Shown here piece by piece: positions 1 through 64,000 of a stretch of 64,000 nt of DNA. The DNA comes from a virus. Below the pieces are notes generated by a model, which made no database searches, was not told where the DNA came from, and saw only the letters and a program-made list of their open reading frames with translations. The number at the start of each line of letters is the position of its first letter. Within the stretch, counting starts at the first letter, position 1. The stretch lies in the UHGV virus genome UHGV-1374526; one strand, 5' to 3'. The position numbers were made by a program, and so were the translations under genes.

Positions 1-143
1 TCATCGTTCTGTGGGTGTGGTCCTTCATCTACATCACCCTCACGCATCTGTTGAAACGGAGTAACCGGGACATGAACGTCAATATCTTTGGCCTCTCCGC
101 GACATTGGTCACTCTCTTCTTCATAATTATATCACACTAAACT

Positions 144-527
144 ATGTACAACGAAATTGCAATCGCCGCCCAAACTGTTGATTCCCACTTCTCCTATATG
201 GGATTAGAGGAATCAGCCGCTGACCTCCTGCGCCATCTTCTGTGGGAGATTGAAGAATACCGGGAAGCTGACGCGGAGGACCGCGTAAAGGAGGCAACCG
301 ACATCGCCATTCTCGCATTGCGCCTAGTAGCCGCTACGGGGCGCGATGAAGGTTTCTCCTTTGAGGATGGGATATTCCTCGCAAACGAAAAATGCCGGGA
401 AGTCGTGAACCGCATGAACCGTGCCGTGAAGATGTACAAGAAGGACAGAACCGCCGGAATTCCTATGAGCACCCCACAAGAATACTACGCGCAAGCGAAG
501 GAACAACTAAATACACCCAAACACTAA
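144..527 (+). CDS. MazG-like all-alpha NTP pyrophosphohydrolase (tentative)
   Basis: 127 aa. The acidic helix pair LLWEIEEYREADAED...VKEATDIAILALRLV resembles the MazG/HisE EExxE...D motif. Its stop overlaps the downstream start (TAATG). Confidence 0.4.
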   Translation: MYNEIAIAAQTVDSHFSYMGLEESAADLLRHLLWEIEEYREADAEDRVKEATDIAILALRLVAATGRDEGFSFEDGIFLANEKCREVVNRMNRAVKMYKKDRTAGIPMSTPQEYYAQAKEQLNTPKH

Positions 528-2446
528 TGCACGAAGAAATAGACCACCCCCCTATATCATTTTCACTGCCTCGCATTCCGGGGTATGAAATGGAGATTAC
601 AGACGACCAGACCAAACTCACAGGCGATACTCTTGCCGTTGACTTTGAAACGTATTATGAGGGGAAATATTCCCTCAAGTTCATGGACCCGCATTCCTAC
701 TGTCTGGACCCACGGTTCGACGCATACATCATGTCCGTCTATGACGGGAAGTATTGCTGGGTAGGACATCCGAAGGATTTTGACTGGGAGAAAACTACGA
801 AGGACAAAACCCTCGTCGCGTTTAACGCCAGCTTCGACTATGCCGTTTACCTCTTCGCACTTCACGCACCGGGGGCCAAGGGCATCCCGTGCACGCCAAG
901 CTTCCAGCCGCCCTTCAAGGAGTGGCTCTGTTCCCGTGCCGCTTCCAACTATCTCGCCATCTATGGCTCTCTTGACAAGATTGTCGCAAAGCTTTGGGGT
1001 GTAGAGATTAGCAAGGAGGTCCGAGCCAAGGCCGAAGGCGTTGATTTCCGCAAGATGGAAGTCATCCCAGACGACATGAAGGAATACGTGGCGGGCGATA
1101 GTTACTACTGTCTCGCCTTGTGGGACAAGATGAAGAACTTCTGGCCGGAAGATGAACGGGAATGTTGGCTCAATACCTGCATCATGGGATGGCGCGGAGT
1201 TCCGACTTCCCGTCAGTATCTTCTTGACGGATTGGAGAAACTCCATCAGGCGCAGGAGGAATACAAGGAAGCTATCCCGCTTGAAAAGAAACTCTCCATT
1301 CCCCAACTACGTAGAGCGTGCGAGGAACTGAACATCCCGCCGCCGGAGACGACGAGTAAGGCCAGCGAACTATTTACGGACTGGCTGGAAGAGTATGGCC
1401 ACCTCGTCCCGTGGGTAACTCTTATCGGGAAGTACAGGAGCGTGAACCGCATGATTAGCATTACCGAGCGCATGCTTTCCCGCGTCTATACTGACCATGA
1501 AGGGATAGAACGTCTCCCCTATACGCTGACCTACTGTGGCGCAAGCACGGGTCGTTGGACTGCCGGGGGCGACAAGCTCAACCTGCAACAGCTTAACCGT
1601 GAAGACGTTCTGGGCTTTAACCAGCGCAACGCCATTCAAGCACCCGAAGGGTATAAGCTCGTGGTATGTGACTGGGCTGGGATTGAAGCACGTCTGACCG
1701 CTTGGCTCTGCGGGCAGGAGAAAATTCTTGATACCCTCCGTGCTGGTGAGAAGGACATCTATGCCGCTAACGCGAAAGGTTGGGGCCTCATCCCCGCGGA
1801 TGTCAAGGACTTCAAACAGTACTGCAAGGAAACTCCGGGGCAAGCGGACCTTCGTCAGCATGTGAAGGCGGGGGTACTTGCTTGCGGCTTTAGTGCTGGA
1901 TGGAAGGCTATTCAACGCTCGAACCCCGGAATGGACAGGGACCAGTGCCAAGCGATTGTGGACATGTACCGCAGTCGTAGCCCAGAAGTGGTAGCATGGT
2001 GGAGAGAGTTGGACGCATTAGCGGCTCGCGGCTATCGTACCCCCTCCCATAGCTTCGCGCTCTCCCTTCCCTCTGGCCGGAAGCTCTATTATCGTAACTG
2101 TTACAAGAAACTCATTCAACCCAAGGACGGTCGTCGTCCCTATTTCGCAACCTGCGTCGATTTCGGGTACAAGTCCTCCATCGTCAATACTAACCTCCTT
2201 AGCAACAATAACATCCAGTCAATCGCACGTGACCTCATGGTCCGCACGTTCAACCGCCTGTGCAAGGAATTAGAGGGTGCGCAACCTATCCTTCTCGTGC
2301 ATGACGAAGCCGTAGTGATGGTTCCGGCTGACCATGCCGAGGAATACGCCCAGCGCATCGAACAGATAATGGAAGAAACTCCGCAGTGGGCTTCATCCCT
2401 TCCGCTCCTTGCCGAACCTGAAATCATGGACAAGTATCGCAAATGA
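527..2446 (+). CDS. DNA polymerase, family A (T7/PolI-like) with 3'-5' exonuclease domain
   Basis: Exo I motif DFETYY near the N-terminus. Motif A-like VCDWAGIEARLTAWL. Motif C LLVHDEAVVMV. The ATG at 527 overlaps the upstream stop (TAATG). The ORF-track start at 392 would overlap the upstream gene by 136 nt. Confidence 0.85.
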   Translation: MHEEIDHPPISFSLPRIPGYEMEITDDQTKLTGDTLAVDFETYYEGKYSLKFMDPHSYCLDPRFDAYIMSVYDGKYCWVGHPKDFDWEKTTKDKTLVAFNASFDYAVYLFALHAPGAKGIPCTPSFQPPFKEWLCSRAASNYLAIYGSLDKIVAKLWGVEISKEVRAKAEGVDFRKMEVIPDDMKEYVAGDSYYCLALWDKMKNFWPEDERECWLNTCIMGWRGVPTSRQYLLDGLEKLHQAQEEYKEAIPLEKKLSIPQLRRACEELNIPPPETTSKASELFTDWLEEYGHLVPWVTLIGKYRSVNRMISITERMLSRVYTDHEGIERLPYTLTYCGASTGRWTAGGDKLNLQQLNREDVLGFNQRNAIQAPEGYKLVVCDWAGIEARLTAWLCGQEKILDTLRAGEKDIYAANAKGWGLIPADVKDFKQYCKETPGQADLRQHVKAGVLACGFSAGWKAIQRSNPGMDRDQCQAIVDMYRSRSPEVVAWWRELDALAARGYRTPSHSFALSLPSGRKLYYRNCYKKLIQPKDGRRPYFATCVDFGYKSSIVNTNLLSNNNIQSIARDLMVRTFNRLCKELEGAQPILLVHDEAVVMVPADHAEEYAQRIEQIMEETPQWASSLPLLAEPEIMDKYRK

Positions 2447-3798
2447 GTGCGCTTACTCCATTCCCGCCTCAAGAAGATTGCATCCACGATATGGTGGATG
2501 CAATTACCCGGCACGGCTATGTGATAAATAAATCCTGCACGGGTACGGGGAAGACATTGGTTACTATCGAAACCGCGAAGGCTATGGGCAAGAGACTTCT
2601 CGTCGTCTGCCCTGCCATCGTAGTGACCCAATGGAAGCGAGCGATTGAACAGCAAGGAGCGGACGCGGTGGATGTCCTCTCATGGGAGAAGGTGCGCAGG
2701 GGGAGCACCCCCTATTACAAACGCCCCACAAAGATTCCCAAGTCCCGGATAGTCTTCGGGGCTTGGACCCTTCCCGACGATTCCTTGCTGGTCCTTGATG
2801 AAAGCCATAAGGCCAAAACCTATGGTAGCCAAAGCAACATCATGGCATTAACTGCGGCCCATCAAGGACTTCCGACGATTATGCTCTCTGCCACTCCTTT
2901 TATGTCTCCCCTCGATATGAGTGTCCCCGCAACATATGCCAAGTGGATTCAAGACCCCCGGCGAGGGTTCTGGCTCTGGGCACGTATGCACGGATGCACC
3001 GACAGCTTCTGGGGAGGTATCGAGTTTAAGCTCAACCCACGTAACCACGCCATGATGGAGAACCTGAAACAAAAGCTCTTCACTGCTGGGGTTATGACAG
3101 AGATTGACAAGGATAGACTTGACACATTCTTCCCGGAGAATAGAATCGAATATCTGTCCGTGGACGTAGACATGAAAGGTATGAAAGAGATTAAACAATT
3201 ACAGAAAGCACTTGACAAGCTGGACAAATCATGGGACCAGTCCATCGAACGGGCTAACGAGAAGGGAATCGAACTTCCTGCTATCGTTGAACTCCTTCGG
3301 CTTCGCCAGCAATCTGAATTGGCTAAGCTCCCCACGATGGCAGAGAAGGCAGTTGAACTTCTGGACAGTGGATATAGCGTCGCCATCTTCGTGTCTTTCC
3401 TCGACAGTCTCTCCACACTCTCGGAACTCATTAACAATAAATCGGGGAGAACAGTTCCCTACTCCGAGATTAGTGGAGCGGTGACTGGGAAGAACCGACA
3501 GGAAGAGGTGGACAAGTTCCAACGGAATGAAGTTCCTCTCGCTCTCGTGCAGATTAGTGCAGGAGGAACTGGGGTGTCGCTTCACGATACCGAGGGAGGC
3601 CACCCCCGCGCCGCACTCATCTCGCCCGATTTTTCCCTTTCGTCACTCCTGCAAGCTCAAGGACGTATCGCCCGCCTCGGTGCAAAGTCACACACCTTGC
3701 AGTACATTGTGACCGCCTCCGGTACGGTGGAGGAACGAATCATACAATCACTCAACACAAAAGAAATTTGCTTTAACGCATTAACATCAAATGGCTAA
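2443..3798 (+). CDS. SF2 helicase (SNF2/DEAD-like)
   Basis: Walker A CTGTGKT. DEAH-like box VLDESH. Motif V ISAGGTGVSLH. Motif VI QAQGRIARLG. ATGA overlap with the polymerase stop. Confidence 0.8.
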   Translation: MSALTPFPPQEDCIHDMVDAITRHGYVINKSCTGTGKTLVTIETAKAMGKRLLVVCPAIVVTQWKRAIEQQGADAVDVLSWEKVRRGSTPYYKRPTKIPKSRIVFGAWTLPDDSLLVLDESHKAKTYGSQSNIMALTAAHQGLPTIMLSATPFMSPLDMSVPATYAKWIQDPRRGFWLWARMHGCTDSFWGGIEFKLNPRNHAMMENLKQKLFTAGVMTEIDKDRLDTFFPENRIEYLSVDVDMKGMKEIKQLQKALDKLDKSWDQSIERANEKGIELPAIVELLRLRQQSELAKLPTMAEKAVELLDSGYSVAIFVSFLDSLSTLSELINNKSGRTVPYSEISGAVTGKNRQEEVDKFQRNEVPLALVQISAGGTGVSLHDTEGGHPRAALISPDFSLSSLLQAQGRIARLGAKSHTLQYIVTASGTVEERIIQSLNTKEICFNALTSNG

Positions 3799-5005
3799 TA
3801 ACGAAACCAACACTCATAGTAAGTACAGTCCGAGTAAGATGGCATTGCTCGCTACCTGTCCCGGATATGTCCCACGCCCCCTGACTAAAGAGGAAGAAGA
3901 GGATGACTTCTCCCCGGCGGCCATTGGGACCCGTGTTCACGCGGCCCTCGAAACCAAGAACCCAGAATCCCTTCTTACCAAGCATGAGCACATCCTCTAC
4001 ACTGCGGCATCCAACATGGTGGATAGGCTCATGTCCATCTTCGCAACCGAGGTACAAACGGACAAGGTAGAAGTACTCCCGGAACACAAGTTTGAAGGAA
4101 TCGTCTTCAACCCAGACGACGAAGCACAAACCGGAACGGCTGACGTTCTTGTCCGGCATGGTGATACTTCCATGATTATCGACTACAAAATGGGGATGGT
4201 CCCTGTCTCTGACCCTGCCGAGAATACCCAGTTCATCTACTATGGTTTGCTGGAAATGGCAGAACGCCCTGAATGTAAGCGCATTATCCTCGCGGTGGTA
4301 CAACCCAGCCAGACCGAAAGCATGAAGATTGCGGCGTTCTACCGCGACGGTAAGGGGCCGAAGTTCACCACCGACATGTCCGCAGTCCCTATGGACGAGG
4401 CTACCGCAAGGGGAAACATGTCCGCAGTCATTGCCCGCCATTGCCGTGACGCGGAGAACCCCTACGCTTACTCATCCTCTCCGCACGTCTGCCCCTACTG
4501 TTCCCGTCTCGCCCGGTGTAAGAAGGTGACTAGCATGGCCCGTAACTTCTCACTTAAAGTATTGAAGGACAAGGACCTAGCCGAGGGAATGATTGACAAT
4601 GTCGGTACGGCGATGGACAACCCGGAAACCCTTGGCTCCCTTCTTTCCTTTGCGAACATTATCGCGGAGGCCAACAAGGTGCATAAGGACTATGCCAAGA
4701 CCCTCTTCGCTTGCGGCGTTGATGTTCCCGGATGGAAGTATGCACGGCGAGGTAATACCGTAAAGGTGGACAACGATGCCTTCCGTGCCTACGTCGAGCA
4801 GTACATTTCCCCAGAGGAAATTCTGGACAGCATCTCCCGCCTCCCTGTGTCGAAGCTTCTTGACATGGTGGTAGATAAAAACAAAGTTGAAGGAGCCACC
4901 CGTGCCGAGATGAAGGAGGCCAAGGAATCCTTACTCGAAGAGCTTCAAGAACTTGGAGTAGTGAAAGAAGTGACGAGCGCGATGGCTTTGCTCAAAATCA
5001 AATAA
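3791..5005 (+). CDS. PD-(D/E)xK nuclease with Cas4/RecB-like Cys cluster
   Basis: An N-terminal Cys (LATCPGY) plus C-terminal C-x2-C-x5-C (CPYCSRLARC), typical of Cas4-like Fe-S nucleases. Core D..D/ExK-like segment DVLVRHGDTSMIIDYKMG. The start overlaps the helicase stop by 8 nt. Confidence 0.6.
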   Translation: MANNETNTHSKYSPSKMALLATCPGYVPRPLTKEEEEDDFSPAAIGTRVHAALETKNPESLLTKHEHILYTAASNMVDRLMSIFATEVQTDKVEVLPEHKFEGIVFNPDDEAQTGTADVLVRHGDTSMIIDYKMGMVPVSDPAENTQFIYYGLLEMAERPECKRIILAVVQPSQTESMKIAAFYRDGKGPKFTTDMSAVPMDEATARGNMSAVIARHCRDAENPYAYSSSPHVCPYCSRLARCKKVTSMARNFSLKVLKDKDLAEGMIDNVGTAMDNPETLGSLLSFANIIAEANKVHKDYAKTLFACGVDVPGWKYARRGNTVKVDNDAFRAYVEQYISPEEILDSISRLPVSKLLDMVVDKNKVEGATRAEMKEAKESLLEELQELGVVKEVTSAMALLKIK

Positions 5006-5016
5006 ACATCTTGACA

Positions 5017-5044
5017 TTTCACGAACTTGTGATATAGTCGCGTC
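5017..5044 (+). promoter_or_regulatory. sigma70-like promoter (TTGACA-16-TATAGT) upstream of 5115 gene
   Basis: TTGACA 5017-5022, 16-nt spacer, TATAGT 5039-5044. Leader of about 65 nt. Confidence 0.5.
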
Positions 5045-5114
5045 AGAGAAGTTACCGAGGGTAGTTCACTCACCAAAGAAGCCCTCAACCCAAAACCAAG
5101 AATAAACGAATACT

Positions 5115-5882
5115 ATGGCTACTAAGAAAACAGAACACGAAACCTTGGGAATAGACCCGGGAGACGCATTGGAACTGGGAACCCCGGAACCCAATCAACT
5201 CGCAACCGCTACGGAATACCACTCTTTCGAGGGTGAGACCGACGCTTCGGACATTCAGATTCCCTACCTCAAACTGTGGCAAGCCTCTTGCGATGAGGCT
5301 AAACTGGAAGAACCGATTGGCAGTTTGGGTGCGTTCCTTCTCAACGGTCTGGTCGTTGCCGAGCGCAATAATCCTCTTGAATGTATCGTATTGAAGGCTC
5401 GTAAGTTCTTCCGCGAATACATCCCGTACAACGAACGTCAGCCCGGCGTATATGCCAAGACGTGGAATACGAAGGAAGAGTATGAAGCAGAAGGATTTGA
5501 CAAGTCGCAGGTCAACCGTGCCCTTGCCATGTGGCTACTGGTTAAGAAGCCGCAGGGTATTAAGGACGCAAGTACCACCGAGGATGACCTTGACGCTCTC
5601 TTCACCATTGACTTCATGGGCGACCAGTGGACGCTGGCACGCTACACCCCGGAAGGTAATCAGTACACGGGCGTTGGTGCTCCCTTCATTCAGTTCATGA
5701 TGTTGAAGGGGAACAAGCTCGGCTCCCTGCCCTTCCGTGTGCAGATTGGTGCACAACGCGCCGTCTCCCGCGACGGGAAGAACAGCTACGCCAAAGCGTT
5801 CCTCAAGTTCAAACCGCACCCGGTGGAAGGTCAGGTTGAAGCCATCCAAGAGATGGGCCTCCTTTCCGCGGTAACTAAGTAA
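5115..5882 (+). CDS. hypothetical protein in the replication/recombination module (ssDNA-binding or annealing role only guessed)
   Basis: 255-aa ORF with an acidic N-terminus, lying between the nuclease and the RuvC-like gene. It has its own promoter and terminator. No diagnostic motif was recognised. Confidence 0.5.
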   Translation: MATKKTEHETLGIDPGDALELGTPEPNQLATATEYHSFEGETDASDIQIPYLKLWQASCDEAKLEEPIGSLGAFLLNGLVVAERNNPLECIVLKARKFFREYIPYNERQPGVYAKTWNTKEEYEAEGFDKSQVNRALAMWLLVKKPQGIKDASTTEDDLDALFTIDFMGDQWTLARYTPEGNQYTGVGAPFIQFMMLKGNKLGSLPFRVQIGAQRAVSRDGKNSYAKAFLKFKPHPVEGQVEAIQEMGLLSAVTK

Positions 5883-5952
5883 CCCCCTCCCGGCCCTGAC
5901 GGGTTTATCCCGTAGCACCGCATTGCGGGTAAAAAAGGGGCACGTTCTATTC

Positions 5953-5989
5953 GGCCATCATAGTACGCTATGGTGGCCGTCTTATTTTT
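5953..5989 (+). terminator. intrinsic terminator
   Basis: Hairpin ggccatcatag / ctatggtggcc followed by cttattttt. Confidence 0.6.
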
Positions 5990-5993
5990 GTGC

Positions 5994-6022
5994 TTGACCT
6001 TCTGGACTTTGTGGGATATATT
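5994..6022 (+). promoter_or_regulatory. sigma70-like promoter with -10 placed 5 nt before the ATG (leaderless)
   Basis: TTGACC 5994-5999, 17-nt spacer, TATATT 6017-6022, ATG 6028. Confidence 0.55.
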
Positions 6023-6027
6023 CTCCT

Positions 6028-6543
6028 ATGCAACTAGTAGGAGTTGACCCCGGAACCCACGGAGCCCTTGTACTCGCGGACACCCGGAGCAAGAAAATCT
6101 GGATAAAGCACATGCCAGAAGACGAAAGGGAACTGGAAATCATATTGAACAAACTGCCACGTAGCCGTCATCGTATCATGTACATTGAGAAGATGAGCTA
6201 TGCCATGAGCGGAGGCGGCAAGGTGTCCAATCCGAGAAGTAGTGGCGTATTGGGAGAGGCAACCGGGAAGGTCCTCGGTTACGCCGCGGCGGCGGGGTAC
6301 ACCGTCACAAAGGTTTCCCCAATCGTATGGATGCGGGCTATGGGCGCGTATGATACGGGCCTGACTGCCCGGGACCGCACGAAGTGGAAGAACAACCTGA
6401 AACGCATCGCGATGGAGAACTTCCCCGGCGCGAAGGTGACATTGCAGAACGCGGACGCTCTTCTCATTCTATTGTACGCGTACCGGGAACTGAACGACGA
6501 CCACACACTGACCCTCGACAACTGGGATATAGAAAGAATCTGA
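6028..6543 (+). CDS. RuvC-like Holliday junction resolvase
   Basis: N-terminal MQLVGVDPGTHGALVLAD fits the RuvC/YqgF first catalytic Asp motif. About 170 aa, in a replication/recombination context. Confidence 0.65.
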   Translation: MQLVGVDPGTHGALVLADTRSKKIWIKHMPEDERELEIILNKLPRSRHRIMYIEKMSYAMSGGGKVSNPRSSGVLGEATGKVLGYAAAAGYTVTKVSPIVWMRAMGAYDTGLTARDRTKWKNNLKRIAMENFPGAKVTLQNADALLILLYAYRELNDDHTLTLDNWDIERI

Positions 6544-6544
6544 A

Positions 6545-8383
6545 ATGGCACGACACTTTACCCGCTACGGACGACAATGGGAGTACGGAGTATCAGAGCT
6601 TGACATCGAACTCTGGTGCTTCAAATACGCATGGCCCGAAGAGAAGGGAGGGCTGGGCAGGTATGGACACGCTAAGAACGCCATCAATCTCCTGTGGAAT
6701 TACAAGGGCAGTCCTACTCCCATTATCTGGACGCCGTGGATTGAACGGATGATTGAAACCGCGTGCAAATATGATGTGGTCATCATGGGTGGAGGCTCGT
6801 CCTCTGGGAAGTCATTATCTATGGCTATCATGGCGACGCTCTTCTATCTGGCCGACCCCGTCGATACCCTTTGCCTAGTCACATCGACTACTATTGAAGG
6901 TGCGAAGAAACGTATCTTCAAGGATATTAAACGGTTGTGGCGCAAGGAATTTCCGGGCAAGCTCGTTGATGGCAAGGGACAGATTAAAGGCGTGAACGAG
7001 GACGGAGATATTGACGATTCCCGCGGCATCTCCATTATCCCCTGCGCGAACGTCGGCGACCCCAGTAGCCGATTTATCGGTATTAAGGCAAAGAACATGC
7101 ACGTCTTTTACGACGAGCTTTCCGAATTGCCGATTGAACTCGTCGAGGTGTGGCGTACCAACCTCATCACCAACAGAGCGGACACGCCTCCTACCCTGAT
7201 GGCCGCCTCTAACCCCAAGAGCCGCACCGATGCCTTTGGTGTTATGGCTATGCCCAAGGATGGGTGGAACAGCGTTGACATCTTTGAGGAATACGAGTGG
7301 GAGACCAAGGACGGGATTTACATCCGCTTCGACAACACCCAGAACCCCCGCATCAAATATGGCCGCGAGGATTGGAGCTTCTACACCCCGTTGGACATCG
7401 TTCAGCAAACGATTGAACAATATGGGGAGAATAGTCCGTTCGTGATGCGGTTCCACCGGGCAACCTTTTCAGACGATACGGAAGAAGGTTCACTAATGTC
7501 GGAGGCTGAAATTTACGGCAGTGGCGCGGATGCCATGCCCGTCTGGGGAGACGGCGAGTTGATTACCATCGCAGGATTGGACCCTGCCTACACCAACGGC
7601 GGGGACCAGTCATGTTTGAAGCTCGCCAAAGTCGGACGAACGGTTGAAGGGCTTTGGGCGTGCGCGGTGTTCCGTACCTATTTGTTGAAGTCTACGTCCG
7701 ACAAGGAACGGATGAAGCAAAGGAACTTCGACATCGCCCAGCAAGTTGGAGAGATTCTCCGGGCCAACGGGGTTGAAAGTAAGTACCTTGCCGTAGACGT
7801 AACCGGAGGTACTGGTTTCATCGACATCCTCGCCCAGCATGTCGGCACGGACTTCCAGACGGTCAGCTTCGCGGGTATGGCGAGCAAAGTGCCCATTGGC
7901 CTGTTGCAGAATCAGGAGGCATGCCAGCAATATAGCAACAAGGTCTCCGAGCTTTGGGGATGTATGAAACTGGCAATCAATGCTCGCCAACTTTATGGCC
8001 TCGACCCGACAACTATCGTCGAGCTTAAATCCCGGCTCTACACCATGAACGGAACCCGAATTGCCGTGGAACCCAAGGCGGCCATGAAGAAACGGATTCA
8101 TAAATCCCCGGACAACGCGGACGCACTAGCACTTCTCGTCCACGTGTGCCGGGGAATCATGGGACCGGAGTTCGGTAAGATTAGGCTTGACATTCAGAAC
8201 CATAAGGTGGTAGAACATCAAGAGGTAATCAAATATCGCGAAGACGGAACCGCATATATTGAAGCCGCAGACATTGGCAGGTATCTCGGAGGCTTCGTCG
8301 GAGGCAATGCCCCCGCTCCCGCTCCTGCCCGCGACACCTTTGCCTCCGACGTAACCGCCGCAATGAACATGCTATGGACCTAA
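6545..8383 (+). CDS. terminase large subunit
   Basis: 612 aa. Walker-A-like GGGSSSGKS. Size and position immediately upstream of the head genes. Start coupled to the RuvC stop (TGAaATG). Confidence 0.7.
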   Translation: MARHFTRYGRQWEYGVSELDIELWCFKYAWPEEKGGLGRYGHAKNAINLLWNYKGSPTPIIWTPWIERMIETACKYDVVIMGGGSSSGKSLSMAIMATLFYLADPVDTLCLVTSTTIEGAKKRIFKDIKRLWRKEFPGKLVDGKGQIKGVNEDGDIDDSRGISIIPCANVGDPSSRFIGIKAKNMHVFYDELSELPIELVEVWRTNLITNRADTPPTLMAASNPKSRTDAFGVMAMPKDGWNSVDIFEEYEWETKDGIYIRFDNTQNPRIKYGREDWSFYTPLDIVQQTIEQYGENSPFVMRFHRATFSDDTEEGSLMSEAEIYGSGADAMPVWGDGELITIAGLDPAYTNGGDQSCLKLAKVGRTVEGLWACAVFRTYLLKSTSDKERMKQRNFDIAQQVGEILRANGVESKYLAVDVTGGTGFIDILAQHVGTDFQTVSFAGMASKVPIGLLQNQEACQQYSNKVSELWGCMKLAINARQLYGLDPTTIVELKSRLYTMNGTRIAVEPKAAMKKRIHKSPDNADALALLVHVCRGIMGPEFGKIRLDIQNHKVVEHQEVIKYREDGTAYIEAADIGRYLGGFVGGNAPAPAPARDTFASDVTAAMNMLWT

Positions 8384-9033
8384 GAGCCGCCGCAAAGATA
8401 GCCGCCCCCAAACCGATTTCCAACGAGAACACCGTTATACGGAAGGCCATTGAGATGTACAAGGCAGGGACCCCGGTTCCTGTCATCTCGGAAGTTACTG
8501 GCCTCCCCCGTGAACGTGTTGATAAGATTGTTGATAGCGTCCAACTCTCGAAGGAGGAACTGGCTATCCGCAATGAACTTCTCAATACGTACACACAGAA
8601 CACACAGGCACGCATCCTCCAACGCCAAGAGGCGAGGACGAAGATAGAGCTTGACATCGTTGAATCCATGAGTAGCCAGTACAAAGAACTGATGAACAGT
8701 GGATTCTCCCGTGTCGCTTCCTTCATGGCCGACGCAGAGATACAATCAATTAAGGATGTACCTCTCTTCCTCTCTATCATGGAGCGAAGCCACGGTCTGT
8801 GGGAGAAGTTTAACGAAGCGATTGCGAAGCGCGACATGGACCTACTGTCACAGGTCATTCAGCAGTTCGAGCTGGAACAAACCGAGATAGTGACGCAGAT
8901 GGGATTGCAGGGTGGACCAGTAACTCTGAACAAGGATGGCACTCGTCCTGAACTGGAAGAAGGAAGCGCGGCCAGAACTATTACCTTGAAGCTAAAGAAG
9001 AAAGGCGAAAAGCCCGAAGCTGACGAAAAATAA
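8374..9033 (+). CDS. HTH-containing protein (small-terminase-like role possible)
   Basis: 219 aa. Candidate HTH PVPVISEVTGLPRERVDKIV. Coiled-coil C-terminus. Overlaps the TerL stop. Confidence 0.35.
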   Translation: MDLRAAAKIAAPKPISNENTVIRKAIEMYKAGTPVPVISEVTGLPRERVDKIVDSVQLSKEELAIRNELLNTYTQNTQARILQRQEARTKIELDIVESMSSQYKELMNSGFSRVASFMADAEIQSIKDVPLFLSIMERSHGLWEKFNEAIAKRDMDLLSQVIQQFELEQTEIVTQMGLQGGPVTLNKDGTRPELEEGSAARTITLKLKKKGEKPEADEK

Positions 9034-9035
9034 TA

Positions 9036-9063
9036 TTGACAACGTCGTCCATTCGCGTATAGT
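9036..9063 (+). promoter_or_regulatory. sigma70-like promoter with -10 placed 6 nt before the ATG (leaderless)
   Basis: TTGACA 9036-9041, 16-nt spacer, TATAGT 9058-9063, ATG 9070. Confidence 0.55.
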
Positions 9064-9069
9064 GGGGCC

Positions 9070-9834
9070 ATGCCGAAACCCGAATCAATTCAAGAAGTCT
9101 TCCGTCGTTGGACCCCGGTAGCTCTCATGAACTTGCCGGAGGAAGTGAAGACCCCAGAAACGTTCCCCGATTATATGGGGACGGATGATGAACCGTTGCC
9201 TGTTGGTCATAGTCAGGGAATTCTAACGGTCATTGGGTACTCCCACGATGTCCGATATCCGTATGTCGCGCAATGTGCATGTGGGAATGTGGTCACGATG
9301 AACCGTCTGCAATTAACGCGCAAGCAACACCATTGTGGATGCCTGACCCAAATCATGCGCTCATCCTATCTTATCCGCTTGCGGGTAGAAGCTATGCGTT
9401 CATGGTGGCAACAGGTTCCTCTGTGGCTCGATGACCTTGACAAGCTTCGCGAACACGCGAAGAAGTACAAGAAGGCCGTCAAGAGAACGAACAAGTACAA
9501 TGCCAAGCTCTCCCATGTCGAGTACGCGGACGACCCGCTGACGTTTGACAGGGAGGTAGAGACCTCCGGTAGCCCTGACGGGGTGGACGCTTTCCTTTCC
9601 CTCATCGCACCGTCGGAGGAATATAGTCAGTTCCTACGCAGTATTGCCGAGAAGCTGACCAAGGAATATAAACCTTGGCCCGCAATCCCGATGGCGAATA
9701 CAAGCGCGTATGCCAGTTACAAGAACGAACTGCCCGAATTTGACGCGGCTACCTTCATTAACTTCGTCAACTACCTTGCAGACGCACAAGAGGATAAAAA
9801 CCTGAAACCTACGTCCGACAATGGCGATAAGTGA
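9070..9834 (+). CDS. hypothetical protein (Cys/His cluster QCACGN...HHCGC)
   Basis: 254-aa ORF with its own promoter. Possible small zinc-binding element. Confidence 0.45.
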   Translation: MPKPESIQEVFRRWTPVALMNLPEEVKTPETFPDYMGTDDEPLPVGHSQGILTVIGYSHDVRYPYVAQCACGNVVTMNRLQLTRKQHHCGCLTQIMRSSYLIRLRVEAMRSWWQQVPLWLDDLDKLREHAKKYKKAVKRTNKYNAKLSHVEYADDPLTFDREVETSGSPDGVDAFLSLIAPSEEYSQFLRSIAEKLTKEYKPWPAIPMANTSAYASYKNELPEFDAATFINFVNYLADAQEDKNLKPTSDNGDK

Positions 9835-10312
9835 GAATGCCGCCGTCTTCCATGAGGTAGCACGGGATAAGGAGGTGTGGGGAAAAGCATGGAGATACCG
9901 TGCCTACTACCTTGCGTGGGTGAACGGGAAGTCCGCGAGGCTTGCGCCTACACGTGGCGAGGTCATGCACCCCTACCCCGACCGGGCGAACCCTACACAC
10001 GTGATGGCCTTTAAGGATGTTGACCCGGTGCATGGAGTGCGTCCTAAATACTTTCGGACAAAGATATTCTCGAATAGTACGGAAACCCCACTCACTAGAC
10101 CCCTCACGCTAACTCCGGGCAGTCCTCGAAAGTACCCCTTCTTCTCCTATCTAATGTATGAGCCTCTCGTCGAATCCCAGCTCTACTTCCGCTGGTATCT
10201 CTTCCAGCAGTTGGTAACTGAATGGGCATTCAATATCCTGCCGCCTCAAGCGGACACATCCTTGGGCATACAGGCTGAACGCCGCGCCCTCAAAGCAACT
10301 AAAACAAAATAA
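9821..10312 (+). CDS. hypothetical protein
   Basis: 163-aa ORF overlapping its neighbours by a few nt (operon packing). Confidence 0.45.
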   Translation: MAISENAAVFHEVARDKEVWGKAWRYRAYYLAWVNGKSARLAPTRGEVMHPYPDRANPTHVMAFKDVDPVHGVRPKYFRTKIFSNSTETPLTRPLTLTPGSPRKYPFFSYLMYEPLVESQLYFRWYLFQQLVTEWAFNILPPQADTSLGIQAERRALKATKTK

Positions 10313-10318
10313 ACGACA

Positions 10319-11209
10319 ATGGCTACAATAGCAATCCCTTGTGAACCTCGCGTCCTTATCAACGGCGCGAACATTGCACAGAACCTCATTGACAGCGTTG
10401 CGGCTTCCAGCCGTGGCGACCACGATGTTTGGCTCCTGCTCCCTTACCGGGCCAAGGCCGCCGCTGAACCCATGATTAAAATCTTGAAGAATCAGTTCCG
10501 GGACCTTCGCACGATTGAGTTGCTGACCCCTGTCACGGGTAGCTACGCTCTCGTTACTCATCTCTTCGCCCGACTGCAACAGGCTCTGGCTTACGAGAAC
10601 GCGCCGGACGAACGAGCTATCATTTGGGTTTCCGAACGCGGCAATGAAAAGTTTAAGCCCGGCGCGATTGATACGCTGGATGCAACGTTCTATCGCAAGA
10701 AGGCTCCGGTTATTGCGGGTAAATACTTCACCGTTCCCGCTACCGAAGGTTCCTACGAATCTCGCACCGTGGACGGAACCTTCGTCATGTCCAGCCAGCT
10801 GGCGAAGCTCTATCCCCAGCGAGTTCCCTACGTCACCATCTCCCAGCATTTCCGTCTCTTCCTTGACAAGGTGCTGACCGAGAAGTGCTTCAACGTGGAG
10901 AACTGGGACGACCTCATCACCTTTGGTGAAATCCCCGACGCGGACAACTTTAAGCTTCCCCAAGTTCTTGGCGAAGTCACGGTGACGACCCCTGCCGAGG
11001 TATCTATCGCCAGCATCAAAGCGGAATCTATCAATATGATGGGACAGTCCGAGCAAGTAGGTGGAGCAACTAAAGCCCGCGAGGATTTAAGTGAAGCAGA
11101 AGACTTGACACCCAGCGCGAAAGTTGTTACACCTGCACCTGTGAAGCCCAAGACCAAGAAAGCCATGAAGGCTGATGCGGTTGAGGGTAAAGACGAAATT
11201 GACAAATAG
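10319..11209 (+). CDS. hypothetical protein (head-module)
   Basis: 296-aa ORF with an acidic/Lys-rich C-terminus, immediately upstream of the portal candidate. Confidence 0.45.
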   Translation: MATIAIPCEPRVLINGANIAQNLIDSVAASSRGDHDVWLLLPYRAKAAAEPMIKILKNQFRDLRTIELLTPVTGSYALVTHLFARLQQALAYENAPDERAIIWVSERGNEKFKPGAIDTLDATFYRKKAPVIAGKYFTVPATEGSYESRTVDGTFVMSSQLAKLYPQRVPYVTISQHFRLFLDKVLTEKCFNVENWDDLITFGEIPDADNFKLPQVLGEVTVTTPAEVSIASIKAESINMMGQSEQVGGATKAREDLSEAEDLTPSAKVVTPAPVKPKTKKAMKADAVEGKDEIDK

Positions 11210-11214
11210 TAGAT

Positions 11215-13485
11215 ATGCCGAAACCAGACGCAAATGCTCCCGTAGGTCCGGGGGTTATCGGCGTGGTTGACGAGAACGGAACCCTTCTCAAGCGGAGGGT
11301 TCCGACCGCCGACCAAGCCCGCGCCTTGCTCTACTTCTGCCTCACCGCTGACCAGCTATCCATGCAAGCGAGGACAGAGGCACAGGCAGAGCTGGACGGA
11401 CAACGCCCGTATGACCCAATGGCCCTTTCCGCAGTTGGTCAGAATTATCGAACCAACTACAACTTCCGCACGATGCGGATTGTTCGTGAAAAGGTGGCGG
11501 CTAGCCTCCGCGAAGTGTGGGATAACCCCGAACTTGTTTCGGTGCAGACCACCTTCGGAGATAACGCTCGTCGCCCCATTTATTCTGACATCCTTTCCAC
11601 CGAGGTGACGAAGATGGTCAAGTCCATGCCGGGATTCACTTCCATCATGACAGACCTTCTTCACAACTTCTCCTTCCACGGCTTCGGCCTTGCCTACTTT
11701 GAGGACCCTGACACTTGGTACTTCAAGGCAGGTAGTCTGAACGAGTTTGCCTTCGAGCGAAAGGTTAAGCCGGACAGTAGCACCCTTGAGGTTGTGTTTG
11801 CTACTCGTACCCTTCGTGCCCATGAACTCTACGATTTCATTCGTGACCCGCAGACCGCAAGGGAAGCTGGCTGGGATGTGGAAGAGGTCATGAAGGTGTT
11901 GAAGACCTGTAGTTACAATCAGACGGTACAGCCCCAGCGCATTTCTTGGGAGACCGAGAAGATGCTCAAAAACGGAGACTACACCCTGACCGACGTAATT
12001 GGAACCAGTATTCCGATTGCCCACATGTGGGTACGCGAATTCAACGGTACGGTTACTCACTCCATCTTCTTTGTCAACGGAAGCGGCGGCAATGGTCAGG
12101 ATGTGAAGCGTGACCAGAACCGCGATGTAGATGACACCAAGTTCCTCTACACCAAGGAAGGAGCCTACAACTCTATGGAAGAAGCGTTCGTCCTCTTCCC
12201 GCTGGGCAGTAGCACCAACGGCGACATCCATGCTCTCCGCGGATATGGGAATGACCTCCTGCCCCACACTCGTGTCATTGACAAGTTGATGAACCAAGCG
12301 ACGGACGCGGCGTTCCTCGGCATGGCGTTAAACGTCTCTGCCACCAATGAAACCTCCCGTCTCTCCGCAATGGTGAACCCGATGGGGGCCTATACCATTT
12401 TGGACCCGTCAACGCAAGTGGTTCCTAATCCCGTGCCGAATCTGCAACAGGTTGCCGGAACTCCCCTCGCATTCTTGCAGAACCAAATCCGGGAACGCTT
12501 GGGCGAGATTGACGTGAATGCTGATGGAGGCATGGGCCGCACCCAGCTGGAAGCTGAAATCCGTATGGGCAATGCGAGCAAGGTCAGCAATAACATCATG
12601 GATATGCTCTTGGAGCACATGACCATCCTTCTCCGTGAAATCGTTCGCCGTATCATCCGCAAGGACTACGATGAAGGGATTGGCGGGTTTAAGGAACGTG
12701 AACGCATGCTCCAACGTCTGGACGAAGCAGGTGTGCCAAGGGATGCCTTCTTCGCTATCGACCTTGACAGCGTTACCGCTCTTCCCCCTATCGGTGCGGG
12801 CAGTAAGGTTCGCCGCACGATGGCTCTCCGTCAGTGTCTCAACTACATGCAGTTCATGCCACGAGCTGGGCAGGAACGTCTCATCCGCATGGCCATTGCC
12901 AATGAAACGAATGGACGCACCGCGCAGTTGTTCATGCCGTTGAAGGATGACCCCAACCCGTCCGAAACCGTGGCCGCCTCTATCGCATCCATCCAGAACA
13001 ACCAGCTCATGGCAGGTCAGGAAGTTCCGGTTATGCCGAACGAGGACCACAGGACGCACGCGGAAGTGCATGCCAACTTCATCATGTCCATGCTACCGGA
13101 CGCACAGCTGGAACCCGAAGAGATGGCCCAGCTAGCTCAACCTCTACAGCTTCTGGTCGCCCAGTTGGCAGGACACATGGACTATTTGCAGGCCGCCAAG
13201 GAAGTTGTCCCCGAATTTGAACAGTACGAGAAACTGGTCAAGAGGTGCAACGAGGGTATTACCAACGGCATGCGGGCCTTGGAAGCGATGCAACAGAACG
13301 AAGAAGCGGCTCCCCAAGAAGGACCTACTCCTGAACAGATGAAAGCCGAAGCCGAAATTGAATTGAAGCGCATGAAGACGGAAGCTGAAATCCAGTTGGC
13401 TAAGGAAAAGCAGGATGCCGAGATTACTCGTAACGCCGTAGAAGCCAACGCTAAAGCGGCTCAATCGCTGGGAGGTGCACGATGA
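11215..13485 (+). CDS. portal protein (candidate)
   Basis: 756 aa, between terminase and scaffold/capsid genes. Coiled-coil acidic C-terminus. The assignment rests on size and synteny only. Confidence 0.5.
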   Translation: MPKPDANAPVGPGVIGVVDENGTLLKRRVPTADQARALLYFCLTADQLSMQARTEAQAELDGQRPYDPMALSAVGQNYRTNYNFRTMRIVREKVAASLREVWDNPELVSVQTTFGDNARRPIYSDILSTEVTKMVKSMPGFTSIMTDLLHNFSFHGFGLAYFEDPDTWYFKAGSLNEFAFERKVKPDSSTLEVVFATRTLRAHELYDFIRDPQTAREAGWDVEEVMKVLKTCSYNQTVQPQRISWETEKMLKNGDYTLTDVIGTSIPIAHMWVREFNGTVTHSIFFVNGSGGNGQDVKRDQNRDVDDTKFLYTKEGAYNSMEEAFVLFPLGSSTNGDIHALRGYGNDLLPHTRVIDKLMNQATDAAFLGMALNVSATNETSRLSAMVNPMGAYTILDPSTQVVPNPVPNLQQVAGTPLAFLQNQIRERLGEIDVNADGGMGRTQLEAEIRMGNASKVSNNIMDMLLEHMTILLREIVRRIIRKDYDEGIGGFKERERMLQRLDEAGVPRDAFFAIDLDSVTALPPIGAGSKVRRTMALRQCLNYMQFMPRAGQERLIRMAIANETNGRTAQLFMPLKDDPNPSETVAASIASIQNNQLMAGQEVPVMPNEDHRTHAEVHANFIMSMLPDAQLEPEEMAQLAQPLQLLVAQLAGHMDYLQAAKEVVPEFEQYEKLVKRCNEGITNGMRALEAMQQNEEAAPQEGPTPEQMKAEAEIELKRMKTEAEIQLAKEKQDAEITRNAVEANAKAAQSLGGAR

Positions 13486-13799
13486 AGGCAGTTCCTACCT
13501 ACACTGTCGAAGGGTTCAAAAGCAACAAGGCGGCGACTGGCCGCCTTGCTGAACTCCTGCATGACCCGGTAATGGAAGAAGCTCTCTGCATTGTTCAGTC
13601 AAAACTCAATGCGACATTACAGCCCACAATGGAAGCCGCCGCATTAAACGGGGCTTTCGCGGCTGGGGCTAAATCCGTTATCGCCGCTCTCTTCAATCTG
13701 GCCGAAGAGAATGAAGAAACCGAATCCCCGGTAACTATGATGAATCATCCCATGACCGAGCGTAACGCTTGGATTAACTCACTTTCACCCAACAGGTAA
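13482..13799 (+). CDS. hypothetical small head-module protein
   Basis: 105 aa. ATGA overlap with the upstream gene. Confidence 0.45.
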   Translation: MKAVPTYTVEGFKSNKAATGRLAELLHDPVMEEALCIVQSKLNATLQPTMEAAALNGAFAAGAKSVIAALFNLAEENEETESPVTMMNHPMTERNAWINSLSPNR

Positions 13800-13806
13800 T
13801 ACATAG

Positions 13807-15024
13807 ATGGACAACGTAAATATTCCCGCAGTAGCGGAGGGCATCATAGATGGTGCTATTCACAACGACATACATAACATTTTCGAACAGACCCTGTTCG
13901 CCCCGGATTCCACGGATTCCACTCAACCCTCCAATCCCGCTAACCCCACGGCTCCCATTGAATCCCCGGATGGTACGGTAGTCATGCCAGATGCTGGGCC
14001 TCGCATCGCGGATGATGAAGTAGTCAATACCACGGGAACCCCGGTTCCCCCGGATGACACGGAAACCGAGGAAACCGAGGAAGAACAGAACGAAGAGGGG
14101 GAAAACGAAGAGGAAGAAAACGAAGAGGAAGAAAACGAAGAAGGGAAGAAGGAAGAACAGAACAACGGTCCTAAGGAACAGAAAGCGAGCAAGGCCGCGA
14201 GCAAGGCATTCGCTGAAATGCGCGTCCAGTTGAGGGGCGCGAAGAAAGAAATCGCGGACTTGAAGGCCAAGTTGGAAGAAGCGGGTAAATCCTCTCCCAA
14301 CAATGAAGAGCTTGAATCTCTGCGAGAAATTGTACGCGGCTATGCCTTCACCGCAACCGAAGAATACAAGACCAATGTAACTGCCCCGTACAATAAGGCT
14401 AACGCCAAACTTGCAGAGATTGCCCGCGCCTCTGGTGCATCTCTGGACATGGACAAGCTGAATGAAGTTGCCCTTAATCCTGACCTCGACGAGTACGACC
14501 GGGAAGAAGCGTATGAGGCCATTGGGAAGGAACTGGGCATCAGCGATTCTGCCGTGTTCAAATTTGTCCGCATGGCTAAGGTCCGCGACGCGGCCATTGT
14601 CGCCCACGGAAACTATCAGGCCGAAGCCGACAAGTATGTGGAAGAGTTGAAGGCCAGCCGCGGCGGCAAATCCGAAGGTGCAACCTACACCGTCAACCTC
14701 GACAACTACACGTTGGAAGCGATGAAGGAACGCGCCAAGGAACTGGGCATGACCACGGAGATTACCGAAGAGAATGTGAAGCATGCCCGCCATCTTGCTC
14801 ACAAGATAAATAATGGCTCCTTCATGGACGGCGCACTGGCCGAACTCATGGTGAAGGAACTGGCAGATGCTCGCGCGACAATCGAGGCTCTCAACGTGAA
14901 GGTGGCCAAACTTCGCAAGGCCCGCCCCTCCGCTAACAGTGGTAGCTCCAAAGCTCCGGAGACCCAGCCACCCGCCGGGCCGACCGCAGTCGGGGACATT
15001 ATTGGTAGTGCCTTCGGATTATGA
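13807..15024 (+). CDS. scaffolding protein (candidate)
   Basis: 405 aa, highly acidic (EEENEEEENEE repeat), coiled-coil-like. Lies directly upstream of the capsid candidate. Confidence 0.5.
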   Translation: MDNVNIPAVAEGIIDGAIHNDIHNIFEQTLFAPDSTDSTQPSNPANPTAPIESPDGTVVMPDAGPRIADDEVVNTTGTPVPPDDTETEETEEEQNEEGENEEEENEEEENEEGKKEEQNNGPKEQKASKAASKAFAEMRVQLRGAKKEIADLKAKLEEAGKSSPNNEELESLREIVRGYAFTATEEYKTNVTAPYNKANAKLAEIARASGASLDMDKLNEVALNPDLDEYDREEAYEAIGKELGISDSAVFKFVRMAKVRDAAIVAHGNYQAEADKYVEELKASRGGKSEGATYTVNLDNYTLEAMKERAKELGMTTEITEENVKHARHLAHKINNGSFMDGALAELMVKELADARATIEALNVKVAKLRKARPSANSGSSKAPETQPPAGPTAVGDIIGSAFGL

Positions 15025-15236
15025 TAAATAATCCTTGACATACTGGTAATTTTATGACAAGAATGGGGCATCAAATGCGGTGTCCCATTCTTGCTTTCCC
15101 GCGAGCAAACCAAAACAAACCTTTATGCAGGTGTGAAAATTCTTGGTCCTGACCCTGCCATGACCGCGTAAGACCCCAAAACAAAATCTTCCAAAGAGAA
15201 CTAGGCGTTGCAAATTAAACCAAATTTAATTTACAA

Positions 15237-16493
15237 ATGGCTACTTCTCCTAACGATATTCAGGCCCAAGAATTGAAGCTGGTCACGATGACCAACCTTC
15301 TTAACGCCAACATGTTCAGCACCTTTGCTCGTACTTCTCCGTGGAACTCCCAGATGATTATGACGGGAGAATGGACTGACGGTGTTGGTGATTCCGGGCG
15401 CATCGCAACCTTCGGTGCTACGGACCCCCGTGCCGAATGGATGAACATTAACCTCGCTTCCACCTCCAACCAGATTCCGATTACGGTAAATGATACTGGG
15501 GCTACGGAATACTCCTACAGCCGCTTCATCACGAGGCTTTCCTCCCAGAAACTGGACGTACTCCGTATGCGTCAGTCTTGGCAGGCTAAGCAACAGGCCG
15601 AGAATGCGGTGAAGCAGTTGGTCCGTGCCGTCGGTAATACTTGGTCTCGCTTCTATCGTCAGAGCTACATCAACATCGCCAGCTACAAACTCATCCCCAC
15701 GAAGGCGGGTGTTGTTGGTCTCGATGTCGTGAGCAACGATATTAACTCCATGCCGGAAGTTAAGCCCGAAGCCGCTCTGAACGACGACCTGATGAACCAA
15801 GCTTGGCAGTTGCTCATCAATGAAGGTGCTGGCGAATCTGCCGCTCTGATGGACCAAGGTTCCCCTGTCTTCTTGGCTTACACCTCGAAGGACACCGTGG
15901 ACTTCATCCTGCGTCACAACGAAGTTATCCGCAAGGACTGGAACTTCGCAGAGGCCGCGGAAGGCAAGGATGCTACCCTCCTGCGTCAGCTGGGCGTGAA
16001 GTGGACGTACAAGGGCTTTACCTACATCGTGGACAACATGAACCCCCGCTACACCTTCGACGACACCAAGCCGACTGGTCAGAAGTGGGTGGAAGTTCCC
16101 CAGTATATCAAGGTGGAAACGACTGTTGGTAATCGCTATGTGCCGAACCCCGCGTACATGAACGCCCCCTACGAAGATACGATTATCTTTGTGAAGGACG
16201 TGTACAAGTCCCTCGTTCCTCGTCCGGTGTCTGCCTACGGTCAGGCCAAGTGGGACCCCGTGACTTACGCTGGTGAGCTGGTTTGGGTGAACAACAAGGA
16301 CAACGGCGATAACTACATGGGTACGCAGGGCATGTTCATCGCGACGCTTTCTGCCGCTCCGATGCCTGTCTTCCCGCGTCACGGTGTAGTCATCCGACAC
16401 ATTCGCACGACCGCTGGCCGCGAACTCGTTGGTGCTGACGGCAAGCCCGTTGGCTCTCTGGTAAGTACCCCCGCGGCAGTGCCGGGCCTCTAA
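15237..16493 (+). CDS. major capsid protein (candidate)
   Basis: 418 aa, follows the scaffold gene and is followed by a strong intrinsic terminator. No sequence motif was recognised; the call is by synteny. Confidence 0.5.
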   Translation: MATSPNDIQAQELKLVTMTNLLNANMFSTFARTSPWNSQMIMTGEWTDGVGDSGRIATFGATDPRAEWMNINLASTSNQIPITVNDTGATEYSYSRFITRLSSQKLDVLRMRQSWQAKQQAENAVKQLVRAVGNTWSRFYRQSYINIASYKLIPTKAGVVGLDVVSNDINSMPEVKPEAALNDDLMNQAWQLLINEGAGESAALMDQGSPVFLAYTSKDTVDFILRHNEVIRKDWNFAEAAEGKDATLLRQLGVKWTYKGFTYIVDNMNPRYTFDDTKPTGQKWVEVPQYIKVETTVGNRYVPNPAYMNAPYEDTIIFVKDVYKSLVPRPVSAYGQAKWDPVTYAGELVWVNNKDNGDNYMGTQGMFIATLSAAPMPVFPRHGVVIRHIRTTAGRELVGADGKPVGSLVSTPAAVPGL

Positions 16494-16517
16494 GTCTAAA
16501 CCTATAACTCTTAAACC

Positions 16518-16555
16518 GAGGCGGGCGGGATGAACCCGCTCGCCTCAATTTTTAT
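16518..16555 (+). terminator. intrinsic terminator after capsid gene
   Basis: Hairpin gaggcgggcggg-atgaa-cccgctcgcctc followed by aattttta. Confidence 0.6.
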
Positions 16556-16559
16556 CTGC

Positions 16560-16829
16560 ATGAAGATTACGTATGACCCTGAAAAATTTGGAGACCTTAA
16601 ACCGGGGGATGATGTTCAGCTCATGGGAGTTGGCGTTGTTTCAGATGACGGCAAATCTATTGAGATTGTTTCTATCGAGGACCAAGAAATAGGTGACGAC
16701 GATAGTGACGAGGATGAGACCGAAGAAGAAACCGAATCTCCCAAACAGGAAACCGAAACCGAAGAAGCCGAAGAACTGGCAGAAGGAGCCGACATTGGTT
16801 CTATTATCGCCTCTGGCTTTGGAGCATAA
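16560..16829 (+). CDS. small extremely acidic protein
   Basis: C-terminus DDDSDEDETEEETESPKQETETEEAEE. The ORF-track start at 16530 lies inside the terminator hairpin loop, so the second in-frame ATG at 16560 is preferred. Confidence 0.4.
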   Translation: MKITYDPEKFGDLKPGDDVQLMGVGVVSDDGKSIEIVSIEDQEIGDDDSDEDETEEETESPKQETETEEAEELAEGADIGSIIASGFGA

Positions 16830-16859
16830 CCTTTTAACTAAAACTCTTAACGAAGAATT

Positions 16860-17831
16860 ATGGCAATAGAAAATCTTCCCATCCCCGCAGAGAATGCAAC
16901 TATCGCTCGCGGGCAAATCTATCAGCTTACCGGACTGACCGAGGCTACTCGGTATAAGTTTATTGTCACGTCTACCAAGTGCCCGCATGTGGTCATCGCG
17001 AAAGATGAAGCGTTGGAGCAGGTGGAAGCCGAAGGGTATCTTTCTGGCCGTGCTTTCTACTTCGTGACGGAAGGTGGTCAGACTAACGCGTACCTCCGCA
17101 TCGATGCCCTTGAGGGCGCGGAGATTACCCTGACTATGAAGGCTGACCAAATTCCGGCCCCCGAAGAAGCAACTCTTCCCGCAGACTTATCACCTGACAA
17201 GTGGTATAGTATCGGTGATTTAGTCGCAGATACGGGATATGAATTGAAAGTAAGTGCGGAAGTCCCTGTAACCGTATTTGTCAAGACGGGAGATACCATT
17301 GCAGACGCAATAGAAGAACCTCCGTTTGTAACTGCCGCAGGGACCACTCGTTTCACTTCCACTGGCACGAAAGCGTGGGTGTACGTAGATGGAGCAGTAA
17401 AGGCTAACGTTGACATCGTAGCCGCGCAGGGGATTGAGGGTCTTACCGCTCCCCAGCTTACGACCCTTTCGGACACCGTTTCCGACGTAGCTCTTGTAGG
17501 TCCTACCCCTGCCGGATATTACCGCGTGGACTTCGTGACCGAAGCCGCCGCACCTGAATTCCAATACGATGGCAACATCACTATCCAGAACCAGAACGTA
17601 GTCCTTACCAACGTAGTTGGGGAAGCAGGGGCGCAAGGTCTTCTTCCTCTCGAGGCCGCGCAGGGTATTGTGACTGGTAAGAACCTTCGAGGAACTCTTA
17701 TCTTTTCACAGGGGACTGCTCTTGGTGCGGGACAGCGAGCCGCCGTTGCCTCGTTCCAGATTCCTACGGGCGGTGATGCCGGGACCTTTAAGGGGACTGC
17801 GGTGATTACCTTCGTTGGAAATATCGCATAA
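16860..17831 (+). CDS. virion structural protein (candidate)
   Basis: 323 aa, Thr/Ala/Val-rich, beta-rich composition, followed by a terminator. Confidence 0.4.
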   Translation: MAIENLPIPAENATIARGQIYQLTGLTEATRYKFIVTSTKCPHVVIAKDEALEQVEAEGYLSGRAFYFVTEGGQTNAYLRIDALEGAEITLTMKADQIPAPEEATLPADLSPDKWYSIGDLVADTGYELKVSAEVPVTVFVKTGDTIADAIEEPPFVTAAGTTRFTSTGTKAWVYVDGAVKANVDIVAAQGIEGLTAPQLTTLSDTVSDVALVGPTPAGYYRVDFVTEAAAPEFQYDGNITIQNQNVVLTNVVGEAGAQGLLPLEAAQGIVTGKNLRGTLIFSQGTALGAGQRAAVASFQIPTGGDAGTFKGTAVITFVGNIA

Positions 17832-17850
17832 CCAACAATTAAACCTTGAC

Positions 17851-17900
17851 GGGGCTGAACTCATGAGCTAAACTTCTATGGGTTCAGCCCCAAATTTTTA
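17851..17900 (+). terminator. intrinsic terminator
   Basis: Stem ggggctgaac / gttcagcccc followed by aaattttta. Confidence 0.5.
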
Positions 17901-17905
17901 CTATC

Positions 17906-20053
17906 ATGGCACGTAAACGTTCTTCTGAAATCCAAATTGAAAATTACGTCAACGGCTCCCCTATTACGCCGGGCGTAACCTATAAGCTGGGCGATGCCGA
18001 CACGCACACCGCGTGGCTTCTTGCTTCCAGTTCTCCCTGTCTCTTCAAACTTTCCGCTACCGCTCCTACCGACGAACTGTGGTCCAACATTACGCCGGAA
18101 CAGTTCATCATCAATGGTTCGGTCGCGGGACAGGTGATTGAGATTGAATCCCCCGACGGTAAGTACTTCGTCGTCCCTACTAACGCACAGGACAAGAACG
18201 CCTCCGTCGAAAGTGCACACGCGACGATTGCACTTCACCCGCTGGGGTTCGACTACGACCAAGAGTATCAGGCCCTCCCGCTGGATGGTGATGGTCCTGT
18301 CTCCGAAGGTTTCTACAAAATCTCCAACCTCGAAAGCGGTAAGCTCTACTCTATCAATGTGCATCCTGACTTGGGCGGCTTGATGGAAACGAAGCCTAAT
18401 CCGGAATTCAGCTATGCGCTCTTTAGCGTAGGAGCCGACAACAATCCTAAGGCATTCCTCGCTGGTGGTAAGACTACTGACCAGCTGGTCTTTGTGGCAA
18501 CTGAAACTTCTGCAATTCTTTCTCTCGGCAGTACGATTGAAGAAGCGGGCTACTTTGTCTCCATCAGAAATTTTAGTTTAGGCTCCGGTGAGGGTGGCGG
18601 TTCTGGCACTGGCTTTGACCCAGCTAGTGACCAGACAATCTCCGGGGCATGGAGTTTCACCAACACGGCGGGATTGGTTCTCGGAAACGAAGTTCCTTTA
18701 GTTCTCGGACAAGGGGATGACGCGGTGAAAATCCACGGCGATGGTAACGGAGCCGCAGTCATTGAGGGGACGAACGCTTCCCACATGGACGTTGCGATTC
18801 CTGTCAAGTTCCAAGGCTCTACCACTTTCGATGACAGCGTTTCCTTCGTCGCCGCTACTGGCGAGAAGATGAAGTGCATCCTCTTCGGCAAGGAGAGCGG
18901 TCCTACGCGAGCCATACTTTACGAAGAATCCAACGGTTTCCTCTCCATAACTGACCCCAATAACGTCAACGATAAGACATTGACCATCGATGGGGCTGGG
19001 GACTTGTGGGTCTACAGAAATGAAAACCATAACGGGGTAGTTACGTTCAACTCCCAAACCCGTATGCACGGCACTATTGACGTGGGCGGGGTTATGACGT
19101 TCCGCAAAACTCCCAATGCCAACAGCGGCATCAACATCCCGCTGGCCGCGGGCGCACCGACGAATACGGGGGCGGTTAATCGCTTTTATGCGTTGGGATT
19201 GGCTAGCGAGGCGAACATCCTGACCACTAATGCTTTCCTCAATACGACGACCATTACCAAGACAGGGACTTCGACGGTGACACAAACAGTTCCCTACCAT
19301 TTGGCTAGCATTAAGGTTCCACCGGGAACTCATTCGACCATTCAGGCGAACTTTAAGGTGAGCAACCCTCAATGGAATTATTCCAGTTTCGCAGGGTTCT
19401 CTTTCGTTTGGCGTGCTACTGGTGCGGCAAAGTTGACCTTTGGTATCGGACGTGGCGCGAAGACGGTTCGTTCCGACCTTTCCATAGATTCTTACAGTAT
19501 TATCCCGGCAAACGATTTGGCGTACAATCATGGCGAAATTCTGGATATTACCTTTGACAACGTCAGAGATACCCAGCGCAACGGTTATACGGTGCGGGTG
19601 CGTGAGATTTACGCACTCGATTCCACGGCGGGCTGGCAGGTGAAAACCACCACCAGCTTCATCCCGGCCAGTCAAAACGAACCCGTCCCTTGGACGATTG
19701 CCAAGGTTATTTACCAGCAGAACGCTTCGGCCAATATTGCCCTGTATGATAATCTGGGTGCACTCTGGCTCATGCTCACCGGAGGTCAGGCAAATAATCT
19801 GTATAAAATTGCCACCTGCCGTGGCGTCAGTACTTTTGAGACTGGTGTCGGCATTTCCAGCTGGGTGACTGATGTGGTGAATAATTCGACTGGCAACATT
19901 TCTGTTTATGCAGGGAACGGAGAGTACACCTATTACCAGCCGGGAGGCACAAACCCGGTCTTTTATGGACTGGAAGCAATGGCCGTCGATGCCATTGAAT
20001 CCGAGGAAGCCACGGATTTTGTGGATATTAACAACCCCATTGAACAGGCATGA
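17906..20053 (+). CDS. tail fibre / receptor-binding-like structural protein (candidate)
   Basis: 715 aa, Gly/Thr/Asn/Ser-rich beta composition with an internal GSGEGGGSGTG linker. Confidence 0.4.
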   Translation: MARKRSSEIQIENYVNGSPITPGVTYKLGDADTHTAWLLASSSPCLFKLSATAPTDELWSNITPEQFIINGSVAGQVIEIESPDGKYFVVPTNAQDKNASVESAHATIALHPLGFDYDQEYQALPLDGDGPVSEGFYKISNLESGKLYSINVHPDLGGLMETKPNPEFSYALFSVGADNNPKAFLAGGKTTDQLVFVATETSAILSLGSTIEEAGYFVSIRNFSLGSGEGGGSGTGFDPASDQTISGAWSFTNTAGLVLGNEVPLVLGQGDDAVKIHGDGNGAAVIEGTNASHMDVAIPVKFQGSTTFDDSVSFVAATGEKMKCILFGKESGPTRAILYEESNGFLSITDPNNVNDKTLTIDGAGDLWVYRNENHNGVVTFNSQTRMHGTIDVGGVMTFRKTPNANSGINIPLAAGAPTNTGAVNRFYALGLASEANILTTNAFLNTTTITKTGTSTVTQTVPYHLASIKVPPGTHSTIQANFKVSNPQWNYSSFAGFSFVWRATGAAKLTFGIGRGAKTVRSDLSIDSYSIIPANDLAYNHGEILDITFDNVRDTQRNGYTVRVREIYALDSTAGWQVKTTTSFIPASQNEPVPWTIAKVIYQQNASANIALYDNLGALWLMLTGGQANNLYKIATCRGVSTFETGVGISSWVTDVVNNSTGNISVYAGNGEYTYYQPGGTNPVFYGLEAMAVDAIESEEATDFVDINNPIEQA

Positions 20054-20442
20054 ACAACGCAGAAATACAAATTCAATTCCCACAGCCCGGCGACTGGACC
20101 AAGCTCATTATGAGTGTAATCTACGCGGACGCACTGGGCTTTACGCACCTTGACCAGTACAGTGAGACCACGTTGCCGAAGGAGCAGATACCCGCCCTCG
20201 CGGGGGCTATCGAGGCCATTGCCGCTCTTGACGAACAGTGGCAAGCGTGCCAAGTTTGGGCACGATTGGGAGATATTCCCTCCCCTTCCAGCCCGACGGA
20301 CAAAGTGCCCGCAGTCCTTCTGACTGTCGAGGCTACCGGGGATTCCGGGGGTACAAAAATATTTACCCCTGACCAATATCCCCAGTTCGTACTCACCGAT
20401 AGTGGTACACTATCCTTCTTTAACTTCTTCACAAAAGGATGA
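20050..20442 (+). CDS. hypothetical protein
   Basis: 130 aa. ATGA overlap with the upstream gene. Confidence 0.45.
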   Translation: MNNAEIQIQFPQPGDWTKLIMSVIYADALGFTHLDQYSETTLPKEQIPALAGAIEAIAALDEQWQACQVWARLGDIPSPSSPTDKVPAVLLTVEATGDSGGTKIFTPDQYPQFVLTDSGTLSFFNFFTKG

Positions 20443-20502
20443 TAATCATGAGCTTACTCGAACTTCTTGACTTACTTGGCTGGAAGCGCAAGTAGCACAT
20501 CG

Positions 20503-20536
20503 CCCCGGAGGCTAACCCCCTCCGGGGATTTTTATT
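20503..20536 (+). terminator. intrinsic terminator
   Basis: Stem ccccggagg / cctccgggg followed by atttttatt. Confidence 0.65.
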
Positions 20537-20581
20537 AAAATAATTTCTTGACAAATAATAAAATTATTATATGGTGGTGGC

Positions 20582-21169
20582 ATGTCCAAGACATCAAACA
20601 CCAAACAGATAACCAAGATTGTTATTGACGAGGCCAATGGCTTGACACACGTTTATATGTCAGACCTTAGCCCGAAGATAGTTAAAGCCAATACCTCGGC
20701 CCCAACGAACATTCCTACCAAGAGCGAATTCTCTTTTCGCGATGAATCCGTAGAATCGCAAGCAGTAGTTGAGAAGGCCTTTGACGAAGTATTCCCGGAG
20801 GAAGATGGGCATCCTCAACTGTTCTGCCCAATCTGCGGTGGTCTATTGAGAGAAGCACGTCGCGGCAACTACGTGTTCGTAGAGTGTATGAGTTGCGAAT
20901 TAGCGGTGCTGGGAGATGATAGTGACGATTATGAAGAGGCGAAGGAAAAGGCATGGCTTACCGCCCGCCAGTTTATTGAAGAACTCCCTCCGCTTCTGCG
21001 TCTCCAACCCGGCGCCGAAATCCAGTACTACGACGGCATGTTCCATAGGCATACCGGAATCGTTGCAGGAAGAACCCGCGTCTCCATGCGCATCCTGTTG
21101 GAGGATGGGCGAAGCATTGACCCCAGCAGGATAGTTGAATGGCCGTGGGGAATGGAGCAAGCCGAGTAA
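20582..21169 (+). CDS. zinc-ribbon protein with C-terminal WPW domain
   Basis: CPICGG...CMSC zinc ribbon. C-terminus ...RIVEWPWGMEQAE. Paralogous to the next gene. Confidence 0.5.
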   Translation: MSKTSNTKQITKIVIDEANGLTHVYMSDLSPKIVKANTSAPTNIPTKSEFSFRDESVESQAVVEKAFDEVFPEEDGHPQLFCPICGGLLREARRGNYVFVECMSCELAVLGDDSDDYEEAKEKAWLTARQFIEELPPLLRLQPGAEIQYYDGMFHRHTGIVAGRTRVSMRILLEDGRSIDPSRIVEWPWGMEQAE

Positions 21170-21171
21170 CC

Positions 21172-21546
21172 ATGAAGGAGAGCAAAATGAAAACGCCTAA
21201 ATGCCCGGTGTGCGGAAATGAGATGCAGTTGCAATCTGATGAAGTATGTTCAGGGTATTACACACCATTATATTATTACGAGTGCATAGCATGTCCTCTT
21301 GCCACAACGCCAGCAGATACCGCAAAAGACGCCGAGAATCAGATAAAAGAGCTTATTTCCAAGTTCCCGCCTATCATGAGGGTCTGGCCCGAAGATACAG
21401 TAGTATGGAAAAATACTCCTGTCACGATTCTTGATAAGGACGTTCCGTGCGGAGAACTTCTGGTGATAAACTCGCAAGGACGCAAATTCCTCATACCTCA
21501 TCATGCTATTGAGAAATGGCCGTGGGAACTTGAAAGGGTAAACTAA
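21172..21546 (+). CDS. zinc-ribbon protein with C-terminal WPW domain (paralog)
   Basis: CPVCGN...CIAC. C-terminus ...AIEKWPWELERVN. The start is moved to the first ATG after the upstream stop. Confidence 0.45.
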   Translation: MKESKMKTPKCPVCGNEMQLQSDEVCSGYYTPLYYYECIACPLATTPADTAKDAENQIKELISKFPPIMRVWPEDTVVWKNTPVTILDKDVPCGELLVINSQGRKFLIPHHAIEKWPWELERVN

Positions 21547-21548
21547 CC

Positions 21549-22010
21549 ATGAATACATTGCATCTATCAACCACACAATACTTCGCGCTTGCGGTTCTTT
21601 TCGCGCTTGCGGGTGTAGCTCTCCGCGGCTTAGGGGGTACTGCCCTCACCGAGATGGCCAAGAGGCTGAAAGCTCACTTGAAGCTCATTGGCATTGAGAC
21701 CAATAGCTACCGGACGAGAGGAAGCGAGTATACCCTATATGAGCGCAAGGAAATGGAGAACATATACAACCATATCTTCAATACCTCGGTTCAGTGGGTT
21801 ATCTTTGGGCTAATCGGACTGACCGTAAGTATCATTGCCGAGTGCCTCTACACTCTTCCCGCACCTCCGCTTTATGTCCTCTCTCTTATCTCCGCATGGA
21901 TTGCCGCATGGTATCTCTTTATTGTTTTATCTAACTACATAACCACGGGGGTTTTCATGTGGATGACCCGCTATCGACTTTACCGCGAATACCCAAACAT
22001 CAAATTCTAA
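21549..22010 (+). CDS. integral membrane protein (3-4 TM)
   Basis: Hydrophobic segments YFALAVLFALAGVAL, VQWVIFGLIGLTVSIIAECLY and LYVLSLISAWIAAWYLFIVL. Confidence 0.5.
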   Translation: MNTLHLSTTQYFALAVLFALAGVALRGLGGTALTEMAKRLKAHLKLIGIETNSYRTRGSEYTLYERKEMENIYNHIFNTSVQWVIFGLIGLTVSIIAECLYTLPAPPLYVLSLISAWIAAWYLFIVLSNYITTGVFMWMTRYRLYREYPNIKF

Positions 22011-22011
22011 T

Positions 22012-22422
22012 ATGGAAAAGAATCAAATTAAACTCGGAATGATTGTCCGCGTCGACGGCGGCCCTTGCGGTCGCGTCGTGGAAATCGACAACGAACGTTC
22101 TTCCTACCCGTACAAGGTACGCTATTCGGGAGGATTAGCGGAGTGGGCCTCTGCTAACCAGATGGAAGAAATTCTAGATGCGCCAGAAGAATCTGTCCGC
22201 GCTGGTTGCACTAACGCCGCCAAACCCCGGCGACCGTTCAAGAGAGGGGATAGGGTACAATACGTTCCTCGCGGCTGGGTAAGCTATGATGAAGAGCCTA
22301 CGCCCTATCAGGAGTACGCGGTTTACGATGATGAAGACAGCGACGGCTGGGTAGCTATCGATGGAGTAACCGTCAACTACTTCAACACCGTTATGTTCTT
22401 TGACCTCAAACTAATCGATTAA
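22012..22422 (+). CDS. protein with two SH3/KOW-like small beta-barrel repeats
   Basis: GMIVRVDGGPCGRVVEID and GDRVQYVPRGW repeats. Related short motifs recur in the genes at 30997 and 31409. Confidence 0.45.
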   Translation: MEKNQIKLGMIVRVDGGPCGRVVEIDNERSSYPYKVRYSGGLAEWASANQMEEILDAPEESVRAGCTNAAKPRRPFKRGDRVQYVPRGWVSYDEEPTPYQEYAVYDDEDSDGWVAIDGVTVNYFNTVMFFDLKLID

Positions 22423-22427
22423 CCTCC

Positions 22428-22553
22428 ATGATTGCCTACCTCTTATTCATTATCTTCATCGTATGTCCCATGAGCATCGCCGCTCTCGGAATGGTCCTCG
22501 CGTATTACGCTGGGCTAAGGGCAGGTATGAAGCAGAAGGAGGAAGGAGTATGA
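22428..22553 (+). CDS. 41-aa single-TM micro-protein (not in ORF track)
   Basis: MIAYLLFIIFIVCPMSIAALGMVLAYYAGLRAGMKQKEEGV. Its stop overlaps the next start (ATGA). Confidence 0.4.
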   Translation: MIAYLLFIIFIVCPMSIAALGMVLAYYAGLRAGMKQKEEGV

Positions 22554-22681
22554 CACTCTTCCTCAATTTAATCCTTGCATTCTGTATCATAACGAGTACA
22601 TCTATCCTCGTAAGAATTCTATTCTTATTCCTACTAAATCCCAGCAAATACATTCACCATGACCACAACGATATTTGTTAG
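22550..22681 (+). CDS. 43-aa single-TM micro-protein
   Basis: MTLFLNLILAFCIITSTSILVRILFLFLLNPSKYIHHDHNDIC. The ORF-track 22463 version adds an Arg-rich extension that overlaps the upstream micro-ORF. Confidence 0.4.
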   Translation: MTLFLNLILAFCIITSTSILVRILFLFLLNPSKYIHHDHNDIC

Positions 22682-22784
22682 TATTACTGACATCCTTGCA
22701 TGGATAGGAATTACTCTGTGCATCCTCGCCCTATTCACCCTGTGGGTAATCGAAACCATTAAGAAGCATATCAAAAGAAAATGA
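22659..22784 (+). CDS. 41-aa single-TM micro-protein (not in ORF track)
   Basis: MTTTIFVSITDILAWIGITLCILALFTLWVIETIKKHIKRK. Its stop overlaps the ATG of the Cys-rich gene (ATGA). Confidence 0.35.
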   Translation: MTTTIFVSITDILAWIGITLCILALFTLWVIETIKKHIKRK

Positions 22785-23806
22785 ACGACGACGAACCAAA
22801 TTGTTGGACCTGCGCATACAGCAACTTCCCCGAAACCGCGGAACCCTGTGCATCCTGTGACATGTACTTTAGCCACTTTGAATCCAGTGAACCCACGGAA
22901 TCCACGGACACCGCGGCAAGCGAGGATGCACGGAGGTGCTCCCTCTGCAAATTCCGTGATATCCCGATAGTGCAATCCCCCTGCCAGAGGTGTGCTATCA
23001 CTCCCGGACTTCCCTGCTTCACCTCCGATACCAACAAATTGGTAGAGATGGAGAAGTTGAAGCGGGAAGAAGCAAAGCGGAGGGAAGCCAAGATGGCTGG
23101 TCCTACCTGTCTGGCATGTAAACATAAGGGGGTATCTATCCTAGAGGAACCCTGCATCTCCTGCAACGGCTATCAGAATTATACCCCAGATGAATCTGCG
23201 CCATGTGCCGAAGGTACGGACGAGAACGATGATGTCATCGAACCGTGCAATACTTGCACTCACCGGGATAACCTCCGTTGCAATCCTCCATGCTCTCATT
23301 GCCGACAGGAGCGGGGAATTGAGTACCCGGAATATGAAGAGGATAAAGGGGATGAAGAGGATGTCCCCTCCCCCTGCTCCACATGCAAGTACGGGGACTT
23401 GCCCGGAACCGTGGGACCCTGTGCTTCCTGTTTCGACGAGGGGCTGGACCATCCCCTGAACTACGAGGAAGCCACGGAATCCGGGGACGAGGAATCCAAG
23501 GACGAGGATTCCGGGGTCACAGAAATTGTGCCGAAGCATATTGTTGATATGTTTGTCGAAAGAGTGGGGCAAGAGGTGCGACGGCATTTTGAAGCCCACA
23601 ATGCTCATCCACGTCCTTGCCCCTACTGCGGAGAAATCCCGGAGGTCGTGGGGGAAACCATCTATCCCGGAGAGGAACATTGCTATGTCGTCTGCAACGG
23701 GGCCAAGCTTCTTCCTCATAGCATTTCCATTCATGGCCTCACTCGCGAAGAAGCGGTAGCCCGCTGGAATAGCTTCGTATTAACTATGAAGTCCCAAGAA
23801 AAATGA
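22781..23806 (+). CDS. Cys-rich protein with five tandem C-x2-C...P-C-x-S/R-C zinc-finger-like modules
   Basis: CWTC..PCASC; CSLC..PCQRC; CLAC..PCISC; CNTC..PCSHC; CSTC..PCASC; plus C-terminal CPYC...C..C. Acidic P/T/E/S linkers. Confidence 0.55.
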   Translation: MNDDEPNCWTCAYSNFPETAEPCASCDMYFSHFESSEPTESTDTAASEDARRCSLCKFRDIPIVQSPCQRCAITPGLPCFTSDTNKLVEMEKLKREEAKRREAKMAGPTCLACKHKGVSILEEPCISCNGYQNYTPDESAPCAEGTDENDDVIEPCNTCTHRDNLRCNPPCSHCRQERGIEYPEYEEDKGDEEDVPSPCSTCKYGDLPGTVGPCASCFDEGLDHPLNYEEATESGDEESKDEDSGVTEIVPKHIVDMFVERVGQEVRRHFEAHNAHPRPCPYCGEIPEVVGETIYPGEEHCYVVCNGAKLLPHSISIHGLTREEAVARWNSFVLTMKSQEK

Positions 23807-23903
23807 ACGCTCACTGGATAACCATTAGCGGGGGAGGATTCGTCCTCCCCATTAACTCCATACTAATCGCGGAGGGAGACCTCGCCGCATAACATTTCAT
23901 CTC

Positions 23904-24134
23904 ATGAACCTTCCATACATTGGACAAATCAAAGGGCTTCGCCAATATCTTATTGACGAGCGCATTCTCTCTCCTATCGAAGTTGGTCTAGCCTCCGACA
24001 CAGAGCTACTCGACACAATCATTAAACGAGGATATTCCTTCGTCGTACCCTACAATGGTAGCTATACGACTGGGGATGAAATCCTTCTAATCCCTAATGA
24101 CGCATTGAACCATGCAGTCAAATTCTCACGCTAA
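23904..24134 (+). CDS. hypothetical small protein
   Basis: 76-aa ORF downstream of a GC hairpin (23830-23850). Confidence 0.4.
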   Translation: MNLPYIGQIKGLRQYLIDERILSPIEVGLASDTELLDTIIKRGYSFVVPYNGSYTTGDEILLIPNDALNHAVKFSR

Positions 24135-24138
24135 ACGT

Positions 24139-24225
24139 ATGTACACACTAATCGGATTCCTTCTCGGTATTCTCTTTTACTACATCATCGAGAACAATAA
24201 CGACAACGACTTTACCCCTGCATGA
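24139..24225 (+). CDS. 28-aa TM micro-protein (not in ORF track)
   Basis: MYTLIGFLLGILFYYIIENNNDNDFTPA. Its stop overlaps the next ATG (ATGA). Confidence 0.3.
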   Translation: MYTLIGFLLGILFYYIIENNNDNDFTPA

Positions 24226-24698
24226 AGAAGAACAGTAGAGGACTAATCGTCCATCCCGGATTGAAACATTCACGGAGGCCACGGCATAGTACTCCCCCGG
24301 TAAAGAACGTGCCACGGGGCTACATTGCCACTGGGGAGATTGCCGATAAAATCGGGAGAAGCTCCGTATGGGTAATTCACGCCCTGAACCGATTGAAGGT
24401 CAAACACGTTCGTTGTGGGCATACCATGTACTGGGAAGGGGAAGGAGCCAATGAATATATTCAGATGCAGGTCAAAGGTCTATATGACAGCATCCCGGAA
24501 GGGTACGTTGATGTAGCTACCGCATTGGAATCTACGGGCTTGAAGTCTCCGGCGTATCTGACCACCCTATTCAAGCGGGGCAAAGTTCAACGTGTACGGT
24601 ATCGTGATGATAGCGACCCTCGCGGTCGTAGGACACGGTTTGCGTATAATTTGCTTGACCTCCTTTCTCATTTGGGTTTAGATAGCTCTGACGTATGA
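24222..24698 (+). CDS. HTH DNA-binding protein (AlpA/Xis-like, tentative)
   Basis: Segment YIATGEIADKIGRSSVWVIHALNRLKVKHVRCGHTMYW resembles excisionase/AlpA-type HTH. Confidence 0.35.
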   Translation: MKKNSRGLIVHPGLKHSRRPRHSTPPVKNVPRGYIATGEIADKIGRSSVWVIHALNRLKVKHVRCGHTMYWEGEGANEYIQMQVKGLYDSIPEGYVDVATALESTGLKSPAYLTTLFKRGKVQRVRYRDDSDPRGRRTRFAYNLLDLLSHLGLDSSDV

Positions 24699-25048
24699 GA
24701 ACGACCTACTCTACAACCAGAACCATACAGAAGGGCCAGAGCAATCAGCGAGCCTTGCTCGGTCTCCTTCTGAATATTGACCTCCTTGACTTCTCCCTCA
24801 CCGTTGATAACATACGTGTCCTTCTGTACATGCACGCCAATGGATTTGAGAGTGAGCATAGTAACCCGGAAATTAGCAGGGGTACTCGCATCCAGATATC
24901 ATCTCTCTACTATGTCCTGCGCAAGCTGGAAGAAAAAGGGTATATTGAATACGAGGGAGTGAGGGGGTCGAGGAAACAAACTAAAAGTAAACTAACTCCG
25001 AAAGGTATCACTTTCTGTCGTGACATCTTCCGGCCACAAACAATCTAA
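24695..25048 (+). CDS. winged-helix transcriptional regulator (PadR/MarR-like)
   Basis: LYYVLRKLEEKGYIEYEGVRGSRKQTKSKLTPKGITF is a classic wHTH recognition helix plus wing. Confidence 0.5.
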   Translation: MRTTYSTTRTIQKGQSNQRALLGLLLNIDLLDFSLTVDNIRVLLYMHANGFESEHSNPEISRGTRIQISSLYYVLRKLEEKGYIEYEGVRGSRKQTKSKLTPKGITFCRDIFRPQTI

Positions 25049-25056
25049 TCAACGAC

Positions 25057-25491
25057 ATGGAAAAGAACAATCTCGATGAACAGGCAGAAGTCGCGGCCAA
25101 GCTCTATAGCATGGCTGAACTTCCAACCCCGTGGGACCAGCTCACCGCGGTAAAGAAGAAGCCCTACATGAACATGGCGGGCAAACTAATCAAGGGAGAG
25201 GCTGACATCTTTGCCCAGCTGACGGCGAAGTACTGTGTCCAGCTTGGTGTACCCGGCAAGTACAAGACCATCATCTCCGGGATTATTAGTGCCGCCCTTG
25301 GAGCTTTAGCTATGTTTGGAGCGTTGGGGCAGAGTAGTTGCACCTACGCGGATGTGAGTAAGGACCGCGCAGTTATCTGCAATGGAGAATCCTGTGTAAT
25401 CGTTAGCCCCGGAAGGTTGACCTTTACGCAGGAACAGCCTAAGACGGATGCAGGTCCGGTGGTAATCCCCTCCAAAGAATACTGCAAATAA
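25057..25491 (+). CDS. membrane-anchored small protein
   Basis: TM IISGIISAALGALAMFGALG followed by Cys-containing soluble tail. Confidence 0.4.
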   Translation: MEKNNLDEQAEVAAKLYSMAELPTPWDQLTAVKKKPYMNMAGKLIKGEADIFAQLTAKYCVQLGVPGKYKTIISGIISAALGALAMFGALGQSSCTYADVSKDRAVICNGESCVIVSPGRLTFTQEQPKTDAGPVVIPSKEYCK

Positions 25492-25492
25492 T

Positions 25493-26524
25493 ATGGCAGA
25501 AGAGTATCAAGAGATTCCACAAGCTCCTGACCTCTTTAATCATCCCGTACCCTCGGTTCCCGTGGGTACGGAGATGTTTAATGAGGCCCCGCCATTTGAT
25601 TCAATGCCGGACCCGATTGCCCCTGTCTATGGGGATAGTGATGTAGGGACGTTCCATACCCCGGTATATAATGATGACCCCCTCATGCGCAACCGGGAAG
25701 AGAGCATGTTCGCCATTGTGTATGACCCAAAGGATTCCGGGACTAACGCAAAGGTCATGTACACCTGCGGTGTTGTCATTGATGATAATGAGGTGCATGA
25801 AATTGGAGGTGCGCCGGGGACGTTGAAGGCAGTGGATAGTGGAGAGAAAGCACCATTAGATGATGACATCGTCTGGTATGTCAATGTTAAATCCGACCGC
25901 AAGTCCTCCACCGTGTCTAGTAAGAAAGACACCAGCGCGGACTTCTCCGTCCCCATTGCGAGGACGAGCAAGGGCAGGAACGGATATATCCAGCAACTTC
26001 ACCGTGGTGCTATCTTCATTGGAGGCGGCGGTGGTGGCGGCAAGTTCCCATACAAGGTCACGACGACTAAGGAGCAGGACGCAAACAAGAACTGGCATAC
26101 CTACGCAGTTATCGAGCCGGGCGGTTTCCGTGATACCGAACGGAAGAAGGTGGAGATTGACGGGTTCAAAGACGGGGCGGCTAAGAAGGAAATCGTAACC
26201 GACGGTGAACTTCCCGTACTCCTTGAATGGGAATACACTTGGCCCGCCAATACCGTGACGAACGCCAAGCTGGTTGTTGATGATAAGCCGTGGGATGGTA
26301 AGGAGGTAATCACTCCGATTGAGAGTGCCGAGGGAACGGGTAAGAGCAAATGCGCGATTGCCATCCTGACGGTAACGCGAAACCCGCAGGACAATAGTCT
26401 TGACGCAACCGTGAAATCCCAGCTGGTCAATACTGGACTGGCCGCCGTCTGGTACAGCGGATATGTTGATGGCGTTAGCGGACGTGTTGGGCAATATGCA
26501 GAAGTAAGTACCGTAGCACCATGA
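25493..26524 (+). CDS. hypothetical protein (possible virion/tail component)
   Basis: 343 aa with poly-Gly IFIGGGGGGGKFPYK. Confidence 0.4.
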   Translation: MAEEYQEIPQAPDLFNHPVPSVPVGTEMFNEAPPFDSMPDPIAPVYGDSDVGTFHTPVYNDDPLMRNREESMFAIVYDPKDSGTNAKVMYTCGVVIDDNEVHEIGGAPGTLKAVDSGEKAPLDDDIVWYVNVKSDRKSSTVSSKKDTSADFSVPIARTSKGRNGYIQQLHRGAIFIGGGGGGGKFPYKVTTTKEQDANKNWHTYAVIEPGGFRDTERKKVEIDGFKDGAAKKEIVTDGELPVLLEWEYTWPANTVTNAKLVVDDKPWDGKEVITPIESAEGTGKSKCAIAILTVTRNPQDNSLDATVKSQLVNTGLAAVWYSGYVDGVSGRVGQYAEVSTVAP

Positions 26525-27333
26525 AGTCTCACCTCTTACTCCCCACGAACTCGTCGAAGGATATTTCGGTTTTAATGAGGAAGAATAATCCTGACTACAC
26601 TGAACAATATAAAAGTAGTTTGTGGTATGGAACCCAAGGACCCACGGTTTCCGGGCTTCCTGTACCTCTAGGTCGAGCCGTAGCTATTTCACCAAACGCA
26701 ACGCATAAACCGGGGATTAAGTGCAAGAACCTTGTGGACGCGTGGAAAGTCTTCAACACATTGAAAGGATTTAATTCCATCGCGCTTCCGGCGAAGTTGC
26801 CTAGTCAGAATGGCATTCCCGGAGGCGTCGATGCTCGTACTCAATTTCGAGTATACGAGCCAGCACTTTGGTTCGCATGGCAGGGAGTGCCGGAAGGAAC
26901 TGAAATTACTCCACATGAAGTCACATTGCAGGAAGCCCGCGATTGGCCCTACTATGACGACGGCTGGCTATACCAAAACAGTACATACGGACCACATTAT
27001 GGAAGCGGATTTATGGATAATATGTGGTACATTGAATCAGAAAGTGGAGCAGTTTATCTGGATGTAAGTATCGATTTAAGCTTCAAGTATGAGAGAAAAA
27101 CATCCTCTGGTGTATGGCAGACCTTTTCGATACTTGCCTATGTAGGCTACCCCATTAAATATTGGGCGAATGGGAATAAGGCTTCCATGCGAACAGTCAC
27201 ATGGAGCACCACGATAGGTGGAGTAGAAGTTGACTGCCTTGGAAGTTATTACTGTTGGACCCCCTACGTTGCCGCTCCCGAAATCTCCCAAATGAATCAA
27301 TGGTTTAAGGGATTACAGTTCACGACACTTTGA
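26521..27333 (+). CDS. hypothetical protein (possible virion/tail component)
   Basis: 270 aa, W/Y-rich. ATGA overlap with the upstream gene. Confidence 0.4.
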   Translation: MKSHLLLPTNSSKDISVLMRKNNPDYTEQYKSSLWYGTQGPTVSGLPVPLGRAVAISPNATHKPGIKCKNLVDAWKVFNTLKGFNSIALPAKLPSQNGIPGGVDARTQFRVYEPALWFAWQGVPEGTEITPHEVTLQEARDWPYYDDGWLYQNSTYGPHYGSGFMDNMWYIESESGAVYLDVSIDLSFKYERKTSSGVWQTFSILAYVGYPIKYWANGNKASMRTVTWSTTIGGVEVDCLGSYYCWTPYVAAPEISQMNQWFKGLQFTTL

Positions 27334-27385
27334 TATAGCAGTACAACTGGCTTATCGATTTCGTACATCGAAATGTCAGGACGTT

Positions 27386-27488
27386 AAACTCCCACGGAAC
27401 CCACGGAACCCACGGCCAAATGGTCACAATGGGTTCCGTGGGTTCCTTCGTTGTGTCATACCCACTAGCGTGTGCGGTTGTGTCATAC
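27386..27488. repeat. non-coding iteron/inverted-repeat locus A (CCCACGGAA direct repeats + GGGTTCCGTGGGTTCC partner + TGTGTCATAC x2)
   Basis: cccacggaa x2.5 at 27391-27415. Inverted copy at 27431-27446. ttgtgtcatac at 27451 and 27478. Confidence 0.6.
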
Positions 27489-27502
27489 CAATTAAAAATT
27501 TC

Positions 27503-27530
27503 TTGACCAGAATCTTCTTCTGTGTATGAT
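27503..27530 (+). promoter_or_regulatory. sigma70-like promoter (TTGACC-16-TATGAT), leaderless arrangement
   Basis: -10 ends 7 nt before the ATG at 27538. Confidence 0.5.
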
Positions 27531-27537
27531 GGCGGGC

Positions 27538-28203
27538 ATGGACAACAACATCCATTACATCATTAGCGCGTATAACCCCTCCCTTCATTGGCCGGAGAGG
27601 GAATCGAACCTAATCCATTACACGGTCAATTATCTTAAATCCCTGCACATCCCCGGCGAGCACATTACTGTCATGTCCGAGGACCTTGGCGTTCTTTCAT
27701 GGGCCAAAGCGGAGGGGCTGAACGTTGCCCGCGTCCCTGATGCACCCGATGAAGCCATCCTCTCCATCGCCGCAGAGCATGCGGGAATGGACATCATGGT
27801 GCTCGATACTCAATGCCCGGTGCGCGAAGCGGACCTTCTCGACGTTATGGCTAGCCAGATAGCTACCGAGAAGGATGTCATCTTCATCTCCGCATACATG
27901 GGAATGAAGCGGACGAACATCGAAGACTACCCCGCATGGACCAGCATAGTTGATGGTAGTGTGTGGGGGTTCCGGCACGATAGCGACCTGAAAGCCATTA
28001 AGAAAATGAGAAGTATCTATTATGTCTATCATGACGCGTTCGCCGGACACTTCGGAGTGAGCCTCGACTACCAATACGACAAGGAGGTTCTCGACATCGC
28101 CGTGAAACGCGGCTGGGAAAAGAGCGCAAGCACCGCTCCCTGCTCTGCGGATTATCCGCGCCGCGTGCAGATTATAGTTGACAAACCCAAACAGAATATC
28201 TAA
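27538..28203 (+). CDS. cytidylyltransferase-like nucleotidyltransferase (KdsB/NeuA/MobA fold, tentative)
   Basis: N-terminus IHYIISAYNPS matches VVIIPARYAST of CMP-KDO synthetases. Central block ILSIAAEHAGMDIMVLDTQCPVREADLLDVMASQIA matches the ...VIVNVQGDEPMI...IRQVA region. Start moved to the ATG after the -10; the ORF-track 27526 ATG lies inside TATGAT. Confidence 0.45.
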   Translation: MDNNIHYIISAYNPSLHWPERESNLIHYTVNYLKSLHIPGEHITVMSEDLGVLSWAKAEGLNVARVPDAPDEAILSIAAEHAGMDIMVLDTQCPVREADLLDVMASQIATEKDVIFISAYMGMKRTNIEDYPAWTSIVDGSVWGFRHDSDLKAIKKMRSIYYVYHDAFAGHFGVSLDYQYDKEVLDIAVKRGWEKSASTAPCSADYPRRVQIIVDKPKQNI

Positions 28204-28217
28204 TCTTCATCCACATC

Positions 28218-28667
28218 ATGAACACAAACCAAATATATTTTGACGGAAGCCTTGGACAGTTCATTCGCAAGGCGAACTATGAACTGGTAAGCGTAAACCC
28301 TACGTTGGAAGTTCAGCATGGAATATCCTCCCTTGTCCTCCATTTTGGCGCAGGATTTAAGGGAGACCTCCAATTTAATTTCTCCCATGCCTCTGCTCTT
28401 GGCAACATCTCTCTGGAATACCCCTTTATATGGAAGATTCAGTTAGCCCCGCTCAACGCCGGAGCCTTGCCTGTATGGAAGACAGTCGCGTCTGGCATGA
28501 CGGGCCCGGAGGAACCCGGAGGCACTGCTGACACCATTATCCTTCCGATTGGTCCATTGGAATTAGACCCTGCCGAATACCCTATCGGGACCTACTGGAT
28601 GACTGTTGAGTTCTCCGATTCGGTTAACTGGACCTGCACCTTCCCCTTCACTCTTCAAATCATCTAA
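28218..28667 (+). CDS. hypothetical protein
   Basis: 149-aa ORF. Confidence 0.45.
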   Translation: MNTNQIYFDGSLGQFIRKANYELVSVNPTLEVQHGISSLVLHFGAGFKGDLQFNFSHASALGNISLEYPFIWKIQLAPLNAGALPVWKTVASGMTGPEEPGGTADTIILPIGPLELDPAEYPIGTYWMTVEFSDSVNWTCTFPFTLQII

Positions 28668-28669
28668 CC

Positions 28670-29041
28670 ATGCAACTTGATTTATCTCACATCCTGCAAC
28701 TCTACCCCGTCCTGAAGGTCCTCCATTACCAGACAAGTAGTGGATTCCATCATGAACGATACGACGATGCGGTAGAAGAATTGGGCGGCATTGCCGACAG
28801 TTTCATTGAAACCTATCTCGGACTACATGGCCGCGACTGGATGGTAAAGCCCATGTCGTTGCGCCCCGTGTTGCCTGATACTTCTACTAATTGCATTCTC
28901 CTGTACAGAAATGTCATCCTACATGACATCGTTCCCTACCTCTACACCATTGCGGGGAATGAACCCGCGCTAAGGAAACTGGCAGAGGACTTCGAGCAGA
29001 GTGCCCAAAAGATTTACAGCCTACTGAACAATTACGTCTAA
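28670..29041 (+). CDS. hypothetical protein
   Basis: 123-aa ORF. Confidence 0.45.
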   Translation: MQLDLSHILQLYPVLKVLHYQTSSGFHHERYDDAVEELGGIADSFIETYLGLHGRDWMVKPMSLRPVLPDTSTNCILLYRNVILHDIVPYLYTIAGNEPALRKLAEDFEQSAQKIYSLLNNYV

Positions 29042-29049
29042 TAGAACCC

Positions 29050-29559
29050 ATGCCTACAACAACTCGCGTCCGAGAATTTTTCCTCTGCTCCGATGGCCCG
29101 GAGAGCAACCCCGAAGTAATAGCCACGGTACTTCCACGGCTTGACGGGGTTTGCTCCCGCGCCCGGTCCTTGACATGGGGCGTTATTGCCTATTCCCTCT
29201 CTCACTTCAACCTGCCCTTCGGTGTTGCCTTGGAGAACATGAGGAACGGTTATTGTGCCCGCGTCGTAGGAACGCCTACTGGGGAGGAAACCGAGGATGG
29301 GAATGAAGCCGCTGACGTTACCCCTTGGTTCATCCTGCAATCGTTCAAGACCGAGAGCGACGAATGGGACTACCGTTTCATGGCGTTGGAACCAATAGAG
29401 GCAGGAGCCGCCATTGATATGAAGAGGGATTATCTCCTGCCCGACGGGTGGTATAAAGTCGGAGAAGAGGTAACTCTTCGCAACGATTTCATCGCCTCCT
29501 TCTGTTGGGAGATTGCCATTCCCGGCGACACCTTAAAAGTAGAAACCGCAAACGCATAG
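29050..29559 (+). CDS. hypothetical protein
   Basis: 169-aa ORF. Confidence 0.45.
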   Translation: MPTTTRVREFFLCSDGPESNPEVIATVLPRLDGVCSRARSLTWGVIAYSLSHFNLPFGVALENMRNGYCARVVGTPTGEETEDGNEAADVTPWFILQSFKTESDEWDYRFMALEPIEAGAAIDMKRDYLLPDGWYKVGEEVTLRNDFIASFCWEIAIPGDTLKVETANA

Positions 29560-29563
29560 ACCA

Positions 29564-29818
29564 ATGAAGAAGACCAACGATATTAGTATTGTAGATAATA
29601 AGAGAGTAGGAATCCTCAAGGTGAAATATGATGGAGATACCTTTGCCATCTTTAACTATTGTCGGGAGGGAGACGAGAAGGAACAGTGTTATCCCACGCG
29701 CGAAAGGGCTATAGAAATGGCGAAGATGGTTGCTCGCCATCTCATCCACGCGAATCCCGTTATGACAGAAAGGGGCATTGACCTTTACCCGACAGACTGT
29801 ACAATCCAAGACGAATAA
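29564..29818 (+). CDS. tandem-array paralog 1 (~80-aa family)
   Basis: Shares the FxV...A.FNYC...G....T...A...A.K.AR core with the next five genes. Confidence 0.5.
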   Translation: MKKTNDISIVDNKRVGILKVKYDGDTFAIFNYCREGDEKEQCYPTRERAIEMAKMVARHLIHANPVMTERGIDLYPTDCTIQDE

Positions 29819-29821
29819 ACC

Positions 29822-30061
29822 ATGAACGACAAAGTAGCTATTTTAGAAGACAAAGGATTTGGATTCTTCCGAGTAACTCACTGTGGAAGTGTCATTGCAG
29901 ATTTTCTTTACTGCACAGGCTCTGGTGAACAAGGATATATGACACGAGATTCCGCAAAGAAACTGGCAACGAAGATTGCCCGCTACGTAGTTAGCAGAGG
30001 GACAGTTTGTACCATCGAGGGAGTATCACTTAACCAAATCATTTTCAACATCGATGACTGA
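29822..30061 (+). CDS. tandem-array paralog 2
   Basis: GFFRVTHCGSVIADFLYCTG...TRDSAKKLATKIARYV. 8-nt ATGACTGA overlap with paralog 3. Confidence 0.55.
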   Translation: MNDKVAILEDKGFGFFRVTHCGSVIADFLYCTGSGEQGYMTRDSAKKLATKIARYVVSRGTVCTIEGVSLNQIIFNIDD

Positions 30062-30290
30062 CACTCTAAATATTACCACCATAGATGACCCCGATATCGG
30101 GTTTTTCTGGGTCCTGCTTGAAAACTGTTGCGTTGCCACCTTTTACTATTGCGTGAAAGATGATAGTGGCTTCTTCACCAAGGAGCAAGCTAAGAAACTA
30201 GCCAACAAGCTCGCCCGCAAAATTGAGAAGAGCATGATTATCGAAACCGAAAAGGGAATCAAATTGGAAAGGAACAACATCAATGAATAA
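30054..30290 (+). CDS. tandem-array paralog 3
   Basis: MTDTLNITTIDDP...FFTKEQAKKLANKLARKIEKS. N-terminus near-identical to paralog 5. Confidence 0.55.
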   Translation: MTDTLNITTIDDPDIGFFWVLLENCCVATFYYCVKDDSGFFTKEQAKKLANKLARKIEKSMIIETEKGIKLERNNINE

Positions 30291-30519
30291 CGATTCAGAT
30301 ACCCGTGTTTATGACATCCCTACTAGCGGAATGTTCCGCGTCAGGCACAGAGGAAGTTGCGTCGCCGTTTTCAACTATTGCGTGGCAGATGAAAGCGGCT
30401 TCTTCACCAAGAAGCAAGCTAAGAAACTAGCCATCAAGTTCGCCCGCAAAATTGAGAAGAGCACGGTCATAGAAACAAAGATGGGAATCAAACTTAAAAG
30501 GAACAATACTAATGACTGA
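30283..30519 (+). CDS. tandem-array paralog 4
   Basis: FFTKKQAKKLAIKFARKIEKSTVIETKMGIKLKRNN, nearly identical to the paralog 3 C-terminus. Confidence 0.55.
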   Translation: MNNDSDTRVYDIPTSGMFRVRHRGSCVAVFNYCVADESGFFTKKQAKKLAIKFARKIEKSTVIETKMGIKLKRNNTND

Positions 30520-30760
30520 CACTCTAAATATTACCACCGTAGATGACCCCATTGCCGGATTTTTCCGGGTCATGCTTGAAAACTGTTGCGTTGCCGCCTT
30601 TTACTATTGCACGGAAGGCGAGGAAGGACATTTCACCAAGAAGCAAGCCAAGAAGCTGACCGAGAAGCTAGTCCGCAAAATTGAAAATAGTACGACCATC
30701 AAAACCAAAAAAGGATTCAAACTACTTAAACCGAAAGGGAACGACAATGACCAACGATAA
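30512..30760 (+). CDS. tandem-array paralog 5
   Basis: MTDTLNITTVDDP...HFTKKQAKKLTEKLVRKIENS. Confidence 0.55.
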   Translation: MTDTLNITTVDDPIAGFFRVMLENCCVAAFYYCTEGEEGHFTKKQAKKLTEKLVRKIENSTTIKTKKGFKLLKPKGNDNDQR

Positions 30761-31004
30761 GTATCTGCTGGAAACCTTCTTAATGGAATACCCGCGAGCA
30801 GGAATCATTGCGGTGATTCATCGAAACTACCGTATTGCCATGTTCCCCTATCACAGGAGCGAGGATGAGAAGGGACTTCCGACAAGGGACTGCGCCCTCA
30901 ACATGGCAATCGAACTTCGTGACAAGATTAAGAAATGCACGACGGAAGAATCCGACACGGGGATTACCTTCGTCGAAAAGGAACAACCAATCTTCAATGA
31001 CTAA
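30747..31004 (+). CDS. tandem-array paralog 6 (divergent)
   Basis: AGIIAVIHRNYRIAMFPYHRSEDEKGLPTRDCALNMAIELRDKIKK. Start moved to the ATG at 30747, which overlaps paralog 5 by 14 nt. Confidence 0.45.
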   Translation: MTNDKYLLETFLMEYPRAGIIAVIHRNYRIAMFPYHRSEDEKGLPTRDCALNMAIELRDKIKKCTTEESDTGITFVEKEQPIFND

Positions 31005-31428
31005 CAAACGCAAATTCAAAAAGGGAGACCTTGTTCGGTTCATCAACACAGGAAGGCATCCAGAAATACGTGAGAGTTTAGCGGAGGGTTCCCTAGTATA
31101 CGTCCAAGAAGAGGAAGGTATGGACCGTCGCATCCTTGTCAAGACCGGGGATGGGACACATAAGCGGTTCCCCTTCTATGAGTTTGAGCTAGTGGAAGAG
31201 ACCAAACATGAAGTCTTCGTCCGATACACACGGGACGAGGCTATCATCCTCTTCAACTATCAGCCCGTTCTCCGCATACCTACCAGATATAAGCTGGGCG
31301 ACCAAGAGGTCGATATGTGCTGGGAAGTAGAGGGCTGGGCCAAGTGTATTGTTGAAGACCTCAACGAGCATGTCATGTTGCCAGATATAGACAAAACCAA
31401 AAACGAAAATGGAACTGGGAAAGTATAA
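30997..31428 (+). CDS. hypothetical protein with SH3/KOW-like motif
   Basis: MTNKRKFKKGDLVRFINTG... The start overlaps the upstream stop (ATGACTAA). The ORF-track 30835 extension is discounted. Confidence 0.45.
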   Translation: MTNKRKFKKGDLVRFINTGRHPEIRESLAEGSLVYVQEEEGMDRRILVKTGDGTHKRFPFYEFELVEETKHEVFVRYTRDEAIILFNYQPVLRIPTRYKLGDQEVDMCWEVEGWAKCIVEDLNEHVMLPDIDKTKNENGTGKV

Positions 31429-31864
31429 GAACAGATTTAAGTGCGGCGACGTTGTTCTTCGGATAGATACGGGAAGATGTGGCATGTGTGGGGATAGCAT
31501 CCCAACAGGGTCTATCCTCCGGGTAATGTCCGACGAGGATGTTGCTGGTGTCGTTCGTGTCCAATATCCCCAAGCGAATGATGAAGACGAAGAGATACAG
31601 GATGTTATGTGGTACGAAATCGACCACTTACCCGCGAAAGCCAAGGTAGAAGAATTCTCGGATGCCGTGAGGGTGTCCATGAATGGGAACGCTATTGCCA
31701 CCATTCTCACGGACATTGCCACCCCATTGGGCACTCTTCATTTCGAAAGCTGGGCCAGAGAAATTGCCCAGTCGATGGCGAACATTATTAACCTTCAAAT
31801 CTCATTGGGGAAGCTAACCTCGGATGGAATCAAAGTAGAAAAAACTAATGACAAGGAAAGATAA
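31409..31864 (+). CDS. hypothetical protein with SH3/KOW-like motif
   Basis: FKCGDVVLRIDTGRCGMCGDSIPTGSILRV. Confidence 0.45.
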   Translation: MELGKYKNRFKCGDVVLRIDTGRCGMCGDSIPTGSILRVMSDEDVAGVVRVQYPQANDEDEEIQDVMWYEIDHLPAKAKVEEFSDAVRVSMNGNAIATILTDIATPLGTLHFESWAREIAQSMANIINLQISLGKLTSDGIKVEKTNDKER

Positions 31865-32615
31865 GATAAAGGAAATACAGAAGTGGGCGGGAACTACGCC
31901 CGATGGCATCCTTGGTGATAAGACCATTGATGCTATATGGAAGAAGATACAACCCACGGAATCCACGGTTCCCGATGAACAACCCAACGATTCCCCGGAA
32001 TCCGCGGGTCCCGCGGCATACGTGTCTCCGGCAGAGCTTGTCCGCAAGGGCATGGCTAAGAAGATTCTCAACATGGAGGACTACAAGATTACAGGTCCCG
32101 ATTCTCTGCGCGTAACTCGCCTCCCCTCCGGTGACGGCGGTGGCAAGTGGGAGATTGCAGGTATCTGTGATGGGATTGAACCCAAGGAATTCAATCTAAT
32201 CAAATCCATGATGGACCGGGGCGACAGGGATGCGGCATGGGAGGAATGCCTCCGCTATGTTCTCGCCAATACGGAACCGTTGGTTGCCAAGGGAGTTGCA
32301 GGATGCTACGCCATTGAGTTCATGCTTCGTGACATGACCTTCAACATGGGTGTGGCGGGAACGACTAAGGTCGTCCAGCGCATGCTCGACATTGATATTG
32401 ATGGCAAGTGGGGGAAAAATACTCAAGCCAAATGGACAGACGCCATTCAATCATGGGATGAAAAGGAAGTTCTCGATTCGCTGGACCGCGCTTGTCGTGC
32501 CCGCTATTGCTCCATTGTAAGAGCCAATCCGGTGAAGGCGAAGTTCCTTACGGGCTGGTCCAACCGATGCAATGCACGGCTTGCCTACGCTCTTACTCTG
32601 TTGTCAAGGAAATAA
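31848..32615 (+). CDS. endolysin-like protein (GH108-like core with peptidoglycan-binding repeats, tentative)
   Basis: N-terminal PG-binding-like GTTPDGILGDKTIDAIWKKI. LPSGDGGGKWEIAGICDG resembles the GH108 DPGGxTxxGIT block. C-terminal DIDGKWGKNTQAKW resembles PG_binding_3. Confidence 0.4.
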   Translation: MTRKDKIKEIQKWAGTTPDGILGDKTIDAIWKKIQPTESTVPDEQPNDSPESAGPAAYVSPAELVRKGMAKKILNMEDYKITGPDSLRVTRLPSGDGGGKWEIAGICDGIEPKEFNLIKSMMDRGDRDAAWEECLRYVLANTEPLVAKGVAGCYAIEFMLRDMTFNMGVAGTTKVVQRMLDIDIDGKWGKNTQAKWTDAIQSWDEKEVLDSLDRACRARYCSIVRANPVKAKFLTGWSNRCNARLAYALTLLSRK

Positions 32616-32627
32616 TCGGGAATTTTC

Positions 32628-32656
32628 TTGACCCATTAAATCCCAAATGCTAACAT
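32628..32656 (+). promoter_or_regulatory. sigma70-like promoter (TTGACC-17-TAACAT) overlapping a CATGGCGG...CCGCCATG palindrome
   Basis: The palindrome spans 32654-32684 and its 3' arm contains the ATG at 32682. Confidence 0.4.
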
Positions 32657-32681
32657 GGCGGTGAGGTAATTCCTTGCCGCC

Positions 32682-33035
32682 ATGTTTAATTTCATCGCAC
32701 AGCTTAATGCTACTGACGGCAACGTGTGGGCATTGTTTCTCACTCGTATCGTCGATGAAATGTCCCCCGCGTATCTCGTATTCGTGGGGGTTATTTACGT
32801 GGCAGTAAAGCTGGCATATAAGTACCTCTCAAAAAAGATAGAGTTTAGTCTTGATAAGGAGAAGTCATTTCTCATACTATTGCAAGAAGCTCTAAGAGTT
32901 ATATCCGAGTTGGATGATTCTCTAGACCAACTACATGGAAAAATAGACAATCTACGAAGCGACCATGAAGAGATAATCGACCGCGCCTTCTGCGCTATCT
33001 CGCAACAAGATACACACCCCCTCCGACAGAAATGA
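32682..33035 (+). CDS. small TM protein, holin candidate
   Basis: TM AYLVFVGVIYVAVKLAY. Position next to the endolysin-like gene. Confidence 0.35.
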   Translation: MFNFIAQLNATDGNVWALFLTRIVDEMSPAYLVFVGVIYVAVKLAYKYLSKKIEFSLDKEKSFLILLQEALRVISELDDSLDQLHGKIDNLRSDHEEIIDRAFCAISQQDTHPLRQK

Positions 33036-33544
33036 AACTATTCAATCTGTTCCGAAAAAGCCACGAGCAGGAACAACTCGAAAACGAGTTGACCCAGAAT
33101 CTTAATCAATTACAGGAAAGCATCCGTGCGTGTACTGAAAAACTCCGCTCAAGGAATCGGTTCTATGCCTCCCTTCCTATTGGTCGCGAGGGTGAGCTGA
33201 AACTGCCCAGAAACCAATGGGCCTATTTTTTACGGGGGAAAGTAGGAATTCGTTATGACGGAGAAACCCTTACCTCTTCGGTTACACAGGTTAAAACTCG
33301 TGAAGAAGTTCAACTGCCAAGAATTATTGACGCGGAGAGAAGTCATAAATTACTTGTCATACGAGGATATGTTATTGACAGGAGAACAAACCGCACCTAT
33401 TATCAGGGCGAGACAGTAAGTTTTCAGCGGGGAGAACCAATGCAATTAACGTTGAACGGGCATATTAGCATGATGTGGACACCCCCGCTTCCCGATGCAA
33501 TTATGCCGTTCTATCAAACCAATATACATGGCCTTGATTCCTAA
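33032..33544 (+). CDS. hypothetical protein
   Basis: 170 aa. ATGA overlap with the upstream gene. Confidence 0.4.
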   Translation: MKLFNLFRKSHEQEQLENELTQNLNQLQESIRACTEKLRSRNRFYASLPIGREGELKLPRNQWAYFLRGKVGIRYDGETLTSSVTQVKTREEVQLPRIIDAERSHKLLVIRGYVIDRRTNRTYYQGETVSFQRGEPMQLTLNGHISMMWTPPLPDAIMPFYQTNIHGLDS

Positions 33545-36410
33545 CACTCCGGCCTCCAACCCACAGCCTCCGACGATACCCATTGGAACCACGGATTCCT
33601 CGTGGCGCAATGGGTTCAGTCCTGACAGGCCAATGGGTGAGCCGATAATTAACTTTCCCACTCCTGTGGTAAAGAACGTGATGTTCTTCGTTGAGAGGAT
33701 TGCCAAGAATCCCAGCGAGATTACCATTGAATTGGGAACGCCGTTCGTACCCACCGCAGGTACGACCTTCCTCCCGTTTATGCGGGATGCAGTTCTCGTG
33801 CATGTCGAACCCGTCAATGAGGCGGCGAGACAGCACGTTTATCGTTTCTACTACATGGTCCCGCCGGAACAGCAGTTCCGATATAACATTCAGGACATGA
33901 AGAAAATCCGTGACGGCTATACGTTGAAAGATACTGCCGCTACGGGTAAGTTCATGGGTCCGGATGCAGACACGGAAGAGTTGAAGGACTTCTACGAGAT
34001 TACACGGGAATGGGTGGAACCCACGGATTCCGCGTATGCCCCGCTCCCCCTTGGCTCGTTTGACCCCAGCAACGAAAAGCTTGACCCTGACTTCTATGAC
34101 CAGCATTTCTACACGGCATACGATGCCCAGCTGGTATATGAAGAAGTAGCCCAGTTCGAAGAGGAACACCTGCGCAAGTACTTTCGTAAGGTCATCCGTG
34201 TGTATAAAACCCTGCCGGGACCTGTGGTTAAAGAGTTCGTCCCTTATAACATTTGGCAGAAGGGAGATACGGTGTGGGATGAAGGTGGTCCGGGAACGAA
34301 CCAGCCCGAATCTGAATGGGTGGCGCAGCCTGCAATTAAGTTATCAAGAGAGGTCTGGGCCGCGCCGCTTTGGCCCGTCGATGGTGGAGGGAAGGAACCG
34401 GGTCAGGCCCGCATTCCTCACATGCCCCTCCTTGAACTGGACAATAAGCCCGTTAGTGCTGGCTGGGACAAGGGCAGTTATCCGAGTACGCAGATGTACA
34501 CCCTTGTATCTATGTACAAACGGAACAGTAACATTGCGGAGAAAGAGGAACAGAACAGCCTCTCCGGTAATTGTTGTAACCCTGATTCCCGTTTTGTCCG
34601 GTGCATCAACACAACCGTGACGACTAGCCAGTCCGTTGACTGGACAGCAAACGGCGATGTCCCGGCGATTGACCCCCCGGACCCCAGCGAGAACTGTAGC
34701 CAATGGCGTGTAGATTCCTCTGTGGTAGTACATGAAGGGTACTCTCATAAGGAAACGCGAAAGAGTTGCACCACCTACGACCAGATTGATGAATTCTGGG
34801 AATCCTCATTCGATAGGATAACCAATCAGGTCTATCCTGTACTGCGGAAGATTGTACATAATCCGAGCACTGACTTCGATACTGATTGGCAGAATGAAGG
34901 ATTCACCAAATACACGGATGCCGTGGGCAATACCTACTATGGCCGTAAACTGGAATCCCCGGAATCCGTGGCTCCCATTACTATCCCGGACTCCGCTTGG
35001 GAGAAGATAGGCTACAACCTTGCGGACTTCACCGTAGAAGAGGAACCGACGTTTAATACCAAGATGCTCACCGGACTGTCCATGATTAACGGATGGAACG
35101 ACCCAGCCTATCCCCAGTTCTCTGACTACTTCGCTATGCTTGGTAGCTTCACCTCCGACAATAAGGGAGTCCCACGTGGTTCTCTCTACAACGTCCGGTT
35201 TAAGGGTCAACGCTGGTGGCAACTCTGGATTCAAAACGAGATGCCCACAGAAATGTCTCCCGGAACTATCACCGCCACTCCCTTCTATCATGCTCCCAAT
35301 CCTGACGGCCCTTGGTTCTCACAGGATGGGGTTTATAAGGTAAGGGGCGAAATGATGATTAACGATGTCCTCTATGGCGAGGGAGTTACGAGCAATGTCT
35401 GGACATTCCCCGTAGGTTTCATGGATGGTACGCAGATATATAAGCGGAAGGCCTATAACCCTGAAATGAAATTTACCACAGGGGCATTACCTACAGGTAT
35501 TGGGAAGGCGTTCACCACGGTGGAGAACGGAGAATTACTTCTCACCTGCTGGGTACTGAACAGCAATAAGGTTGCCATCAATGGGGAGATTCCCATCATG
35601 ATGAATAGTACGAAGATATTCGACATCAATGTATCTAGCTCTGATGCTCCCAGTACCACGCCGGAACCGAACATAAGCACAACTACCGTGGCTAAGGCAA
35701 AGTATACCGTTGGCAATTATGTATTAGACGCGCAGGTAGTGAATAACCTCAACATCACTTACAACCGGAATAAGTTCCCATTCTTCCAATTCACCATCAC
35801 GCTCTGCTCTCTCCGCGGCAATACGTTCAAGGTCACGCAGGGGGATAAGATTCAACGCGTCGTCCTGCGCCAATGGGTGAACCCCTGTTACGCCGTAGAT
35901 AGTTACATGCAGATTCCGGGAATCGGGTACTACAAAAAATATACCACGACGATGAACTACAGTTTCCCTGCCGTGTTCGGTTCGGTTAGTTGGGTTCCGT
36001 GGAATACGAGGCCCGACCTTTCTGGCAAGAATGCTGGACAGTACTTCCCGCAGACCCGGATGATGAGGGACAGTTACTCCGGCCCCTGCACCGCCGTGGT
36101 AGAGGAAGCCTTCTCCCCTGACGGAACATGGCCTAAAGGCTGGGGCCTTGGGACGTCGGTACAGTTCACGACGAACAGTGGATATTTCTCTTCACCGCTT
36201 TGCGATTACCGTCTGCCCGCATGCCTCCACGGCCCGCTGGCTATAACCGTAGTCATTGGCAATCAGGACGCCAAGTGGCTTCCCGGCGCGTTTAATACGG
36301 CCTTTCCGGGGACTACCCACACAGATTGGAAACCCGTGACCTCCTATTACGCATCCCCGTGGAACGGGGGCATGATGTGCAAGAAAGTAACCATTTATCC
36401 ACCCAGTTAA
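33528..36410 (+). CDS. large virion-associated protein (tail/baseplate candidate)
   Basis: About 961 aa, W/Y/N/T-rich beta composition. Start moved to the ATG at 33528 to limit overlap. Confidence 0.45.
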   Translation: MALIPNTPASNPQPPTIPIGTTDSSWRNGFSPDRPMGEPIINFPTPVVKNVMFFVERIAKNPSEITIELGTPFVPTAGTTFLPFMRDAVLVHVEPVNEAARQHVYRFYYMVPPEQQFRYNIQDMKKIRDGYTLKDTAATGKFMGPDADTEELKDFYEITREWVEPTDSAYAPLPLGSFDPSNEKLDPDFYDQHFYTAYDAQLVYEEVAQFEEEHLRKYFRKVIRVYKTLPGPVVKEFVPYNIWQKGDTVWDEGGPGTNQPESEWVAQPAIKLSREVWAAPLWPVDGGGKEPGQARIPHMPLLELDNKPVSAGWDKGSYPSTQMYTLVSMYKRNSNIAEKEEQNSLSGNCCNPDSRFVRCINTTVTTSQSVDWTANGDVPAIDPPDPSENCSQWRVDSSVVVHEGYSHKETRKSCTTYDQIDEFWESSFDRITNQVYPVLRKIVHNPSTDFDTDWQNEGFTKYTDAVGNTYYGRKLESPESVAPITIPDSAWEKIGYNLADFTVEEEPTFNTKMLTGLSMINGWNDPAYPQFSDYFAMLGSFTSDNKGVPRGSLYNVRFKGQRWWQLWIQNEMPTEMSPGTITATPFYHAPNPDGPWFSQDGVYKVRGEMMINDVLYGEGVTSNVWTFPVGFMDGTQIYKRKAYNPEMKFTTGALPTGIGKAFTTVENGELLLTCWVLNSNKVAINGEIPIMMNSTKIFDINVSSSDAPSTTPEPNISTTTVAKAKYTVGNYVLDAQVVNNLNITYNRNKFPFFQFTITLCSLRGNTFKVTQGDKIQRVVLRQWVNPCYAVDSYMQIPGIGYYKKYTTTMNYSFPAVFGSVSWVPWNTRPDLSGKNAGQYFPQTRMMRDSYSGPCTAVVEEAFSPDGTWPKGWGLGTSVQFTTNSGYFSSPLCDYRLPACLHGPLAITVVIGNQDAKWLPGAFNTAFPGTTHTDWKPVTSYYASPWNGGMMCKKVTIYPPS

Positions 36411-36414
36411 GCTC

Positions 36415-37158
36415 ATGGCATTTATTACCAAATCCTATTTGACCTATCGCAATGTTTGTGACGAGCTTTGTATGCTTATCACAAACCAGCCGCCATCCAA
36501 GTCCAATGTTGACTTCCGTCGTATATTGAAGGAAGCGCAGAACCTCCTGCTCAATGAGGCCACGGTATCTCCGGATTCCGTGGAAACCTTGGACTTTGAA
36601 GGAATCCCTCGCGGGGGTTCTATCTCCCTGCCCGAAGAGTATGATAGTATTGTCGAGGCATGGACACCTAGTGGCAAGAAATACAACATCATTGACCGGG
36701 CCATGTTCGAAAGCAACACTTGGTTCCGTTCCGAATATCCCAAGCACGACAGCGGTTATCATGCTATCATGCTGGACATGGGACTGAATGAACAGAACCT
36801 CCGTACCTACTCGGTATTGTCTGGCAGTAACGGCATCAACGATAATCCTACGAGCAACGTCATGACGGTTTCGGCACGGTGCGCATTGCGCGGCCTGTCC
36901 CTTAACATTTATGACGACGCGGCATGGGAGGACAAGGAGGTTCGTATCTACCCCGGATGTCTTCCCGCATTGAAGGCGATGATGCTGGCCGTGGTCTATA
37001 ACGAGCAGGGCAATACCCAAATGGGGACGGACAGCTACGGCCTTGCCGTCAAATACCTGAACGACCACCTGCGCAAATATCGTCAGGGCACATATCAGGC
37101 TCCGAACATTATTCAGAACGGCGGCATCATGCAGTGCCCCGGACTTAACCTCATGTAA
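36415..37158 (+). CDS. hypothetical protein
   Basis: 247-aa ORF. Confidence 0.45.
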   Translation: MAFITKSYLTYRNVCDELCMLITNQPPSKSNVDFRRILKEAQNLLLNEATVSPDSVETLDFEGIPRGGSISLPEEYDSIVEAWTPSGKKYNIIDRAMFESNTWFRSEYPKHDSGYHAIMLDMGLNEQNLRTYSVLSGSNGINDNPTSNVMTVSARCALRGLSLNIYDDAAWEDKEVRIYPGCLPALKAMMLAVVYNEQGNTQMGTDSYGLAVKYLNDHLRKYRQGTYQAPNIIQNGGIMQCPGLNLM

Positions 37159-37160
37159 TT

Positions 37161-38291
37161 ATGGCAACCAAACGTACAGACATATCGAGCGAGACGAAAG
37201 CGAGCGGGGGCATCCCCGCCGCCAAGTCCATTAAGCAGAAGACGATGGACGAGGTGCTTCCGAAGACGAACCCTGACATCCCTCTCCGTCCAATGAATAA
37301 CAACGACCCGAACAAACCCGTCGACGCGAAGGAGATGAACACCATCGCCGCGGCCAATAGTAACCACGGCATCAAGAATCCCCCGGCATCCGCGGCTCCC
37401 GCGGCGGCCCAGTCTCCTAGTCCTTACGGGCGGGGGATTACTGAACCAGCAGTGCCGGGAGCGGTTGACCCTAACAGCGCGGCCTACGCCGCCCAGCAAC
37501 GGGCAACCTATGCGGCGGGCATGCAACAAGCCGCGGCGGGGAAACTCTCTGCGGAGGACAGGCTCATGCTTCGTGGCGTGGACCAGAACATAAGCCGGGG
37601 GCAGATGCCCACCATATCTCCGGCTATGCCGACGCAAGCGACGGCTACACCCCGGCAAGCGACGGCTACCGCTCCAACCGCTAGCCCCGACACCTCCACG
37701 GCTGGGTTCTATGCGCATGCGGAGAAGATGCTTGGCCCGGATAAGTTCAAGACATTTATGTCCATGCCGGAAGCGCAGAGGAACGCGATATATAGCAAGT
37801 TTGTAGAGAGCCGGACCAAGAACGCGCCCGCCGCGGGAGCTACCGCGGGGGCTACCGCGGGAACCACTGCCGCCCCCTCTGGCTCTAGGTTCCCCGCCTC
37901 TGCTCTCCCCTCTGGCAATGCTCCCGTACCCACGAGCGTCCCGACGACTGCGGGTACTGGAACTGCCGAGAGTATGCTACGAACCTTGAGGGATGATACG
38001 GCAAGCCCCGAAGCAAGAGCACAGGCGCAAACATACCTCCGCGTCCGAACCATGTACGCCCAGCCGGAAAAGTTTGGTAAGGAGATTAAGACCCTCGAAA
38101 AATTGGAACGCGCCAAAATAAAGGAACTTAGCAACATGTTCAGGAATAGATTGAATATCCGGGACCCCCGCTTCGCCCGCCAGTACGCCCAGTATCAGGC
38201 CCTGCGGAAGAAAGACCCGCAAGCGAAGCTCACCCTCTACACTGAACTGATGAAGGGACCGGAGTTCACTCACTTGGACTTCCGAAAATAA
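37161..38291 (+). CDS. Ala/Pro/Thr-rich low-complexity protein
   Basis: AAAGATAGATAGTTAAPSG repeats. Lies upstream of the giant gene; a possible internal virion protein. Confidence 0.45.
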   Translation: MATKRTDISSETKASGGIPAAKSIKQKTMDEVLPKTNPDIPLRPMNNNDPNKPVDAKEMNTIAAANSNHGIKNPPASAAPAAAQSPSPYGRGITEPAVPGAVDPNSAAYAAQQRATYAAGMQQAAAGKLSAEDRLMLRGVDQNISRGQMPTISPAMPTQATATPRQATATAPTASPDTSTAGFYAHAEKMLGPDKFKTFMSMPEAQRNAIYSKFVESRTKNAPAAGATAGATAGTTAAPSGSRFPASALPSGNAPVPTSVPTTAGTGTAESMLRTLRDDTASPEARAQAQTYLRVRTMYAQPEKFGKEIKTLEKLERAKIKELSNMFRNRLNIRDPRFARQYAQYQALRKKDPQAKLTLYTELMKGPEFTHLDFRK

Positions 38292-38394
38292 ATTTGACAT
38301 AATACATATTTCACTTGACCCTCGCCCCACTCATGATAGGATGTTGAAGACCCACATGAGTGGGGCAAACTTATTATACTAATACTCAACAAAC

Positions 38395-41300
38395 ATGGCT
38401 ATTGACTTTAGTACCGCCAATATGTCCGACTTCACTCCGAAGTCGGGAAGCAGTATTGCACGTGAACAGCGAGCCGCAGAAAGGCACGCCGCGTGGCAAG
38501 AGACGCAAGCGCAGAAACAGCAGGACCGAGAACAGAAAGCACTGGACCGCGAGCAAAGGTTAGCGGAAAAGAAACAGACCCGTGCCGAGAAGGGAGCGAC
38601 GGCGACCGCAGACTATGACACCTTCCTCTTTAAGTCTGTTGATGACTTTGCGGAGAAACAGAAAAAGGATGCGGAACACGCAAATAATGTAGAATGGCAA
38701 AATAAATCCCGCGCCCATACGGAACAAGAATGGAAAACCGCCGAGGAAAATAAAGCCCTCGACATCTTGAACAAAGGAAACCGTGGGTACAGCTTTGAGG
38801 GAATCGACTACATGAAAGACTATGTAGACCGCGGGGAAGATGCGCTGGTCGATTTGAAGGCCGCTTCCCGCGGTGATAGCGAGGCCATTAAGAAGCTTGC
38901 CAACAATACGGGACTTACCGTTGTGTCTTCTTCCGAGCTTACGCCTACGCACCCCACCTTCTTATCCCGCTCTGGCTTCGGAAGTGGAGAGGACGGGAAC
39001 CCCGTCGTAACGGAAAAGTTCCTCGCCATTGCCGCGGACAGAAACCGTAACGCAAAGGCGGTTGCCAAAGGCATTGCCAACACAATGGAAAAGGCCCGGA
39101 AGGATTACCTCAACTCGAATCTAGATGTTGGAACGGGTAAACCTACGGCGCAAGCCATCGAGACCGCACCTATTGCTTACACCGCAGAAGAAATAGAAAG
39201 CGTCATCAATACGATTAGGCGCGAAGACATTGGCAACTATCGTGCCGCTAAGGCTCTTTACGACAAACACCGCTCTTCTTCGACGGAAGGCGTGCAGAAG
39301 AAAACCCCCAGCCAAACGAGCGTGGGGGAGCTTGGCGTTGGCGAATTCTCTGATTCAGCACCTTCATTTACTGGGAATGTTTTTGCTGAACTCGCCAACC
39401 TTTCCAAGTCTCCCAGCAAAATGTTCCAGCTTGTCCGCGACTACGGGGATTACCTTTCCCGGAGTACGGAAGATATTGAATCCCCGGAATCTGCTACAGC
39501 GGATGCGAAACAACTCCATACAGACCAAGCAAAACTCATTTCAAAAAAAGAAAAACCTGTTGAGGATAGGATTCGTGAACAGATAGAAACAGCCGACAAA
39601 ATCGTAAGACGCCTCGAAGAGGACTACACTGGCCTTCCCTATCTCGAACTTCGCGACGCGCTTCTCAATCCAGAGGCCGCGGCCTCTGCCCTTCTGTCTT
39701 TAGTCCCCGGTGCTGACATGGACGCAATACGTGCACGGGCAAAGGTCATTACCGAGGAAGTTCGCCGCCAGAAGGACCGCCCTCTGACCGTCGAAAACCC
39801 CGAACAGATTGGCATGAGTGAGGCTATACTGGAAGCCGTGGCCACAAGGTTTCCGGGGGTTCCAAAATCTGCCCTGCGCCAAGCGGGAGTAACCAAACTG
39901 ATTCAGGACTATACCGCCAAAGCCACGCCGAAAGGCACTCTCATGGATGCAGTCAAAGGCGCACTGGCTAACTACCGAAGCACGGCGGGACAAATTGCGG
40001 ACGTACTTACCTTCCAACCGGATAATAGTGTGGGTAAGTACGCCGACCCAATGAGCTTGATGGAATGGAGGAAGGGAACGAGGCGTGGCTCATGGTGGTA
40101 TGGCATGCCGGGCGGCCCGTCCTTTGAAGTCGGACCGGAGAGGTTGAAGGAATACATGGCCCAGTACCATATTGAAAGTACTCGCGATGCCCTCAACTCC
40201 CTCTCCCATGCCGCACGTATGGGTGACTTGGGCGTTGGCCGTGGCAGTCTCTTTGCGTACAATCCGCACACCAAGGAAGTTGATACGAACGCCACGCTCG
40301 AACTGAATCCCAATGCTCTCTACAATGATAAGCTGATGGACCAGAGCATTGAGGCTCTCCGTGCTAGTGGCGCGGACGAGAAGCTTATCAATCGCACCAT
40401 TGAGAAGTTCCAGAACCTCCGCAAGAAATCCGCACAGGAACTTGTGAAGGACAACATGGCATTGGACGAGACGCTGGGGACGCTTCGCGATACGTGGCTT
40501 GGCTCCGGCTTGCAGTTCAACCCTGTCTTGACTGAATCCATGAAGCATCTGGACAAGTACCTTTCCTTCAAGAATTTCTACAACGAACAGAAGGAAGCGG
40601 GCAAGAGCGACGAGGACATCCTCTCCGCATGGCAGGAGAAAGGGCAAGCCACCTTCGATTCTGTTCTCCGTGGGTTACAGATAGGTACACACAAGGCAAT
40701 CGACCTTGGGACAAGTACCGCCTATGGTGCTCTTCTCTTTGCACAGAATGCAGTTGGCAGTCGTGCGGCGATGGAACATACCCGCACCCTCTGGGACCAG
40801 CTGAACAAAAAACAGGAAGCAGAAGCCGAGTTGGTTCGAGGCAATATCCTTGCGGACTATACTGCGGAAATCGCTAACCTCGGCTACCAAATGGTAGCAA
40901 CCGCGGGGGCTGGTAAAGTTGGTGGCCTCGCTGGCCGTGCACTGACACGTACCGCGCTCAATAAATTCATGAAGGCAACGGCTAACGTCGTAGCGAAGCG
41001 GGCCGAAGCTCTTGTCCCTGCCGCCCGTCCGGGATTGGCGGGACGTTTGAGTGGAACTATTCAGCGCAACCTCGACAACCTTGCGGCGTTGAACCTCGAA
41101 CGGGCAGGAGCCGGAGCCGGGGTAAATCTTAGCATCATCTCGCAGGTTGCACCGAATGCTTACTCCGACATCTTCTATACCATTTATGATAGGGAGATGG
41201 AAGGGAAGGAACCGACTGCCGAGAACACGAACAGGGCACAGAGCATTGCCAACATGCGTGCTCTCTTTGGTGCGGCTCTCGTATCTACTGGTAGTACTCT

Positions 41301-44300
41301 CATCAACAACCGCGCAGGTATGGATTCCTTCATGCGTAAGATTGTTGGGGCTAAAAACCTTCGCGGTCAATCTCCATTCCAAACTCTTGAACGGAAGATG
41401 GCCGGATGGAGAAGCAAGCCATTTAAGGAGATGAACACGAAGGAAAAGACGTTTGCCGTTGCTTCCTATCTGTACAGCCAGAGCAAGGCCGTAGTGGAAG
41501 GAGCCACCGAAGAACTGGCAGACGAATTCCAAGAGTGGGCGTTTACCGAACTGGTGAAGAACGGAGAAATCTCCGAATCCTCTATTGCCACTACTGACCA
41601 AGTGATTAGCACAGGCATGAAGATTGCTTTCCTCGGAGGTATCGGCGGCTACGTTGGTAGCCACTTAGCTGGTGAAGGGAACATACGTTTCCAAACCGAA
41701 GCCGCTCCCACTCTCGATGTAAAGGATGCTACTTCCATGCTACCGGATATTACGAAAGATGCGAGCAACATCATCGAGGAAACGGGCAAAGCCATTACCA
41801 AAAACAATGTGCCGGAAAGCTTGGTAGAAACCGGAAAGAAGGTTATCGAGATTGCCGGGGAGAAGGGAGATGCCGCGGAAGTTGCCCGCGAATGGGTGGA
41901 CAAATCCATTGCCCATGAAAGTCTGGCAGTCTCCGATGAAACCCGCAAGGCGTGGGTGGAAGGAGCAACCCGTATGGGCATCAGCAACTTCACCCAGTTC
42001 CGCAACCTAGTGGAACGGGCCTCCGAAATATATACCTATGAGGGCAGTGCCGCGGCAAGCTCATTCATGGCAGAAGCCATTAACGACCTGCCCAATACCC
42101 TGTCATTCCCAAATAAGGAAAACCTCGACACCATGCGCACCATGCTTTCGGAGGCCCTTGATGCTATGGGAGACCGGGTTCAGGTTATCGAAGTAGACGA
42201 CGACCTGTCCATCATTACTACAGGGGACGAGGACCTTGATGCCGCCATTAACGTTATTAACGGATTGACGGAAGCCGCGGCTACCACGGAACCCAAGGAA
42301 TCCCCGGCTACCGCGGAACCCACGGAATCCCCGGTAGCTATTGCCCGGAAGGAGAGGGACAATGCTATTGCCCCCATCACTGCTATGGTAGAGACGGGAG
42401 TAGTTACCCCAGAAGCTACCGCTTCCGTGGATAACATGGATGCGGCAATCACCTCGTTCGACCCCAACACCGGGGCATGGCTCTCATCCGGTTCACCTCT
42501 GGACCGCGGCGCGAAGCTCGTCTCCCTGAACGAGATGACCGGGATTAACGCCCCCATGATTACCAGCAACACGGGAGAAACCGTTGTCATCGCTCCGCAC
42601 GCAAGCATGTACAACACAGGTGAGGGAGGGACACCCAGCACCAAGTGGGGGGACAAGGTCTCCGCTCTCAATCTCCCGACGGATGGGACTGGCGCAAATG
42701 CCTACGGCACGCTTCGCGGCCTTCAAGTTAATGCCTCCCCCGCACAGGCCGCGGCCATTGATGGAGTGCTCCGCGCACTGCATGCCGCTGGTTTGGACGT
42801 CGCTATCCGTGCAACCAATGCCCCGGCGAACATCTCTTCCCCTGCCAGTATCACCTACATGAACGGCACGGACGGGAAGCTTGTCGGCGGTGTCATTGAC
42901 CTGTACGTGAACCGGGATAACCCGATTGAAAGCGTAACGGGAACGGTACTACACGAAGTCATCCACCTCATTGACCGTCATCTTCGTACCACCAACACGG
43001 ACTATTCCCAGCGGATGGATAGGATTAGAAGCGCGATTGCAGAGAACTACAACAACATTGTCGATAGTCTCTCCGCTATGTATGACGCTAGCGTGGACAT
43101 CAATGAGATGAACGCCATCGCCGCGCTCGCTTCCGACCTCAACTACGGTCTCCGCGGTGCGGACGAATTTGCCAGTGTCGCGTTCTCCAATCCTGTCATG
43201 AACTTCATGGTAGCGGAAGCTAGCGGAGACAATATCACCATCACGGATTTGGCTCGCTATGCCGAAGCGGCGGGAGGCCGGAAGCCCGTGCACGTGCGCC
43301 TCGTCGAATGGCTTAAAGATTTGATTAGGGACATCAAAGATACTGCGGACGATATGGACGGAACCACCGCCGCAGAACGCGTGGCTGAATGGGATTCCTA
43401 TGTGGCCCGCGTCGCGGACATGACCCCCGGCAAGTGGTTCGATATGCCTCGCACTCCGTCATGGAAAGTAGATGATACGGATTATACTATGGGCAACGGG
43501 GTAGATTATTTTAACCCGATGGCCTATGAGACCGACATGACCCGGAGATTGTCCTTCGGCCTTGGCGCAGAAATCATTGGCACGAAGGCCGGGAACTGGG
43601 TAACTAGTATTAAGAACGTATGGCAAGGCGTGTCTAAGGGCTTGGACAAAGCAGGCATCAATGTTAAGTCCGAGGAACAGAAGCTGGTTGTGCTGGAACA
43701 AATGGCCAATGTTAATGCGGCGTATGAACGCAGTATTAAACGCATTGACAAAATTGGTGATATGCTTCAACGCCGTGCGGATAATCTGGGCTGGGATGCC
43801 GCTACGCGAAAGAAATGGAGCAAGTCCATTCTTGACATGTCGGGGAATATGGACAACGATATTGACCCTGAAACTGTTGCACGCATTAACGCAGAGGCTC
43901 AAGCAGAAGTTCGTCAGCATGAACAGACCCGCGACTTCCGTATCGCGTTGGCTAAGAAGACTGTCACCGATGCCGTCAATAGGCACGCGGAAGCGGTGCG
44001 TCTGGCTAACTCCCTTGCGCTTAATAGTGAAGGGCGATTGGAAATCAACGACATGATGCGCCGGATTAAAGACATGAGCGGCAAGGGATATGGAGCCATG
44101 CTGGACAAGCAGGTAGCTCTCCCCATGCTCTCCCAGCAGATTCACAAATCTCTCTCCGACCTTGGCTCTCGTATCTCCGCGACGGGGGATGCCAATCTGG
44201 ATATCACCTACTTTGGCCTTGCCCGCGACACGCAAAACTATCTCGCGGATATGATTAACGAAGTGGATAGTCCCTTCTCTATGGATGAACTTCTGGACAG

Positions 44301-47300
44301 GTGGTCCAACCTTCGCAATGACTTCCTCTATGCGGAGAGTACAAACCATCCCGTCATCGCTCCTATGATTCAGGACATCGCTAAGGCACGGGCCGAAGCT
44401 AAACAAATCATCCGGGAAGCCAATGATGATTTCCACGCCGCAACAAAGAGGGCAGGTGTAACTCGCGCTGGCGTAGCTACCCCTGCTGGTTCCGTGTGGC
44501 TGAAACGAGACAACGCTATCCTCAATGCTCGCCGTCAAAAACAAGCGGAGTATATGGCTAAGCGGGATGCCGCTGAACAGTGGCTTCTGTCACAAGGAGT
44601 TGTAGGCCAACTGGTCCACAATGTCATCGCCGATTCCCGTAAAGAAATTGCCGCAACGCAAATCTCTATTGCCAAGCTCATTGGAGATAGCCGTATGGCT
44701 GACAACGCCGCGGAGATGAATTATCTTCATCGCACCTACATGGCCGTTGGACGCCATGCCGGAGACTTCACCCGGACGATGAAGGACATCATCGCAAACC
44801 CCAACGGAGAACTGGCGCAGAAATACGATGGTCTGACGAAACTGTTGCAGGAAGCCGCAATCTCTCATGCCGAAGCGCACCAGAGAGAACTATCCGAAAA
44901 CGTAAGCCAAGTGCTGGACAACATGCAGGCATTGGCCGCGCTCCACGACGAGTTGAAACTTCCGCTGGTGTCAGCTCCCACGGGAGCCTCTTCGAATTAT
45001 AAACTCCTGTTCGAAGGTGTAGCCAAGAACTACAGGACCAGAGAAATTCTTGACTTCATTCAGAACAACTTCGGTCAGGTTCAAATGCTTGCGGACTTGA
45101 GGGACGGCCACAACATCAGTGCCATATATAATAAGGCCATGAGCATGATAGCACAGGCAGACTATCGCACGAAGTCAAAGATGACAGAGAGGAAGGAAAC
45201 TCTGGACATGAATGCCAGAGATAGTTTCCTCGCTGATGTCTTCTCCAGCCTTCCGGGAAAAACGATTGCGGACAAAATCGGCAGTCTTCAATCCCCGGCA
45301 TCCGTGGCTTCCGAAGTGAACAAGGCCATCCCCACTATCCCGACTTCGGCCATTGACCAGATATGGAACACGCCTAATATGAATGCCGCAGAACGACTGG
45401 ACAAGACGCTCAATCTTCTTCGCGGTCAGGCTGGCGTTCTCATGAGGATGAACGGCATGGGCAACGTCATCTCCGCTACCGACTTGAAAGCGTTGCAATA
45501 TCCGGAACTCTCCCGTCTTGCGGTGAACGATGCCATGAAGGCCATTGACGAAGTACTGTCCAAGAAGAGGACGAATGAAGATGCGCTGGCCCAGCGGAAA
45601 CGCTTGCCCGAATGGCAGAGGAAAGCTATGTATGAACTTAGCGACCTCACCATTGGGGATGCCATTGGGACGTTACAGAATACCCTATCCATGCAGTCGA
45701 AGATTGCCGTGAACCAGTTGCTTGCTGACGAGTATACCTCCGTACTGAAAGCGCAGGGTGTGGTCGTACCCCCGAATTCCACGAACCGTACTTCGGACAT
45801 GGTGGAAATCTCCTTGAAGAATACGAAGAATGCGTTGAACGGAATGTACGCCGACAAGGATGTAGCCGATGCCATCTACCGCATCTACAGGCCGAGCGAC
45901 GACATCCTGAATAGCAGGACGGACGACTATAAGGAGGTCCGCGAGTACTGGCAGAAGTCCGGCAAGGGGCAAGGATGGTGGAGTAAGGCGGGTGGCTTGG
46001 CTAACCTTTCTGTCTTAATAGCGAGTCCTAATTCCACGTTACGTAACTTATATGGTACAGTAGCTCAAATGACCCATGCGGGTGCACTTCCATTCACGGG
46101 GAGTAAAGAAATCGCAAAGCTTATCGGAGATTGGAGCCAGATGTATAAACTGCGGAAGTTGTCCCGCGGTAAAGACCTTGCTTCACAGGCTTCCGCGGAT
46201 AGACTGCTGGCCGCGGAAGACAGGTACAACGAGAAGATTCGCTACTGGCAAGAGCTTGGTCTGCTGGACGCAGGTCAAGGGGAGTTCCTGCGCAACGTCT
46301 GGAAGTCTGACGAGTTCAGTAAGATGGCAGGAGAATTTGAAGAAGTGAATGAGGATTCCTTCTTCAAACTGGCCGAAGCTCTGAACGAGAAACAGGAACG
46401 GACGAAGGGCGAGGTGGCTAAGGATGTCGCCAAGACGGCGGGCAAAGTCGTAGCATGGCCCATCAAAACGATGTCCTTCGCCTATGGCTTGCCGGACGCG
46501 GCGGCCAAGATTGCTCTCTTCACTAACCAGAGAGCGATTGCCGATACCCAATTAAAGGTACAACTGGCACGGGCGAAAGGCAAGGCCAACCCCAATGCAC
46601 GGGACCAGATACTCCTTGACGCGAGCCAGACTACCCAGAGTTGGGATGCTTATGTGGACAGGTATACTGCCAACATGGTGAAGAGCTTGCTCCCCACGGG
46701 TTCGCGTACTCCTTCGTGGGTGAAAACCCTGAATATAGTTGCGGCTCCGTTCTTCATGTTCCAGTACCATACCTTCCAGTCTGTAGCCTACAACCTTGGC
46801 CACGCCATAGGTGAAGGGGTAGACGGTGTGTGGGCTATCAATAACGGCATGAAGAAGGAGGGGGCTTACCTCTTGGGACGCGCTATCCTTCGCATCGCTG
46901 GTTCCGCAGTAACTATTGGTGCAACCTCTGCGGTCTCTTCCTGGGTTGCCCGACAGATTATCGCCAGTGTCTTGGGAGATGACGATGACCATAAAATCAT
47001 TGACGACGCGGAAGTCATGAGGAAGCTGGCAGATAGTGGGCTAATTCCTGACTATGATAAGTTCGGGGACTTGATTGGCATCATAGATATGAAGCGACAT
47101 GAGTTCGAGTATTTGACCCTTGAATACATGAACCCGTTCAAGACCATCAGGGTGTTAGCCAAACCCCTGCCCAGCCTCTTCATGGATATGGATGTGGACA
47201 AGTGGGGGATGAACAAGGTTGCCGAACTGAAAAACCTGCTGGAAAATACGGTGCTTGAAGAATCCCTCCTTCTGAACACAGCTACTGAATTGTTTAATGA

Positions 47301-48090
47301 GGAAGACTTCAATTACAAGCATAGCCTCTCCGGTGATGAAAGCGTCAACGTTCTCCCGGCAGTCGGCAACGCAATCCTGTTGGCCGCAGGGCTGAACCCC
47401 TCGTTCGGCAGTGGACACACGTGGCAAGCCCTTGAACGTGTCGCGACGGTTGCCAATAAAAAGATTCCCGTCTACGGCTGGTTAGTCAAGTCTGGTAAAC
47501 AAATGTTTAGTGATACGCCCGACATGAGTGCCGAGGCATACGGGTTACAGACCTTTGGTACTGGTCTCCGTCGTCCGAAGGATTTGACCGAAGCCCTTGC
47601 CGCCGGGTTAAAGAATGCCAACGCGGCAGTCACTAAGTCGAAGCGAATGAGCGTCCTTCGTCCGGACTTCTACAAGAGAATGGAATCCGGGGTGGATGTG
47701 GAATCTATGGAAGCCGTGGAAACCGCGGATGCCGTGAAGAATTTCACCAAGCTAGTCAATAGTGTCCGGTTTGTTACGGAAATTACAAACATGCTTGACC
47801 CCGCTCTGCGGAAGGAAGTTCTGGCTTCCGCGATTGAGAGTTCCGGTATGAGTGCCAAGACCTACGGCGCGGCCATGAAAGGCATCATGCCCTACATCAT
47901 TAGCCCGCAAGCAGGACGTGAGGCTATCGCGAAACTCAACCGCGAATTGCAGAAGTCTAATACCACGGACGAGGGCAAACGCCTAATCGAAGAGCAGAAG
48001 AAACTCATTATCAACCTCATGAGGAAGGGTAGCATTCAGATTGATGGGGCATTGAGTGCGGAGGAAATTCATAATCGGATGAAGCAGTAG
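38395..48090 (+). CDS. giant 3231-aa protein with embedded HExxH zincin-like motif (virion/ejection polyvalent-protein or tape-measure-like candidate)
   Basis: Uninterrupted 9.7-kb ORF. TVLHEVIHLIDRH at about nt 42950. Largely helical, low-complexity composition with coiled-coil N-terminus. No RNAP motifs seen. Confidence 0.65.
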   Translation: MAIDFSTANMSDFTPKSGSSIAREQRAAERHAAWQETQAQKQQDREQKALDREQRLAEKKQTRAEKGATATADYDTFLFKSVDDFAEKQKKDAEHANNVEWQNKSRAHTEQEWKTAEENKALDILNKGNRGYSFEGIDYMKDYVDRGEDALVDLKAASRGDSEAIKKLANNTGLTVVSSSELTPTHPTFLSRSGFGSGEDGNPVVTEKFLAIAADRNRNAKAVAKGIANTMEKARKDYLNSNLDVGTGKPTAQAIETAPIAYTAEEIESVINTIRREDIGNYRAAKALYDKHRSSSTEGVQKKTPSQTSVGELGVGEFSDSAPSFTGNVFAELANLSKSPSKMFQLVRDYGDYLSRSTEDIESPESATADAKQLHTDQAKLISKKEKPVEDRIREQIETADKIVRRLEEDYTGLPYLELRDALLNPEAAASALLSLVPGADMDAIRARAKVITEEVRRQKDRPLTVENPEQIGMSEAILEAVATRFPGVPKSALRQAGVTKLIQDYTAKATPKGTLMDAVKGALANYRSTAGQIADVLTFQPDNSVGKYADPMSLMEWRKGTRRGSWWYGMPGGPSFEVGPERLKEYMAQYHIESTRDALNSLSHAARMGDLGVGRGSLFAYNPHTKEVDTNATLELNPNALYNDKLMDQSIEALRASGADEKLINRTIEKFQNLRKKSAQELVKDNMALDETLGTLRDTWLGSGLQFNPVLTESMKHLDKYLSFKNFYNEQKEAGKSDEDILSAWQEKGQATFDSVLRGLQIGTHKAIDLGTSTAYGALLFAQNAVGSRAAMEHTRTLWDQLNKKQEAEAELVRGNILADYTAEIANLGYQMVATAGAGKVGGLAGRALTRTALNKFMKATANVVAKRAEALVPAARPGLAGRLSGTIQRNLDNLAALNLERAGAGAGVNLSIISQVAPNAYSDIFYTIYDREMEGKEPTAENTNRAQSIANMRALFGAALVSTGSTLINNRAGMDSFMRKIVGAKNLRGQSPFQTLERKMAGWRSKPFKEMNTKEKTFAVASYLYSQSKAVVEGATEELADEFQEWAFTELVKNGEISESSIATTDQVISTGMKIAFLGGIGGYVGSHLAGEGNIRFQTEAAPTLDVKDATSMLPDITKDASNIIEETGKAITKNNVPESLVETGKKVIEIAGEKGDAAEVAREWVDKSIAHESLAVSDETRKAWVEGATRMGISNFTQFRNLVERASEIYTYEGSAAASSFMAEAINDLPNTLSFPNKENLDTMRTMLSEALDAMGDRVQVIEVDDDLSIITTGDEDLDAAINVINGLTEAAATTEPKESPATAEPTESPVAIARKERDNAIAPITAMVETGVVTPEATASVDNMDAAITSFDPNTGAWLSSGSPLDRGAKLVSLNEMTGINAPMITSNTGETVVIAPHASMYNTGEGGTPSTKWGDKVSALNLPTDGTGANAYGTLRGLQVNASPAQAAAIDGVLRALHAAGLDVAIRATNAPANISSPASITYMNGTDGKLVGGVIDLYVNRDNPIESVTGTVLHEVIHLIDRHLRTTNTDYSQRMDRIRSAIAENYNNIVDSLSAMYDASVDINEMNAIAALASDLNYGLRGADEFASVAFSNPVMNFMVAEASGDNITITDLARYAEAAGGRKPVHVRLVEWLKDLIRDIKDTADDMDGTTAAERVAEWDSYVARVADMTPGKWFDMPRTPSWKVDDTDYTMGNGVDYFNPMAYETDMTRRLSFGLGAEIIGTKAGNWVTSIKNVWQGVSKGLDKAGINVKSEEQKLVVLEQMANVNAAYERSIKRIDKIGDMLQRRADNLGWDAATRKKWSKSILDMSGNMDNDIDPETVARINAEAQAEVRQHEQTRDFRIALAKKTVTDAVNRHAEAVRLANSLALNSEGRLEINDMMRRIKDMSGKGYGAMLDKQVALPMLSQQIHKSLSDLGSRISATGDANLDITYFGLARDTQNYLADMINEVDSPFSMDELLDRWSNLRNDFLYAESTNHPVIAPMIQDIAKARAEAKQIIREANDDFHAATKRAGVTRAGVATPAGSVWLKRDNAILNARRQKQAEYMAKRDAAEQWLLSQGVVGQLVHNVIADSRKEIAATQISIAKLIGDSRMADNAAEMNYLHRTYMAVGRHAGDFTRTMKDIIANPNGELAQKYDGLTKLLQEAAISHAEAHQRELSENVSQVLDNMQALAALHDELKLPLVSAPTGASSNYKLLFEGVAKNYRTREILDFIQNNFGQVQMLADLRDGHNISAIYNKAMSMIAQADYRTKSKMTERKETLDMNARDSFLADVFSSLPGKTIADKIGSLQSPASVASEVNKAIPTIPTSAIDQIWNTPNMNAAERLDKTLNLLRGQAGVLMRMNGMGNVISATDLKALQYPELSRLAVNDAMKAIDEVLSKKRTNEDALAQRKRLPEWQRKAMYELSDLTIGDAIGTLQNTLSMQSKIAVNQLLADEYTSVLKAQGVVVPPNSTNRTSDMVEISLKNTKNALNGMYADKDVADAIYRIYRPSDDILNSRTDDYKEVREYWQKSGKGQGWWSKAGGLANLSVLIASPNSTLRNLYGTVAQMTHAGALPFTGSKEIAKLIGDWSQMYKLRKLSRGKDLASQASADRLLAAEDRYNEKIRYWQELGLLDAGQGEFLRNVWKSDEFSKMAGEFEEVNEDSFFKLAEALNEKQERTKGEVAKDVAKTAGKVVAWPIKTMSFAYGLPDAAAKIALFTNQRAIADTQLKVQLARAKGKANPNARDQILLDASQTTQSWDAYVDRYTANMVKSLLPTGSRTPSWVKTLNIVAAPFFMFQYHTFQSVAYNLGHAIGEGVDGVWAINNGMKKEGAYLLGRAILRIAGSAVTIGATSAVSSWVARQIIASVLGDDDDHKIIDDAEVMRKLADSGLIPDYDKFGDLIGIIDMKRHEFEYLTLEYMNPFKTIRVLAKPLPSLFMDMDVDKWGMNKVAELKNLLENTVLEESLLLNTATELFNEEDFNYKHSLSGDESVNVLPAVGNAILLAAGLNPSFGSGHTWQALERVATVANKKIPVYGWLVKSGKQMFSDTPDMSAEAYGLQTFGTGLRRPKDLTEALAAGLKNANAAVTKSKRMSVLRPDFYKRMESGVDVESMEAVETADAVKNFTKLVNSVRFVTEITNMLDPALRKEVLASAIESSGMSAKTYGAAMKGIMPYIISPQAGREAIAKLNRELQKSNTTDEGKRLIEEQKKLIINLMRKGSIQIDGALSAEEIHNRMKQ

Positions 48091-48106
48091 TCCTCTGTTT
48101 ATATCC

Positions 48107-48135
48107 TTGACCTTCGGGGGCATGGGAGATATAAT
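48107..48135 (+). promoter_or_regulatory. sigma70-like promoter TTGACC-17-TATAAT inside perfect palindrome; leaderless
   Basis: Palindrome CATGGGAGA-TATAAT-TCTCCCATG spans 48121-48144. ATG at 48142. Confidence 0.55.
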
Positions 48136-48141
48136 TCTCCC

Positions 48142-48747
48142 ATGCCCTCTTTTCGTATAGTACCCAATCATATCATGGCCACCCCTCCGGGAGGCTGGAA
48201 GTTTATTGTCCCTGAATCCATGAGTGTCAGGCTCAAGGGAACCAAGGTTTCCGCGGGTTCACTGGAACAACTCCGCAAGGCGGTCGCCCGTCTCTTCATG
48301 AATAACGGAGAACCCTTTCAGGTTGCGCTCTTTGAATCAGAGCTTTGCGCTTCTCTCCCTCCCCAGTACTGCACCACCTGCGGTGATAAGGGAATTGAAT
48401 GGAAGGAGTATGAACCCATGAGTGCCAAGAAGATATTGGCCTTCTTCGGTACTATGGTTCTCTGGTATCGACGGGGACACAGGTTTGTAGACGAGGCAGA
48501 AGCTCGCCGCCGCTATGCTATCTGCGCCTCCTGTCCGTATGCTACCTCTACGCCTCCCCCGGATTTAGAGAAGCAAGGGTGCGCCACATGTGGAGCCGAA
48601 GGAGCTGGCCGCAAATTCCTCAAGGAAAAAATCTCCGGGCTTGCGGACCTGACCAACGGGAAGGCCCCTCTCTATTGTACCTTATGTGGTTGCGACCTAT
48701 CAGTAAAGGCTCACTTCGATATTGAATCTGACTGCTGGCTAAAATAG
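48142..48747 (+). CDS. Cys-rich (zinc-binding) protein
   Basis: CTTCGD, CASCPY, CATCGAEG and CTLCGC clusters. Confidence 0.5.
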   Translation: MPSFRIVPNHIMATPPGGWKFIVPESMSVRLKGTKVSAGSLEQLRKAVARLFMNNGEPFQVALFESELCASLPPQYCTTCGDKGIEWKEYEPMSAKKILAFFGTMVLWYRRGHRFVDEAEARRRYAICASCPYATSTPPPDLEKQGCATCGAEGAGRKFLKEKISGLADLTNGKAPLYCTLCGCDLSVKAHFDIESDCWLK

Positions 48748-48787
48748 TCCTTGACATTATTTCAAGTTGATACATACTTCCCTCCGT

Positions 48788-49147
48788 ATGAACTCAATAT
48801 TCACAGCAGAAGAAGCTAGCAAGCTCCCCCTGTATAAGGGATGCACGGTGTTCATTAACGTACATTGCGGTGGCATGCCCACAGTGAGAGCCGTTGAAGT
48901 ATCTGATGTCGCCTTCGAATGTTTCGTTTCTCGTGTCAGAATCGAATACATCAACCACCGATTCAGAACCACAGATAATGGCTATCTCAACCACACTGTC
49001 TTCCTCACCTATCAGGACGCGGCCAAGCATGCGTGCCACGATTACGTCGAAGAGATAGAGAGGCTCGAACAACTACTCGAAACCAAAAAGAAAAAGCTCG
49101 CCGAACTGATGGCGAGCATTGAGAAAAACGAAGTTCCTGTCAGTTAG
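48788..49147 (+). CDS. hypothetical protein with coiled-coil C-terminus
   Basis: The ORF-track start at 48767 is a TTG. The first ATG at 48788 follows the putative promoter at 48751-48779. Confidence 0.4.
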   Translation: MNSIFTAEEASKLPLYKGCTVFINVHCGGMPTVRAVEVSDVAFECFVSRVRIEYINHRFRTTDNGYLNHTVFLTYQDAAKHACHDYVEEIERLEQLLETKKKKLAELMASIEKNEVPVS

Positions 49148-49233
49148 GTATTGACATCATAGGTACTGCATGGTATAAAGAATCCACAACGACATCATTC
49201 TGTTTGGACTGTAAGTTGTTTGGGTTCTAAGCG

Positions 49234-49272
49234 AAAACCCCGGAAGGAAATATCTTCCGGGGTTTTTGTTTT
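49234..49272. terminator. bidirectional intrinsic terminator between convergent gene blocks
   Basis: aaaa-ccccggaag-gaaatat-cttccgggg-tttttgtttt. A-run and T-run on either side. Confidence 0.65.
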
Positions 49273-49777
49273 AGTTCTGTTTCGCTTCGAGGGATTCTAT
49301 TAGCTGGGTAATCTCTCCGATACATCGTTGCAATTCCGATGCGGGGTTTACCTCAACCAACTTATCATGCGCCCAGATATAGAAGAGCCGTACCAGAATG
49401 GAATCTTCGGGGCTACGTTGGTAGCTATGGCTCATGACTGTACGCCTGAACTGTTCAAGGATAAGGTAAAGGTCAAACGTTTCGAACACCTTGGACCAGT
49501 GCTTAGCGTGGTACTCCAAATACCATCGTGCTTTCTTGAGGTCTTCAATACGGTTCTTCTTGTACTGTGACCGCATCAAATACTTGACGGCGTTCCCTAA
49601 TGCGAAGGGAAGCTTGCCAGTAATTTCTATGGTCTCGATTCCGCTGGGGTGGGAGGTGTAATGCTTCGGGTGGTTGACGGCATCGTTCATGGATTCCTTT
49701 CCTTCCGGCAGGTCGGGGAAAGCCTGTGAGTTTACCTTGGTTGAAACGATTGCGTTGATTGCTTCGTGAGCGTGCAT
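49271..49777 (-). CDS. DUF3310-like protein (tentative)
   Basis: AVNHPKHYTS resembles the HPxHY signature I associate with DUF3310. Confidence 0.35.
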   Translation of the reverse strand: MHAHEAINAIVSTKVNSQAFPDLPEGKESMNDAVNHPKHYTSHPSGIETIEITGKLPFALGNAVKYLMRSQYKKNRIEDLKKARWYLEYHAKHWSKVFETFDLYLILEQFRRTVMSHSYQRSPEDSILVRLFYIWAHDKLVEVNPASELQRCIGEITQLIESLEAKQN

Positions 49778-49778
49778 A

Positions 49779-50384
49779 CTATTTGGTGAGGTGCTTGTAA
49801 ATTTGTTTGTTGATATATTTGCGAATAGACATCTTGGCTATGACGAAGAGGCGGGGAGAGGGTAGAGTTAAACATCCCTCTTTGACTGTCCACTTCCTTG
49901 TAATTCTCCGTGCGAACTTGTACGCCTTCCTGCATATTTCCAGAGCCGCAGAGGAACTTCCAACAAGAGCCACGGGGACTTCACCTTTGATGAAATAGCC
50001 ATGAAATTTAAACTGGAAGAAAAAGGAGTTGTCCTCCTTAATCCAGCTAGGGGTTTCATCTGGGGTAGTTTCTCCAACTGCACCTATGGAAAGTTTACTG
50101 GACGCAAGGATGCGACCATAGGTTAGTTGTTCCTCGGTCAGTTGTTTCTTCGACCGGAGAGAGGCATGGATAAGTTGCTTATGTTCAGGCATGATGCGAG
50201 ACCGAAGCTTGTTAGCTTTTGTCTCCCTCAAGAACTTCCTTTGCTCCGCGGGACTATCTCGATACCAGTAAAATTTGTCTCCGTATTTCTTGCACTTGAA
50301 CTTTCCTCTTCGACGCTTCGCAGTTGGGGCTTTCATGTTAGCCGCCATCTGTTCCCGATACTTCTTGAGACTTATTTTGCCCAT
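49779..50384 (-). CDS. hypothetical basic protein
   Basis: 201 aa, Lys/Arg-rich N-terminus. Confidence 0.45.
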   Translation of the reverse strand: MGKISLKKYREQMAANMKAPTAKRRRGKFKCKKYGDKFYWYRDSPAEQRKFLRETKANKLRSRIMPEHKQLIHASLRSKKQLTEEQLTYGRILASSKLSIGAVGETTPDETPSWIKEDNSFFFQFKFHGYFIKGEVPVALVGSSSAALEICRKAYKFARRITRKWTVKEGCLTLPSPRLFVIAKMSIRKYINKQIYKHLTK

Positions 50385-51043
50385 AGTTCTGGAACGGAAT
50401 GAAGTCGGTTAGCATTAACGGGGATGTCCTTGAATGCCCATGCGAGGTCGTACTTCAATTCCATCTTTTGCCGGAGGGCCAGAAGGAGCGCACGGATTTG
50501 CGGTTGGGCCGCGCCGTCCAATCGCATACGGAAGATGTGCCTCCACTCGCGGAGGTTAGCAGTCACGCCAATCACCGTAGCCGTACAGTTCGGAAGCAAT
50601 CCCCGCGCTTCTTCGGGAGGCAGTCCTCCTTGGACAAGTTCCACGTACTTCTCCGCAAGGTTCTGGCAGGTATTCTTAAACTCTTCAATGGTCTTCGGGT
50701 CAACCTTCTCGTCGCTAAAGAACTGCGGACGGACGAAGCAAATGATTCCCTTCCGGGAGTAGTTGACAAACCTCTGGCTCTCCATGCTGACGCTCATGTG
50801 ACGATGACGGACAAGCTGATGTGTCACCGCTCTATCCGTCGAGAGGACTGCCGGGATGTTGATATGCTCGATGACACTTTCATGTCCGCGGTTAATGATA
50901 CGGGAGAGAAACGCAATGGGGTCGCCCTTCGGTTCGCTTTTATAGCAGACACGGCCCATTATCTCTGCGGCCTCAACCTGTTTATCTATTACTGATTTAG
51001 TTAGCGGAAGTGTGACTTCCTGATTTATCCATAGAACGTTCAT
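50372..51043 (-). CDS. thyX: flavin-dependent thymidylate synthase ThyX
   Basis: RHRHMSVSMESQRF matches the ThyX RHRx7S motif. N-terminus MNVLWINQEVTL...AAEIMGRVCYKSE matches the ThyX start, so the start is trimmed from the ORF-track 51199. Confidence 0.7.
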   Translation of the reverse strand: MNVLWINQEVTLPLTKSVIDKQVEAAEIMGRVCYKSEPKGDPIAFLSRIINRGHESVIEHINIPAVLSTDRAVTHQLVRHRHMSVSMESQRFVNYSRKGIICFVRPQFFSDEKVDPKTIEEFKNTCQNLAEKYVELVQGGLPPEEARGLLPNCTATVIGVTANLREWRHIFRMRLDGAAQPQIRALLLALRQKMELKYDLAWAFKDIPVNANRLHSVPELWAK

Positions 51044-51317
51044 GAATGATATGTTTGGCTTTGTAGTTTGCGAGTTCAAGAGTGGGGAATGTCCATCCAT
51101 ACTGGCCCCACTCACTGGTGCTGGGGAGGTATTCATCTCCGGCTTTAACCTTGATGAAATCATTGTCCGCTTTGTGCTGACGGATGATGACAACCTCATA
51201 ATTGTTTACCTTCCCGCTTCCTTTATGGGTTAGCTCATAGATGGCAACGCCAGCCTCACGGAAAATGAGGCGACAGGTGAAGGGGTTGCGTGTAAATTCG
51301 TTAGGAATTTTTTTCAT
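50997..51317 (-). CDS. hypothetical protein
   Basis: 106-aa ORF overlapping the ThyX start. Confidence 0.35.
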   Translation of the reverse strand: MKKIPNEFTRNPFTCRLIFREAGVAIYELTHKGSGKVNNYEVVIIRQHKADNDFIKVKAGDEYLPSTSEWGQYGWTFPTLELANYKAKHIIHERSMDKSGSHTSAN

Positions 51318-53271
51318 TTGTAATTGAAGGGTTAATCATTTGCATGAATTCTTCTTCTGTAATTGAAGGAATCTTGTGGAGCCTCGCAATCTTTTGCTTG
51401 TGCTCCCCCGGTTCCTTACCGACAACAAGGTAGTTGGTCTTCCTTGACACGTTCTCCTTGACCGTGCCTCCCATGTCCTGAACGAGCAGGTTATATACAT
51501 GGCGAGGCTGGGACAGGGTTCCCGTGATGACGAAGTTTACTCCCCGCAACGCGGTGCTCTTGGGAACATTGCCCTCGGCATTGGGAATATCTCCTGTCAT
51601 AACCATTGCCGTCATCTCGTTCCACGTTGGCACGGTCTCCATGTAATTCAGAATTGCCTCGGTCATCAGGGGGCCGAACTCCGCATGACGCTTGTTCCTT
51701 AAATCTTCGGGGAAGAGAGTGAGGAAAGAGTAGAGATTGGGGTAAGCATAGGAGAGACTTTCCGCACGGGTGCAACCGACATGGGGAATCTCCATCGCAG
51801 TAATCCATTGAGCAAGGGTTGCATGGTGCTTCCGTTCCTCCACGATTTCAAGGAATCCTCTGTACCCTTGGGTTCCGGGGATTCCGTTGATGAGATTGTC
51901 CATCGTGCCGGACATGAGAAGCAGGAACGGGTGATGGAGGTAAGCAGTTTCTGCGGTCGGAGGCTCTACATCATTCTCCCCGGCGAGCAGTTTGTCTGCA
52001 ATCATACGTGAGAATACAAGTCCCATGCCATCAATGTCCAGTGCATTCTTACCGCATGCGTATTCCAGCTTGGCCGCTACCTTATCCCTGCACAACGGAT
52101 TGGTACAGAAGATGTTGAGGTCACTAGAGGATAACGTGGAGCCGCAACAGGGACAGGTCAGAGGGACAACGGAAACCGTATTGCCACAGCCGCGGACCCT
52201 ACGAACGTAGGGAATAATCTCCCCTGCCTTAATCACCTCCACGGTATCACCAATGTGGAAGGAGGCCGCATTAGCCACGTTGGAGAGGGTGGCACGGGAA
52301 ACGTTGGTTCCACCAATCTTCACCGTATCGAAGACAGCAACCGGGGTAAGAACTCCGGTTCTGCCTACTTGCCAAATGACATCTCGGAGGGTAGTTTCAA
52401 CTCCCTGCGGGTTGAACTTAAAGGCTACCGCGTCCTTCGGGTGATGGGCGGTAGCCTCTCCCGCATGGATTATAGCATTCTTCTGGTTCAACTTAAACAC
52501 AATACCATCAGTGGGATAGGCATTGTCGTCGCGCAGGTACTTGGCCATGTCCCGGATGTATTCATCCGTCAGAGCTTCACCTTCTGGCCATTCATTGGGG
52601 AGGGTTACGAGGTCAAACATTTCCATCAGCCACCCATGCAGTTCCATGCGGGATTCAACACCCTCCGGGAAGGGACTTGCATCGAACGGGATGAAGGTAA
52701 TGAGCCAGTCAGACCACTTGAGCTTATTGTTGCGGAGTTGACCAACGGCACAGGCGCGGAGGTTGGAGTACCCCATGCTTTCCACCCGCCCCTCTTCGCT
52801 CTTAGCTACGACCACTTCCCCACGGATAGCTCCCGTGTAATTGCCATAACTTGGCGGGACCATGTAGAGAACCTTATCAAGGGGGATTACTTCCCCCTCG
52901 GTTCCGTTGCCACGGGTAACGGCCTTGACGAGCCGCCCCTTTTCAATGTACAGGACGAGGGTGAGGCCGTCATACTTTGGTTCAACCACGACGTCACGTC
53001 CGGCAATCCAGCCGCGAAGCTGGTCCATACCAATGCCGTCCTTGCCCTCATGAATCTTGGCAAGGGAGAGCACGGGATTAGGATGCCGGAAGGTCTTGGC
53101 TCCCCGTTGTACGTCGTCCCCAAGACTATCGAGTTCCTTGGATTCCGGGGAACGGGAACGCAGTTCTTCAACCAGCGTATCGTAAACCGTGTCAGGGAGA
53201 AGGGTTTTCCCCTCTTTGTAGTAGGAGCTATTGAAGATAGCAATCACTTCTTCCAACTCCATCACGCTCAT
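51301..53271 (-). CDS. ligA: NAD-dependent DNA ligase LigA
   Basis: Adenylation motif EPKYDGLTL (KxDG). Cys4 zinc finger CPCCGS...C...C. C-terminal BRCT-like region. N-terminus SYYKEGKTLLPDTVYDTLVEELR is typical of LigA, so the start is placed at M26 of the ORF-track sequence (53271) to match the LigA N-terminus. Confidence 0.8.
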   Translation of the reverse strand: MSVMELEEVIAIFNSSYYKEGKTLLPDTVYDTLVEELRSRSPESKELDSLGDDVQRGAKTFRHPNPVLSLAKIHEGKDGIGMDQLRGWIAGRDVVVEPKYDGLTLVLYIEKGRLVKAVTRGNGTEGEVIPLDKVLYMVPPSYGNYTGAIRGEVVVAKSEEGRVESMGYSNLRACAVGQLRNNKLKWSDWLITFIPFDASPFPEGVESRMELHGWLMEMFDLVTLPNEWPEGEALTDEYIRDMAKYLRDDNAYPTDGIVFKLNQKNAIIHAGEATAHHPKDAVAFKFNPQGVETTLRDVIWQVGRTGVLTPVAVFDTVKIGGTNVSRATLSNVANAASFHIGDTVEVIKAGEIIPYVRRVRGCGNTVSVVPLTCPCCGSTLSSSDLNIFCTNPLCRDKVAAKLEYACGKNALDIDGMGLVFSRMIADKLLAGENDVEPPTAETAYLHHPFLLLMSGTMDNLINGIPGTQGYRGFLEIVEERKHHATLAQWITAMEIPHVGCTRAESLSYAYPNLYSFLTLFPEDLRNKRHAEFGPLMTEAILNYMETVPTWNEMTAMVMTGDIPNAEGNVPKSTALRGVNFVITGTLSQPRHVYNLLVQDMGGTVKENVSRKTNYLVVGKEPGEHKQKIARLHKIPSITEEEFMQMINPSITNEKNS

Positions 53272-53281
53272 GTTTTTAGGA

Positions 53282-53533
53282 TTACCTATCTCCATTGTCG
53301 TCTTCCTTTCTGACTGGAATAATACCTTCACTAATGAGATTGTCAAGTTCTTTCTCTACTATCTTGTGACAATCTGAAGGAGGCATAAGTACAAACTCCA
53401 ATAAGGTAACATACTCCATCCTCAAAGGGACTGTGTTATACTCGCTAGCTTTCTTCACTAAATTCTTACAGATTGTCCGAATAATTTTCCGTACAAGTTT
53501 ACGATATTTCTCCTGTTCTCTAGTCATTTCCAT
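53282..53533 (-). CDS. hypothetical small protein
   Basis: Start trimmed to avoid a 53-nt overlap. Confidence 0.35.
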   Translation of the reverse strand: MEMTREQEKYRKLVRKIIRTICKNLVKKASEYNTVPLRMEYVTLLEFVLMPPSDCHKIVEKELDNLISEGIIPVRKEDDNGDR

Positions 53534-53537
53534 TGCT

Positions 53538-54137
53538 TTATGCTTCGTGGGGCAGAATAATTTTACGGGTGTTAGCTTCCTTCTCGGCAAGCTCCGACTT
53601 ATCTACGAAGGTAAGAGTGGATTGTTCCAATAGGTTCATGGAAATTACATTGCTCGCCACGGAGAAGAGACGGAATGCGGAGATGCCTCCCTTCTCTTCA
53701 TCAATGCGGTCCGGGTCGTTCTGACTGGCATACGCTACCAAGAGGTGAATGGCCATGAAGAGGACGAGTGCCTTAATCATGACGTGGGAATCTGTAAAGA
53801 TATTGCACGCCTTGCCGGGGTTCTCAAGCTCCTGCATAAAGGCAATGTATTCCTTTACAGTGACGAGGTTCTCGGCGACTTCTGCCATGATGAACTGAAC
53901 TCCCGCCAACGGCGGGGGTTCAATATCAAAGATGTTGGAGGCGTAGTCCCCCAGTTCAAGAGCCTTCTCGGCAACCGCCTCCGCGGGCGCGTCGATGGGC
54001 AGGTTGAAGGCAGGGACTGCATCCCACTCCCGTTGCAGTCTTTCCTTCAACATGATAGACTTCGGTTCGGTGAGAATGCGGGCTACCTCTTCCTGAATAT
54101 TATCAAGGCTCAATTCGTTTGGTTCTGTGGTATTCAT
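53538..54137 (-). CDS. hypothetical protein
   Basis: 199 aa. Own promoter at 54145-54174. Confidence 0.45.
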   Translation of the reverse strand: MNTTEPNELSLDNIQEEVARILTEPKSIMLKERLQREWDAVPAFNLPIDAPAEAVAEKALELGDYASNIFDIEPPPLAGVQFIMAEVAENLVTVKEYIAFMQELENPGKACNIFTDSHVMIKALVLFMAIHLLVAYASQNDPDRIDEEKGGISAFRLFSVASNVISMNLLEQSTLTFVDKSELAEKEANTRKIILPHEA

Positions 54138-54144
54138 GTGGGGA

Positions 54145-54174
54145 TAATAGTATCTGGGTTTTATTACTTGTCAA
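54145..54174 (-). promoter_or_regulatory. leftward sigma70-like promoter (TTGACA-16-TACTAT)
   Basis: Read on the minus strand. The -10 ends 9 nt before the ATG at 54137. Confidence 0.4.
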
Positions 54175-54700
54175 GCTCTTTCTTTTCGTCTTTATCTATT
54201 TCATTCAGAAGATTGCAGAGACGTTCCATTTCGGTTGTTCCCTCACATGAAGGGTTGACACGTAAGGACTGGTTCTTCTTGAAGTCCCAAATAGCTCCGT
54301 CGATAACTCTGAACCGATAATGCAGGTCGATTGGCCTGATGAGAAGAAGAGAGGCAGGGGTTACTGCTTTGATAGTTCCTGTACATTTATCCTTAATACC
54401 GACAAGAACGGAATCCTTCTCGTCCTCCATTACAGTCCATTTACCTATATGTTCTCTACAAATTACCTCGTCCCCCTCCTTAAACTTCCGAAGAGGTGTA
54501 GGGTAACATTTGATTGCTTCTTCATGACGGACAACCCCCTCACCCAGAGGGAAAGCATTTAAGACTTTGTATCTGTAGAAGTTCGGGGAAAGCTCGACTA
54601 CTCTCCCCACGTAATACTCTCCACCCAGTTCTCTGACAATGTAGTCACCGGGGTTAATGTCCTCGTCGATATATCTTTGATAGTCTTTGGGTTCTAACAT
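54164..54700 (-). CDS. hypothetical protein
   Basis: 178-aa ORF. Confidence 0.45.
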   Translation of the reverse strand: MLEPKDYQRYIDEDINPGDYIVRELGGEYYVGRVVELSPNFYRYKVLNAFPLGEGVVRHEEAIKCYPTPLRKFKEGDEVICREHIGKWTVMEDEKDSVLVGIKDKCTGTIKAVTPASLLLIRPIDLHYRFRVIDGAIWDFKKNQSLRVNPSCEGTTEMERLCNLLNEIDKDEKKELDK

Positions 54701-54814
54701 ATTCTTGATAGTAGTGGTTATAACTTTTTGGATTTCGTTCGTATTCTTTTTTCTGTTCCTCCATTATCTCCCGAGTTAAACGGGAAACCCGAAGGAGTGC
54801 AAGAAATTGTTGGG

Positions 54815-55390
54815 TTAAACTCTTAGATTGCATTGGAAGGAATCTTTGTGGAGCGAGAGGATTTCATCCTTAGATAGCGTGCTCATGTTAAGCACCATGT
54901 GGTCAGGCGTCATGGACAGAATCTCCGCACCCGGCTCCGTAGGAAATATACAACCCAATTTAACGGAGCGGGCAAGAGATGGGCGGGCCTTAAACATAGC
55001 GTCGTAAAGGGTTTTGCTATACCTAACGGCGTAAAAATTATGGTAGGAAAATAGGGTCGCATAATCATGGTTTTCTCCGCGCTTCACCTTATGGTAGTTG
55101 AGACGAATGATGCGCACCGTTCTATCCTCATAGGCATTTGGGTCGTAGAGTGTCCTAACCGCAAAGAAGATGCCTGACGTGAATACCTCCCCAATACCGA
55201 AGGATTCAATCTGGAATTTGGTCTGTTCAGATTGGAGAATATTATCCTCCGGGTTCCGGGGAATATAGAACTCTCCCTTGACATGGGCAGGAAGAACCAT
55301 AGGGCTTCCAAGTTTTCCGGTACGACCATTATTATCCCGTGCCCAAGAATGAAGGAGCATGATTTGTTGAGCGAGTGCGATAGGTTTCAT
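54815..55390 (-). CDS. hypothetical protein
   Basis: Start moved to MKPIALAQ (55390), which sits about 25 nt downstream of a TTAGAAACCTCA motif. The ORF-track start at 55498 would overlap the next gene. Confidence 0.45.
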   Translation of the reverse strand: MKPIALAQQIMLLHSWARDNNGRTGKLGSPMVLPAHVKGEFYIPRNPEDNILQSEQTKFQIESFGIGEVFTSGIFFAVRTLYDPNAYEDRTVRIIRLNYHKVKRGENHDYATLFSYHNFYAVRYSKTLYDAMFKARPSLARSVKLGCIFPTEPGAEILSMTPDHMVLNMSTLSKDEILSLHKDSFQCNLRV

Positions 55391-55424
55391 ATCTGTTTTG
55401 TTTTTGTAGAGCGATGTGAGGTTT

Positions 55425-55778
55425 CTAAATATCCAGTTTCCAGCGAATAGTTGGGTAGCCGTCCTCACTGGATTCAAGGTAAAGGAAGATGCCGTCACGA
55501 GATATTACGAAGGTCACGCTATCTGGGACGTACCCGCACAGATAAATGTATATATCCTTGACAACCATAGAATAGGGCAACCTATAGGTTCGTATGGGGA
55601 AGATGTTTTCTCCAGTCTTTGATGATATTGTTTGTTGAAGACAAAGTAGCATCCGCTTTTTCCGACTAGATATTTTGAAGCTGATTGCAAGAGGGTCCTG
55701 CTCTTTCGGCTTATCGGGGTACGGCTTCCTTCCAGTTGTGGTTTCTGCTTGGCTAAGTATTAGGTCAAAATTCTCCAT
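55425..55778 (-). CDS. hypothetical protein
   Basis: 117 aa, preceded by the TTAGAAACCTCA motif. Confidence 0.4.
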   Translation of the reverse strand: MENFDLILSQAETTTGRKPYPDKPKEQDPLAISFKISSRKKRMLLCLQQTISSKTGENIFPIRTYRLPYSMVVKDIYIYLCGYVPDSVTFVISRDGIFLYLESSEDGYPTIRWKLDI

Positions 55779-55809
55779 AATAATTTCTAGCGTGCTTTGA
55801 GGTTTCTAA

Positions 55810-56163
55810 TTAGAAGATAGGTCGAGTGAATCCCATGTCTTCAAGGCAACGGGCGAGGCGATTTGCTTCCAGCTGATGCCGCTTTAGGCGTCGGCGTATG
55901 ATGTCAATGCCCCATTCTACCAGTAGCTGGAAGACAAACCAGCCCGTGATGATGACGCACCATGTAAGGTACGATACGAGAAGTTCACCAGTGGCAAGGA
56001 GATAACCTAAACAAACCAGCGCACTTACGAGGGCAACAATGTCCACTACCGAGTGCAGGTGCTCCACGAGGCTCCACAAGGCATGAAGCCTATCGGCTCG
56101 CCCGATGTGGTGGAGACAGTTCTTGCGGAGGATGACGACGTTAGATTCTTTTTCGGATGTCAT
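55810..56163 (-). CDS. small membrane protein
   Basis: TM segments LVSALVCLGYLLATG and VIITGWFVFQLLVEWGIDII. Confidence 0.4.
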   Translation of the reverse strand: MTSEKESNVVILRKNCLHHIGRADRLHALWSLVEHLHSVVDIVALVSALVCLGYLLATGELLVSYLTWCVIITGWFVFQLLVEWGIDIIRRRLKRHQLEANRLARCLEDMGFTRPIF

Positions 56164-56193
56164 ACTATAGAGCTATGTGAGGTTTCTAAGGGT

Positions 56194-56799
56194 TCAACGG
56201 AGTACGAGCTTCACGGTTTCCAGATTCAATTCATCGTGCCATTTGTTGCTCGTAAACTTCACCATGCAGGGGAGGAAGAAACGTTCTGCCAGCTTGCGAA
56301 CCTTTATGGAGTTAAGTTTATTCATGGATTCCTTATCGGGTGTGAGGAATCGGAAGCGCATATAGGTGAGGCTACCGTCAACCATGAAGTCCACCGCCCC
56401 CGCTTCCTGCGCAATACGCAACCCCACTTCCTGCCAGTTCTGATTAACCACCGCAATAAAGTGCTTTGCCAGTTCTATAGCATCCCCTACAGTCATAGCC
56501 GCCGTTTCCGCAAGTTTCCACACCGTGCCATTCCACTTCAACTTGTGGAGCCGGACAATGCACGCACCATTGTGTGTGCGTTCCAGTTCGATTGCGTAGG
56601 GCCGCATGTACGGCTTAACATACACCGTGCCTTCTCCATCCCACTCGGAAGGCCTGTCTATCCTATGGGATATTACACCTGCCTTAAAAGAAAAGATTGC
56701 AGGTTGAAGTTTATTGATTTGATTTGTGAGTTTAAGCCATTCCGTGCGGGAAAGTTCATCACGTTTCCTGCCCTTAATATCAATGTCAAATGCAGTCAT
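56194..56799 (-). CDS. hypothetical protein
   Basis: 201-aa ORF. Confidence 0.45.
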   Translation of the reverse strand: MTAFDIDIKGRKRDELSRTEWLKLTNQINKLQPAIFSFKAGVISHRIDRPSEWDGEGTVYVKPYMRPYAIELERTHNGACIVRLHKLKWNGTVWKLAETAAMTVGDAIELAKHFIAVVNQNWQEVGLRIAQEAGAVDFMVDGSLTYMRFRFLTPDKESMNKLNSIKVRKLAERFFLPCMVKFTSNKWHDELNLETVKLVLR

Positions 56800-56860
56800 A
56801 ATTTTGTAGTGTTCTTTGTTGGTTCTAAGAGAAAAGATAATACTCTATCAGGTTTTTACT

Positions 56861-57190
56861 TTAGTATGTATGATACTGTCCTTCAAGGATATTTGCATAG
56901 GCTTCAACGCGTTCGGTAGATACGATATGAAAGCCGTTGCAACTTGCGAGCCGTTCCATATCCCGCATTTGCCGGGTAGTGGTTTGTGAATATTCTTTGG
57001 TCGTAATATACAGTACTTTACCTCGGCGGTCGACGGTGGCAACGTGCGTTTGATAGGAGAAAAGTCGGGTGCGCTTCCATGACATGGAGCGCAAACGCTC
57101 TCCGTATAATCCAGTCCGCAAGGGAGACTTGCCACTTTCTTTTCTGCCTTCAAGGTATTCCTTGCCTAATTTTTCAATGTAGGTTCTCAT
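56861..57190 (-). CDS. hypothetical protein
   Basis: 109-aa ORF. Confidence 0.4.
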   Translation of the reverse strand: MRTYIEKLGKEYLEGRKESGKSPLRTGLYGERLRSMSWKRTRLFSYQTHVATVDRRGKVLYITTKEYSQTTTRQMRDMERLASCNGFHIVSTERVEAYANILEGQYHTY

Positions 57191-57227
57191 GGTGTTTTAT
57201 TGTTTAGGTTTTCAGTTGTATGATAAA

Positions 57228-57554
57228 TTAGAGCGGCCAAGAAATAGTTTCCGGGGAATCAGAAAGGGCAAGTACAAAGTCAGTTTCAAACTGTCTTATC
57301 ACAATGTACCCTTGTTCCGGCGTATATCCTTTAAGTTCTCCCAGAATGTACCAAGAATCCAGCCTGATTTTAATCTCACTTCCCCGGGGTAGGGTGGGAA
57401 GTAGCTTCCTTGCTTTTTCGATTCCCTTGCATACCCTATCCGTAACGGTAAGCATGAGGGCGGTATCTTCCTTCCAGTTATGGGGCAAGATTGTCATCTT
57501 GTCAGGGTCTGATACGTCCATTTCGTCATAGTCTAATTTTAGTATTTCTTTCAT
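57228..57554 (-). CDS. hypothetical protein
   Basis: 108-aa ORF. Confidence 0.45.
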   Translation of the reverse strand: MKEILKLDYDEMDVSDPDKMTILPHNWKEDTALMLTVTDRVCKGIEKARKLLPTLPRGSEIKIRLDSWYILGELKGYTPEQGYIVIRQFETDFVLALSDSPETISWPL

Positions 57555-57641
57555 AAGTTATTTCTTTCTAATGGTGTTTTATTGTTTGGTTAGAGTTATT
57601 TGAGGGTTCTAATAAATAGGGTAGCTGGGGCGGGGTTTAAG

Positions 57642-58391
57642 TCATGCCCTGTAGGAGGGAAGGGTGGAAACGGTTGTGTGGTTATAGTCGAAGCGATAGT
57701 ATTGTGCACCAGTCAGGTTTTTAAGGCCTTGCTTCAAGCTCTCCACTTGTTCTTCCACTTTAACGGCTTGTGCAAAATAGGCGCACACGTAGTCGGAATT
57801 GCAAAGGCGGTAGTTTGAATCCTCAATTTCTTGAAGCTTGGTATCAAGGCGAACCATATCATTGAAGATTCCTTCAATGAATTTCTCCATGTCCCTCCCG
57901 GTGACAATCCGCTTCTGCCCCTGCGTCAATTCATTGACGTCAAAGTTAAAGGAAATATTTACGGTATCATACATGCCGGGGAGGATATGATGAAATACCA
58001 CTTTCTGCCATGAGTAGTGACTCCTATCTATATAGGCTCGGATTTTAATGTCCGCATCAACGCTTTGTTCGATTGCGGCGGCCAGACAGTCATTCATCAT
58101 CCGTTCTACTCGGACGTTATAGACCTTGCCTTCAAACTGGCGGAGGCGTTCGGCCACTAGTATCAGCATGCGGTGAGTAATAAAGGCGGCCAGACCATAG
58201 GCGGCATTATCTCGGACAACCTGTTTCAGGTTATGCCCCATGTTTTTCACCGGGATGACATAGTCATTCTGATTATTCTTCATGAGGTCGTCACGCACCT
58301 TGTCTACGGCGGCATCGATAGCGGCATTTGCCCGTTCAGTAAGGGCATTAATGGCGGCGGCACTGTTGAGGTTTGCGGATGTAGTATTCAT
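57642..58391 (-). CDS. hypothetical protein
   Basis: 249-aa ORF with promoter/hairpin cassette upstream. Confidence 0.45.
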   Translation of the reverse strand: MNTTSANLNSAAAINALTERANAAIDAAVDKVRDDLMKNNQNDYVIPVKNMGHNLKQVVRDNAAYGLAAFITHRMLILVAERLRQFEGKVYNVRVERMMNDCLAAAIEQSVDADIKIRAYIDRSHYSWQKVVFHHILPGMYDTVNISFNFDVNELTQGQKRIVTGRDMEKFIEGIFNDMVRLDTKLQEIEDSNYRLCNSDYVCAYFAQAVKVEEQVESLKQGLKNLTGAQYYRFDYNHTTVSTLPSYRA

Positions 58392-58464
58392 TGCTTTATT
58401 CTTTCTATTAGTTTATTGTTGTTTGGTTTATTGTTGCGGGGTTTGTCCCCCGCTGGATGATTTC

Positions 58465-58492
58465 AGTTTAGCAGATTTTCTTATCTTGTCAA
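58465..58492 (-). promoter_or_regulatory. leftward promoter cassette copy (TTGACAAGATAAGAAAATCTGCTAAACTG)
   Basis: -35 TTGACA and -10 TAAACT on the minus strand, followed by leader hairpin gcgggg/ccccgc at 58436-58453. Confidence 0.55.
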
Positions 58493-58530
58493 ATTATTTT
58501 TTAAGTTGTATGACAAAAAGCGTATCTTAT

Positions 58531-58959
58531 TTATTTTGAGAAGAGAACAACGAGGGGGATAGGAATATCCAAAAAGTTTCTATCTGTGTAAAGGGTAAAA
58601 GAATCAGAGTTTGTGCCATAATATTGCACGGCTCTTTCCCGGAATAATCTAATAGAGTTGCTTCTCACATACGGTTCGGCTTTCGGCTCGCACGTAGGAA
58701 CGGTGGTTGTGCAATCGGAAAGACGAGCACGGAACCTTTCTGTATTTTCAATCAAGTCCCTAACCTTGTAAGCGTTAAACTCTACAAGTTTAATGCTAAC
58801 GGCATTCTGAATACTGACGTGTTCATGAATCTCCTGCGCGTCCGGGTAGTAGTCATAGGTGCGCACAATGCGGCACTTTTCACCTTGGCTATTAACGGCG
58901 TTTGATGAAACGTCTTGCGCTTCCGTAGTTCCCCATACTTCAATCTCATTTTCTTTCAT
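58531..58959 (-). CDS. hypothetical protein
   Basis: 142-aa ORF. Confidence 0.45.
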   Translation of the reverse strand: MKENEIEVWGTTEAQDVSSNAVNSQGEKCRIVRTYDYYPDAQEIHEHVSIQNAVSIKLVEFNAYKVRDLIENTERFRARLSDCTTTVPTCEPKAEPYVRSNSIRLFRERAVQYYGTNSDSFTLYTDRNFLDIPIPLVVLFSK

Positions 58960-59011
58960 AGTATTATTCTTTCTATTGTTTTGTTGATATAGTTGCCGCC
59001 CTTCCGGTGGC

Positions 59012-59039
59012 TGATGAATGTACTTTAGCAGATTTTCTT
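59012..59039 (-). promoter_or_regulatory. leftward promoter cassette copy
   Basis: TTGACAAGATAAGAAAATCTGCTAAAGT on the minus strand. Confidence 0.55.
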
Positions 59040-59109
59040 ATCTTGTCAAATACTTTTTGTAGAGCGGCGTAGTTATTCACGGTCTGTAATTTATGATTGG
59101 TTTATTGTT

Positions 59110-59264
59110 AAACCCCGGAATCCCCGGAACCCGTTGCACCCGATATCCCCCGCATTCCGGGGGCGGGAATTATTCCTTTGTCTTTCTACTTTTTCTTTCT
59201 ATTTGGTTAGAGTTATTTGACGGGTTCCGGGGGTTCCGGGGTTTAAATGTTCCACGTGGAACAA
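59110..59264. repeat. iteron/inverted-repeat locus B: 24-bp arms AAACCCCGGAATCCCCGGAACCCG / CGGGTTCCGGGGGTTCCGGGGTTT (1 mismatch) separated by about 87 bp, plus palindrome TGTTCCACGTGGAACA
   Basis: Arms at 59110-59133 and 59221-59244. Palindrome at 59249-59264. Non-coding 317-nt gap. Confidence 0.65.
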
Positions 59265-59276
59265 GCCGCAAGTGGT

Positions 59277-59807
59277 TTATATTCTTCCAGTTGCCAGCGT
59301 TTGGCCGTGCATCGTGCGAACCCAGAAATTAACGATATCACGGGGACGGGGCGATACATTGTGCCCGTTCATATCGGTGAAAGTATGTCCCATTTCTACC
59401 AAGCCAATCAGGTTGCGGATAGTACTACGCAGGGTTTGATTTCCTTTCAGGTACACCTTTACCCGGCTACCGTCTGTAAGCTTGAGTTCAAGGTAGCAGT
59501 TAGTCATCCGGCAACCCGGATTTATCCATGACAAGACGGCGCCCATGTAGCGGGGCAGGACATAGTATTTTACACAGGGGCAGGGGGAACCGAAAGCCGG
59601 AGTGGCAGAATGAAGGGCAACCTGCTGGCCTTCAACGAGGTAGGCAAGATAGTAGTCTTTTTCCCACTCTTCAATGTTTTCAATGTCATCAGGGGCGAGG
59701 CTTTCATCTTCCCCACACGCCAAGTAATTGAGGGCATAGGTGGGAATGTCATGGATAAGGGCATAGTCTGATACTTTAAGAACTTCCGGTTTAGTTGTAG
59801 TCTTCAT
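59277..59807 (-). CDS. hypothetical protein
   Basis: 176-aa ORF. Confidence 0.45.
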   Translation of the reverse strand: MKTTTKPEVLKVSDYALIHDIPTYALNYLACGEDESLAPDDIENIEEWEKDYYLAYLVEGQQVALHSATPAFGSPCPCVKYYVLPRYMGAVLSWINPGCRMTNCYLELKLTDGSRVKVYLKGNQTLRSTIRNLIGLVEMGHTFTDMNGHNVSPRPRDIVNFWVRTMHGQTLATGRI

Positions 59808-59861
59808 AATATGGTTGCTTTCTATTGTTTTATTGTTGTTTGATTTTATAGGGCGGCGTAG

Positions 59862-60191
59862 TTATTCAATGGGAAGCGGGAATAATTGAGCATGGGAAGC
59901 TTTAGCTACTGGCTGGCAGAACCGTTGTTCCAGATACTGGTTAATTTCCGCCGGGTCGTAGGTACACCAAGCCCCTAACTCATTCTCTTTCACCGCCTTC
60001 CACAATCGGGCTATGTCAGAATCATCTAATTCTGGCAGGGCGTCCCACGGGTATATGTTAAGCAGGGCGGCAATGGGGCGTGCATGCGAGGATGACTTGG
60101 CGAAAAAGATAAGAGACAGAAGGCCTTCGCCGTTTTCGTAGAATGCCCATGCCGGGATTTCGTTGTCTTTCAATGTGATTTGAGTGTTCAT
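59862..60191 (-). CDS. early-region paralog A (MN.QI.LKD.E...WA.YENG.G.LSL family)
   Basis: Aligns along its length with the 62324..62692 product (HARP.AA...I.PWD shared). Confidence 0.5.
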   Translation of the reverse strand: MNTQITLKDNEIPAWAFYENGEGLLSLIFFAKSSSHARPIAALLNIYPWDALPELDDSDIARLWKAVKENELGAWCTYDPAEINQYLEQRFCQPVAKASHAQLFPLPIE

Positions 60192-60250
60192 GATATAGTG
60201 TTTTTTAGGTTTGAGGTTATGCGGGAGACAAGCTCCCGCTTGCTGATTTT

Positions 60251-60278
60251 AGTTTATCGGATTTTATTATCTTGTCAA
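60251..60278 (-). promoter_or_regulatory. leftward promoter cassette copy
   Basis: TTGACAAGATAATAAAATCCGATAAACT on the minus strand. Leader hairpin gcgggag/ctcccgc at 60221-60239. Confidence 0.55.
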
Positions 60279-60315
60279 ATACTTTTTTAGGGCGGTGTAA
60301 CTTTTCAGGGGGAAC

Positions 60316-60618
60316 TTAACGGTTATACACAATCCTTGCGCCCGCTTCTTCCAGTGCAAGACATAATGGGTCTGAAATAAAGGCACGGCTGACTACCATT
60401 TCATGAGGGCGATAGTCCGCAATGCTGATTGCCCGCATTTCCCCAGATTCCCGGCCCCTGACAAGCAAGGTAAGCTTGCTTCCGGTTGCTTCCGCTAGTG
60501 CGGCGATTAGTCCTAGCTCTTCATCATGGCGTGCGGATAGTTGGAATAGATAGGGGCGTGTTTCCCGGATATGAGCGGCTAAAATATCGATTGCCTTTTT
60601 CTTTTCGTCTTCATTCAT
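60316..60618 (-). CDS. hypothetical protein
   Basis: 100-aa ORF with conserved A-rich leader. Confidence 0.45.
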   Translation of the reverse strand: MNEDEKKKAIDILAAHIRETRPYLFQLSARHDEELGLIAALAEATGSKLTLLVRGRESGEMRAISIADYRPHEMVVSRAFISDPLCLALEEAGARIVYNR

Positions 60619-60694
60619 TGTCTTATTTCTTTCTATTGTTTTATTGTTAATATGTTAGGGCGGTGTAATTATTCAGCTTTAACGGGTTTCATAT

Positions 60695-61084
60695 TCATTG
60701 AATGATACGCAGATAAGATACATGTTGTGAATTAGAATGCCGGGTATCTTCTACCTGCTGGACGTTTTCAATGCCGAAGGGGAGCCATGCTATCTTTTCC
60801 GCTAGCGATAATCTTTCAAGGGTTAAATATGGAGATTCATTCACGGATGAAATTATCATAACGTCATAAGCACCAATCCGATAGATAGAAAACGTATCTT
60901 TCAGGTACATGCTTCCCGGCTTGGCCGTCTTGTCCTGTAGTACTTCCGAAGCTGCCCACATGGCGGGGGAAAGGGTATACTCTTTTCGGTGCAAGGAATT
61001 AAAGCTTTCAATGGCGAGGTGAACTTTTCCATTTCCTTCTACTTTTATTTCCTTTCTGATATGTAATTCTGATATGTCTTTCAT
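60695..61084 (-). CDS. hypothetical protein
   Basis: 129-aa ORF with conserved leader. Confidence 0.45.
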   Translation of the reverse strand: MKDISELHIRKEIKVEGNGKVHLAIESFNSLHRKEYTLSPAMWAASEVLQDKTAKPGSMYLKDTFSIYRIGAYDVMIISSVNESPYLTLERLSLAEKIAWLPFGIENVQQVEDTRHSNSQHVSYLRIIQ

Positions 61085-61139
61085 GGCTTAGTTTTCTTTC
61101 TATTGTTTTATTTTATAGAGCGGCGTATCTTTTCAAGGT

Positions 61140-61568
61140 TCAATAAATCTCTTCCAGCTCTTCCCATTCACCCGGGCGGGTGAAGAAGGTTTTAAGTTCT
61201 GCGTACTCGTGACATGCGCCCGTGTACATGCTATAGGAAAGCATATTGCGTTCCCCCGTTTCCTCGTCATACTCGGGCAATCCCATATCTTCACAAAAAT
61301 CTTGATATGAGCCACAATCGGACTTACACAGACAGGCAAGCACGTCATATGCGGTGGGCGTCTTTCCTCGGTTGGCAAGAGACTGATAGAAGGTGATGAA
61401 GATTGCATGCCTTTCTCCCTTCTGACGGTCTTCCCGGTGTAAGACAATTTCCCATGTACTATGTTGCTTGTCATCCCATAAGGGCGTGAACATGCCCTTA
61501 TACTTTCCGGTAATGCGGATTCCGCAATTTTCAAGGAATCTTTTTGCGTGTTCTGTATATATGCTCAT
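61140..61568 (-). CDS. hypothetical Cys-containing protein
   Basis: 142 aa. The start abuts the conserved AACAATAGAAAGAAATAATACA leader. Preferred over the alternate-frame 61133..61534. Confidence 0.45.
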   Translation of the reverse strand: MSIYTEHAKRFLENCGIRITGKYKGMFTPLWDDKQHSTWEIVLHREDRQKGERHAIFITFYQSLANRGKTPTAYDVLACLCKSDCGSYQDFCEDMGLPEYDEETGERNMLSYSMYTGACHEYAELKTFFTRPGEWEELEEIY

Positions 61569-61637
61569 TGTATTATTTCTTTCTATTGTTGATTTTTGAT
61601 TTTATAGGGCGGTGTAACTTTTCAAGGGGGGGGGAAA

Positions 61638-62189
61638 TTATACCCGGCTCACCAGTTTGAGGACAAGATTTAACCCTTCATCGTAGGTGCGCACCATATG
61701 ACGGCCTGCCTCATAGGTCTCACATTCTGCGGGCGTCAAATAGTAGCGGTGGACGAAAAACGCAGGACTAGGACGGCCATAGCGGTTATAGTCCCATGAG
61801 GCAGGGGCCTGTGCGTTGTCCCACTGTAGCCATGCAACGGGAACATAGTCTTGCGAGGTATAAAGGTCTACGAGTTTATCGGTGGACAGGGCGAAAAGCC
61901 ACTTACCGCCGTGAGAGTGGATAGAGCCGAAAACGTCATCCAATGGGACTACCGCACCCGGGTTTTTGACTAGGGTAGCAATCTCGCCGTTAGGTAGGAT
62001 TGCCCACACGGCGGAGACGCGCCCGCCGTCATTATCTCCTTCAATGTAGGCATACAGGCCCGCCCCTTCATAATAATCCGGAGAATGTACGTCTACCGCA
62101 CCTTTGATTCCTTCCGGGTGCATGTTCCTGAAATGATTTGCGAGGCCTGTGAATGTGGTGGCGGGAATATTAATGATTTGATTGTTCAT
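61638..62189 (-). CDS. hypothetical protein
   Basis: 183-aa ORF with conserved leader. Confidence 0.45.
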   Translation of the reverse strand: MNNQIINIPATTFTGLANHFRNMHPEGIKGAVDVHSPDYYEGAGLYAYIEGDNDGGRVSAVWAILPNGEIATLVKNPGAVVPLDDVFGSIHSHGGKWLFALSTDKLVDLYTSQDYVPVAWLQWDNAQAPASWDYNRYGRPSPAFFVHRYYLTPAECETYEAGRHMVRTYDEGLNLVLKLVSRV

Positions 62190-62257
62190 TGTCTTATTCT
62201 TTCTATTGTTTTAGTGTTTCTTTTCGTTGTCCGGGTTGTTCCCCCGTTGATGATTTC

Positions 62258-62285
62258 AATTTATCAGATTTTCGTATCTTGTCAA
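62258..62285 (-). promoter_or_regulatory. leftward promoter cassette copy
   Basis: TTGACAAGATACGAAAATCTGATAAATT on the minus strand. Confidence 0.55.
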
Positions 62286-62323
62286 ATTGTTTTTTGAGTT
62301 GTATGACAAAAAGCGTAAGTTAT

Positions 62324-62692
62324 TCAGCACACGAGGGAGACGAGGCCGAACGCCCACTTTGCGGTGTAGCCCATGCGCTCTTCTTCCATGATTGTTTCAA
62401 CGTTGCCCGTAGGGTAGATGACGGTAGTATACGCAACTGGCCGGGTAGCCTCTTGCCTCAAAAATGTGTGGATATCGGCAATGTCATAGTTAACGCCTTC
62501 CCACATGTGAATCATGTCAAGGTCTGCCAGCGCGGGCTTAACGTCCCATGGGAGAATGTCAAACACCGCCGCAACAGGGCGGGCGTGTGCGATTGTTTCA
62601 GCGTACAGGACAAGAGACAGGACGCCGGAACCGTTTTCGTAGATTGCCCATGTCAGCGTTTCACCGTCTTTCAATTTGATTTGATTGTTCAT
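62324..62692 (-). CDS. early-region paralog B
   Basis: Paralogous to 59862..60191. Confidence 0.5.
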   Translation of the reverse strand: MNNQIKLKDGETLTWAIYENGSGVLSLVLYAETIAHARPVAAVFDILPWDVKPALADLDMIHMWEGVNYDIADIHTFLRQEATRPVAYTTVIYPTGNVETIMEEERMGYTAKWAFGLVSLVC

Positions 62693-62761
62693 TGTTTAAT
62701 CTCCTATCTATTGTTTTAGTGTTTCTTTTCGTTATCCGGGTTGTTCCCCCGTTGATGATTT

Positions 62762-62789
62762 CAATTTATCAGATTTTCGTATCTTGTCA
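62762..62789 (-). promoter_or_regulatory. leftward promoter cassette copy
   Basis: Near-identical to the copy at 62258-62285, including about 60 nt of flanking sequence. Confidence 0.55.
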
Positions 62790-62833
62790 AATAGTTTTTT
62801 GAGTTGTATGACACAATCATAAGTGCCTGATTA

Positions 62834-63472
62834 TCATAGGGTGAAGAGAGCCGTGTACTCTCTTGTACCGTCTCCCGTGCCTCTGAAAATATCATCAGCG
62901 GGAAAGGGCAGGGCCTTAACTGCGGCAAGTAGGGCGTCTTCAATCGCGTCCGCCTTTTCCGCTGGCAAGCCCGCGCCGTAAGTCACAGAGAGAAGAATCT
63001 CTGTAGGTTCAGGGTCTTCCGTGCCAAGCGGGCCGCATGTGAGAGCTTCAACCGCTTCCAGATAGTCCACATTGCCAAGGCGTCTATCATGCACGATTGC
63101 AAGACGGTCTTTCTTAATTTTCCGGCGCAACCGGGTGGCAACCTTGCGGATGATTGCGAGCTTTTCAGCCGCAACGGCGGGTGCGTCATCTTCTGTCTTT
63201 TCTGTCTCTTCTGTCTCTTCTGTCCACCGCACCGCCTTGATGAATAAGCACAAGTCAAGAAAATTGTGGTGGTGGATATCCGGGTTGCAACCGCCGGAGA
63301 TGACATAATCCATGAGTGCGGCCTTGACGTCATCTTCATTTCCGCTATCAACGGCGGTGGCAAGGTTGTTCATGTGGAAAAACGTTGCGTAGTCATAGAT
63401 TGCTTTAAGGTGCGTTGCGGGAACATAATTGATTGCACCCTCGCGGCGGTCTAAAATGATATCGATAATCAT
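62834..63472 (-). CDS. hypothetical acidic protein (TEETEETEKTEDD repeat)
   Basis: 212 aa. The first gene of the leftward block as seen in this window. Confidence 0.45.
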   Translation of the reverse strand: MIIDIILDRREGAINYVPATHLKAIYDYATFFHMNNLATAVDSGNEDDVKAALMDYVISGGCNPDIHHHNFLDLCLFIKAVRWTEETEETEKTEDDAPAVAAEKLAIIRKVATRLRRKIKKDRLAIVHDRRLGNVDYLEAVEALTCGPLGTEDPEPTEILLSVTYGAGLPAEKADAIEDALLAAVKALPFPADDIFRGTGDGTREYTALFTL

Positions 63473-63526
63473 GATTTTAATCCTTTCTTTTAGATAGTGT
63501 TCTCATTGTTCCGGGTTGTTCCCGGT

Positions 63527-63554
63527 GGATGATTGCAATTTAACATGATTGCGG
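63527..63554 (-). promoter_or_regulatory. leftward promoter (TTGACG-16-TAAATT) with CCGGG-AACAA-CCCGG leader hairpin
   Basis: Hairpin at 63501-63515 (plus strand) between the promoter and the ATG at 63472. Confidence 0.5.
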
Positions 63555-63619
63555 AGAGCGTCAAGCGGTTTTCTTTCCGGCGCGTTGTAACTCGCTAACT
63601 ATCTGCGAGTTATAATTGT

Positions 63620-64000
63620 GTCATACAACTTTTGTGTGCGGTTGCGTCATACTCGCTAGCGCGTGCGGTTGCGTCATACAACTTTCCCGGTTCCCCCGGT
63701 TCCCCCGGTTCCCCCGGTTCCCCCGGTTCCCCCGGTTCCCTTTTATATATATAGTGTAGGGAAATGTAAATGTAAATGTAAATGTTCCACATGGAACATT
63801 TATGCAATCCGGATTCCGGATTCCGGCAATCGGGCAATCGGTTTGTTGTGGTGGGATAGCGGGTTCAACGGCTTCAACGGGTATCAGGATTCAACGGGTA
63901 TCAGGATTCAACGGCTTCAACGGGTATCAGGATTCAACGGATATCCGGTAGTTGTGGTGGGATAGCGGGTTCAACGGGTTCAACGGGTTCAACGGGTTCA
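63620..64000. repeat. repeat-dense non-coding region with multiple tandem repeat families (candidate genome terminus/origin)
   Basis: GCGTGCGGTTGCGTCATAC x2. CCGGTTCCC x6 (63686-63740). AAATGT x4. Palindrome AATGTTCCACATGGAACATT (63781-63800). GGATTCC x2. GGCAATCG x2. Roughly 30-bp unit GTTGTGGTGGGATAGCGGGTTCAACGG x2. Many (G/C/A)TTCAACGG and GGTATCAGGA units up to the window edge. Confidence 0.7.

Follow-up and report, generated by a model that had tools for sequence, protein, structure and literature searches.

The question raised by this locus is whether an apparently non-coding gap between two phage genes encodes proteins of its own and, if so, how these are distributed among related phages and what they may do. 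The window, by which we mean the whole 64,000-nt stretch of DNA that was analysed, is a fragment of a tailed-phage genome, and its main landmarks are the following:

392-2446: PolA
2443-3798: helicase
3791-5005: PD-(D/E)XK nuclease
Minus strand: NAD-ligase, thymidylate synthase and nucleotide kinase
31848-32615: the sole endolysin-like gene (phrog_315, E = 2.8e-17)
38395-48090: an ORF of 3231 aa

The related contigs have lengths of 68-70 kb and originate from human-gut metagenomes. None of 50,697 phage records matched the 5 kb surrounding the locus in a megablast search, and in a protein search PolA had at most 27% identity to any cultured phage, which means that no cultured phage is close. 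With such low PolA identity and no megablast match, there is thus no annotated relative that could lend a function to the locus. For comparison we used about 50 related gut-phage contigs in total: two protein-anchored scans of IMG/VR yielded 32 syntenic loci, and additional loci were obtained from Logan, ENA and JGI contigs by exact look-ups of homologues and from a metagenome scan, which added nine.

The stretch between the upstream 136-aa gene (22012-22422) and the downstream Cys-rich gene (22781-23806) is made up of exactly three ORFs, which we refer to as A, B and C:

22428..22553, plus strand: micro-gene A, 41 aa, starting MIAYLLF, hydropathy maximum 2.66
22550..22681, plus strand: micro-gene B, 43 aa, starting MTLFLNL, hydropathy maximum 2.35
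22659..22784, plus strand: micro-gene C, 41 aa, starting MTTTIFV, hydropathy maximum 2.45

A starts 5 nt past the stop codon of the 136-aa gene, at 22550-22553 an ATGA contains both the stop codon of A and the start codon of B, the out-of-frame overlap of B and C is 23 nt, and a second ATGA is shared by the stop codon of C and the start codon of the Cys-rich gene. The preliminary description of this DNA had reported these overlaps, including the coupling of the last peptide to the Cys-rich gene, and we found the junctions as it gave them. The hydropathy maxima are Kyte-Doolittle means over a strongly hydrophobic 19-residue window, of which each peptide contains one, and the hydrophobicity of these ORFs exceeds chance: of all ATG-initiated ORFs of 28-60 aa in the six frames of the window (n = 273), only nine had a mean of at least 2.0, and the two highest scores among those nine belong to A and C. 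In A, an N-terminal TM helix (approximately residues 2-28) is followed by the charged tail RAGMKQKEEGV, and the invariant residues G21, A25, G29 and G33 form a small-residue zipper. In B, the TM helix spans approximately residues 2-29 and includes the invariant residues T17, S18 and R22; the stretches MTLFLNL and FLFLLNPSKYI are also invariant in the alignment, and the C-terminal tail is variable. C has a short N-terminus, a TM helix at approximately residues 12-31 and a strongly basic tail, TIKKHIKRK. When the three peptides were compared with each other by eye, no likeness was apparent and there was no sign of tandem duplication.

The pattern of substitutions among relatives indicates that each of the three ORFs is under purifying selection in its proposed frame. 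Copies of A in IMG/VR were identical, and the divergent alleles came from Logan contigs. Among six distinct nucleotide alleles of A, 19 of the 27 polymorphic sites fell in the third codon position (4/4/19 by position) and pairwise dN/dS was 0.06-0.15; in a six-frame test, the frame of A was the only one both open and constrained (ratio 0.10). For B, which in other contigs has homologues called as 43-46 aa from the same Met, comparison with L095, the most divergent allele (67% aa identity), gave a saturated pS of 0.77 and a pN of 0.18, and its pN/pS of 0.24 was the lowest among the six frames. The codon-aligned frame antisense to B is likewise open and mildly constrained, with a ratio of 0.44. 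For C, dN/dS over 20 nucleotide alleles was 0.35, the flanking genes having values of 0.30-0.33, and the polymorphic sites were distributed as 13/8/19 over the three codon positions. Conservation of the frames in relatives, one of the checks proposed in the preliminary description, therefore came out in favour of A, B and C, and its claim of three consecutive hydrophobic peptides of 41-43 aa stands, since positions, frames, hydropathy and purifying selection all agree.

It is extremely improbable, given this pattern, that the stretch is non-coding, or that it codes instead for the 72-aa long form (22463-22681) or for an antisense ORF of 65 aa (22653-22456). In the window and in L065 the frame of the long form is open, but it is broken in at least nine alleles (L064, L066-L071 and L095/96, out of frame there) in which A and B are intact, and where its N-terminal part lies over A the ratios for its frame are close to 1.9. 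The antisense ORF is open over the B region in all alleles with the pN/pS of 0.44 mentioned above; however, its length (41-81 aa) and its C-terminus shift with each indel at the junction, changes in every part that it shares with A are non-synonymous in its frame, and a promoter that could drive it was not detected. That it is open only opposite B is expected from the mirror-image alignment of codons. Moreover, the third-position bias and the lowest pN/pS belong to the frames of A and B. Hence we rejected the long form, which had been named earlier as a possible real product, because it is interrupted in several alleles, and the antisense ORF as main product because of its unstable length and C-terminus. 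The comparative evidence shows that A, B and C are three genuine protein-coding micro-genes of a human-gut tailed phage of roughly 70 kb, read on the plus strand within a polycistronic operon. These genes had been described as missed by the ORF track; in public assemblies C, B and occasionally A are already called as unnamed or 'hypothetical' proteins, and C is on deposit as 'hypothetical protein' DAG09763.1.

The operon to which the micro-genes belong can be followed from its probable start to the gene after C:

20503-20527, plus strand: strong terminator-like hairpin of the intrinsic type, 9 bp, 8 GC, with a T-run
20548-20575, plus strand: sigma-70-like promoter, TTGACA-16-TATGGT
20582-21169, plus strand: 195-aa gene, first after the promoter, with a weak Lar-like zinc-ribbon below the Pfam cutoff
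21139-21546, plus strand: 135-aa gene (g135), with a weak Lar-like zinc-ribbon below the Pfam cutoff
21549..22010, plus strand: 153-aa membrane protein (mem153), three predicted TM helices, the first membrane gene of the block
22012..22422, plus strand: 136-aa soluble protein (up136), directly 5' of A, or of C in relatives without A and B
22781..23806, plus strand: Cys-rich protein of 341 aa in which CxxC...CxxC zinc-ribbon modules are repeated and the C-terminus is weakly Lar-like

The terminator and promoter at 20503..20575 probably mark the start of the micro-gene operon. No terminator-like site was found between 20600 and 26000, and with a promoter upstream and no terminator before 26 kb the micro-genes sit in one operon with their neighbours; this operon comes after the replication genes, and the cluster does not lie at the end of a late operon. 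The phage has few Shine-Dalgarno motifs, as only ∼12 of 74 ORFs have even a 4-mer match, and the leaders are SD-poor and A-rich. Thus, stop-start overlap is the likely route of initiation, and each micro-gene is most likely translated by termination-reinitiation. In the phage we found neither tRNA genes nor a Bacteroides-type promoter consensus. Of the neighbouring genes, mem153 and up136 have dN/dS values of 0.30 and 0.33, respectively. The former had been described as a 4-TM protein, which we correct to three helices according to both hydropathy and an AF2 model; the model consists of three long helices with pLDDT 69 and pTM 0.35, which is too weak for a fold search. The Cys-rich protein had matches to phrog_599 (E = 5.6e-4) and to PF14354 (E = 0.019, below the curated cutoff).

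A and B turned out to be an accessory unit of this operon, which can be delimited by comparison with relatives:

22423..22658, plus strand: A+B accessory cassette, 236 nt from the stop codon of the 136-aa gene to the ATG of C, GC content 43.6%

In relatives without the cassette, only 2 nt separate the stop codon of the 136-aa gene from the ATG of C, and since the window has 236 nt at this place the net insertion is 234 nt; the sequence CCATGA is found at both cassette junctions. The cassette was present in 8 of the 32 IMG/VR relatives and absent from 24, and among these 32 relatives A and B were gained or lost only together. The allele in the window recurs across 12 distinct haplotypes without a single mismatch in 236 positions, and the 232-nt flanks of the same haplotypes have 1-12 (left) and 1-27 (right) differences from the window. 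Other cassette alleles have 19-24 differences from that of the window, and the alleles of L095/96 have 48-51, which exceeds the differences in their flanks. The GC content of the cassette compares with 50.8% for the window. The distribution of mismatches is as expected from recombinational spread of alleles among backgrounds and indicates that the history of the cassette is mosaic. A and B are thus a 234-nt two-gene accessory cassette of a minority of genomes, which moves between backgrounds by recombination.

Within the cassette, the junction of the two genes contains a short repeat:

22535..22548, plus strand: tandem 7-nt repeat GAAGGAG, two copies, at the A/B junction

The repeat encodes the ..KEEG.. 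portion of the tail of A and resembles a Shine-Dalgarno site for B. Where GAAGGAG is present in a third copy, A and B are joined in frame and give an 86-aa protein (P0001); L072 and L073, the two samples with this three-copy allele, have different flanks. AF2 models the fusion as a helical hairpin (helices 2-35 and 41-72, pLDDT 73). L095/96 lack 1 nt at the junction, and A there has 46 aa and shares 17 nt with B. As shown by the three-copy fusion and this -1-nt allele, every junction variant keeps both reading frames. Programmed -1 frameshifting from A into B was considered, since the frame of B is -1 with an SD-like run upstream, and was rejected, as there is no slippery heptamer and the fusions are explained by genomic duplication of the 7 nt. 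It might also be proposed that A and B are a split two-helix membrane module whose architecture is switched, in a heritable and reversible manner, by slippage of (GAAGGAG)n. Two copies would then give separate coupled single-pass peptides, three copies the 86-aa hairpin, and the -1 variant an extended A. We regard such a switch as very unlikely; if it did operate, the split and fused forms would differ in activity, for example, as active and inhibited pore or as exclusion on and off, and a phase-variation-like device would lie inside a phage accessory cassette.

C is carried by almost the whole clade. Among the 32 IMG/VR relatives it was found in 31, with 58-98% aa identity and in each case with the 136-aa gene on one side and the Cys-rich gene on the other, and it is retained in the most distant relative, L060; L063 is without it. 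The alignment of the 32 loci contains an in-frame 6-nt indel near the N-terminus of C. In every C-bearing relative the Cys-rich gene comes directly next, and the ATGA overlap of the two genes is kept except in the distant L060, where a few nucleotides lie between them. The protein clusters of C (n = 20) all come from this phage clade. A close variant of C with 39 aa, P0026, is located on a 437-kb contig.

The genes around the cluster are changeable in several ways. The gene g135 (21139-21546) occurs in only about a quarter of relatives, and IS605-type TnpB insertions are present in the same operon in L064 and L095; no close copy of the TnpB of L064 was found in 185,579 species genomes. In L107 up136 is deleted, and in L106 a deletion joins the first 33 codons of mem153 to the last 18 codons of C, the resulting chimera retaining the basic tail of C and its ATGA coupling to the Cys-rich gene. 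The block is dispensable and deletion-prone, with the caveat that the deletion variants are single metagenomic contigs and could be defective genomes.

Searches for relatives of the peptides outside these phages were uniformly negative. A, B, C and the fusion had no match in Pfam, PHROGs, NCBIfam or PADLOC, no Rfam family matched over the cluster, and sequence searches of the PDB with the peptides returned nothing significant, the best match of A being the 33-aa CydS (5doq_C) at a non-significant E = 0.5. Word-indexed searches of 5.8 billion proteins, a full HMMER search with the A-B fusion against 1.84 billion representatives, and scans of IMG/VR and metagenomes with profiles of A and B recovered only this clade. 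One 364-aa protein that fell into the cluster of C (P0036) was considered as a fusion of C with the Cys-rich protein and rejected, because it is an unrelated transporter-like protein that had been mis-clustered. A, B and C are thus orphans, and belong to the large known class of small phage transmembrane proteins without known role.

The best explanation overall, which we hold tentatively, is that the three genes are a coding, non-equivalent trio whose products serve as accessory modulators of the host inner membrane. Very probably each peptide inserts as a single helix into the host cytoplasmic membrane, A and C with the N-terminus out and the C-terminus in, which would leave their basic tails in the cytoplasm, and B antiparallel to A, as required by the natural fusion. 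Since A and B are gained and lost jointly and are fused in two samples with different flanks, they probably act as a pair. The zipper of A, the membrane-embedded Arg and the Thr/Ser cluster of B, and the A-B fusion argue for specific helix-helix contacts and not for a bulk membrane effect. By analogy with bacterial small membrane proteins, it is conceivable, if somewhat doubtful, that the helix of each peptide packs against a larger membrane protein or that the peptides pack with one another. In that event a host inner-membrane function would be remodelled or blocked, in the course of host takeover, superinfection exclusion or counter-defence. In bacteria, small single-TM proteins are known to act on membrane complexes or as membrane toxins (PMC12648545). 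The position of the genes in a variable region and their dispensability fit many functions equally well.

Lysis control, in which the peptides would be a holin, pinholin or antiholin, A and B forming a split two-component holin and the 86-aa fusion a class II-like one, appears unlikely. Such a role would suit small peptides with one TM helix and charged C-terminal tails, and the A-B fusion has the architecture of class II holins, namely two TM helices and a hydrophilic C-terminus; moreover, glycine/small-residue zippers, such as that in A, are typical of oligomerising, channel-forming helices. However, the cluster does not lie beside a lysin. The sole endolysin-like gene is directly followed by its own neighbour, a 117-aa 1-TM protein (32682-33035), and both are located ∼9 kb downstream of the cluster, which itself stands in the operon after the replication genes. 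Besides, 24 of 32 relatives do not have A and B, L063 has lost C and L106 has a truncated copy of it, no dual-start motif is present, and no holin family was matched in PHROGs, Pfam or NCBIfam. A holin or antiholin role, which was one item in the range of functions offered by the preliminary description, is disfavoured by the 9-kb distance to the endolysin-like gene, by the optional nature of A and B and by the fact that C can be lost, and lysis is less likely than takeover, exclusion or counter-defence.

The target of the peptides might also be a phage protein, C anchoring or recruiting the Cys-rich protein and all three peptides associating with mem153 in a phage membrane complex. The constant succession of C and the Cys-rich gene, with the ATGA kept in all but L060, is consistent with this, as are the L106 chimera, which preserves the basic tail and the coupling, and the presence of four membrane genes within 1.3 kb at the cluster; judging by the sequence alone, an acidic partner for the membrane-embedded R22 of B might be D11 or E32 of C, or the Glu in TM2 of mem153. 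We nevertheless consider such a complex improbable: no fusion of C with the Cys-rich protein was found, P0036 being unrelated, mem153 and up136 can be lost while C stays, and covariation evidence is absent. Still more doubtful are membrane-depolarising, toxin-like peptides of the Hok, TisB or Fst kind, which would shut down host energy metabolism or bring about an abortive-type arrest. Type I toxins are <60 aa, with one helix and short extensions (PMC12648545), and the size, single TM helix and charged tail of our peptides agree with this. But the genes lie within a polycistronic operon coupled by stop-start overlaps and are not a self-contained, translationally silenced unit, no toxin family was matched, and neither a minus-strand promoter or terminator over 22.4-22.8 kb nor an Rfam sRNA was found, a weak negative given that the consensus scans are crude.

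Accessory modulation of the host inner membrane, the reading that we prefer, has parallels in the bacterial small inner-membrane regulators AcrZ, MgrB, MgtS/MgtR, SgrT, KdpF and CydX/CydS, which like A, B and C have no more than 50 residues, one TM helix and short tails. Regulators of the AcrZ/MgrB/KdpF/CydX type often have a basic cytoplasmic end and act by packing of their helix against a larger membrane protein; in contrast to these, A, B and C are phage-encoded, have no detectable homology to them and are arranged as a coupled triplet, of which A and B are a mobile cassette. The superinfection-exclusion proteins T4 Imm, Sp, HK97 gp15 and P22 SieA are non-structural, dispensable inner-membrane proteins that are encoded outside the morphogenesis and lysis modules and vary among related phages. 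Variable presence among close relatives is a feature of A and B (8/32), whereas C is mostly conserved. The known exclusion proteins are larger (∼80-160 aa or more) and unrelated in sequence to A, B and C, none of which matched families of the Imm, Sp, SieA, gp15 or Ltp type in PHROGs or Pfam. Holins, pinholins and antiholins such as lambda S, S21 68, T7 gp17.5 and T4 rI are likewise small membrane proteins with charged C-termini, and class II holins share the two-TM layout of the natural A-B fusion; in contrast, A, B and C are encoded outside the lysis cassette, A and B are not conserved, and the dual start and any family match are lacking. Likewise, the type I toxins Hok, TisB, Fst, DinQ and ZorO resemble A, B and C in having <60 aa, one hydrophobic helix and a charged tail (PMC12648545), but the latter are not homologous to them, do not form a separate transcription unit and are not accompanied by an antisense RNA.

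Small phage membrane proteins are numerous, almost entirely uncharacterised and usually dropped by annotation, and the present cluster is a clean example. A catalogue of uncharacterised small-gene families of phages and microbiomes was reportedly compiled by Fremin et al. in 2022. Comparative genomics of human-gut and phage sequences has also yielded catalogued families of short, conserved, often transmembrane ORFs (Sberro et al. 2019, bioRxiv 10.1101/494179; GMSC, PMC11364881); in comparison with such catalogues, the anatomy is resolved here at the level of genes, including coupling, cassette polymorphism, repeat fusion and allele history. Nearly all members of this phage clade, which is widespread in the human gut, have retained C; A and B behave as a tiny mobile cassette, and their fused form also occurs naturally. 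The three forms of the cassette (present, absent and fused) thus provide a tractable test set for effects of the peptides on the host membrane. The locus also shows that selected coding capacity can be hidden in the 'intergenic' gaps of SD-poor phages that rely on stop-start coupling. No new mechanism is revealed at present, and the most distinctive features are the cassette polymorphism and the repeat-driven fusion.

Two further conserved micro-ORFs belong to the operon and lie downstream of C:

23803..23892, plus strand: 29-aa micro-ORF, conserved, coupled by ATGA to the end of the Cys-rich gene
24139..24225, plus strand: 28-aa micro-ORF, a hydrophobic run of ∼16 residues followed by an acidic tail

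The 28-aa ORF had been described as a fourth TM peptide. It is intact in 37 loci, but with 14 nucleotide variants its codon-position counts (2/5/6) show no bias, and its hydrophobic run is short, with no 19-aa window reaching a mean of 1.6; the case for coding is therefore weaker here. The 29-aa ORF, the hydrophobicity of which is too low for a TM helix, was found intact in 44 loci, its 12 nucleotide variants having codon-position counts of 6/6/8, and is called as a gene in several assemblies.

A natural deletion in the related locus L106 has fused what remains of two proteins: from the 3-TM protein (encoded in the window at 21549-22010) its first TM region, and from C, the third of the three micro-genes (22659-22784), its 18 C-terminal residues. 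This deletion yields a new single-TM micro-protein, in which the basic tail of C is kept together with the coupling to the Cys-rich gene, and in two further relatives the same operon carries inserted IS605-family TnpB genes:

L106:3001-3156, natural deletion chimera, 51 aa
L064:743-1957, IS605-family TnpB (OrfB), window equivalent ~21.1-21.5 kb
L095:3200-3874, IS605-family TnpB (OrfB), window equivalent ~21.1-21.5 kb

In L095 the called ORF extends from the TnpB HTH into the sequence for the C-terminus of the 136-aa protein, whose gene lies upstream of the micro-genes. A search of 185,579 species genomes gave no close bacterial copy of the L064 TnpB; identity to the best match is 37-48%.

The 135-aa Lar-like zinc-ribbon gene of the operon (21139-21546) is a presence/absence gene among the relatives, being full-length in only about one-quarter of them and reduced to an 11% remnant in most others. 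In the Cys-rich protein (22781-23806), zinc-ribbon modules of the form CxxC-(10-12 aa)-CxxC recur with acidic linkers between them, and because the length of the called products varies from 235 to 359 aa between relatives, the comparison suggests that modules have been gained and lost. Two small ORFs lie 3′ of this gene:

23803-23892, micro-ORF of 29 aa, ATGA-coupled to the Cys-rich gene
24139-24225, micro-ORF of 28 aa

Both are intact in 37-44 related loci, and across these loci the codon-position signal of the polymorphisms is not clear for either ORF.

Further downstream, the window holds three other features:

29564-30760, tandem array of five paralogous ~80-aa genes
32682-33035, protein of 117 aa, a single TM helix at its N-terminus, its C-terminal half helical and charged
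38395-48090, one 3231-aa ORF within the structural region

The array paralogues have a common motif of the type FYYC...FFTK.QAKKLA.K.ARKIE, and the number of copies varies by relative, with four to six called in L074-L076. The gene for the 117-aa protein is located directly downstream of an endolysin-like gene (31848-32615), and its product is a better candidate for a holin or i-spanin than the micro-genes, for which a role as holin or antiholin modulators had been among the suggestions of the preliminary description.

A conserved motif, AA(C/T)AATAGAAAG(A/C)A, is present ~8-12 nt 5′ of the ATG in seven minus-strand genes (58409-62207, minus strand); an eighth copy, at 59203, has no ATG after it, and the core of the motif is found once on the plus strand. 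In this SD-poor phage, a possible role for the motif is that of a common element acting either in translation initiation or as an early promoter.

Follow-up and report, generated by a model that had tools for sequence, protein, structure and literature searches.

A phage protein with an array of five four-cysteine modules ahead of a Lar/RalR-like C-terminal domain

The 341-aa product of a gene from an uncultivated phage, with five tandem repeats of paired cysteines, raises the question of whether these repeats belong to a known zinc-finger family, and of what a protein built in this way may do for the phage. The gene lies in a 64,000-nucleotide stretch of a virus genome (UHGV-1374526), the whole of which was analysed and is referred to here as the window. 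It overlaps both of its neighbours through ATGA junctions, its start ATG with the stop of an upstream 41-aa ORF and its stop with the start of a 29-aa ORF.

An array of five modules with fixed spacing

The gene and the elements of its N-terminal part are located as follows:

22781..23806, + strand: gene of the 341-aa protein, with an ATG start, encoding the module array with its acidic linkers and, at the C-terminus, a Lar-like domain
22802..22858, + strand: module A (aa 8-26), CWTCAYSNFPETAEPCASC, matched by an independent module HMM at i-E 1.5e-10
22937..22993, + strand: module B (aa 53-71), CSLCKFRDIPIVQSPCQRC, matched by the same HMM at i-E 6.6e-9
23030..23095, + strand: K/E/R-rich charged helical spacer that separates module B from module C (aa 84-105), an AF2 helix of modest confidence
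23108..23164, + strand: module C (aa 110-128), CLACKHKGVSILEEPCISC, HMM i-E 2.1e-12
23246..23302, + strand: module D (aa 156-174), CNTCTHRDNLRCNPPCSHC, HMM i-E 1.8e-6
23375..23431, + strand: module E (aa 199-217), CSTCKYGDLPGTVGPCASC, HMM i-E 9.5e-12

An earlier note, made from the sequence of the window, had described an array of five cysteine repeats in this ORF, and this was confirmed by the exact presence of C-x2-C-x11-C-x2-C, with Pro directly before the third Cys, in all five modules. The spacer, which the note had given as x(9-14), is fixed at x11 in every module, and the start-to-start period is 43-57 aa rather than the ~35-40 aa proposed. Among 200,000 residue shuffles of the protein that kept all of its 27 Cys, 1,984 contained one motif match, 18 contained two and none contained three or more, and a search of all six frames of the 64-kb window returned the five module matches only. 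Furthermore, a module HMM built solely from unrelated proteins recognised all five modules, with a score of 113 bits for the whole protein. An [HYF] residue after the second Cys and an aromatic residue after the fourth are present in all five modules, K after the second Cys and Ser before the fourth in three of five each, and Glu before Pro in two (A and C). Module C is the copy nearest to the general consensus and module D the most divergent, with an extra Cys in its loop. A recent tandem duplication of the modules at the DNA level was rejected, as only modules A and E retain DNA identity (76% over 51 nt), and TRF detected only 9-15-nt linker repeats in the gene.

The product is thus organised as beads on a string, with five four-Cys mini-domains of ~32 aa, acidic linkers and a folded C-terminal domain. 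The acidic character of the linkers, also put forward in the earlier note, is borne out by a pI of 4.6 and a net charge of about -34 for the protein (66 D+E vs 32 K+R), with 50 D+E vs 22 K+R in aa 1-240. In the AF2 model, block-mean pLDDT (10-residue blocks) is 66-88 from residue 251 on vs 29-62 for residues 1-250, and the acidic linkers are probably flexible. The charged spacer of aa 84-105 differs in length among homologues, with indels of KREEA units in the alignment. In the full-length model the modules stay under a pLDDT of 50, and an AF2 run on modules only (32 diverse modules, modelled in the absence of metal) reached a pLDDT of 61. Since AF2 did not fold the modules, it is from their sequence that we infer the four Cys of each module to coordinate a single Zn2+ ion.

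Profile searches of PDB sequences with full-length and module alignments returned no matches at E<=10, Foldseek found no match for the module-only model, and its matches to the full AF2 model were insignificant. A dsRBD-like alpha-beta3-alpha resemblance in the PDB (Foldseek E 0.05) was treated as a coincidence of topology. With the 341-aa query, aa 1-276 had no match in Pfam, even at E<=1, and none in NCBIfam, in agreement with the earlier suggestion that the module falls outside known zinc-finger families. The same note had named a match to a rubredoxin-like or DnaJ-type repeat family as evidence to the contrary; such a match was looked for and the query has none. The module shares with the DnaJ cysteine-rich domain, rubredoxin and short zinc ribbons the use of repeated, paired CxxC knuckles that presumably hold one metal ion. 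It differs from the DnaJ cysteine-rich domain (PF00684, no match to the query at E<=1) in lacking the Gly-rich CXXCXGXG and any Gly after its knuckles. Rubredoxin knuckles take the form CxxCG ... CPxCG and lie about 29 residues apart, whereas the module has no CPxCG, a fixed x11 spacing and conserved K-[HY] and E-P.

These comparisons bear on a possible role in metal handling or redox chemistry, in which the protein, in an anaerobic host, would either carry iron at Fe(Cys)4 sites as rubredoxin does or buffer Zn/Fe in the manner of a metallothionein. The 27 Cys in 341 aa, among them five Cys4 sites that include a Pro-Cys knuckle, would suit such a function, as would the source of the genome, a metagenome assembly, and a host that is probably an anaerobe. 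We nonetheless consider this role very unlikely, given that no rubredoxin or other metal-protein family was matched at E<=1, that the knuckle spacing and motifs are unlike those of rubredoxin, and that the fusion partners of the module (see below) are not redox enzymes.

A widespread and unnamed family of phage modules

The search for the repeat unit in phage proteins that the earlier note had proposed identified a widespread, unnamed phage domain family, and the module is hence not a peculiarity of the 341-aa gene. An exhaustive search with the module profile detected 446 representative proteins with 1-11 copies each, and, with clustering at 50% identity, uncultivated phages contribute at least some 440 protein clusters to the family. 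The spacing x11 occurs in 327 of 389 pattern matches across the family, and Pro is present at 96%. The consensus can be written [KR]-x-C-x-[TN]-C-[KR]-[HYF]-x7-[ED]-[E]-P-C-x-[S]-C plus a trailing aromatic residue; in the family signature, the residue preceding Pro is acidic and the aromatic one lies 1-11 positions past the fourth Cys. The data show that the module defines a large, unnamed, phage-borne domain family.

No family covering the module was found when 145 module-bearing representatives were scanned against Pfam and NCBIfam. Weak matches to DnaJ_CXXCXGXG (best E 2.9e-5) were obtained for two of them. Two of the 145 profile matches, P0179 and P0213, were identified as low-complexity false positives. 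A 53-position PHROG profile of unknown function, phrog_19852, matches the query in two stretches (E 0.001) and 33 of the 145 representatives (best E 1.9e-17), and among Pfam, NCBIfam, PDB and PHROG it is the only entry that covers the module. The array studied here agrees with PHROG 19852 and the wider family in spacing and signature residues, but most members of that family are standalone proteins or nucleotide-metabolism fusions. A tblastn search of GenBank phages yielded no match for the 341-aa query, for P0130 or for the array of P0132, and for P0122 it recovered two Clostridium tyrobutyricum phages with a hypothetical protein containing two modules. Literature searches on the spacing motif found nothing relevant.

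Most carriers are either standalone proteins with 1-3 modules or fusions to DUF3310 or to other domains of nucleotide metabolism. Among the 145 representatives, the partners include DUF3310/gp1.7-type kinase (10), dATP/dGTP diphosphohydrolase (2), DUF4406/deoxyribosyltransferase-like proteins (2-3) and DUF6378 (2), and fusion to a Lar-like domain is seen only in the present phage lineage. The DUF3310 (T7 gp1.7-type) protein P0132 has a comparable layout, with six modules and acidic/Thr-rich linkers placed N-terminal to a small effector domain, which in its case is DUF3310 and not Lar-like. T7 gp1.7 itself does not contain the module, and its candidacy as the module's origin was rejected (0.2 bits with the module HMM). 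Regarding genomic context, one module protein is encoded at the place of gene 1.7 in a T7-like phage, with ArdA in the same early region, and another is found in a neighbourhood of RNR, dUTPase and ThyX/dNMP kinase genes.

The partners and neighbourhoods of the module suggest that the array could act in tethering or nucleic-acid targeting, with the modules binding DNA, RNA or proteins of the replisome or of dNTP synthesis and thereby localising the fused domain. In the present protein that domain would be the Lar-like, DNA-directed one, and no role in defence evasion would be implied. Such a function is consistent with the nucleotide-directed fusions among the 145 representatives, with the gene-1.7 slot and the location of the other module gene between dUTPase and ThyX/dNMP kinase, with the conserved K/R and H/Y beside the first knuckle, and with DNA being the target of RalR (PMC4041452), to which the C-terminal domain is related. 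The strongly acidic array and linkers (aa 1-240) do not fit it readily, nor does the conserved E-E before the second knuckle, which would be unfavourable for direct nucleic-acid binding. Moreover, 2-6 copies are tolerated within one lineage, which would be unusual for a stoichiometric replisome component, and the 341-aa gene does not adjoin the replication genes of the window, at 392-5005. We therefore view tethering as possible, if somewhat unlikely.

The Lar/RalR-like C-terminal domain

Two nested features define the C-terminal part of the protein:

23528..23803, + strand: C-terminal folded domain (aa 250-341), predicted by AF2 as a helix, three strands and a helix
23609..23773, + strand: Lar/RalR-like zinc-ribbon core (aa 277-331), from family-profile matches and BLASTP to Rac Lar/RalR

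AF2 gives a confident prediction for no part of the protein other than the C-terminal domain. The Cys cluster of this domain, C280-x2-C283-x17-C301-x3-C305, had been taken for a sixth, degenerate module, and instead belongs to a separate Lar/RalR-like domain, which BLASTP aligned to Rac Lar/RalR with 34% identity over 53 aa (pairwise E 2e-6). The Lar sequence used is 100% identical to an ORF of a Rac-like phage and 96.9% identical to an ORF annotated ralR. The same stretch was picked by three family models: PF14354 (E 0.019, 15.6 bits vs a cut-off of 28.6, model positions 5-55 of 58), TIGR03655 (E 6.2e-4, 20.0 bits vs a cut-off of 39.6, model positions 3-53 of 55) and PHROG 599 (phrog_599, E 5.6e-4). 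In addition, precomputed PF14354 matches exist for about a third of the homologues of the 341-aa protein, and an entry named 'Restriction alleviation protein, Lar' appeared among weak Foldseek matches in BFVD (E 0.096).

The PCP[FY]CG knuckle, the CNG motif and the E-[EA]-A-[VL]-x-RWN helix of Lar/RalR align with the C-terminal 55 aa. The first knuckle is conserved as an invariant CPYCG, and EEAVARWN aligns to EKEALERWN of Lar, the AF2 helix at 322-340 having a block-mean pLDDT of 71-88. The second knuckle is C301-x3-C305, in which the fourth Cys of Lar (CNGC) is replaced by Ala (CNGA) and an alternative Cys lies four residues upstream, so that four Cys remain. Lar is a single-domain protein of 64 aa; in the 341-aa protein, the corresponding domain is preceded by a 24-residue helix and by the 250-aa N-terminal array. 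By sequence comparison, the C-terminal domain is thus shown to be a divergent member of the Lar/RalR zinc-ribbon family, scoring below curated cut-offs.

King and Murray, in 1995, reportedly described the alleviation of EcoKI restriction by Lar. To our knowledge, the Lar family annotation is based on one studied protein, with two differing reported activities. RalR, which is the same protein as Lar, has been characterised as a DNase toxin, a non-specific endonuclease acting on DNA (PMC4041452), and records of Rac-like phages label the same Lar ORF 'endodeoxyribonuclease toxin'. With RalR as the closest characterised relative, the Lar-like domain might be a host-shutoff toxin that cuts host DNA under the regulation or targeting of the N-terminal array. 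The homology is nevertheless weak and below the family cut-offs, one presumed zinc ligand differs, the domain contains no recognisable nuclease motif, and the presence of three Lar-like paralogues in a single phage would be unusual if they were toxins, which makes this explanation quite unlikely.

Variation, neighbourhood and proposed function

The 341-aa gene is represented by 120 homologue clusters and is the most length-variable gene of its neighbourhood within a lineage of ~70-kb phages, its copies in 30 IMG/VR loci coming in 19 distinct lengths vs 1-7 for neighbouring genes. Module copy number within the lineage ranges from 2 to 6, and at least 35 module orders were recorded, among which ABCDE is dominant, showing a cassette-like loss, duplication and exchange of entire modules. 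The dN/dS of the gene is 0.45-0.59 vs 0.14-0.36 for most neighbours, and it is below 1 in every region of the gene, giving no sign of positive selection by this measure. Truncated and frameshifted copies are frequent in relatives, and two apparent zero-module homologues (P0118 and P0119) were rejected as frameshifted gene calls. A search of 185,579 GTDB species genomes for prophages that might point to the host identified no relatives of the phage.

The gene is part of a block of small genes beginning just past a strong terminator and a promoter-like site. Two further Lar-like genes, variable or absent in relatives, open this block and bring the Lar-like paralogues of the phage to three. Downstream of the gene lies the following element:

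23831..23850, + strand: 8-bp G+C-rich hairpin with stem GGGGAGGA/TCCTCCCC and TTCG loop, from fold computation

This hairpin starts 25 nt past the stop of the 341-aa gene, within the 29-aa ORF (23803-23892), and the region 23800-23900 folds at -33.4 kcal/mol (z -4.0). A hairpin had been announced after the gene and is indeed present, with TTCG as its loop. As the stem is not followed by a U-tract and was not called as a terminator, a canonical intrinsic terminator was rejected. The hairpin is identical in 27 of 35 related loci, and a compensatory change from G-C to A-T occurs in one variant.

The location of the gene between large, same-strand unannotated genes, possibly structural, could point to a virion-associated product, one packaged in the particle and delivered together with the DNA, as internal or ejection proteins are, and some phages do inject early-acting anti-restriction proteins (PMC5512222). 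No structural or ejection-protein family was matched, the small-gene block stands behind its own terminator and promoter-like site, and truncated and frameshifted copies are frequent in relatives, all of which render delivery with the virion highly improbable.

We tentatively favour, with reservations, a reading of the 341-aa protein as an accessory factor in host takeover or anti-restriction, in which a Lar-like effector is combined with a cassette-shuffled, multivalent array of zinc modules. The protein would be non-essential and most likely aimed at a host defence that targets DNA, for example restriction-modification. Its effector or docking part would be the Lar-like domain, and the variable array would provide multivalent protein contacts that can be rapidly re-tuned. 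The gain, loss and swapping of modules among relatives is suggestive of such a role. This reading draws on the architecture of the protein, with its exact x11 spacing, acidic charge and single confidently folded domain, on the Lar homology, on the rapid evolution of the gene, on its position in a small-gene block with two more Lar-like genes, and on the fusion of modules elsewhere to early and DNA-metabolism genes, or their location beside them. Against it stand the Lar matches below every curated cut-off, the changed fourth Cys and the lack of a PADLOC match (0 families at E<=1 for the 341-aa query, in a library that models defence and not anti-defence proteins), as well as the dN/dS below 1 throughout, which gives no support for positive selection. 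The predominance of nucleotide-metabolism domains among fusion partners fits tethering as well as an anti-defence role.

The suggestion of a multivalent nucleic-acid- or protein-binding scaffold, made in the earlier note, is plausible from the sequence, with direct nucleic-acid binding disfavoured by the strong negative charge. Ocr and ArdA are also strongly acidic proteins, of phages and mobile elements, that act early against type I restriction-modification (PMC5512222). The analogy is functional only; they have no sequence or fold similarity to the 341-aa protein and are rigid DNA mimics without zinc sites. Within the favoured reading, the acidic linkers may serve as a DNA-like polyanion, but DNA mimicry by the protein is pure conjecture.

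In a more specific and, in our estimation, unlikely version of the anti-defence reading, the module would form a class of zinc mini-domain that is new and specific to phages, its copies acting as exchangeable recognition beads on a Lar-like or, elsewhere, gp1.7-like effector. Bead types, A-H in the present lineage, would each bind a different host target, such as restriction-modification subunits or other immune sensors, and cassette shuffling of the beads would re-tune the specificity of the effector. If true, this would constitute a modular, combinatorial counter-defence mechanism so far undescribed.

The module is a compact Cys4 domain of rigid spacing that is missing from curated domain libraries, and its definition would annotate a recurrent part of phage dark matter. 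The 341-aa gene ties this module to a Lar-like restriction-alleviation fold, and the cassette-level variation of its lineage (2-6 copies in at least 35 orders) amounts to a mutagenesis series supplied by nature, with which the binding targets of the modules could be addressed. Were the anti-defence reading true, counter-defence proteins would gain a modular, multivalent type; if tethering is instead the case, the module would point to a common phage way to localise nucleotide-metabolism enzymes.

The five-module array and its gene

The protein under study is encoded on the plus strand and carries five four-cysteine modules:
22781-23806, + strand, module gene, ATG start, 341 aa
aa 8-26, 53-71, 110-128, 156-174 and 199-217 of its product, + strand, matches to the pattern C-x2-C-x11-C-x2-C (n=5)

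The repeat array described in the earlier note is present, with five exact matches, but its geometry differs from that claimed: the spacer is an invariant x11 in all five modules instead of x(9-14), and the start-to-start period is 43-57 aa instead of 35-40 aa. A proline directly precedes the third cysteine in 5/5 modules, and C79, C142 and C167 lie outside the module pattern. In 200,000 residue shuffles of the protein, with all 27 cysteines kept, one match arose in 1% and two in 18 shuffles, and three or more were never reached. The six frames of the 64-kb window contained no match beyond these five. The array is hence genuine.

The existence of 120 homologue clusters at 90% identity, together with a dN/dS of 0.45-0.59 that is similar in module cores, linkers and C-terminal domain, shows this to be a genuine gene subject to selection. 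The modules are old at the DNA level, since the first and fifth copies (A and E) alone retain 76% identity, over 51 nt, and the TRF repeats in the gene are short (9-15 nt) and confined to linkers. The product is strongly acidic (pI 4.6), with 66 D+E against 32 K+R overall; within aa 1-240 the corresponding counts are 50 and 22.

An AlphaFold2 run on the full protein, using a 30-sequence alignment, was confident for aa 251-341 only (block-mean pLDDT 66-88), with a predicted helix (252-275), three strands (288-295, 298-305 and 315-319) and a second helix (322-340). Most of the N-terminal 250 aa had pLDDT <50, the exception being a charged helix at aa 84-105, and a single module, run by itself with 32 diverse module sequences, reached no more than 61. 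Given this low confidence for the modules, zinc binding is deduced from their invariant Cys4 pattern, and the modules would bind the metal through it. That the product is primarily a metal or redox protein, as such cysteines might also suggest, seems very improbable.

Occurrence of the module in other phages

The search for the repeat unit in metagenomic phage proteins proposed earlier was carried out exhaustively with a 41-position profile HMM against 1.84 billion representative proteins, and returned 446 proteins at E<=1e-3, of which 24 also passed E<=1e-10; the proteins span 42-811 aa and 1-11 copies. In the best 145 proteins, x11 was found in 327/389 CxxC-x8-14-CxxC matches. The module consensus reads [KR]-x-C-x-[TN]-C-[KR]-[HY]-x7-[ED]-E-P-C-x-S-C, often followed by W-E-P. 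An HMM built from other proteins only recovered 5/5 query modules, with i-E values of 1.5e-10, 6.6e-9, 2.1e-12, 1.8e-6 and 9.5e-12 for A to E. Two of the 145 matches were low-complexity false positives.

Scanning of the 145 module-bearing proteins identified no Pfam or NCBIfam model for the module; a weak DnaJ_CXXCXGXG match was seen in only two, and PHROG 19852 (function unknown), the sole catalogued relative of the module, matched 33. The profile had no matches among PDB sequences, and nothing relevant to the spacing motif was found in the literature. Its Cys4 knuckle pair is shared with zinc ribbons, with rubredoxin and with the cysteine-rich domain of DnaJ, but the module matches neither the motifs nor the models that define rubredoxin and the DnaJ domain. 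The earlier view that it belongs to no recognised family therefore holds, and the module is an unannotated domain that is widespread in phages, not an isolated case.

Fusion partners in the 145 proteins are phage nucleotide-directed domains:
DUF3310, T7 gp1.7 nucleotide-kinase family, 10 proteins
dATP/dGTP diphosphohydrolase, 2 proteins
DUF4406 / deoxyribosyltransferase-like
DUF6378
DUF551

These nucleotide-metabolism partners would be explained if the modules were tethering or nucleic-acid-directed units that localise the domain fused to them. The strong negative charge of the query and the copy-number changes tolerated by its homologues count against this main rival, which we consider rather unlikely.

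Three neighbourhoods of module genes in other phages were sampled. In a T7-like phage, a six-module DUF3310 protein occupies the gene-1.7 slot, with RNA polymerase on one side, endonuclease I / primase-helicase on the other, and ArdA upstream. T7 gp1.7 itself lacks the module. The gene for an 11-module protein is flanked by dUTPase and ThyX / dNMP kinase, and the third lies within a run of small genes. Among cultured phages, the module was found only in Clostridium phages vB_CtyS-FA70 and FA67, in a two-module hypothetical protein.

In P0137, P0148, P0153, P0168 and P0230, unrelated metagenomic proteins from other phages, the module is joined to a recurrent domain that seems to be unannotated ('...GPATIVFWKDGTKTVVK...FDPEKGLAMAI.KK..G'). 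An SH3-like 'KVGDKVKLK...' ending was seen by eye in module proteins P0135, P0230, P0250 and P0148, also of other phages, and phmmer found no link between these ends and the window genes.

The Lar-like domain and its neighbourhood

Residues 277-331 of the query matched PHROG 599 'Lar-like restriction alleviation protein' (E 5.6e-4), TIGR03655 anti_R_Lar (E 6.2e-4; 20 bits, below the cut-off of 39.6) and Pfam Lar_restr_allev (E 0.019; 15.6 bits, below the cut-off of 28.6), and about a third of module-gene homologues have a precomputed PF14354 match. Alignment with Lar/RalR of the Rac prophage (a comparison sequence checked as 100% identical to a Rac-like phage ORF and 96.9% to one annotated ralR) gave 34% identity over 53 aa (E 2e-6), with PCPYCG/PCPFCG, CNG/CNG and EEAVARWN/EKEALERWN as aligned query/Lar motifs. 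The query agrees with the Lar family in motifs and in pairwise comparison, yet scores below the curated cut-offs of that family. The fourth cysteine of Lar lies in CNGC, whereas the query has alanine there; its second pair is C301-x3-C305, with an invariant cysteine four residues upstream of Lar's fourth-Cys position. From the matches to three independent models and the direct alignment, the cluster previously taken for a sixth, degenerate module is instead a divergent Lar relative.

Lar reportedly alleviates EcoKI restriction and enhances modification, as King and Murray are said to have described in 1995. RalR, the same protein, has been reported as a non-specific DNase toxin (PMC4041452); an equivalent toxin activity for the query is improbable. 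In its mode of action the query would most resemble an accessory protein of the Lar type to which an array has been added.

The module gene belongs to a same-strand block of small genes, directly preceded by the terminator-like hairpin and promoter-like site:
20503-20527, + strand, strong intrinsic-terminator-like hairpin, 9 pairs (8 G-C), then a T-run, ATTTTTATTA
20548-20575, + strand, sigma-70-like promoter-like site, TTGACA-16-TATGGT, 10/12 matches
20582-21169, + strand, Lar-like gene, first of the block, zinc ribbon PF14354 E 7e-4
21139-21546, + strand, Lar-like gene, second of the block, zinc ribbon PF14354 E 0.014
22428-22553, + strand, 41-aa ORF, single hydrophobic, membrane-like segment
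22659-22784, + strand, 41-aa ORF, single hydrophobic, membrane-like segment, overlapping the module gene start (ATGA)
23803-23892, + strand, 29-aa ORF, overlapping the module gene stop (ATGA)
23831-23850, + strand, hairpin GGGGAGGA-TTCG-TCCTCCCC, inside the 29-aa ORF

Three Lar-like genes, the module gene included, thus lie within 3.2 kb. The first two are paralogous to each other (phmmer E about 2e-5); their ribbons have a canonical second C-x2-C, and they share a C-terminal part ending in W-P-W. Both vary among related phages: identity of the first falls to 47%, and just 8/30 loci yielded the second. Gene calls in independent assemblies include both 41-aa ORFs, and through ATGA overlaps the module gene is translationally coupled to the adjoining 41-aa and 29-aa ORFs. 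The hairpin is unchanged in 27/35 related loci, and in one variant (GGGGAA...TTCCCC) a double change from G-C to A-T preserves the pairing. Further downstream, at about 23869-23888, lies another hairpin. Weak matches were also seen for the products of 22012-22422 (+, 136 aa; SH3/Tudor-like) and 24695-25048 (+, 117 aa; winged-helix / MarR-type, E 0.003-0.1).

Module variation, host and proposed function

Homologues within the lineage carry 2-6 modules, raw pattern counts giving five in 36 clusters, four in 34, three in 25, two in 11 and six in 10. Apparent natural forms with 0-1 modules were rejected as frameshifted calls. With module types denoted A-H, at least 35 distinct orders occur, ABCDE being dominant and others including ACDE, ABCGDE, ABCFDF and CFE; whole modules thus behave as cassettes. 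Across 30 IMG/VR loci the module gene occurs in 19 different lengths (224-405 aa), whereas neighbour genes show 1-7, and its dN/dS exceeds that of most neighbours (0.14-0.36). Copy-number variation is not peculiar to this lineage, since a DUF3310 fusion (P0124) shows length classes of 350, 384, 437 and 460 aa in a single 90% identity cluster.

Frameshifted or internally deleted gene copies were seen among homologues (P0110, P0117-P0119, P0125, P0189) and related loci (L030, L031), with module B in the +1 frame in some frameshifted relatives, and in P0197 module B is joined to the C-terminal portion encoded by the 76-aa gene downstream (23904-24134). Such copies may be errors of assembly, or may reflect genuine decay and rearrangement.

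The window derives from an uncultivated phage encoding DNA polymerase, helicase, exonuclease and terminase. Metagenome assemblies and IMG/VR contigs (up to about 70 kb) were the only sources of relatives, with no close ones among GenBank phages and none in GTDB genomes. Bacteroidota exemplify hosts that do not use Shine-Dalgarno (SD) motifs; SD-like motifs upstream of only 2/42 plus-strand gene starts checked across the window, together with a G+C of about 50%, suggest a host of this type, putatively one of the Bacteroidota. No tRNA genes were found in the window. Its structural module is essentially unannotatable, and a virion or injected role for the query is given very little weight. Other genes include:
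38395-48090, + strand, 3,231-aa ORF without a Pfam match at E<=1e-3
11215-13485, 13807-15024, 15237-16493, 17906-20053 and 33495-36410, large genes without a Pfam or PHROG match
51301-53346, - strand, NAD-dependent DNA ligase with adenylation, OB and BRCT domains, on a minus-strand arm beginning near 49.2 kb

Beyond the architecture, family relations and cassette variation with relaxed constraint observed here, we infer the function of the query as a whole, and only tentatively. Each module would chelate one Zn2+ and form a small independent bead, the beads making multivalent contacts on acidic flexible linkers, and the Lar-like domain would serve as the effector or docking part. The query may be a dispensable accessory protein directed against a host DNA-directed defence, for which restriction-modification is the best guess.

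Follow-up and report, generated by a model that had tools for sequence, protein, structure and literature searches.

Locus A, a repeat-bearing non-coding gap in the genome of an uncultured phage of ~68-70 kb, can best be read as a terminator-like hairpin followed by a sigma-70-type promoter with a clade-specific upstream box, placed at the boundary of two + strand units; the probability of this reading is put at roughly 0.6. The repeats of the locus are real and conserved, yet they look like parts of an ordinary gene-boundary control region and not like an origin or a packaging site. All positions given below are those of the window, namely the whole 64-kb stretch of DNA that was analysed.

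It can be hypothesized that the locus works in three steps. First, a very stable hairpin, made in this clade of GGAACCCAC 9-mers, would end, or protect, the 3' end of the upstream RNA unit, and would mark the right-hand edge of a swapped gene module. Second, one obligatory GTCATAC box, which has its centre at about -52 to -56 and an A-tract downstream, would bind a phage or host factor, which would modulate RNA polymerase here as well as at the minus-strand promoters having the same box at the same offset. Additional 27-bp units would be dispensable tandem expansions adding boxes, common to locus A and to the 63.6-kb region probably via recombination. Third, from TTGACC-16-TATGAT a leaderless mRNA would start on, or directly beside, the ATG at 27538, with which an operon predicted to extend to ~33 kb begins.

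Regarding the lineage, the best match of the phage PolA to any deposited phage shows 26.7% identity and all matches are at 27% or lower, so no annotated relative is usable for comparison. Neither megablast of the 26-29 kb interval nor tblastn of a 756-aa protein against GenBank phages gave a match, and a scan of genome contigs for the downstream protein returned neither a host nor a prophage match. Most genes of the phage are without family assignment. Locus A was compared with 36 related loci; for the close clade, the comparison covered 29 distinct versions.

Layout and conservation of the gap

The non-coding gap extends from 27334 to 27537 and carries the repeats, the inverted repeat and then a promoter and an ATG. 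The sequence-only reading had described 192 bp between two "convergently packed" genes; the gap measures 204 bp, the true downstream start being 27538, and the flanking genes are co-directional, both lying on the + strand. The repeats themselves are as described, every element having been found in its place. The 9-bp repeat CCCACGGAA occurs 2.5 times on the + strand (27391-27399, 27400-27408 and a partial CCCACGG at 27409-27415), and a perfect inverted repeat has arms at 27396-27412 and 27430-27446, each of 17 nt and 100% complementary, separated by 17 nt; of all perfect short-range inverted repeats of the 64-kb window, this one is the longest. GTTGTGTCATACC repeats are found at 27450 and 27477, at a spacing of 27 bp. 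Counted over the whole window, all these elements exceed chance: TTGTGTCATAC (at most one mismatch) has 10 matches vs 0.74 expected, a number reached in none of 100 shuffles, CCCACGGAA (at most one mismatch) 40 vs 18, GTCATAC 17 vs 5.8 and GGAACC/GGTTCC 73 vs 41. Scans of the window with Rfam (gathering thresholds) and for tRNA gave no match.

With periods of 9 and 27 bp, i.e., multiples of 3, the repeats were also considered as coding sequence, a possibility that was rejected. Stops are present in all + frames, and a 54-aa minus-strand ORF that overlaps the gap (27424-27588) is not retained in the relative L067. Since no frame of either strand is open across the + strand gap and this minus-strand ORF is not kept, the repeats are not a spill-over from coding regions, and their non-coding location is borne out.

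The upstream gene (26521..27333, + strand, 270 aa in the ORF list), for which Pfam and PHROG searches found no match, is hypervariable among genomes that are otherwise >95% identical. Three allele or replacement types exist, with 99%, 48-49% or no similarity by tblastn; where similarity is lacking, gene 25493-26524 has its C-terminal half replaced as well. In relatives harboring three different upstream genes, homology restarts exactly at the hairpin, at CCCACGG. A conserved non-coding block GATTTCGTACATCGAAATGTCAG (27357..27379, + strand) holds the inverted repeat ATTTCG-5-CGAAAT. Type-2 relatives have another block in its place, and in L077, a relative of 45% identity, it is present as GATTTCGTACATTGAAATGTCAG (~5880-5902), the remaining gap there having diverged.

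The hairpin (27391..27446, + strand) has CCCACGGAA x2.5 as its left arm and GGGTTCCGTGGGTTCC as its right arm, followed by TTCGTTGTGT. It begins 58-63 nt past the stop codon at 27333, its 17-nt loop contains a 4-bp mini-stem, and its RNA fold is predicted at -39.7 kcal/mol (z = -6.2), or -53 kcal/mol for the 137-nt context. Conservation of the repeats in close relatives, a check named beforehand, was found. Every close relative keeps the hairpin, even with the upstream gene exchanged: the structure is present in 29 of the 29 close-clade versions covering the region, with 2.5 left repeats or, in five versions, 1.5, and all variants fold at -32 to -40 kcal/mol. Substitutions among close relatives are located in the loop and tail. 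L067, the only divergent homologous hairpin, retains an 18-bp stem via a register shift and G-U pairs; being register-shifted in the alignment, it led to covariation counting being dropped. At the syntenic place, L077 has a hairpin of unrelated sequence (arms ATTGCGAGAATATAC and GTATATTCTCGCAAT, loop GGAAAAT, then CATTTTAT), so that the conserved feature is a structure in terminator position and not the GGAACC sequence. The hairpin is absent from L079, a relative of 46% identity.

Promoter, leaderless start and GTCATAC box

The leaderless promoter that had been noticed upstream of the next gene is borne out at the sequence level. Its predicted sigma-70-type hexamers, TTGACC-16-TATGAT (27503..27530, + strand; -35 at 27503-27508, -10 at 27525-27530), are near consensus and 16 nt apart, within the 16-18 nt expected, and match TTGACA/TATAAT at 10 of 12 positions. 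The ATG at 27538 follows TATGAT after 7 nt, and the intervening GGCGGGC leaves no space for a leader; a start was taken as leaderless when the start codon lies 5-8 nt after the -10 without a Shine-Dalgarno, as is the case here. Four other promoters in the window have a similar promoter/ATG layout. The hexamers and a spacing of 16-17 nt, with unrelated spacer sequences, are kept in L067 and L071 (TTGACC-16-CATAAT), L077 (TTGACA-16-TATGAT), L078 (TTGACA-16-TACAGT) and L079 (TTGATA-17-ATAATA), where the ATG lies 5-7 nt past the -10. Protein identities of the relatives keeping -35, spacing, -10 and ATG are 78, 76, 45, 38 and 46%.

Protein conservation starts at M27538, the first invariant residue being M1 of MDNN, and the four codons that precede it are variable (MMAG, MMTG, MIAG, MMAC, MCIMAG). 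The N-termini of L077 (MSEPLPNHEFDDF) and L079 (MSETQPNHEFDDF) start at the equivalent ATG. The gene in question (27538..28203, + strand, 221 aa) is the first of the downstream operon and is predicted to be translated from a leaderless mRNA. Its AlphaFold2 model (pLDDT 66; Foldseek TM ~0.45-0.54 to cytidylyltransferases) suggests a weak resemblance to the fold of nucleotidyltransferase/GT-A enzymes, and the structure of this product offered no regulatory clue.

Two GTCATAC copies precede this promoter. The distal one belongs to a copy-number-variable 27-bp unit, GTTGTGTCATACCCACTAGCGTGTGCG (27450..27476, + strand; core at 27455-27461). The promoter-proximal box, GTTGTGTCATAC (27477..27488, + strand; core at 27482-27488), lies 14 nt upstream of the -35, from which it is separated by an A/T-rich spacer, CAATTAAAAATTTC (27489..27502, + strand), presumably in the position of the UP-element proximal subsite; comparable A-tracts (AACTCAAAAAACTAT and similar) occur at minus-strand box promoters. 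On the minus strand, boxes at 58508..58514, 62301..62307 and 62806..62812 are each located 15 nt upstream of a promoter, namely TTGACA-17-TAAACT of gene 57642-58391, TTGACA-17-TAAATT of gene 61638-62189 and TTGACA-17-TAAATT of gene 62324-62692. These minus-strand boxes at 58508, 62301 and 62806 were missing from the sequence-only reading.

Four intergenic promoters of the window thus have GTCATAC at 13-16 nt from their -35, on the upstream side (27482, 58514, 62307, 62812), and an unbiased count gives this motif as the top 7-mer at that offset from TTGAC. Beyond the window's four, relatives have a dozen more such promoters; taking the window and the relatives together, the pairing of box and promoter occurs in 16 distinct minus-strand contexts. 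The same motif at a fixed position at several promoters is what would be looked for in an operator or activator site, and the sequence between box and -35 differs between the + and minus-strand promoter classes. Part of the recurrence may be due to duplication and not to independent selection, since the window's three box promoters on the minus strand are cassettes of nearly identical sequence. The box is only partially symmetrical (TGT-CAT-ACA) and is flanked by T-rich and A-rich sequence. There is a 3-bp variation in its distance to the -35, and with a unit spacing of 27 bp, consecutive boxes would face different sides of the helix. The distant relatives L077, L078 and L079 lack the box. The proximal box is proposed to be a putative transcription-factor binding site; both the binding of a protein and the direction of regulation are inferred.

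As for the binder, products at 24222, 24695 and 8374 had been put forward. A winged-helix signal was obtained for 24695-25048, whereas 24222 and 8374 gave none, and this winged helix is the only DNA-binding candidate from Pfam/PHROG searches of the flanking genes, the 20 minus-strand genes and the large ORFs. The Pfam search of the 20 minus-strand gene products found no DNA-binding match. Resemblance of the repeats to the DnaA-box or IHF consensus, judged by eye only, is 5/9 or worse.

Other interpretations of the box were set aside. A fifth box/TTGACA pair (33356/33375) lies inside a real gene, 33032-33544, which has 58% identity to its L077 homologue and in which the motif encodes V-I-R / I-D-R; because of this location, the pair is probably due to chance. 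GTCATAC as the start region of a separate upstream promoter was rejected, no acceptable -35 being visible by eye and TAYRAT being missing at locus A. TAYRAT does precede GTCATAC in several copies. The ideas that each 27-bp unit is a promoter itself, or the promoter of a phage RNA polymerase, were dropped too, as the unit has no -35/-10 inside and no RNA polymerase was detected, the 3231-aa ORF having no family match.

The variation of these elements bears on an alternative in which function is confined to the promoter, the hairpin arms and 27-bp units being neutral products of slippage or recombination at a module boundary, with a vocabulary copied from the 59/63-kb regions and kept by gene conversion. 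Such an explanation is unlikely, although copy numbers are indeed free at both loci, locus A and the 63.6-kb region: locus A has one box in 22 of the 29 versions, two in 3 and at least three in 4, extra 27-bp units vary from 0 to at least 3 (1 to at least 4 units in total), left 9-mers number 1.5 or 2.5, and GGTTCC copies 0-7. L053 and L068 retain degenerate units from which the GTCATAC core has been lost, the gene next to the locus has undergone at least two replacements, and distant relatives manage without these sequences. Against neutrality, the promoter-proximal copy, the only constant one, is invariant in every close relative complete there (in L044, not counted among the complete sequences, an assembly gap of N replaces it) and in L067 and L071 at 76-78% identity, even though the junction adjoining it exists in five sequence variants. 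Its offset to the -35 is, moreover, fixed at two unrelated promoter classes. The stem has likewise stayed intact while loop and tail changed, L067 has rebuilt it in a new register, and L077 has a hairpin of unrelated sequence at the same place.

Distant repeats and the origin or packaging reading

The repeat vocabulary of locus A does recur at 59.1 kb and 63.6-63.7 kb, as had been claimed. At 59110..59244 (no strand assigned), inverted 24-nt arms (AAACCCCGGAATCCCCGGAACCCG at 59110-59133, CGGGTTCCGGGGGTTCCGGGGTTT at 59221-59244), which match the locus A arm except at 2 of 17 positions and are conserved in L072, L074 and L075, adjoin a palindrome, TGTTCCACGTGGAACA (59248-59263). A repeat-rich non-coding region of ~1.9 kb begins at 63.5 kb. 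Its head has three GTCATAC units (63616..63679, + strand), of which the first copy, TTATAATTGTGTCATACAAC, is constant among relatives, while the 27-bp unit type recurs as GTTGCGTCATACTCGCTAGCGCGTGCG at 63642-63668, where relatives have 0, 2 or 4 additional units. A direct array of CCCGGTTCC x6 (63686..63741, + strand) shares the GGTTCC hexamer and the 9-bp period with the locus A arms, and relatives have 0-7 copies of it, or GGTATCCATGATTCCCC x2 instead. A purely RNA-structural role leaves unexplained why the GGAACC-type 9-mers form a purely direct array at 63.7 kb and, at 59.1 kb, long-range inverted arms.

The sequence-only reading had suggested "an origin, a packaging site or an operator array" bound by one protein. 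Operator array comes closest for the GTCATAC units, fixed as they are upstream of several -35s, but the requirement for an array is not supported, most versions having a single box, and the other two proposals found no support. Regarding a single protein for both repeat types, L077 has an unrelated hairpin with a U-tract and no box; hairpin and box thus behave independently, which leaves the one-protein reading unsupported.

That the repeats act at the DNA level, as a secondary origin, as a pac/cos-type site or as a handcuffing/titration partner of the 63.6-kb region, is given little credence. Equally doubtful is the related idea that the box/27-bp unit and the 9-mers form the recognition code of one or two phage proteins acting at both the 63.5-kb field and locus A; if this were true, replication or genome-end functions would be coupled to the switching on of the 27.5-33 kb operon, and the variable unit arrays would be tunable titration or looping sites. 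The two repeat types do stand side by side only at locus A and at the head of the ~1.9-kb region, and the 63.7-kb GGTTCC 9-mers have no inverted partner, suggesting protein binding rather than hairpin formation. In addition, the winged-helix protein at 24695-25048, 2.4 kb upstream, is weakly lambda-O-like/MarR-like.

Iteron-type origins, e.g., lambda ori and plasmid iterons, have direct repeats next to an A/T-rich stretch. Locus A resembles them in that its units adjoin such a stretch and a weakly O-like gene is nearby. It differs in that its copy number is usually one and its 27-bp period and free copy number are unlike a phased iteron array, with no more than 1.5 left repeats in five versions; phased direct repeats needed in cis can hardly be reconciled with 22 of 29 versions having one box only. 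The A/T tract can be accounted for by the promoter, whose -40s region it occupies, and is seen at minus-strand promoters too. Neither a strand-composition switch nor positional conservation was found: cumulative GC-skew has no inflection at 26-30 kb, including around 27 kb, and syntenic relatives do not conserve the repeats, those at 45% identity or less keeping the promoter and L077 keeping a hairpin with neither repeat sequence. The repeat-rich region at 63.5 kb is a far better origin-like candidate than locus A.

A pac/cos site would be expected in or beside the terminase genes, and this family is argued against by the terminase large subunit gene (6545-8383), which ends 19 kb upstream of the locus. 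There is no end-of-contig pattern save one assembly break in the repeat; 1 of >35 contigs ends there, as expected when a repeat shared by two loci breaks the assembly.

The proposed transcript end and known counterparts

The hairpin is most likely a terminator or 3'-end structure of the upstream module, although termination is inferred. It is a stable G+C-rich stem-loop on the coding strand after a stop codon, and its positional equivalent in L077 is a terminator. Intrinsic terminators were, however, defined by a loop of 3-8 nt and at least 5 U among the 8 nt after the stem, and locus A has a loop of 17 nt and a tail (TTCGTTGTGT) with no clean U-tract, only 6 U in 10; a consensus terminator scan that called 20503-20527 did not call it. 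The weak U-tract suggests that the terminator would be leaky.

These departures would also suit an RNA processing or stability element, such as an RNase III-type site or a block to 3' exonucleases, which would give the upstream and downstream messages separate fates within a read-through transcript. The helix with its mini-stem is ~21 bp, rather long for a terminator and enough for a dsRNA-specific nuclease, the U-tract is poor, and several changes are G-U-compatible (8 versions have T for the terminal C; the left arms of L067 read GGAAT). Hairpins of this kind may be compared to RNase III substrates as generally known. Against this alternative, which is quite improbable, the L077 counterpart is a textbook terminator, with a 17-bp stem and then CAUUUUAU, and neighbouring gaps of the window use a hairpin plus T-tract.

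Other + strand gaps of the window (5883, 20443, 48091) indeed have a hairpin/T-tract and then a promoter. As in the intrinsic terminator-promoter gaps at 20503-20575 and 5940-6020, the locus A structure lies on the coding strand just past a stop codon, its stem is stable and rich in G+C, and a promoter is found no more than 60 nt away. It differs from them by its 17-bp stem, 17-nt loop and 6 U in 10, and by having escaped the scan. Terminator-promoter cassettes with regulatory boxes at mosaic phage boundaries are familiar, and locus A is no challenge to current understanding. Its interest lies in the promoter architecture of this phage, namely TTGAC(C/A)-16/17-TAnnnT, frequent leaderless starts, hairpin/promoter boundaries and a GTCATAC box at a subset of promoters. 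In an uncultured lineage whose genes mostly lack a family assignment, a defined architecture is a useful annotation; it corrects gene starts, defines transcription units and provides a motif with which to search for the regulator and perhaps also for the host.

Among characterized systems, the PeSLs (promoter-early stem-loops) of T4-type phages are composite terminator/promoter cassettes (PMC2839356, PMC4122927). Like them, locus A combines a compact stem-loop with a promoter in an intergenic position, at the edge of a gene swapped between close relatives, and homology among relatives resumes at the cassette (three upstream-gene types in >95% identical genomes). Repeated cassettes of nearly identical sequence are also seen in this phage, at its minus-strand promoters. 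Unlike PeSLs, which occur in many copies, the locus A combination of hairpin and promoter is unique in the window, where only the box, the 27-bp unit and, at 59.1 kb, an arm different at 2 of 17 positions recur; its promoter and the repeated minus-strand cassettes belong to different classes, and the phage is unrelated to T4-like phages, as its PolA indicates. The mosaic pattern suggests recombination through the locus A cassette.

In phage P2, the Ogr-dependent promoter element is positioned near -55. This upstream activator element of the late promoters is TGT-N12-ACA (as summarised in PMC3931495). The GTCATAC box is similar in being short, conserved and clade-specific, and in preceding the -35 region at several promoters of one phage. 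It differs in sequence (TGTCATAC), with a symmetry of TGT-N3-ACA at best, and in being present on "early-like" minus-strand and + strand promoters alike; no Ogr-like zinc-finger regulator was identified in this phage. Unlike the P2 promoters, those of the locus A type have good -35 hexamers, and therefore need not depend on an activator.

Anatomy of locus A

Locus A is read, at a probability of roughly 60%, as a terminator-like hairpin and, after it, a sigma-70-type promoter that carries an upstream box and drives a leaderless operon, the whole situated on a mosaic boundary. The finding proves real, and relatives conserve it; the type of element is already known, and here it belongs to an otherwise uncharacterised phage lineage. 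All the elements that the sequence-only reading had described after gene 26521-27333 are present: two full copies of the 9-mer CCCACGGAA, at 27391 and 27400, and part of a third that stops at 27415; a perfect inverted repeat with 17 nt per arm (27396-27412 and 27430-27446) and 17 nt between them, the longest perfect short-range inverted repeat of the window; GTTGTGTCATACC at 27450 and 27477, spaced by 27 bp; and a + strand promoter-like site with TTGACC at 27503 and, after 16 nt, TATGAT ending at 27530. ATG codons occur from here on at 27526, 27529 and 27538. The flanking genes, described as convergent, are actually co-directional, and the gap measures 204 bp instead of 192 bp because the downstream gene begins at 27538. 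From its sequence the gap is non-coding, since stops occur in all + strand frames and a 78%-identity relative does not retain the minus-strand ORF of 54 aa. The repeats exceed expectation in the window, with 10 matches to TTGTGTCATAC against 0.74 expected and 40 to CCCACGGAA against 18 (both at <=1 mismatch), 17 occurrences of GTCATAC against 5.8, and 73 of GGAACC/GGTTCC against 41.

The window covers most of an uncultured phage genome, with PolA, helicase, exonuclease and large terminase at 0.4-8.4 kb, a long + strand gene block running to 49 kb, and, at 49.3-63.5 kb, a block of small minus-strand genes that also includes ThyX and NAD-dependent ligase. No close GenBank phage was found; many relatives, about 68-70 kb, were drawn from IMG/VR and other assemblies, more distant ones being located via the 221-aa protein encoded downstream of locus A. 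The start points of the relatives' contigs differ, which indicates circular assemblies. The 3231-aa ORF at 38395-48090 has no Pfam or PHROG match; in a podovirus-sized genome of ~70 kb, its length may be reminiscent of the giant proteins that are injected, for instance virion RNA polymerases.

The promoter and the GTCATAC box

The 29 distinct close-clade versions of the locus share, with hardly any variation, the string GTCATACCAATTAAAAATTTC-TTGACC-16-TATGAT-GGCGGGC-ATG. In more distant relatives the spacer is unrelated, and the hexamers, their spacing and an ATG 5-7 nt past the -10 are all retained: TTGACC-16-CATAAT-7-ATG in the related contigs L067 and L071 (protein identity 76-78%), TTGACA-16-TATGAT-7-ATG in L077 (45%), TTGACA-16-TACAGT-6-ATG in L078 (38%) and TTGATA-17-ATAATA-5-ATG in L079 (46%). 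The four codons 5' of M27538 vary freely, protein conservation beginning at M27538 itself, and four further window promoters (5994, 9036, 20548, 48107) share the -10-to-ATG spacing. The leaderless promoter proposed earlier thus holds up through its retained layout and the protein boundary; it is very likely real, with a leaderless message as its predicted product, and of all parts of the reading it has the strongest support. All five promoters (5994, 9036, 20548, 27503, 48107) show TTGAC(C/A)-16/17-TAnnnT and then ATG after 5-7 nt, and leaderless starts therefore appear common in this phage. On the + strand, genes that look highly expressed carry A-rich leaders lacking a Shine-Dalgarno sequence; together with the leaderless starts, these may be a clue to the host.

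Regarding the operon, its first product (221 aa) gave a moderately confident structure model (pLDDT 66) with weak resemblance to nucleotidyltransferase / GT-A enzymes, and judged from this model it is no DNA binder. Within the same operon, 29564-30760 holds a tandem run of five paralogues (78-84 aa each) with 27-64% mutual identity.

GTCATAC stands 14-15 nt 5' of the -35 at four intergenic window promoters, that at 27503 on the + strand and those of genes 57642-58391, 61638-62189 and 62324-62692 on the minus strand. In an unbiased count of all 7-mers 11-17 nt 5' of TTGAC, GTCATAC and TGTCATA ranked first, with 5 of 17-18 occurrences; the fifth pair (33356) was discounted, as it lies inside a real gene. 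This gene (33032-33544, 170 aa, 58% identity to its L077 homologue) contains the match GTCATAC-12-TTGACA-17-TATTAT at 33356-33403 within its coding sequence, and because it overlaps the annotated start (33495) of a 971-aa ORF, the true start of the latter is probably further downstream. Across 16 distinct minus-strand promoter contexts from the window and relatives, the box lies 13-16 nt 5' of TTGACA, in most cases with an A-tract after it. The locus A promoter belongs to another core class (TTGACC, different spacer, leaderless), so duplication of a cassette does not by itself account for the shared box. The box is missing from several further strong promoters of the window and from L077, L078 and L079. 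The box is tied to promoters, and the chance that it is a factor site can be put at even. Its centre is predicted at about -52 to -56, the region in which class-I-type activators and some repressors act and alpha-CTD contacts are made; among candidate binders, a winged-helix signal was found only in the product of 24695-25048. The TGT-N12-ACA element of Ogr-dependent P2 promoters is a phage example of an upstream element likewise common to several promoters (PMC3931495).

The tandem 27-bp units that carry the box appear dispensable: 22 versions of locus A have one box, 3 (window included) have two and 4 have three or more, while two versions retain a unit without the GTCATAC core. Units of this type are also repeated at 63.6 kb, where a constant copy TTATAATTGTGTCATACAAC is followed by 0, 2 or 4 extra units in relatives, copy numbers at the two loci not tracking one another. 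One relative's contig begins within the locus A array and another has N there, as expected where a two-locus repeat breaks assembly.

Upstream of the minus-strand genes stand cassettes of ~130 bp that are nearly identical to one another (58392-58530, 58960-59080, 60192-60315, 62190-62323, 62693-62833, 63473-63560) and ordered as TTGACAAGATAAGAAAATCTGMTAAAnT, a short hairpin of G+C in the early 5' UTR (e.g., GCGGGGGACAAACCCCGC), CAATAGAAAGAA and ATG; they resemble mobile early-promoter cassettes.

The hairpin at a mosaic boundary

The hairpin is kept in every close relative, with 2.5 or 1.5 left-arm repeats and folding energies of -32 to -40 kcal/mol for all variants. Near-identical genomes differ in the loop (four variants) and post-stem junction (five variants). 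The arms change by a terminal C to T in eight versions, which pairs as G-U in RNA, and by a single A-C mismatch in L068; in L067 a left arm GGAAT faces GGGTTCC with G-U pairs, and the stem, displaced one repeat rightward, still has 18 bp. Most telling, on sequence comparison, is the syntenic L077, where an unrelated perfect hairpin followed by CATTTTAT, to all appearance a textbook intrinsic terminator, occupies the equivalent position, the non-coding block GATTTCGTACATYGAAATGTCAG preceding the hairpin in both genomes. The locus A hairpin would accordingly behave as a structure rather than an array of specific sequence. Elsewhere in the window, + strand gaps likewise show a hairpin/T-tract and then a promoter. 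The terminator scan did not call the locus A hairpin, which fails the strict definition, because of its 17-nt loop and its tail TTCGTTGTGT, and L079 has no hairpin at the equivalent site; a terminator or RNA/3'-end structure is for these reasons rated as likely only. The block GATTTCGTACATCGAAATGTCAG (27357-27379; about 5880-5902 in L077), contains the inverted repeat ATTTCG-5-CGAAAT and persists as far as L077, where the remaining gap has diverged; in a subset of close relatives a different block replaces it.

Among genomes otherwise >95% identical, the upstream gene (26521-27333, 270 aa) has three forms, namely the window type, an allele of 48-49% identity, and an unrelated replacement that also removes the C-terminal half of the preceding 343-aa gene. 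Homology restarts exactly at the first CCCACGG, and the hairpin thus seems to mark the edge of a mosaic module. The pattern at 25493-27333, with a conserved N-terminus and a swapped C-terminus and next gene, would be typical of host-range or counter-defence modules. PeSLs, composite terminator/promoter cassettes bordering swapped genes in T4-type phages, similarly combine a stem-loop and a promoter at such a border; unlike them, the whole locus A cassette is not multi-copy (PMC4122927).

Several + strand promoters lie within unique inverted repeats (48107-48153, 17851-17891, 38324-38366, 32652-32686, 15058-15093), as in GGGCATGGGAGA-TATAAT-TCTCCCATGCCC followed by TCTTTT, where the loop holds the -10 and the right arm the leaderless ATG. 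They look like overlapping terminator/promoter modules, and in read-through transcripts the start codon would be hidden within the hairpin.

Recurrent repeats and the question of an origin

The recurrence of GGAACC/GGTTCC repeats at 59.1 and 63.7 kb, on which a single DNA-binding protein had been proposed, was seen at 59110-59244, where 24-nt inverted arms of the 9-mer type, 87 nt apart, are conserved in relatives, and at 63686-63741, a direct sixfold array of GGTTCC-type 9-mers that is variable or replaced in relatives. The palindrome TGTTCCAYRTGGAACA adjoins both. Given these further occurrences, a DNA-level reader of the 9-mers may exist, a reduced form of the original idea. The further proposal that locus A itself serves as an origin or packaging site fares worse: the repeat sequences of the locus are lost in syntenic relatives, their copy number is usually one, cumulative GC skew has no inflection at 26-30 kb, and the upstream terminase gene stops 19 kb short of the locus. 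Spill-over of coding-region motifs is contradicted as a source of the repeats by the non-coding gap.

Should the phage have an iteron-type origin or terminus, the obvious place is the repeat field from 63.5 kb, the best candidate origin or genome-end region. The last 500 bases of the window open this ~1.9-kb non-coding field, which, as seen via related contigs, extends from 63473-64000 into L059 (4440-6340), between the minus-strand block and the next + genes. It contains GTCATAC units, GGTTCC 9-mers, (TA)n, AAATGTA and TTATGCA repeats, the palindrome AATGTTCCAYRTGGAACATT, a TATATATA tract, 9-bp arrays of CAATCGGG and GGTTCAACG, CTAACTTATTAAGTCC repeats and, in L059, three 57-bp repeats; close relatives differ in which arrays they have and in how many copies.
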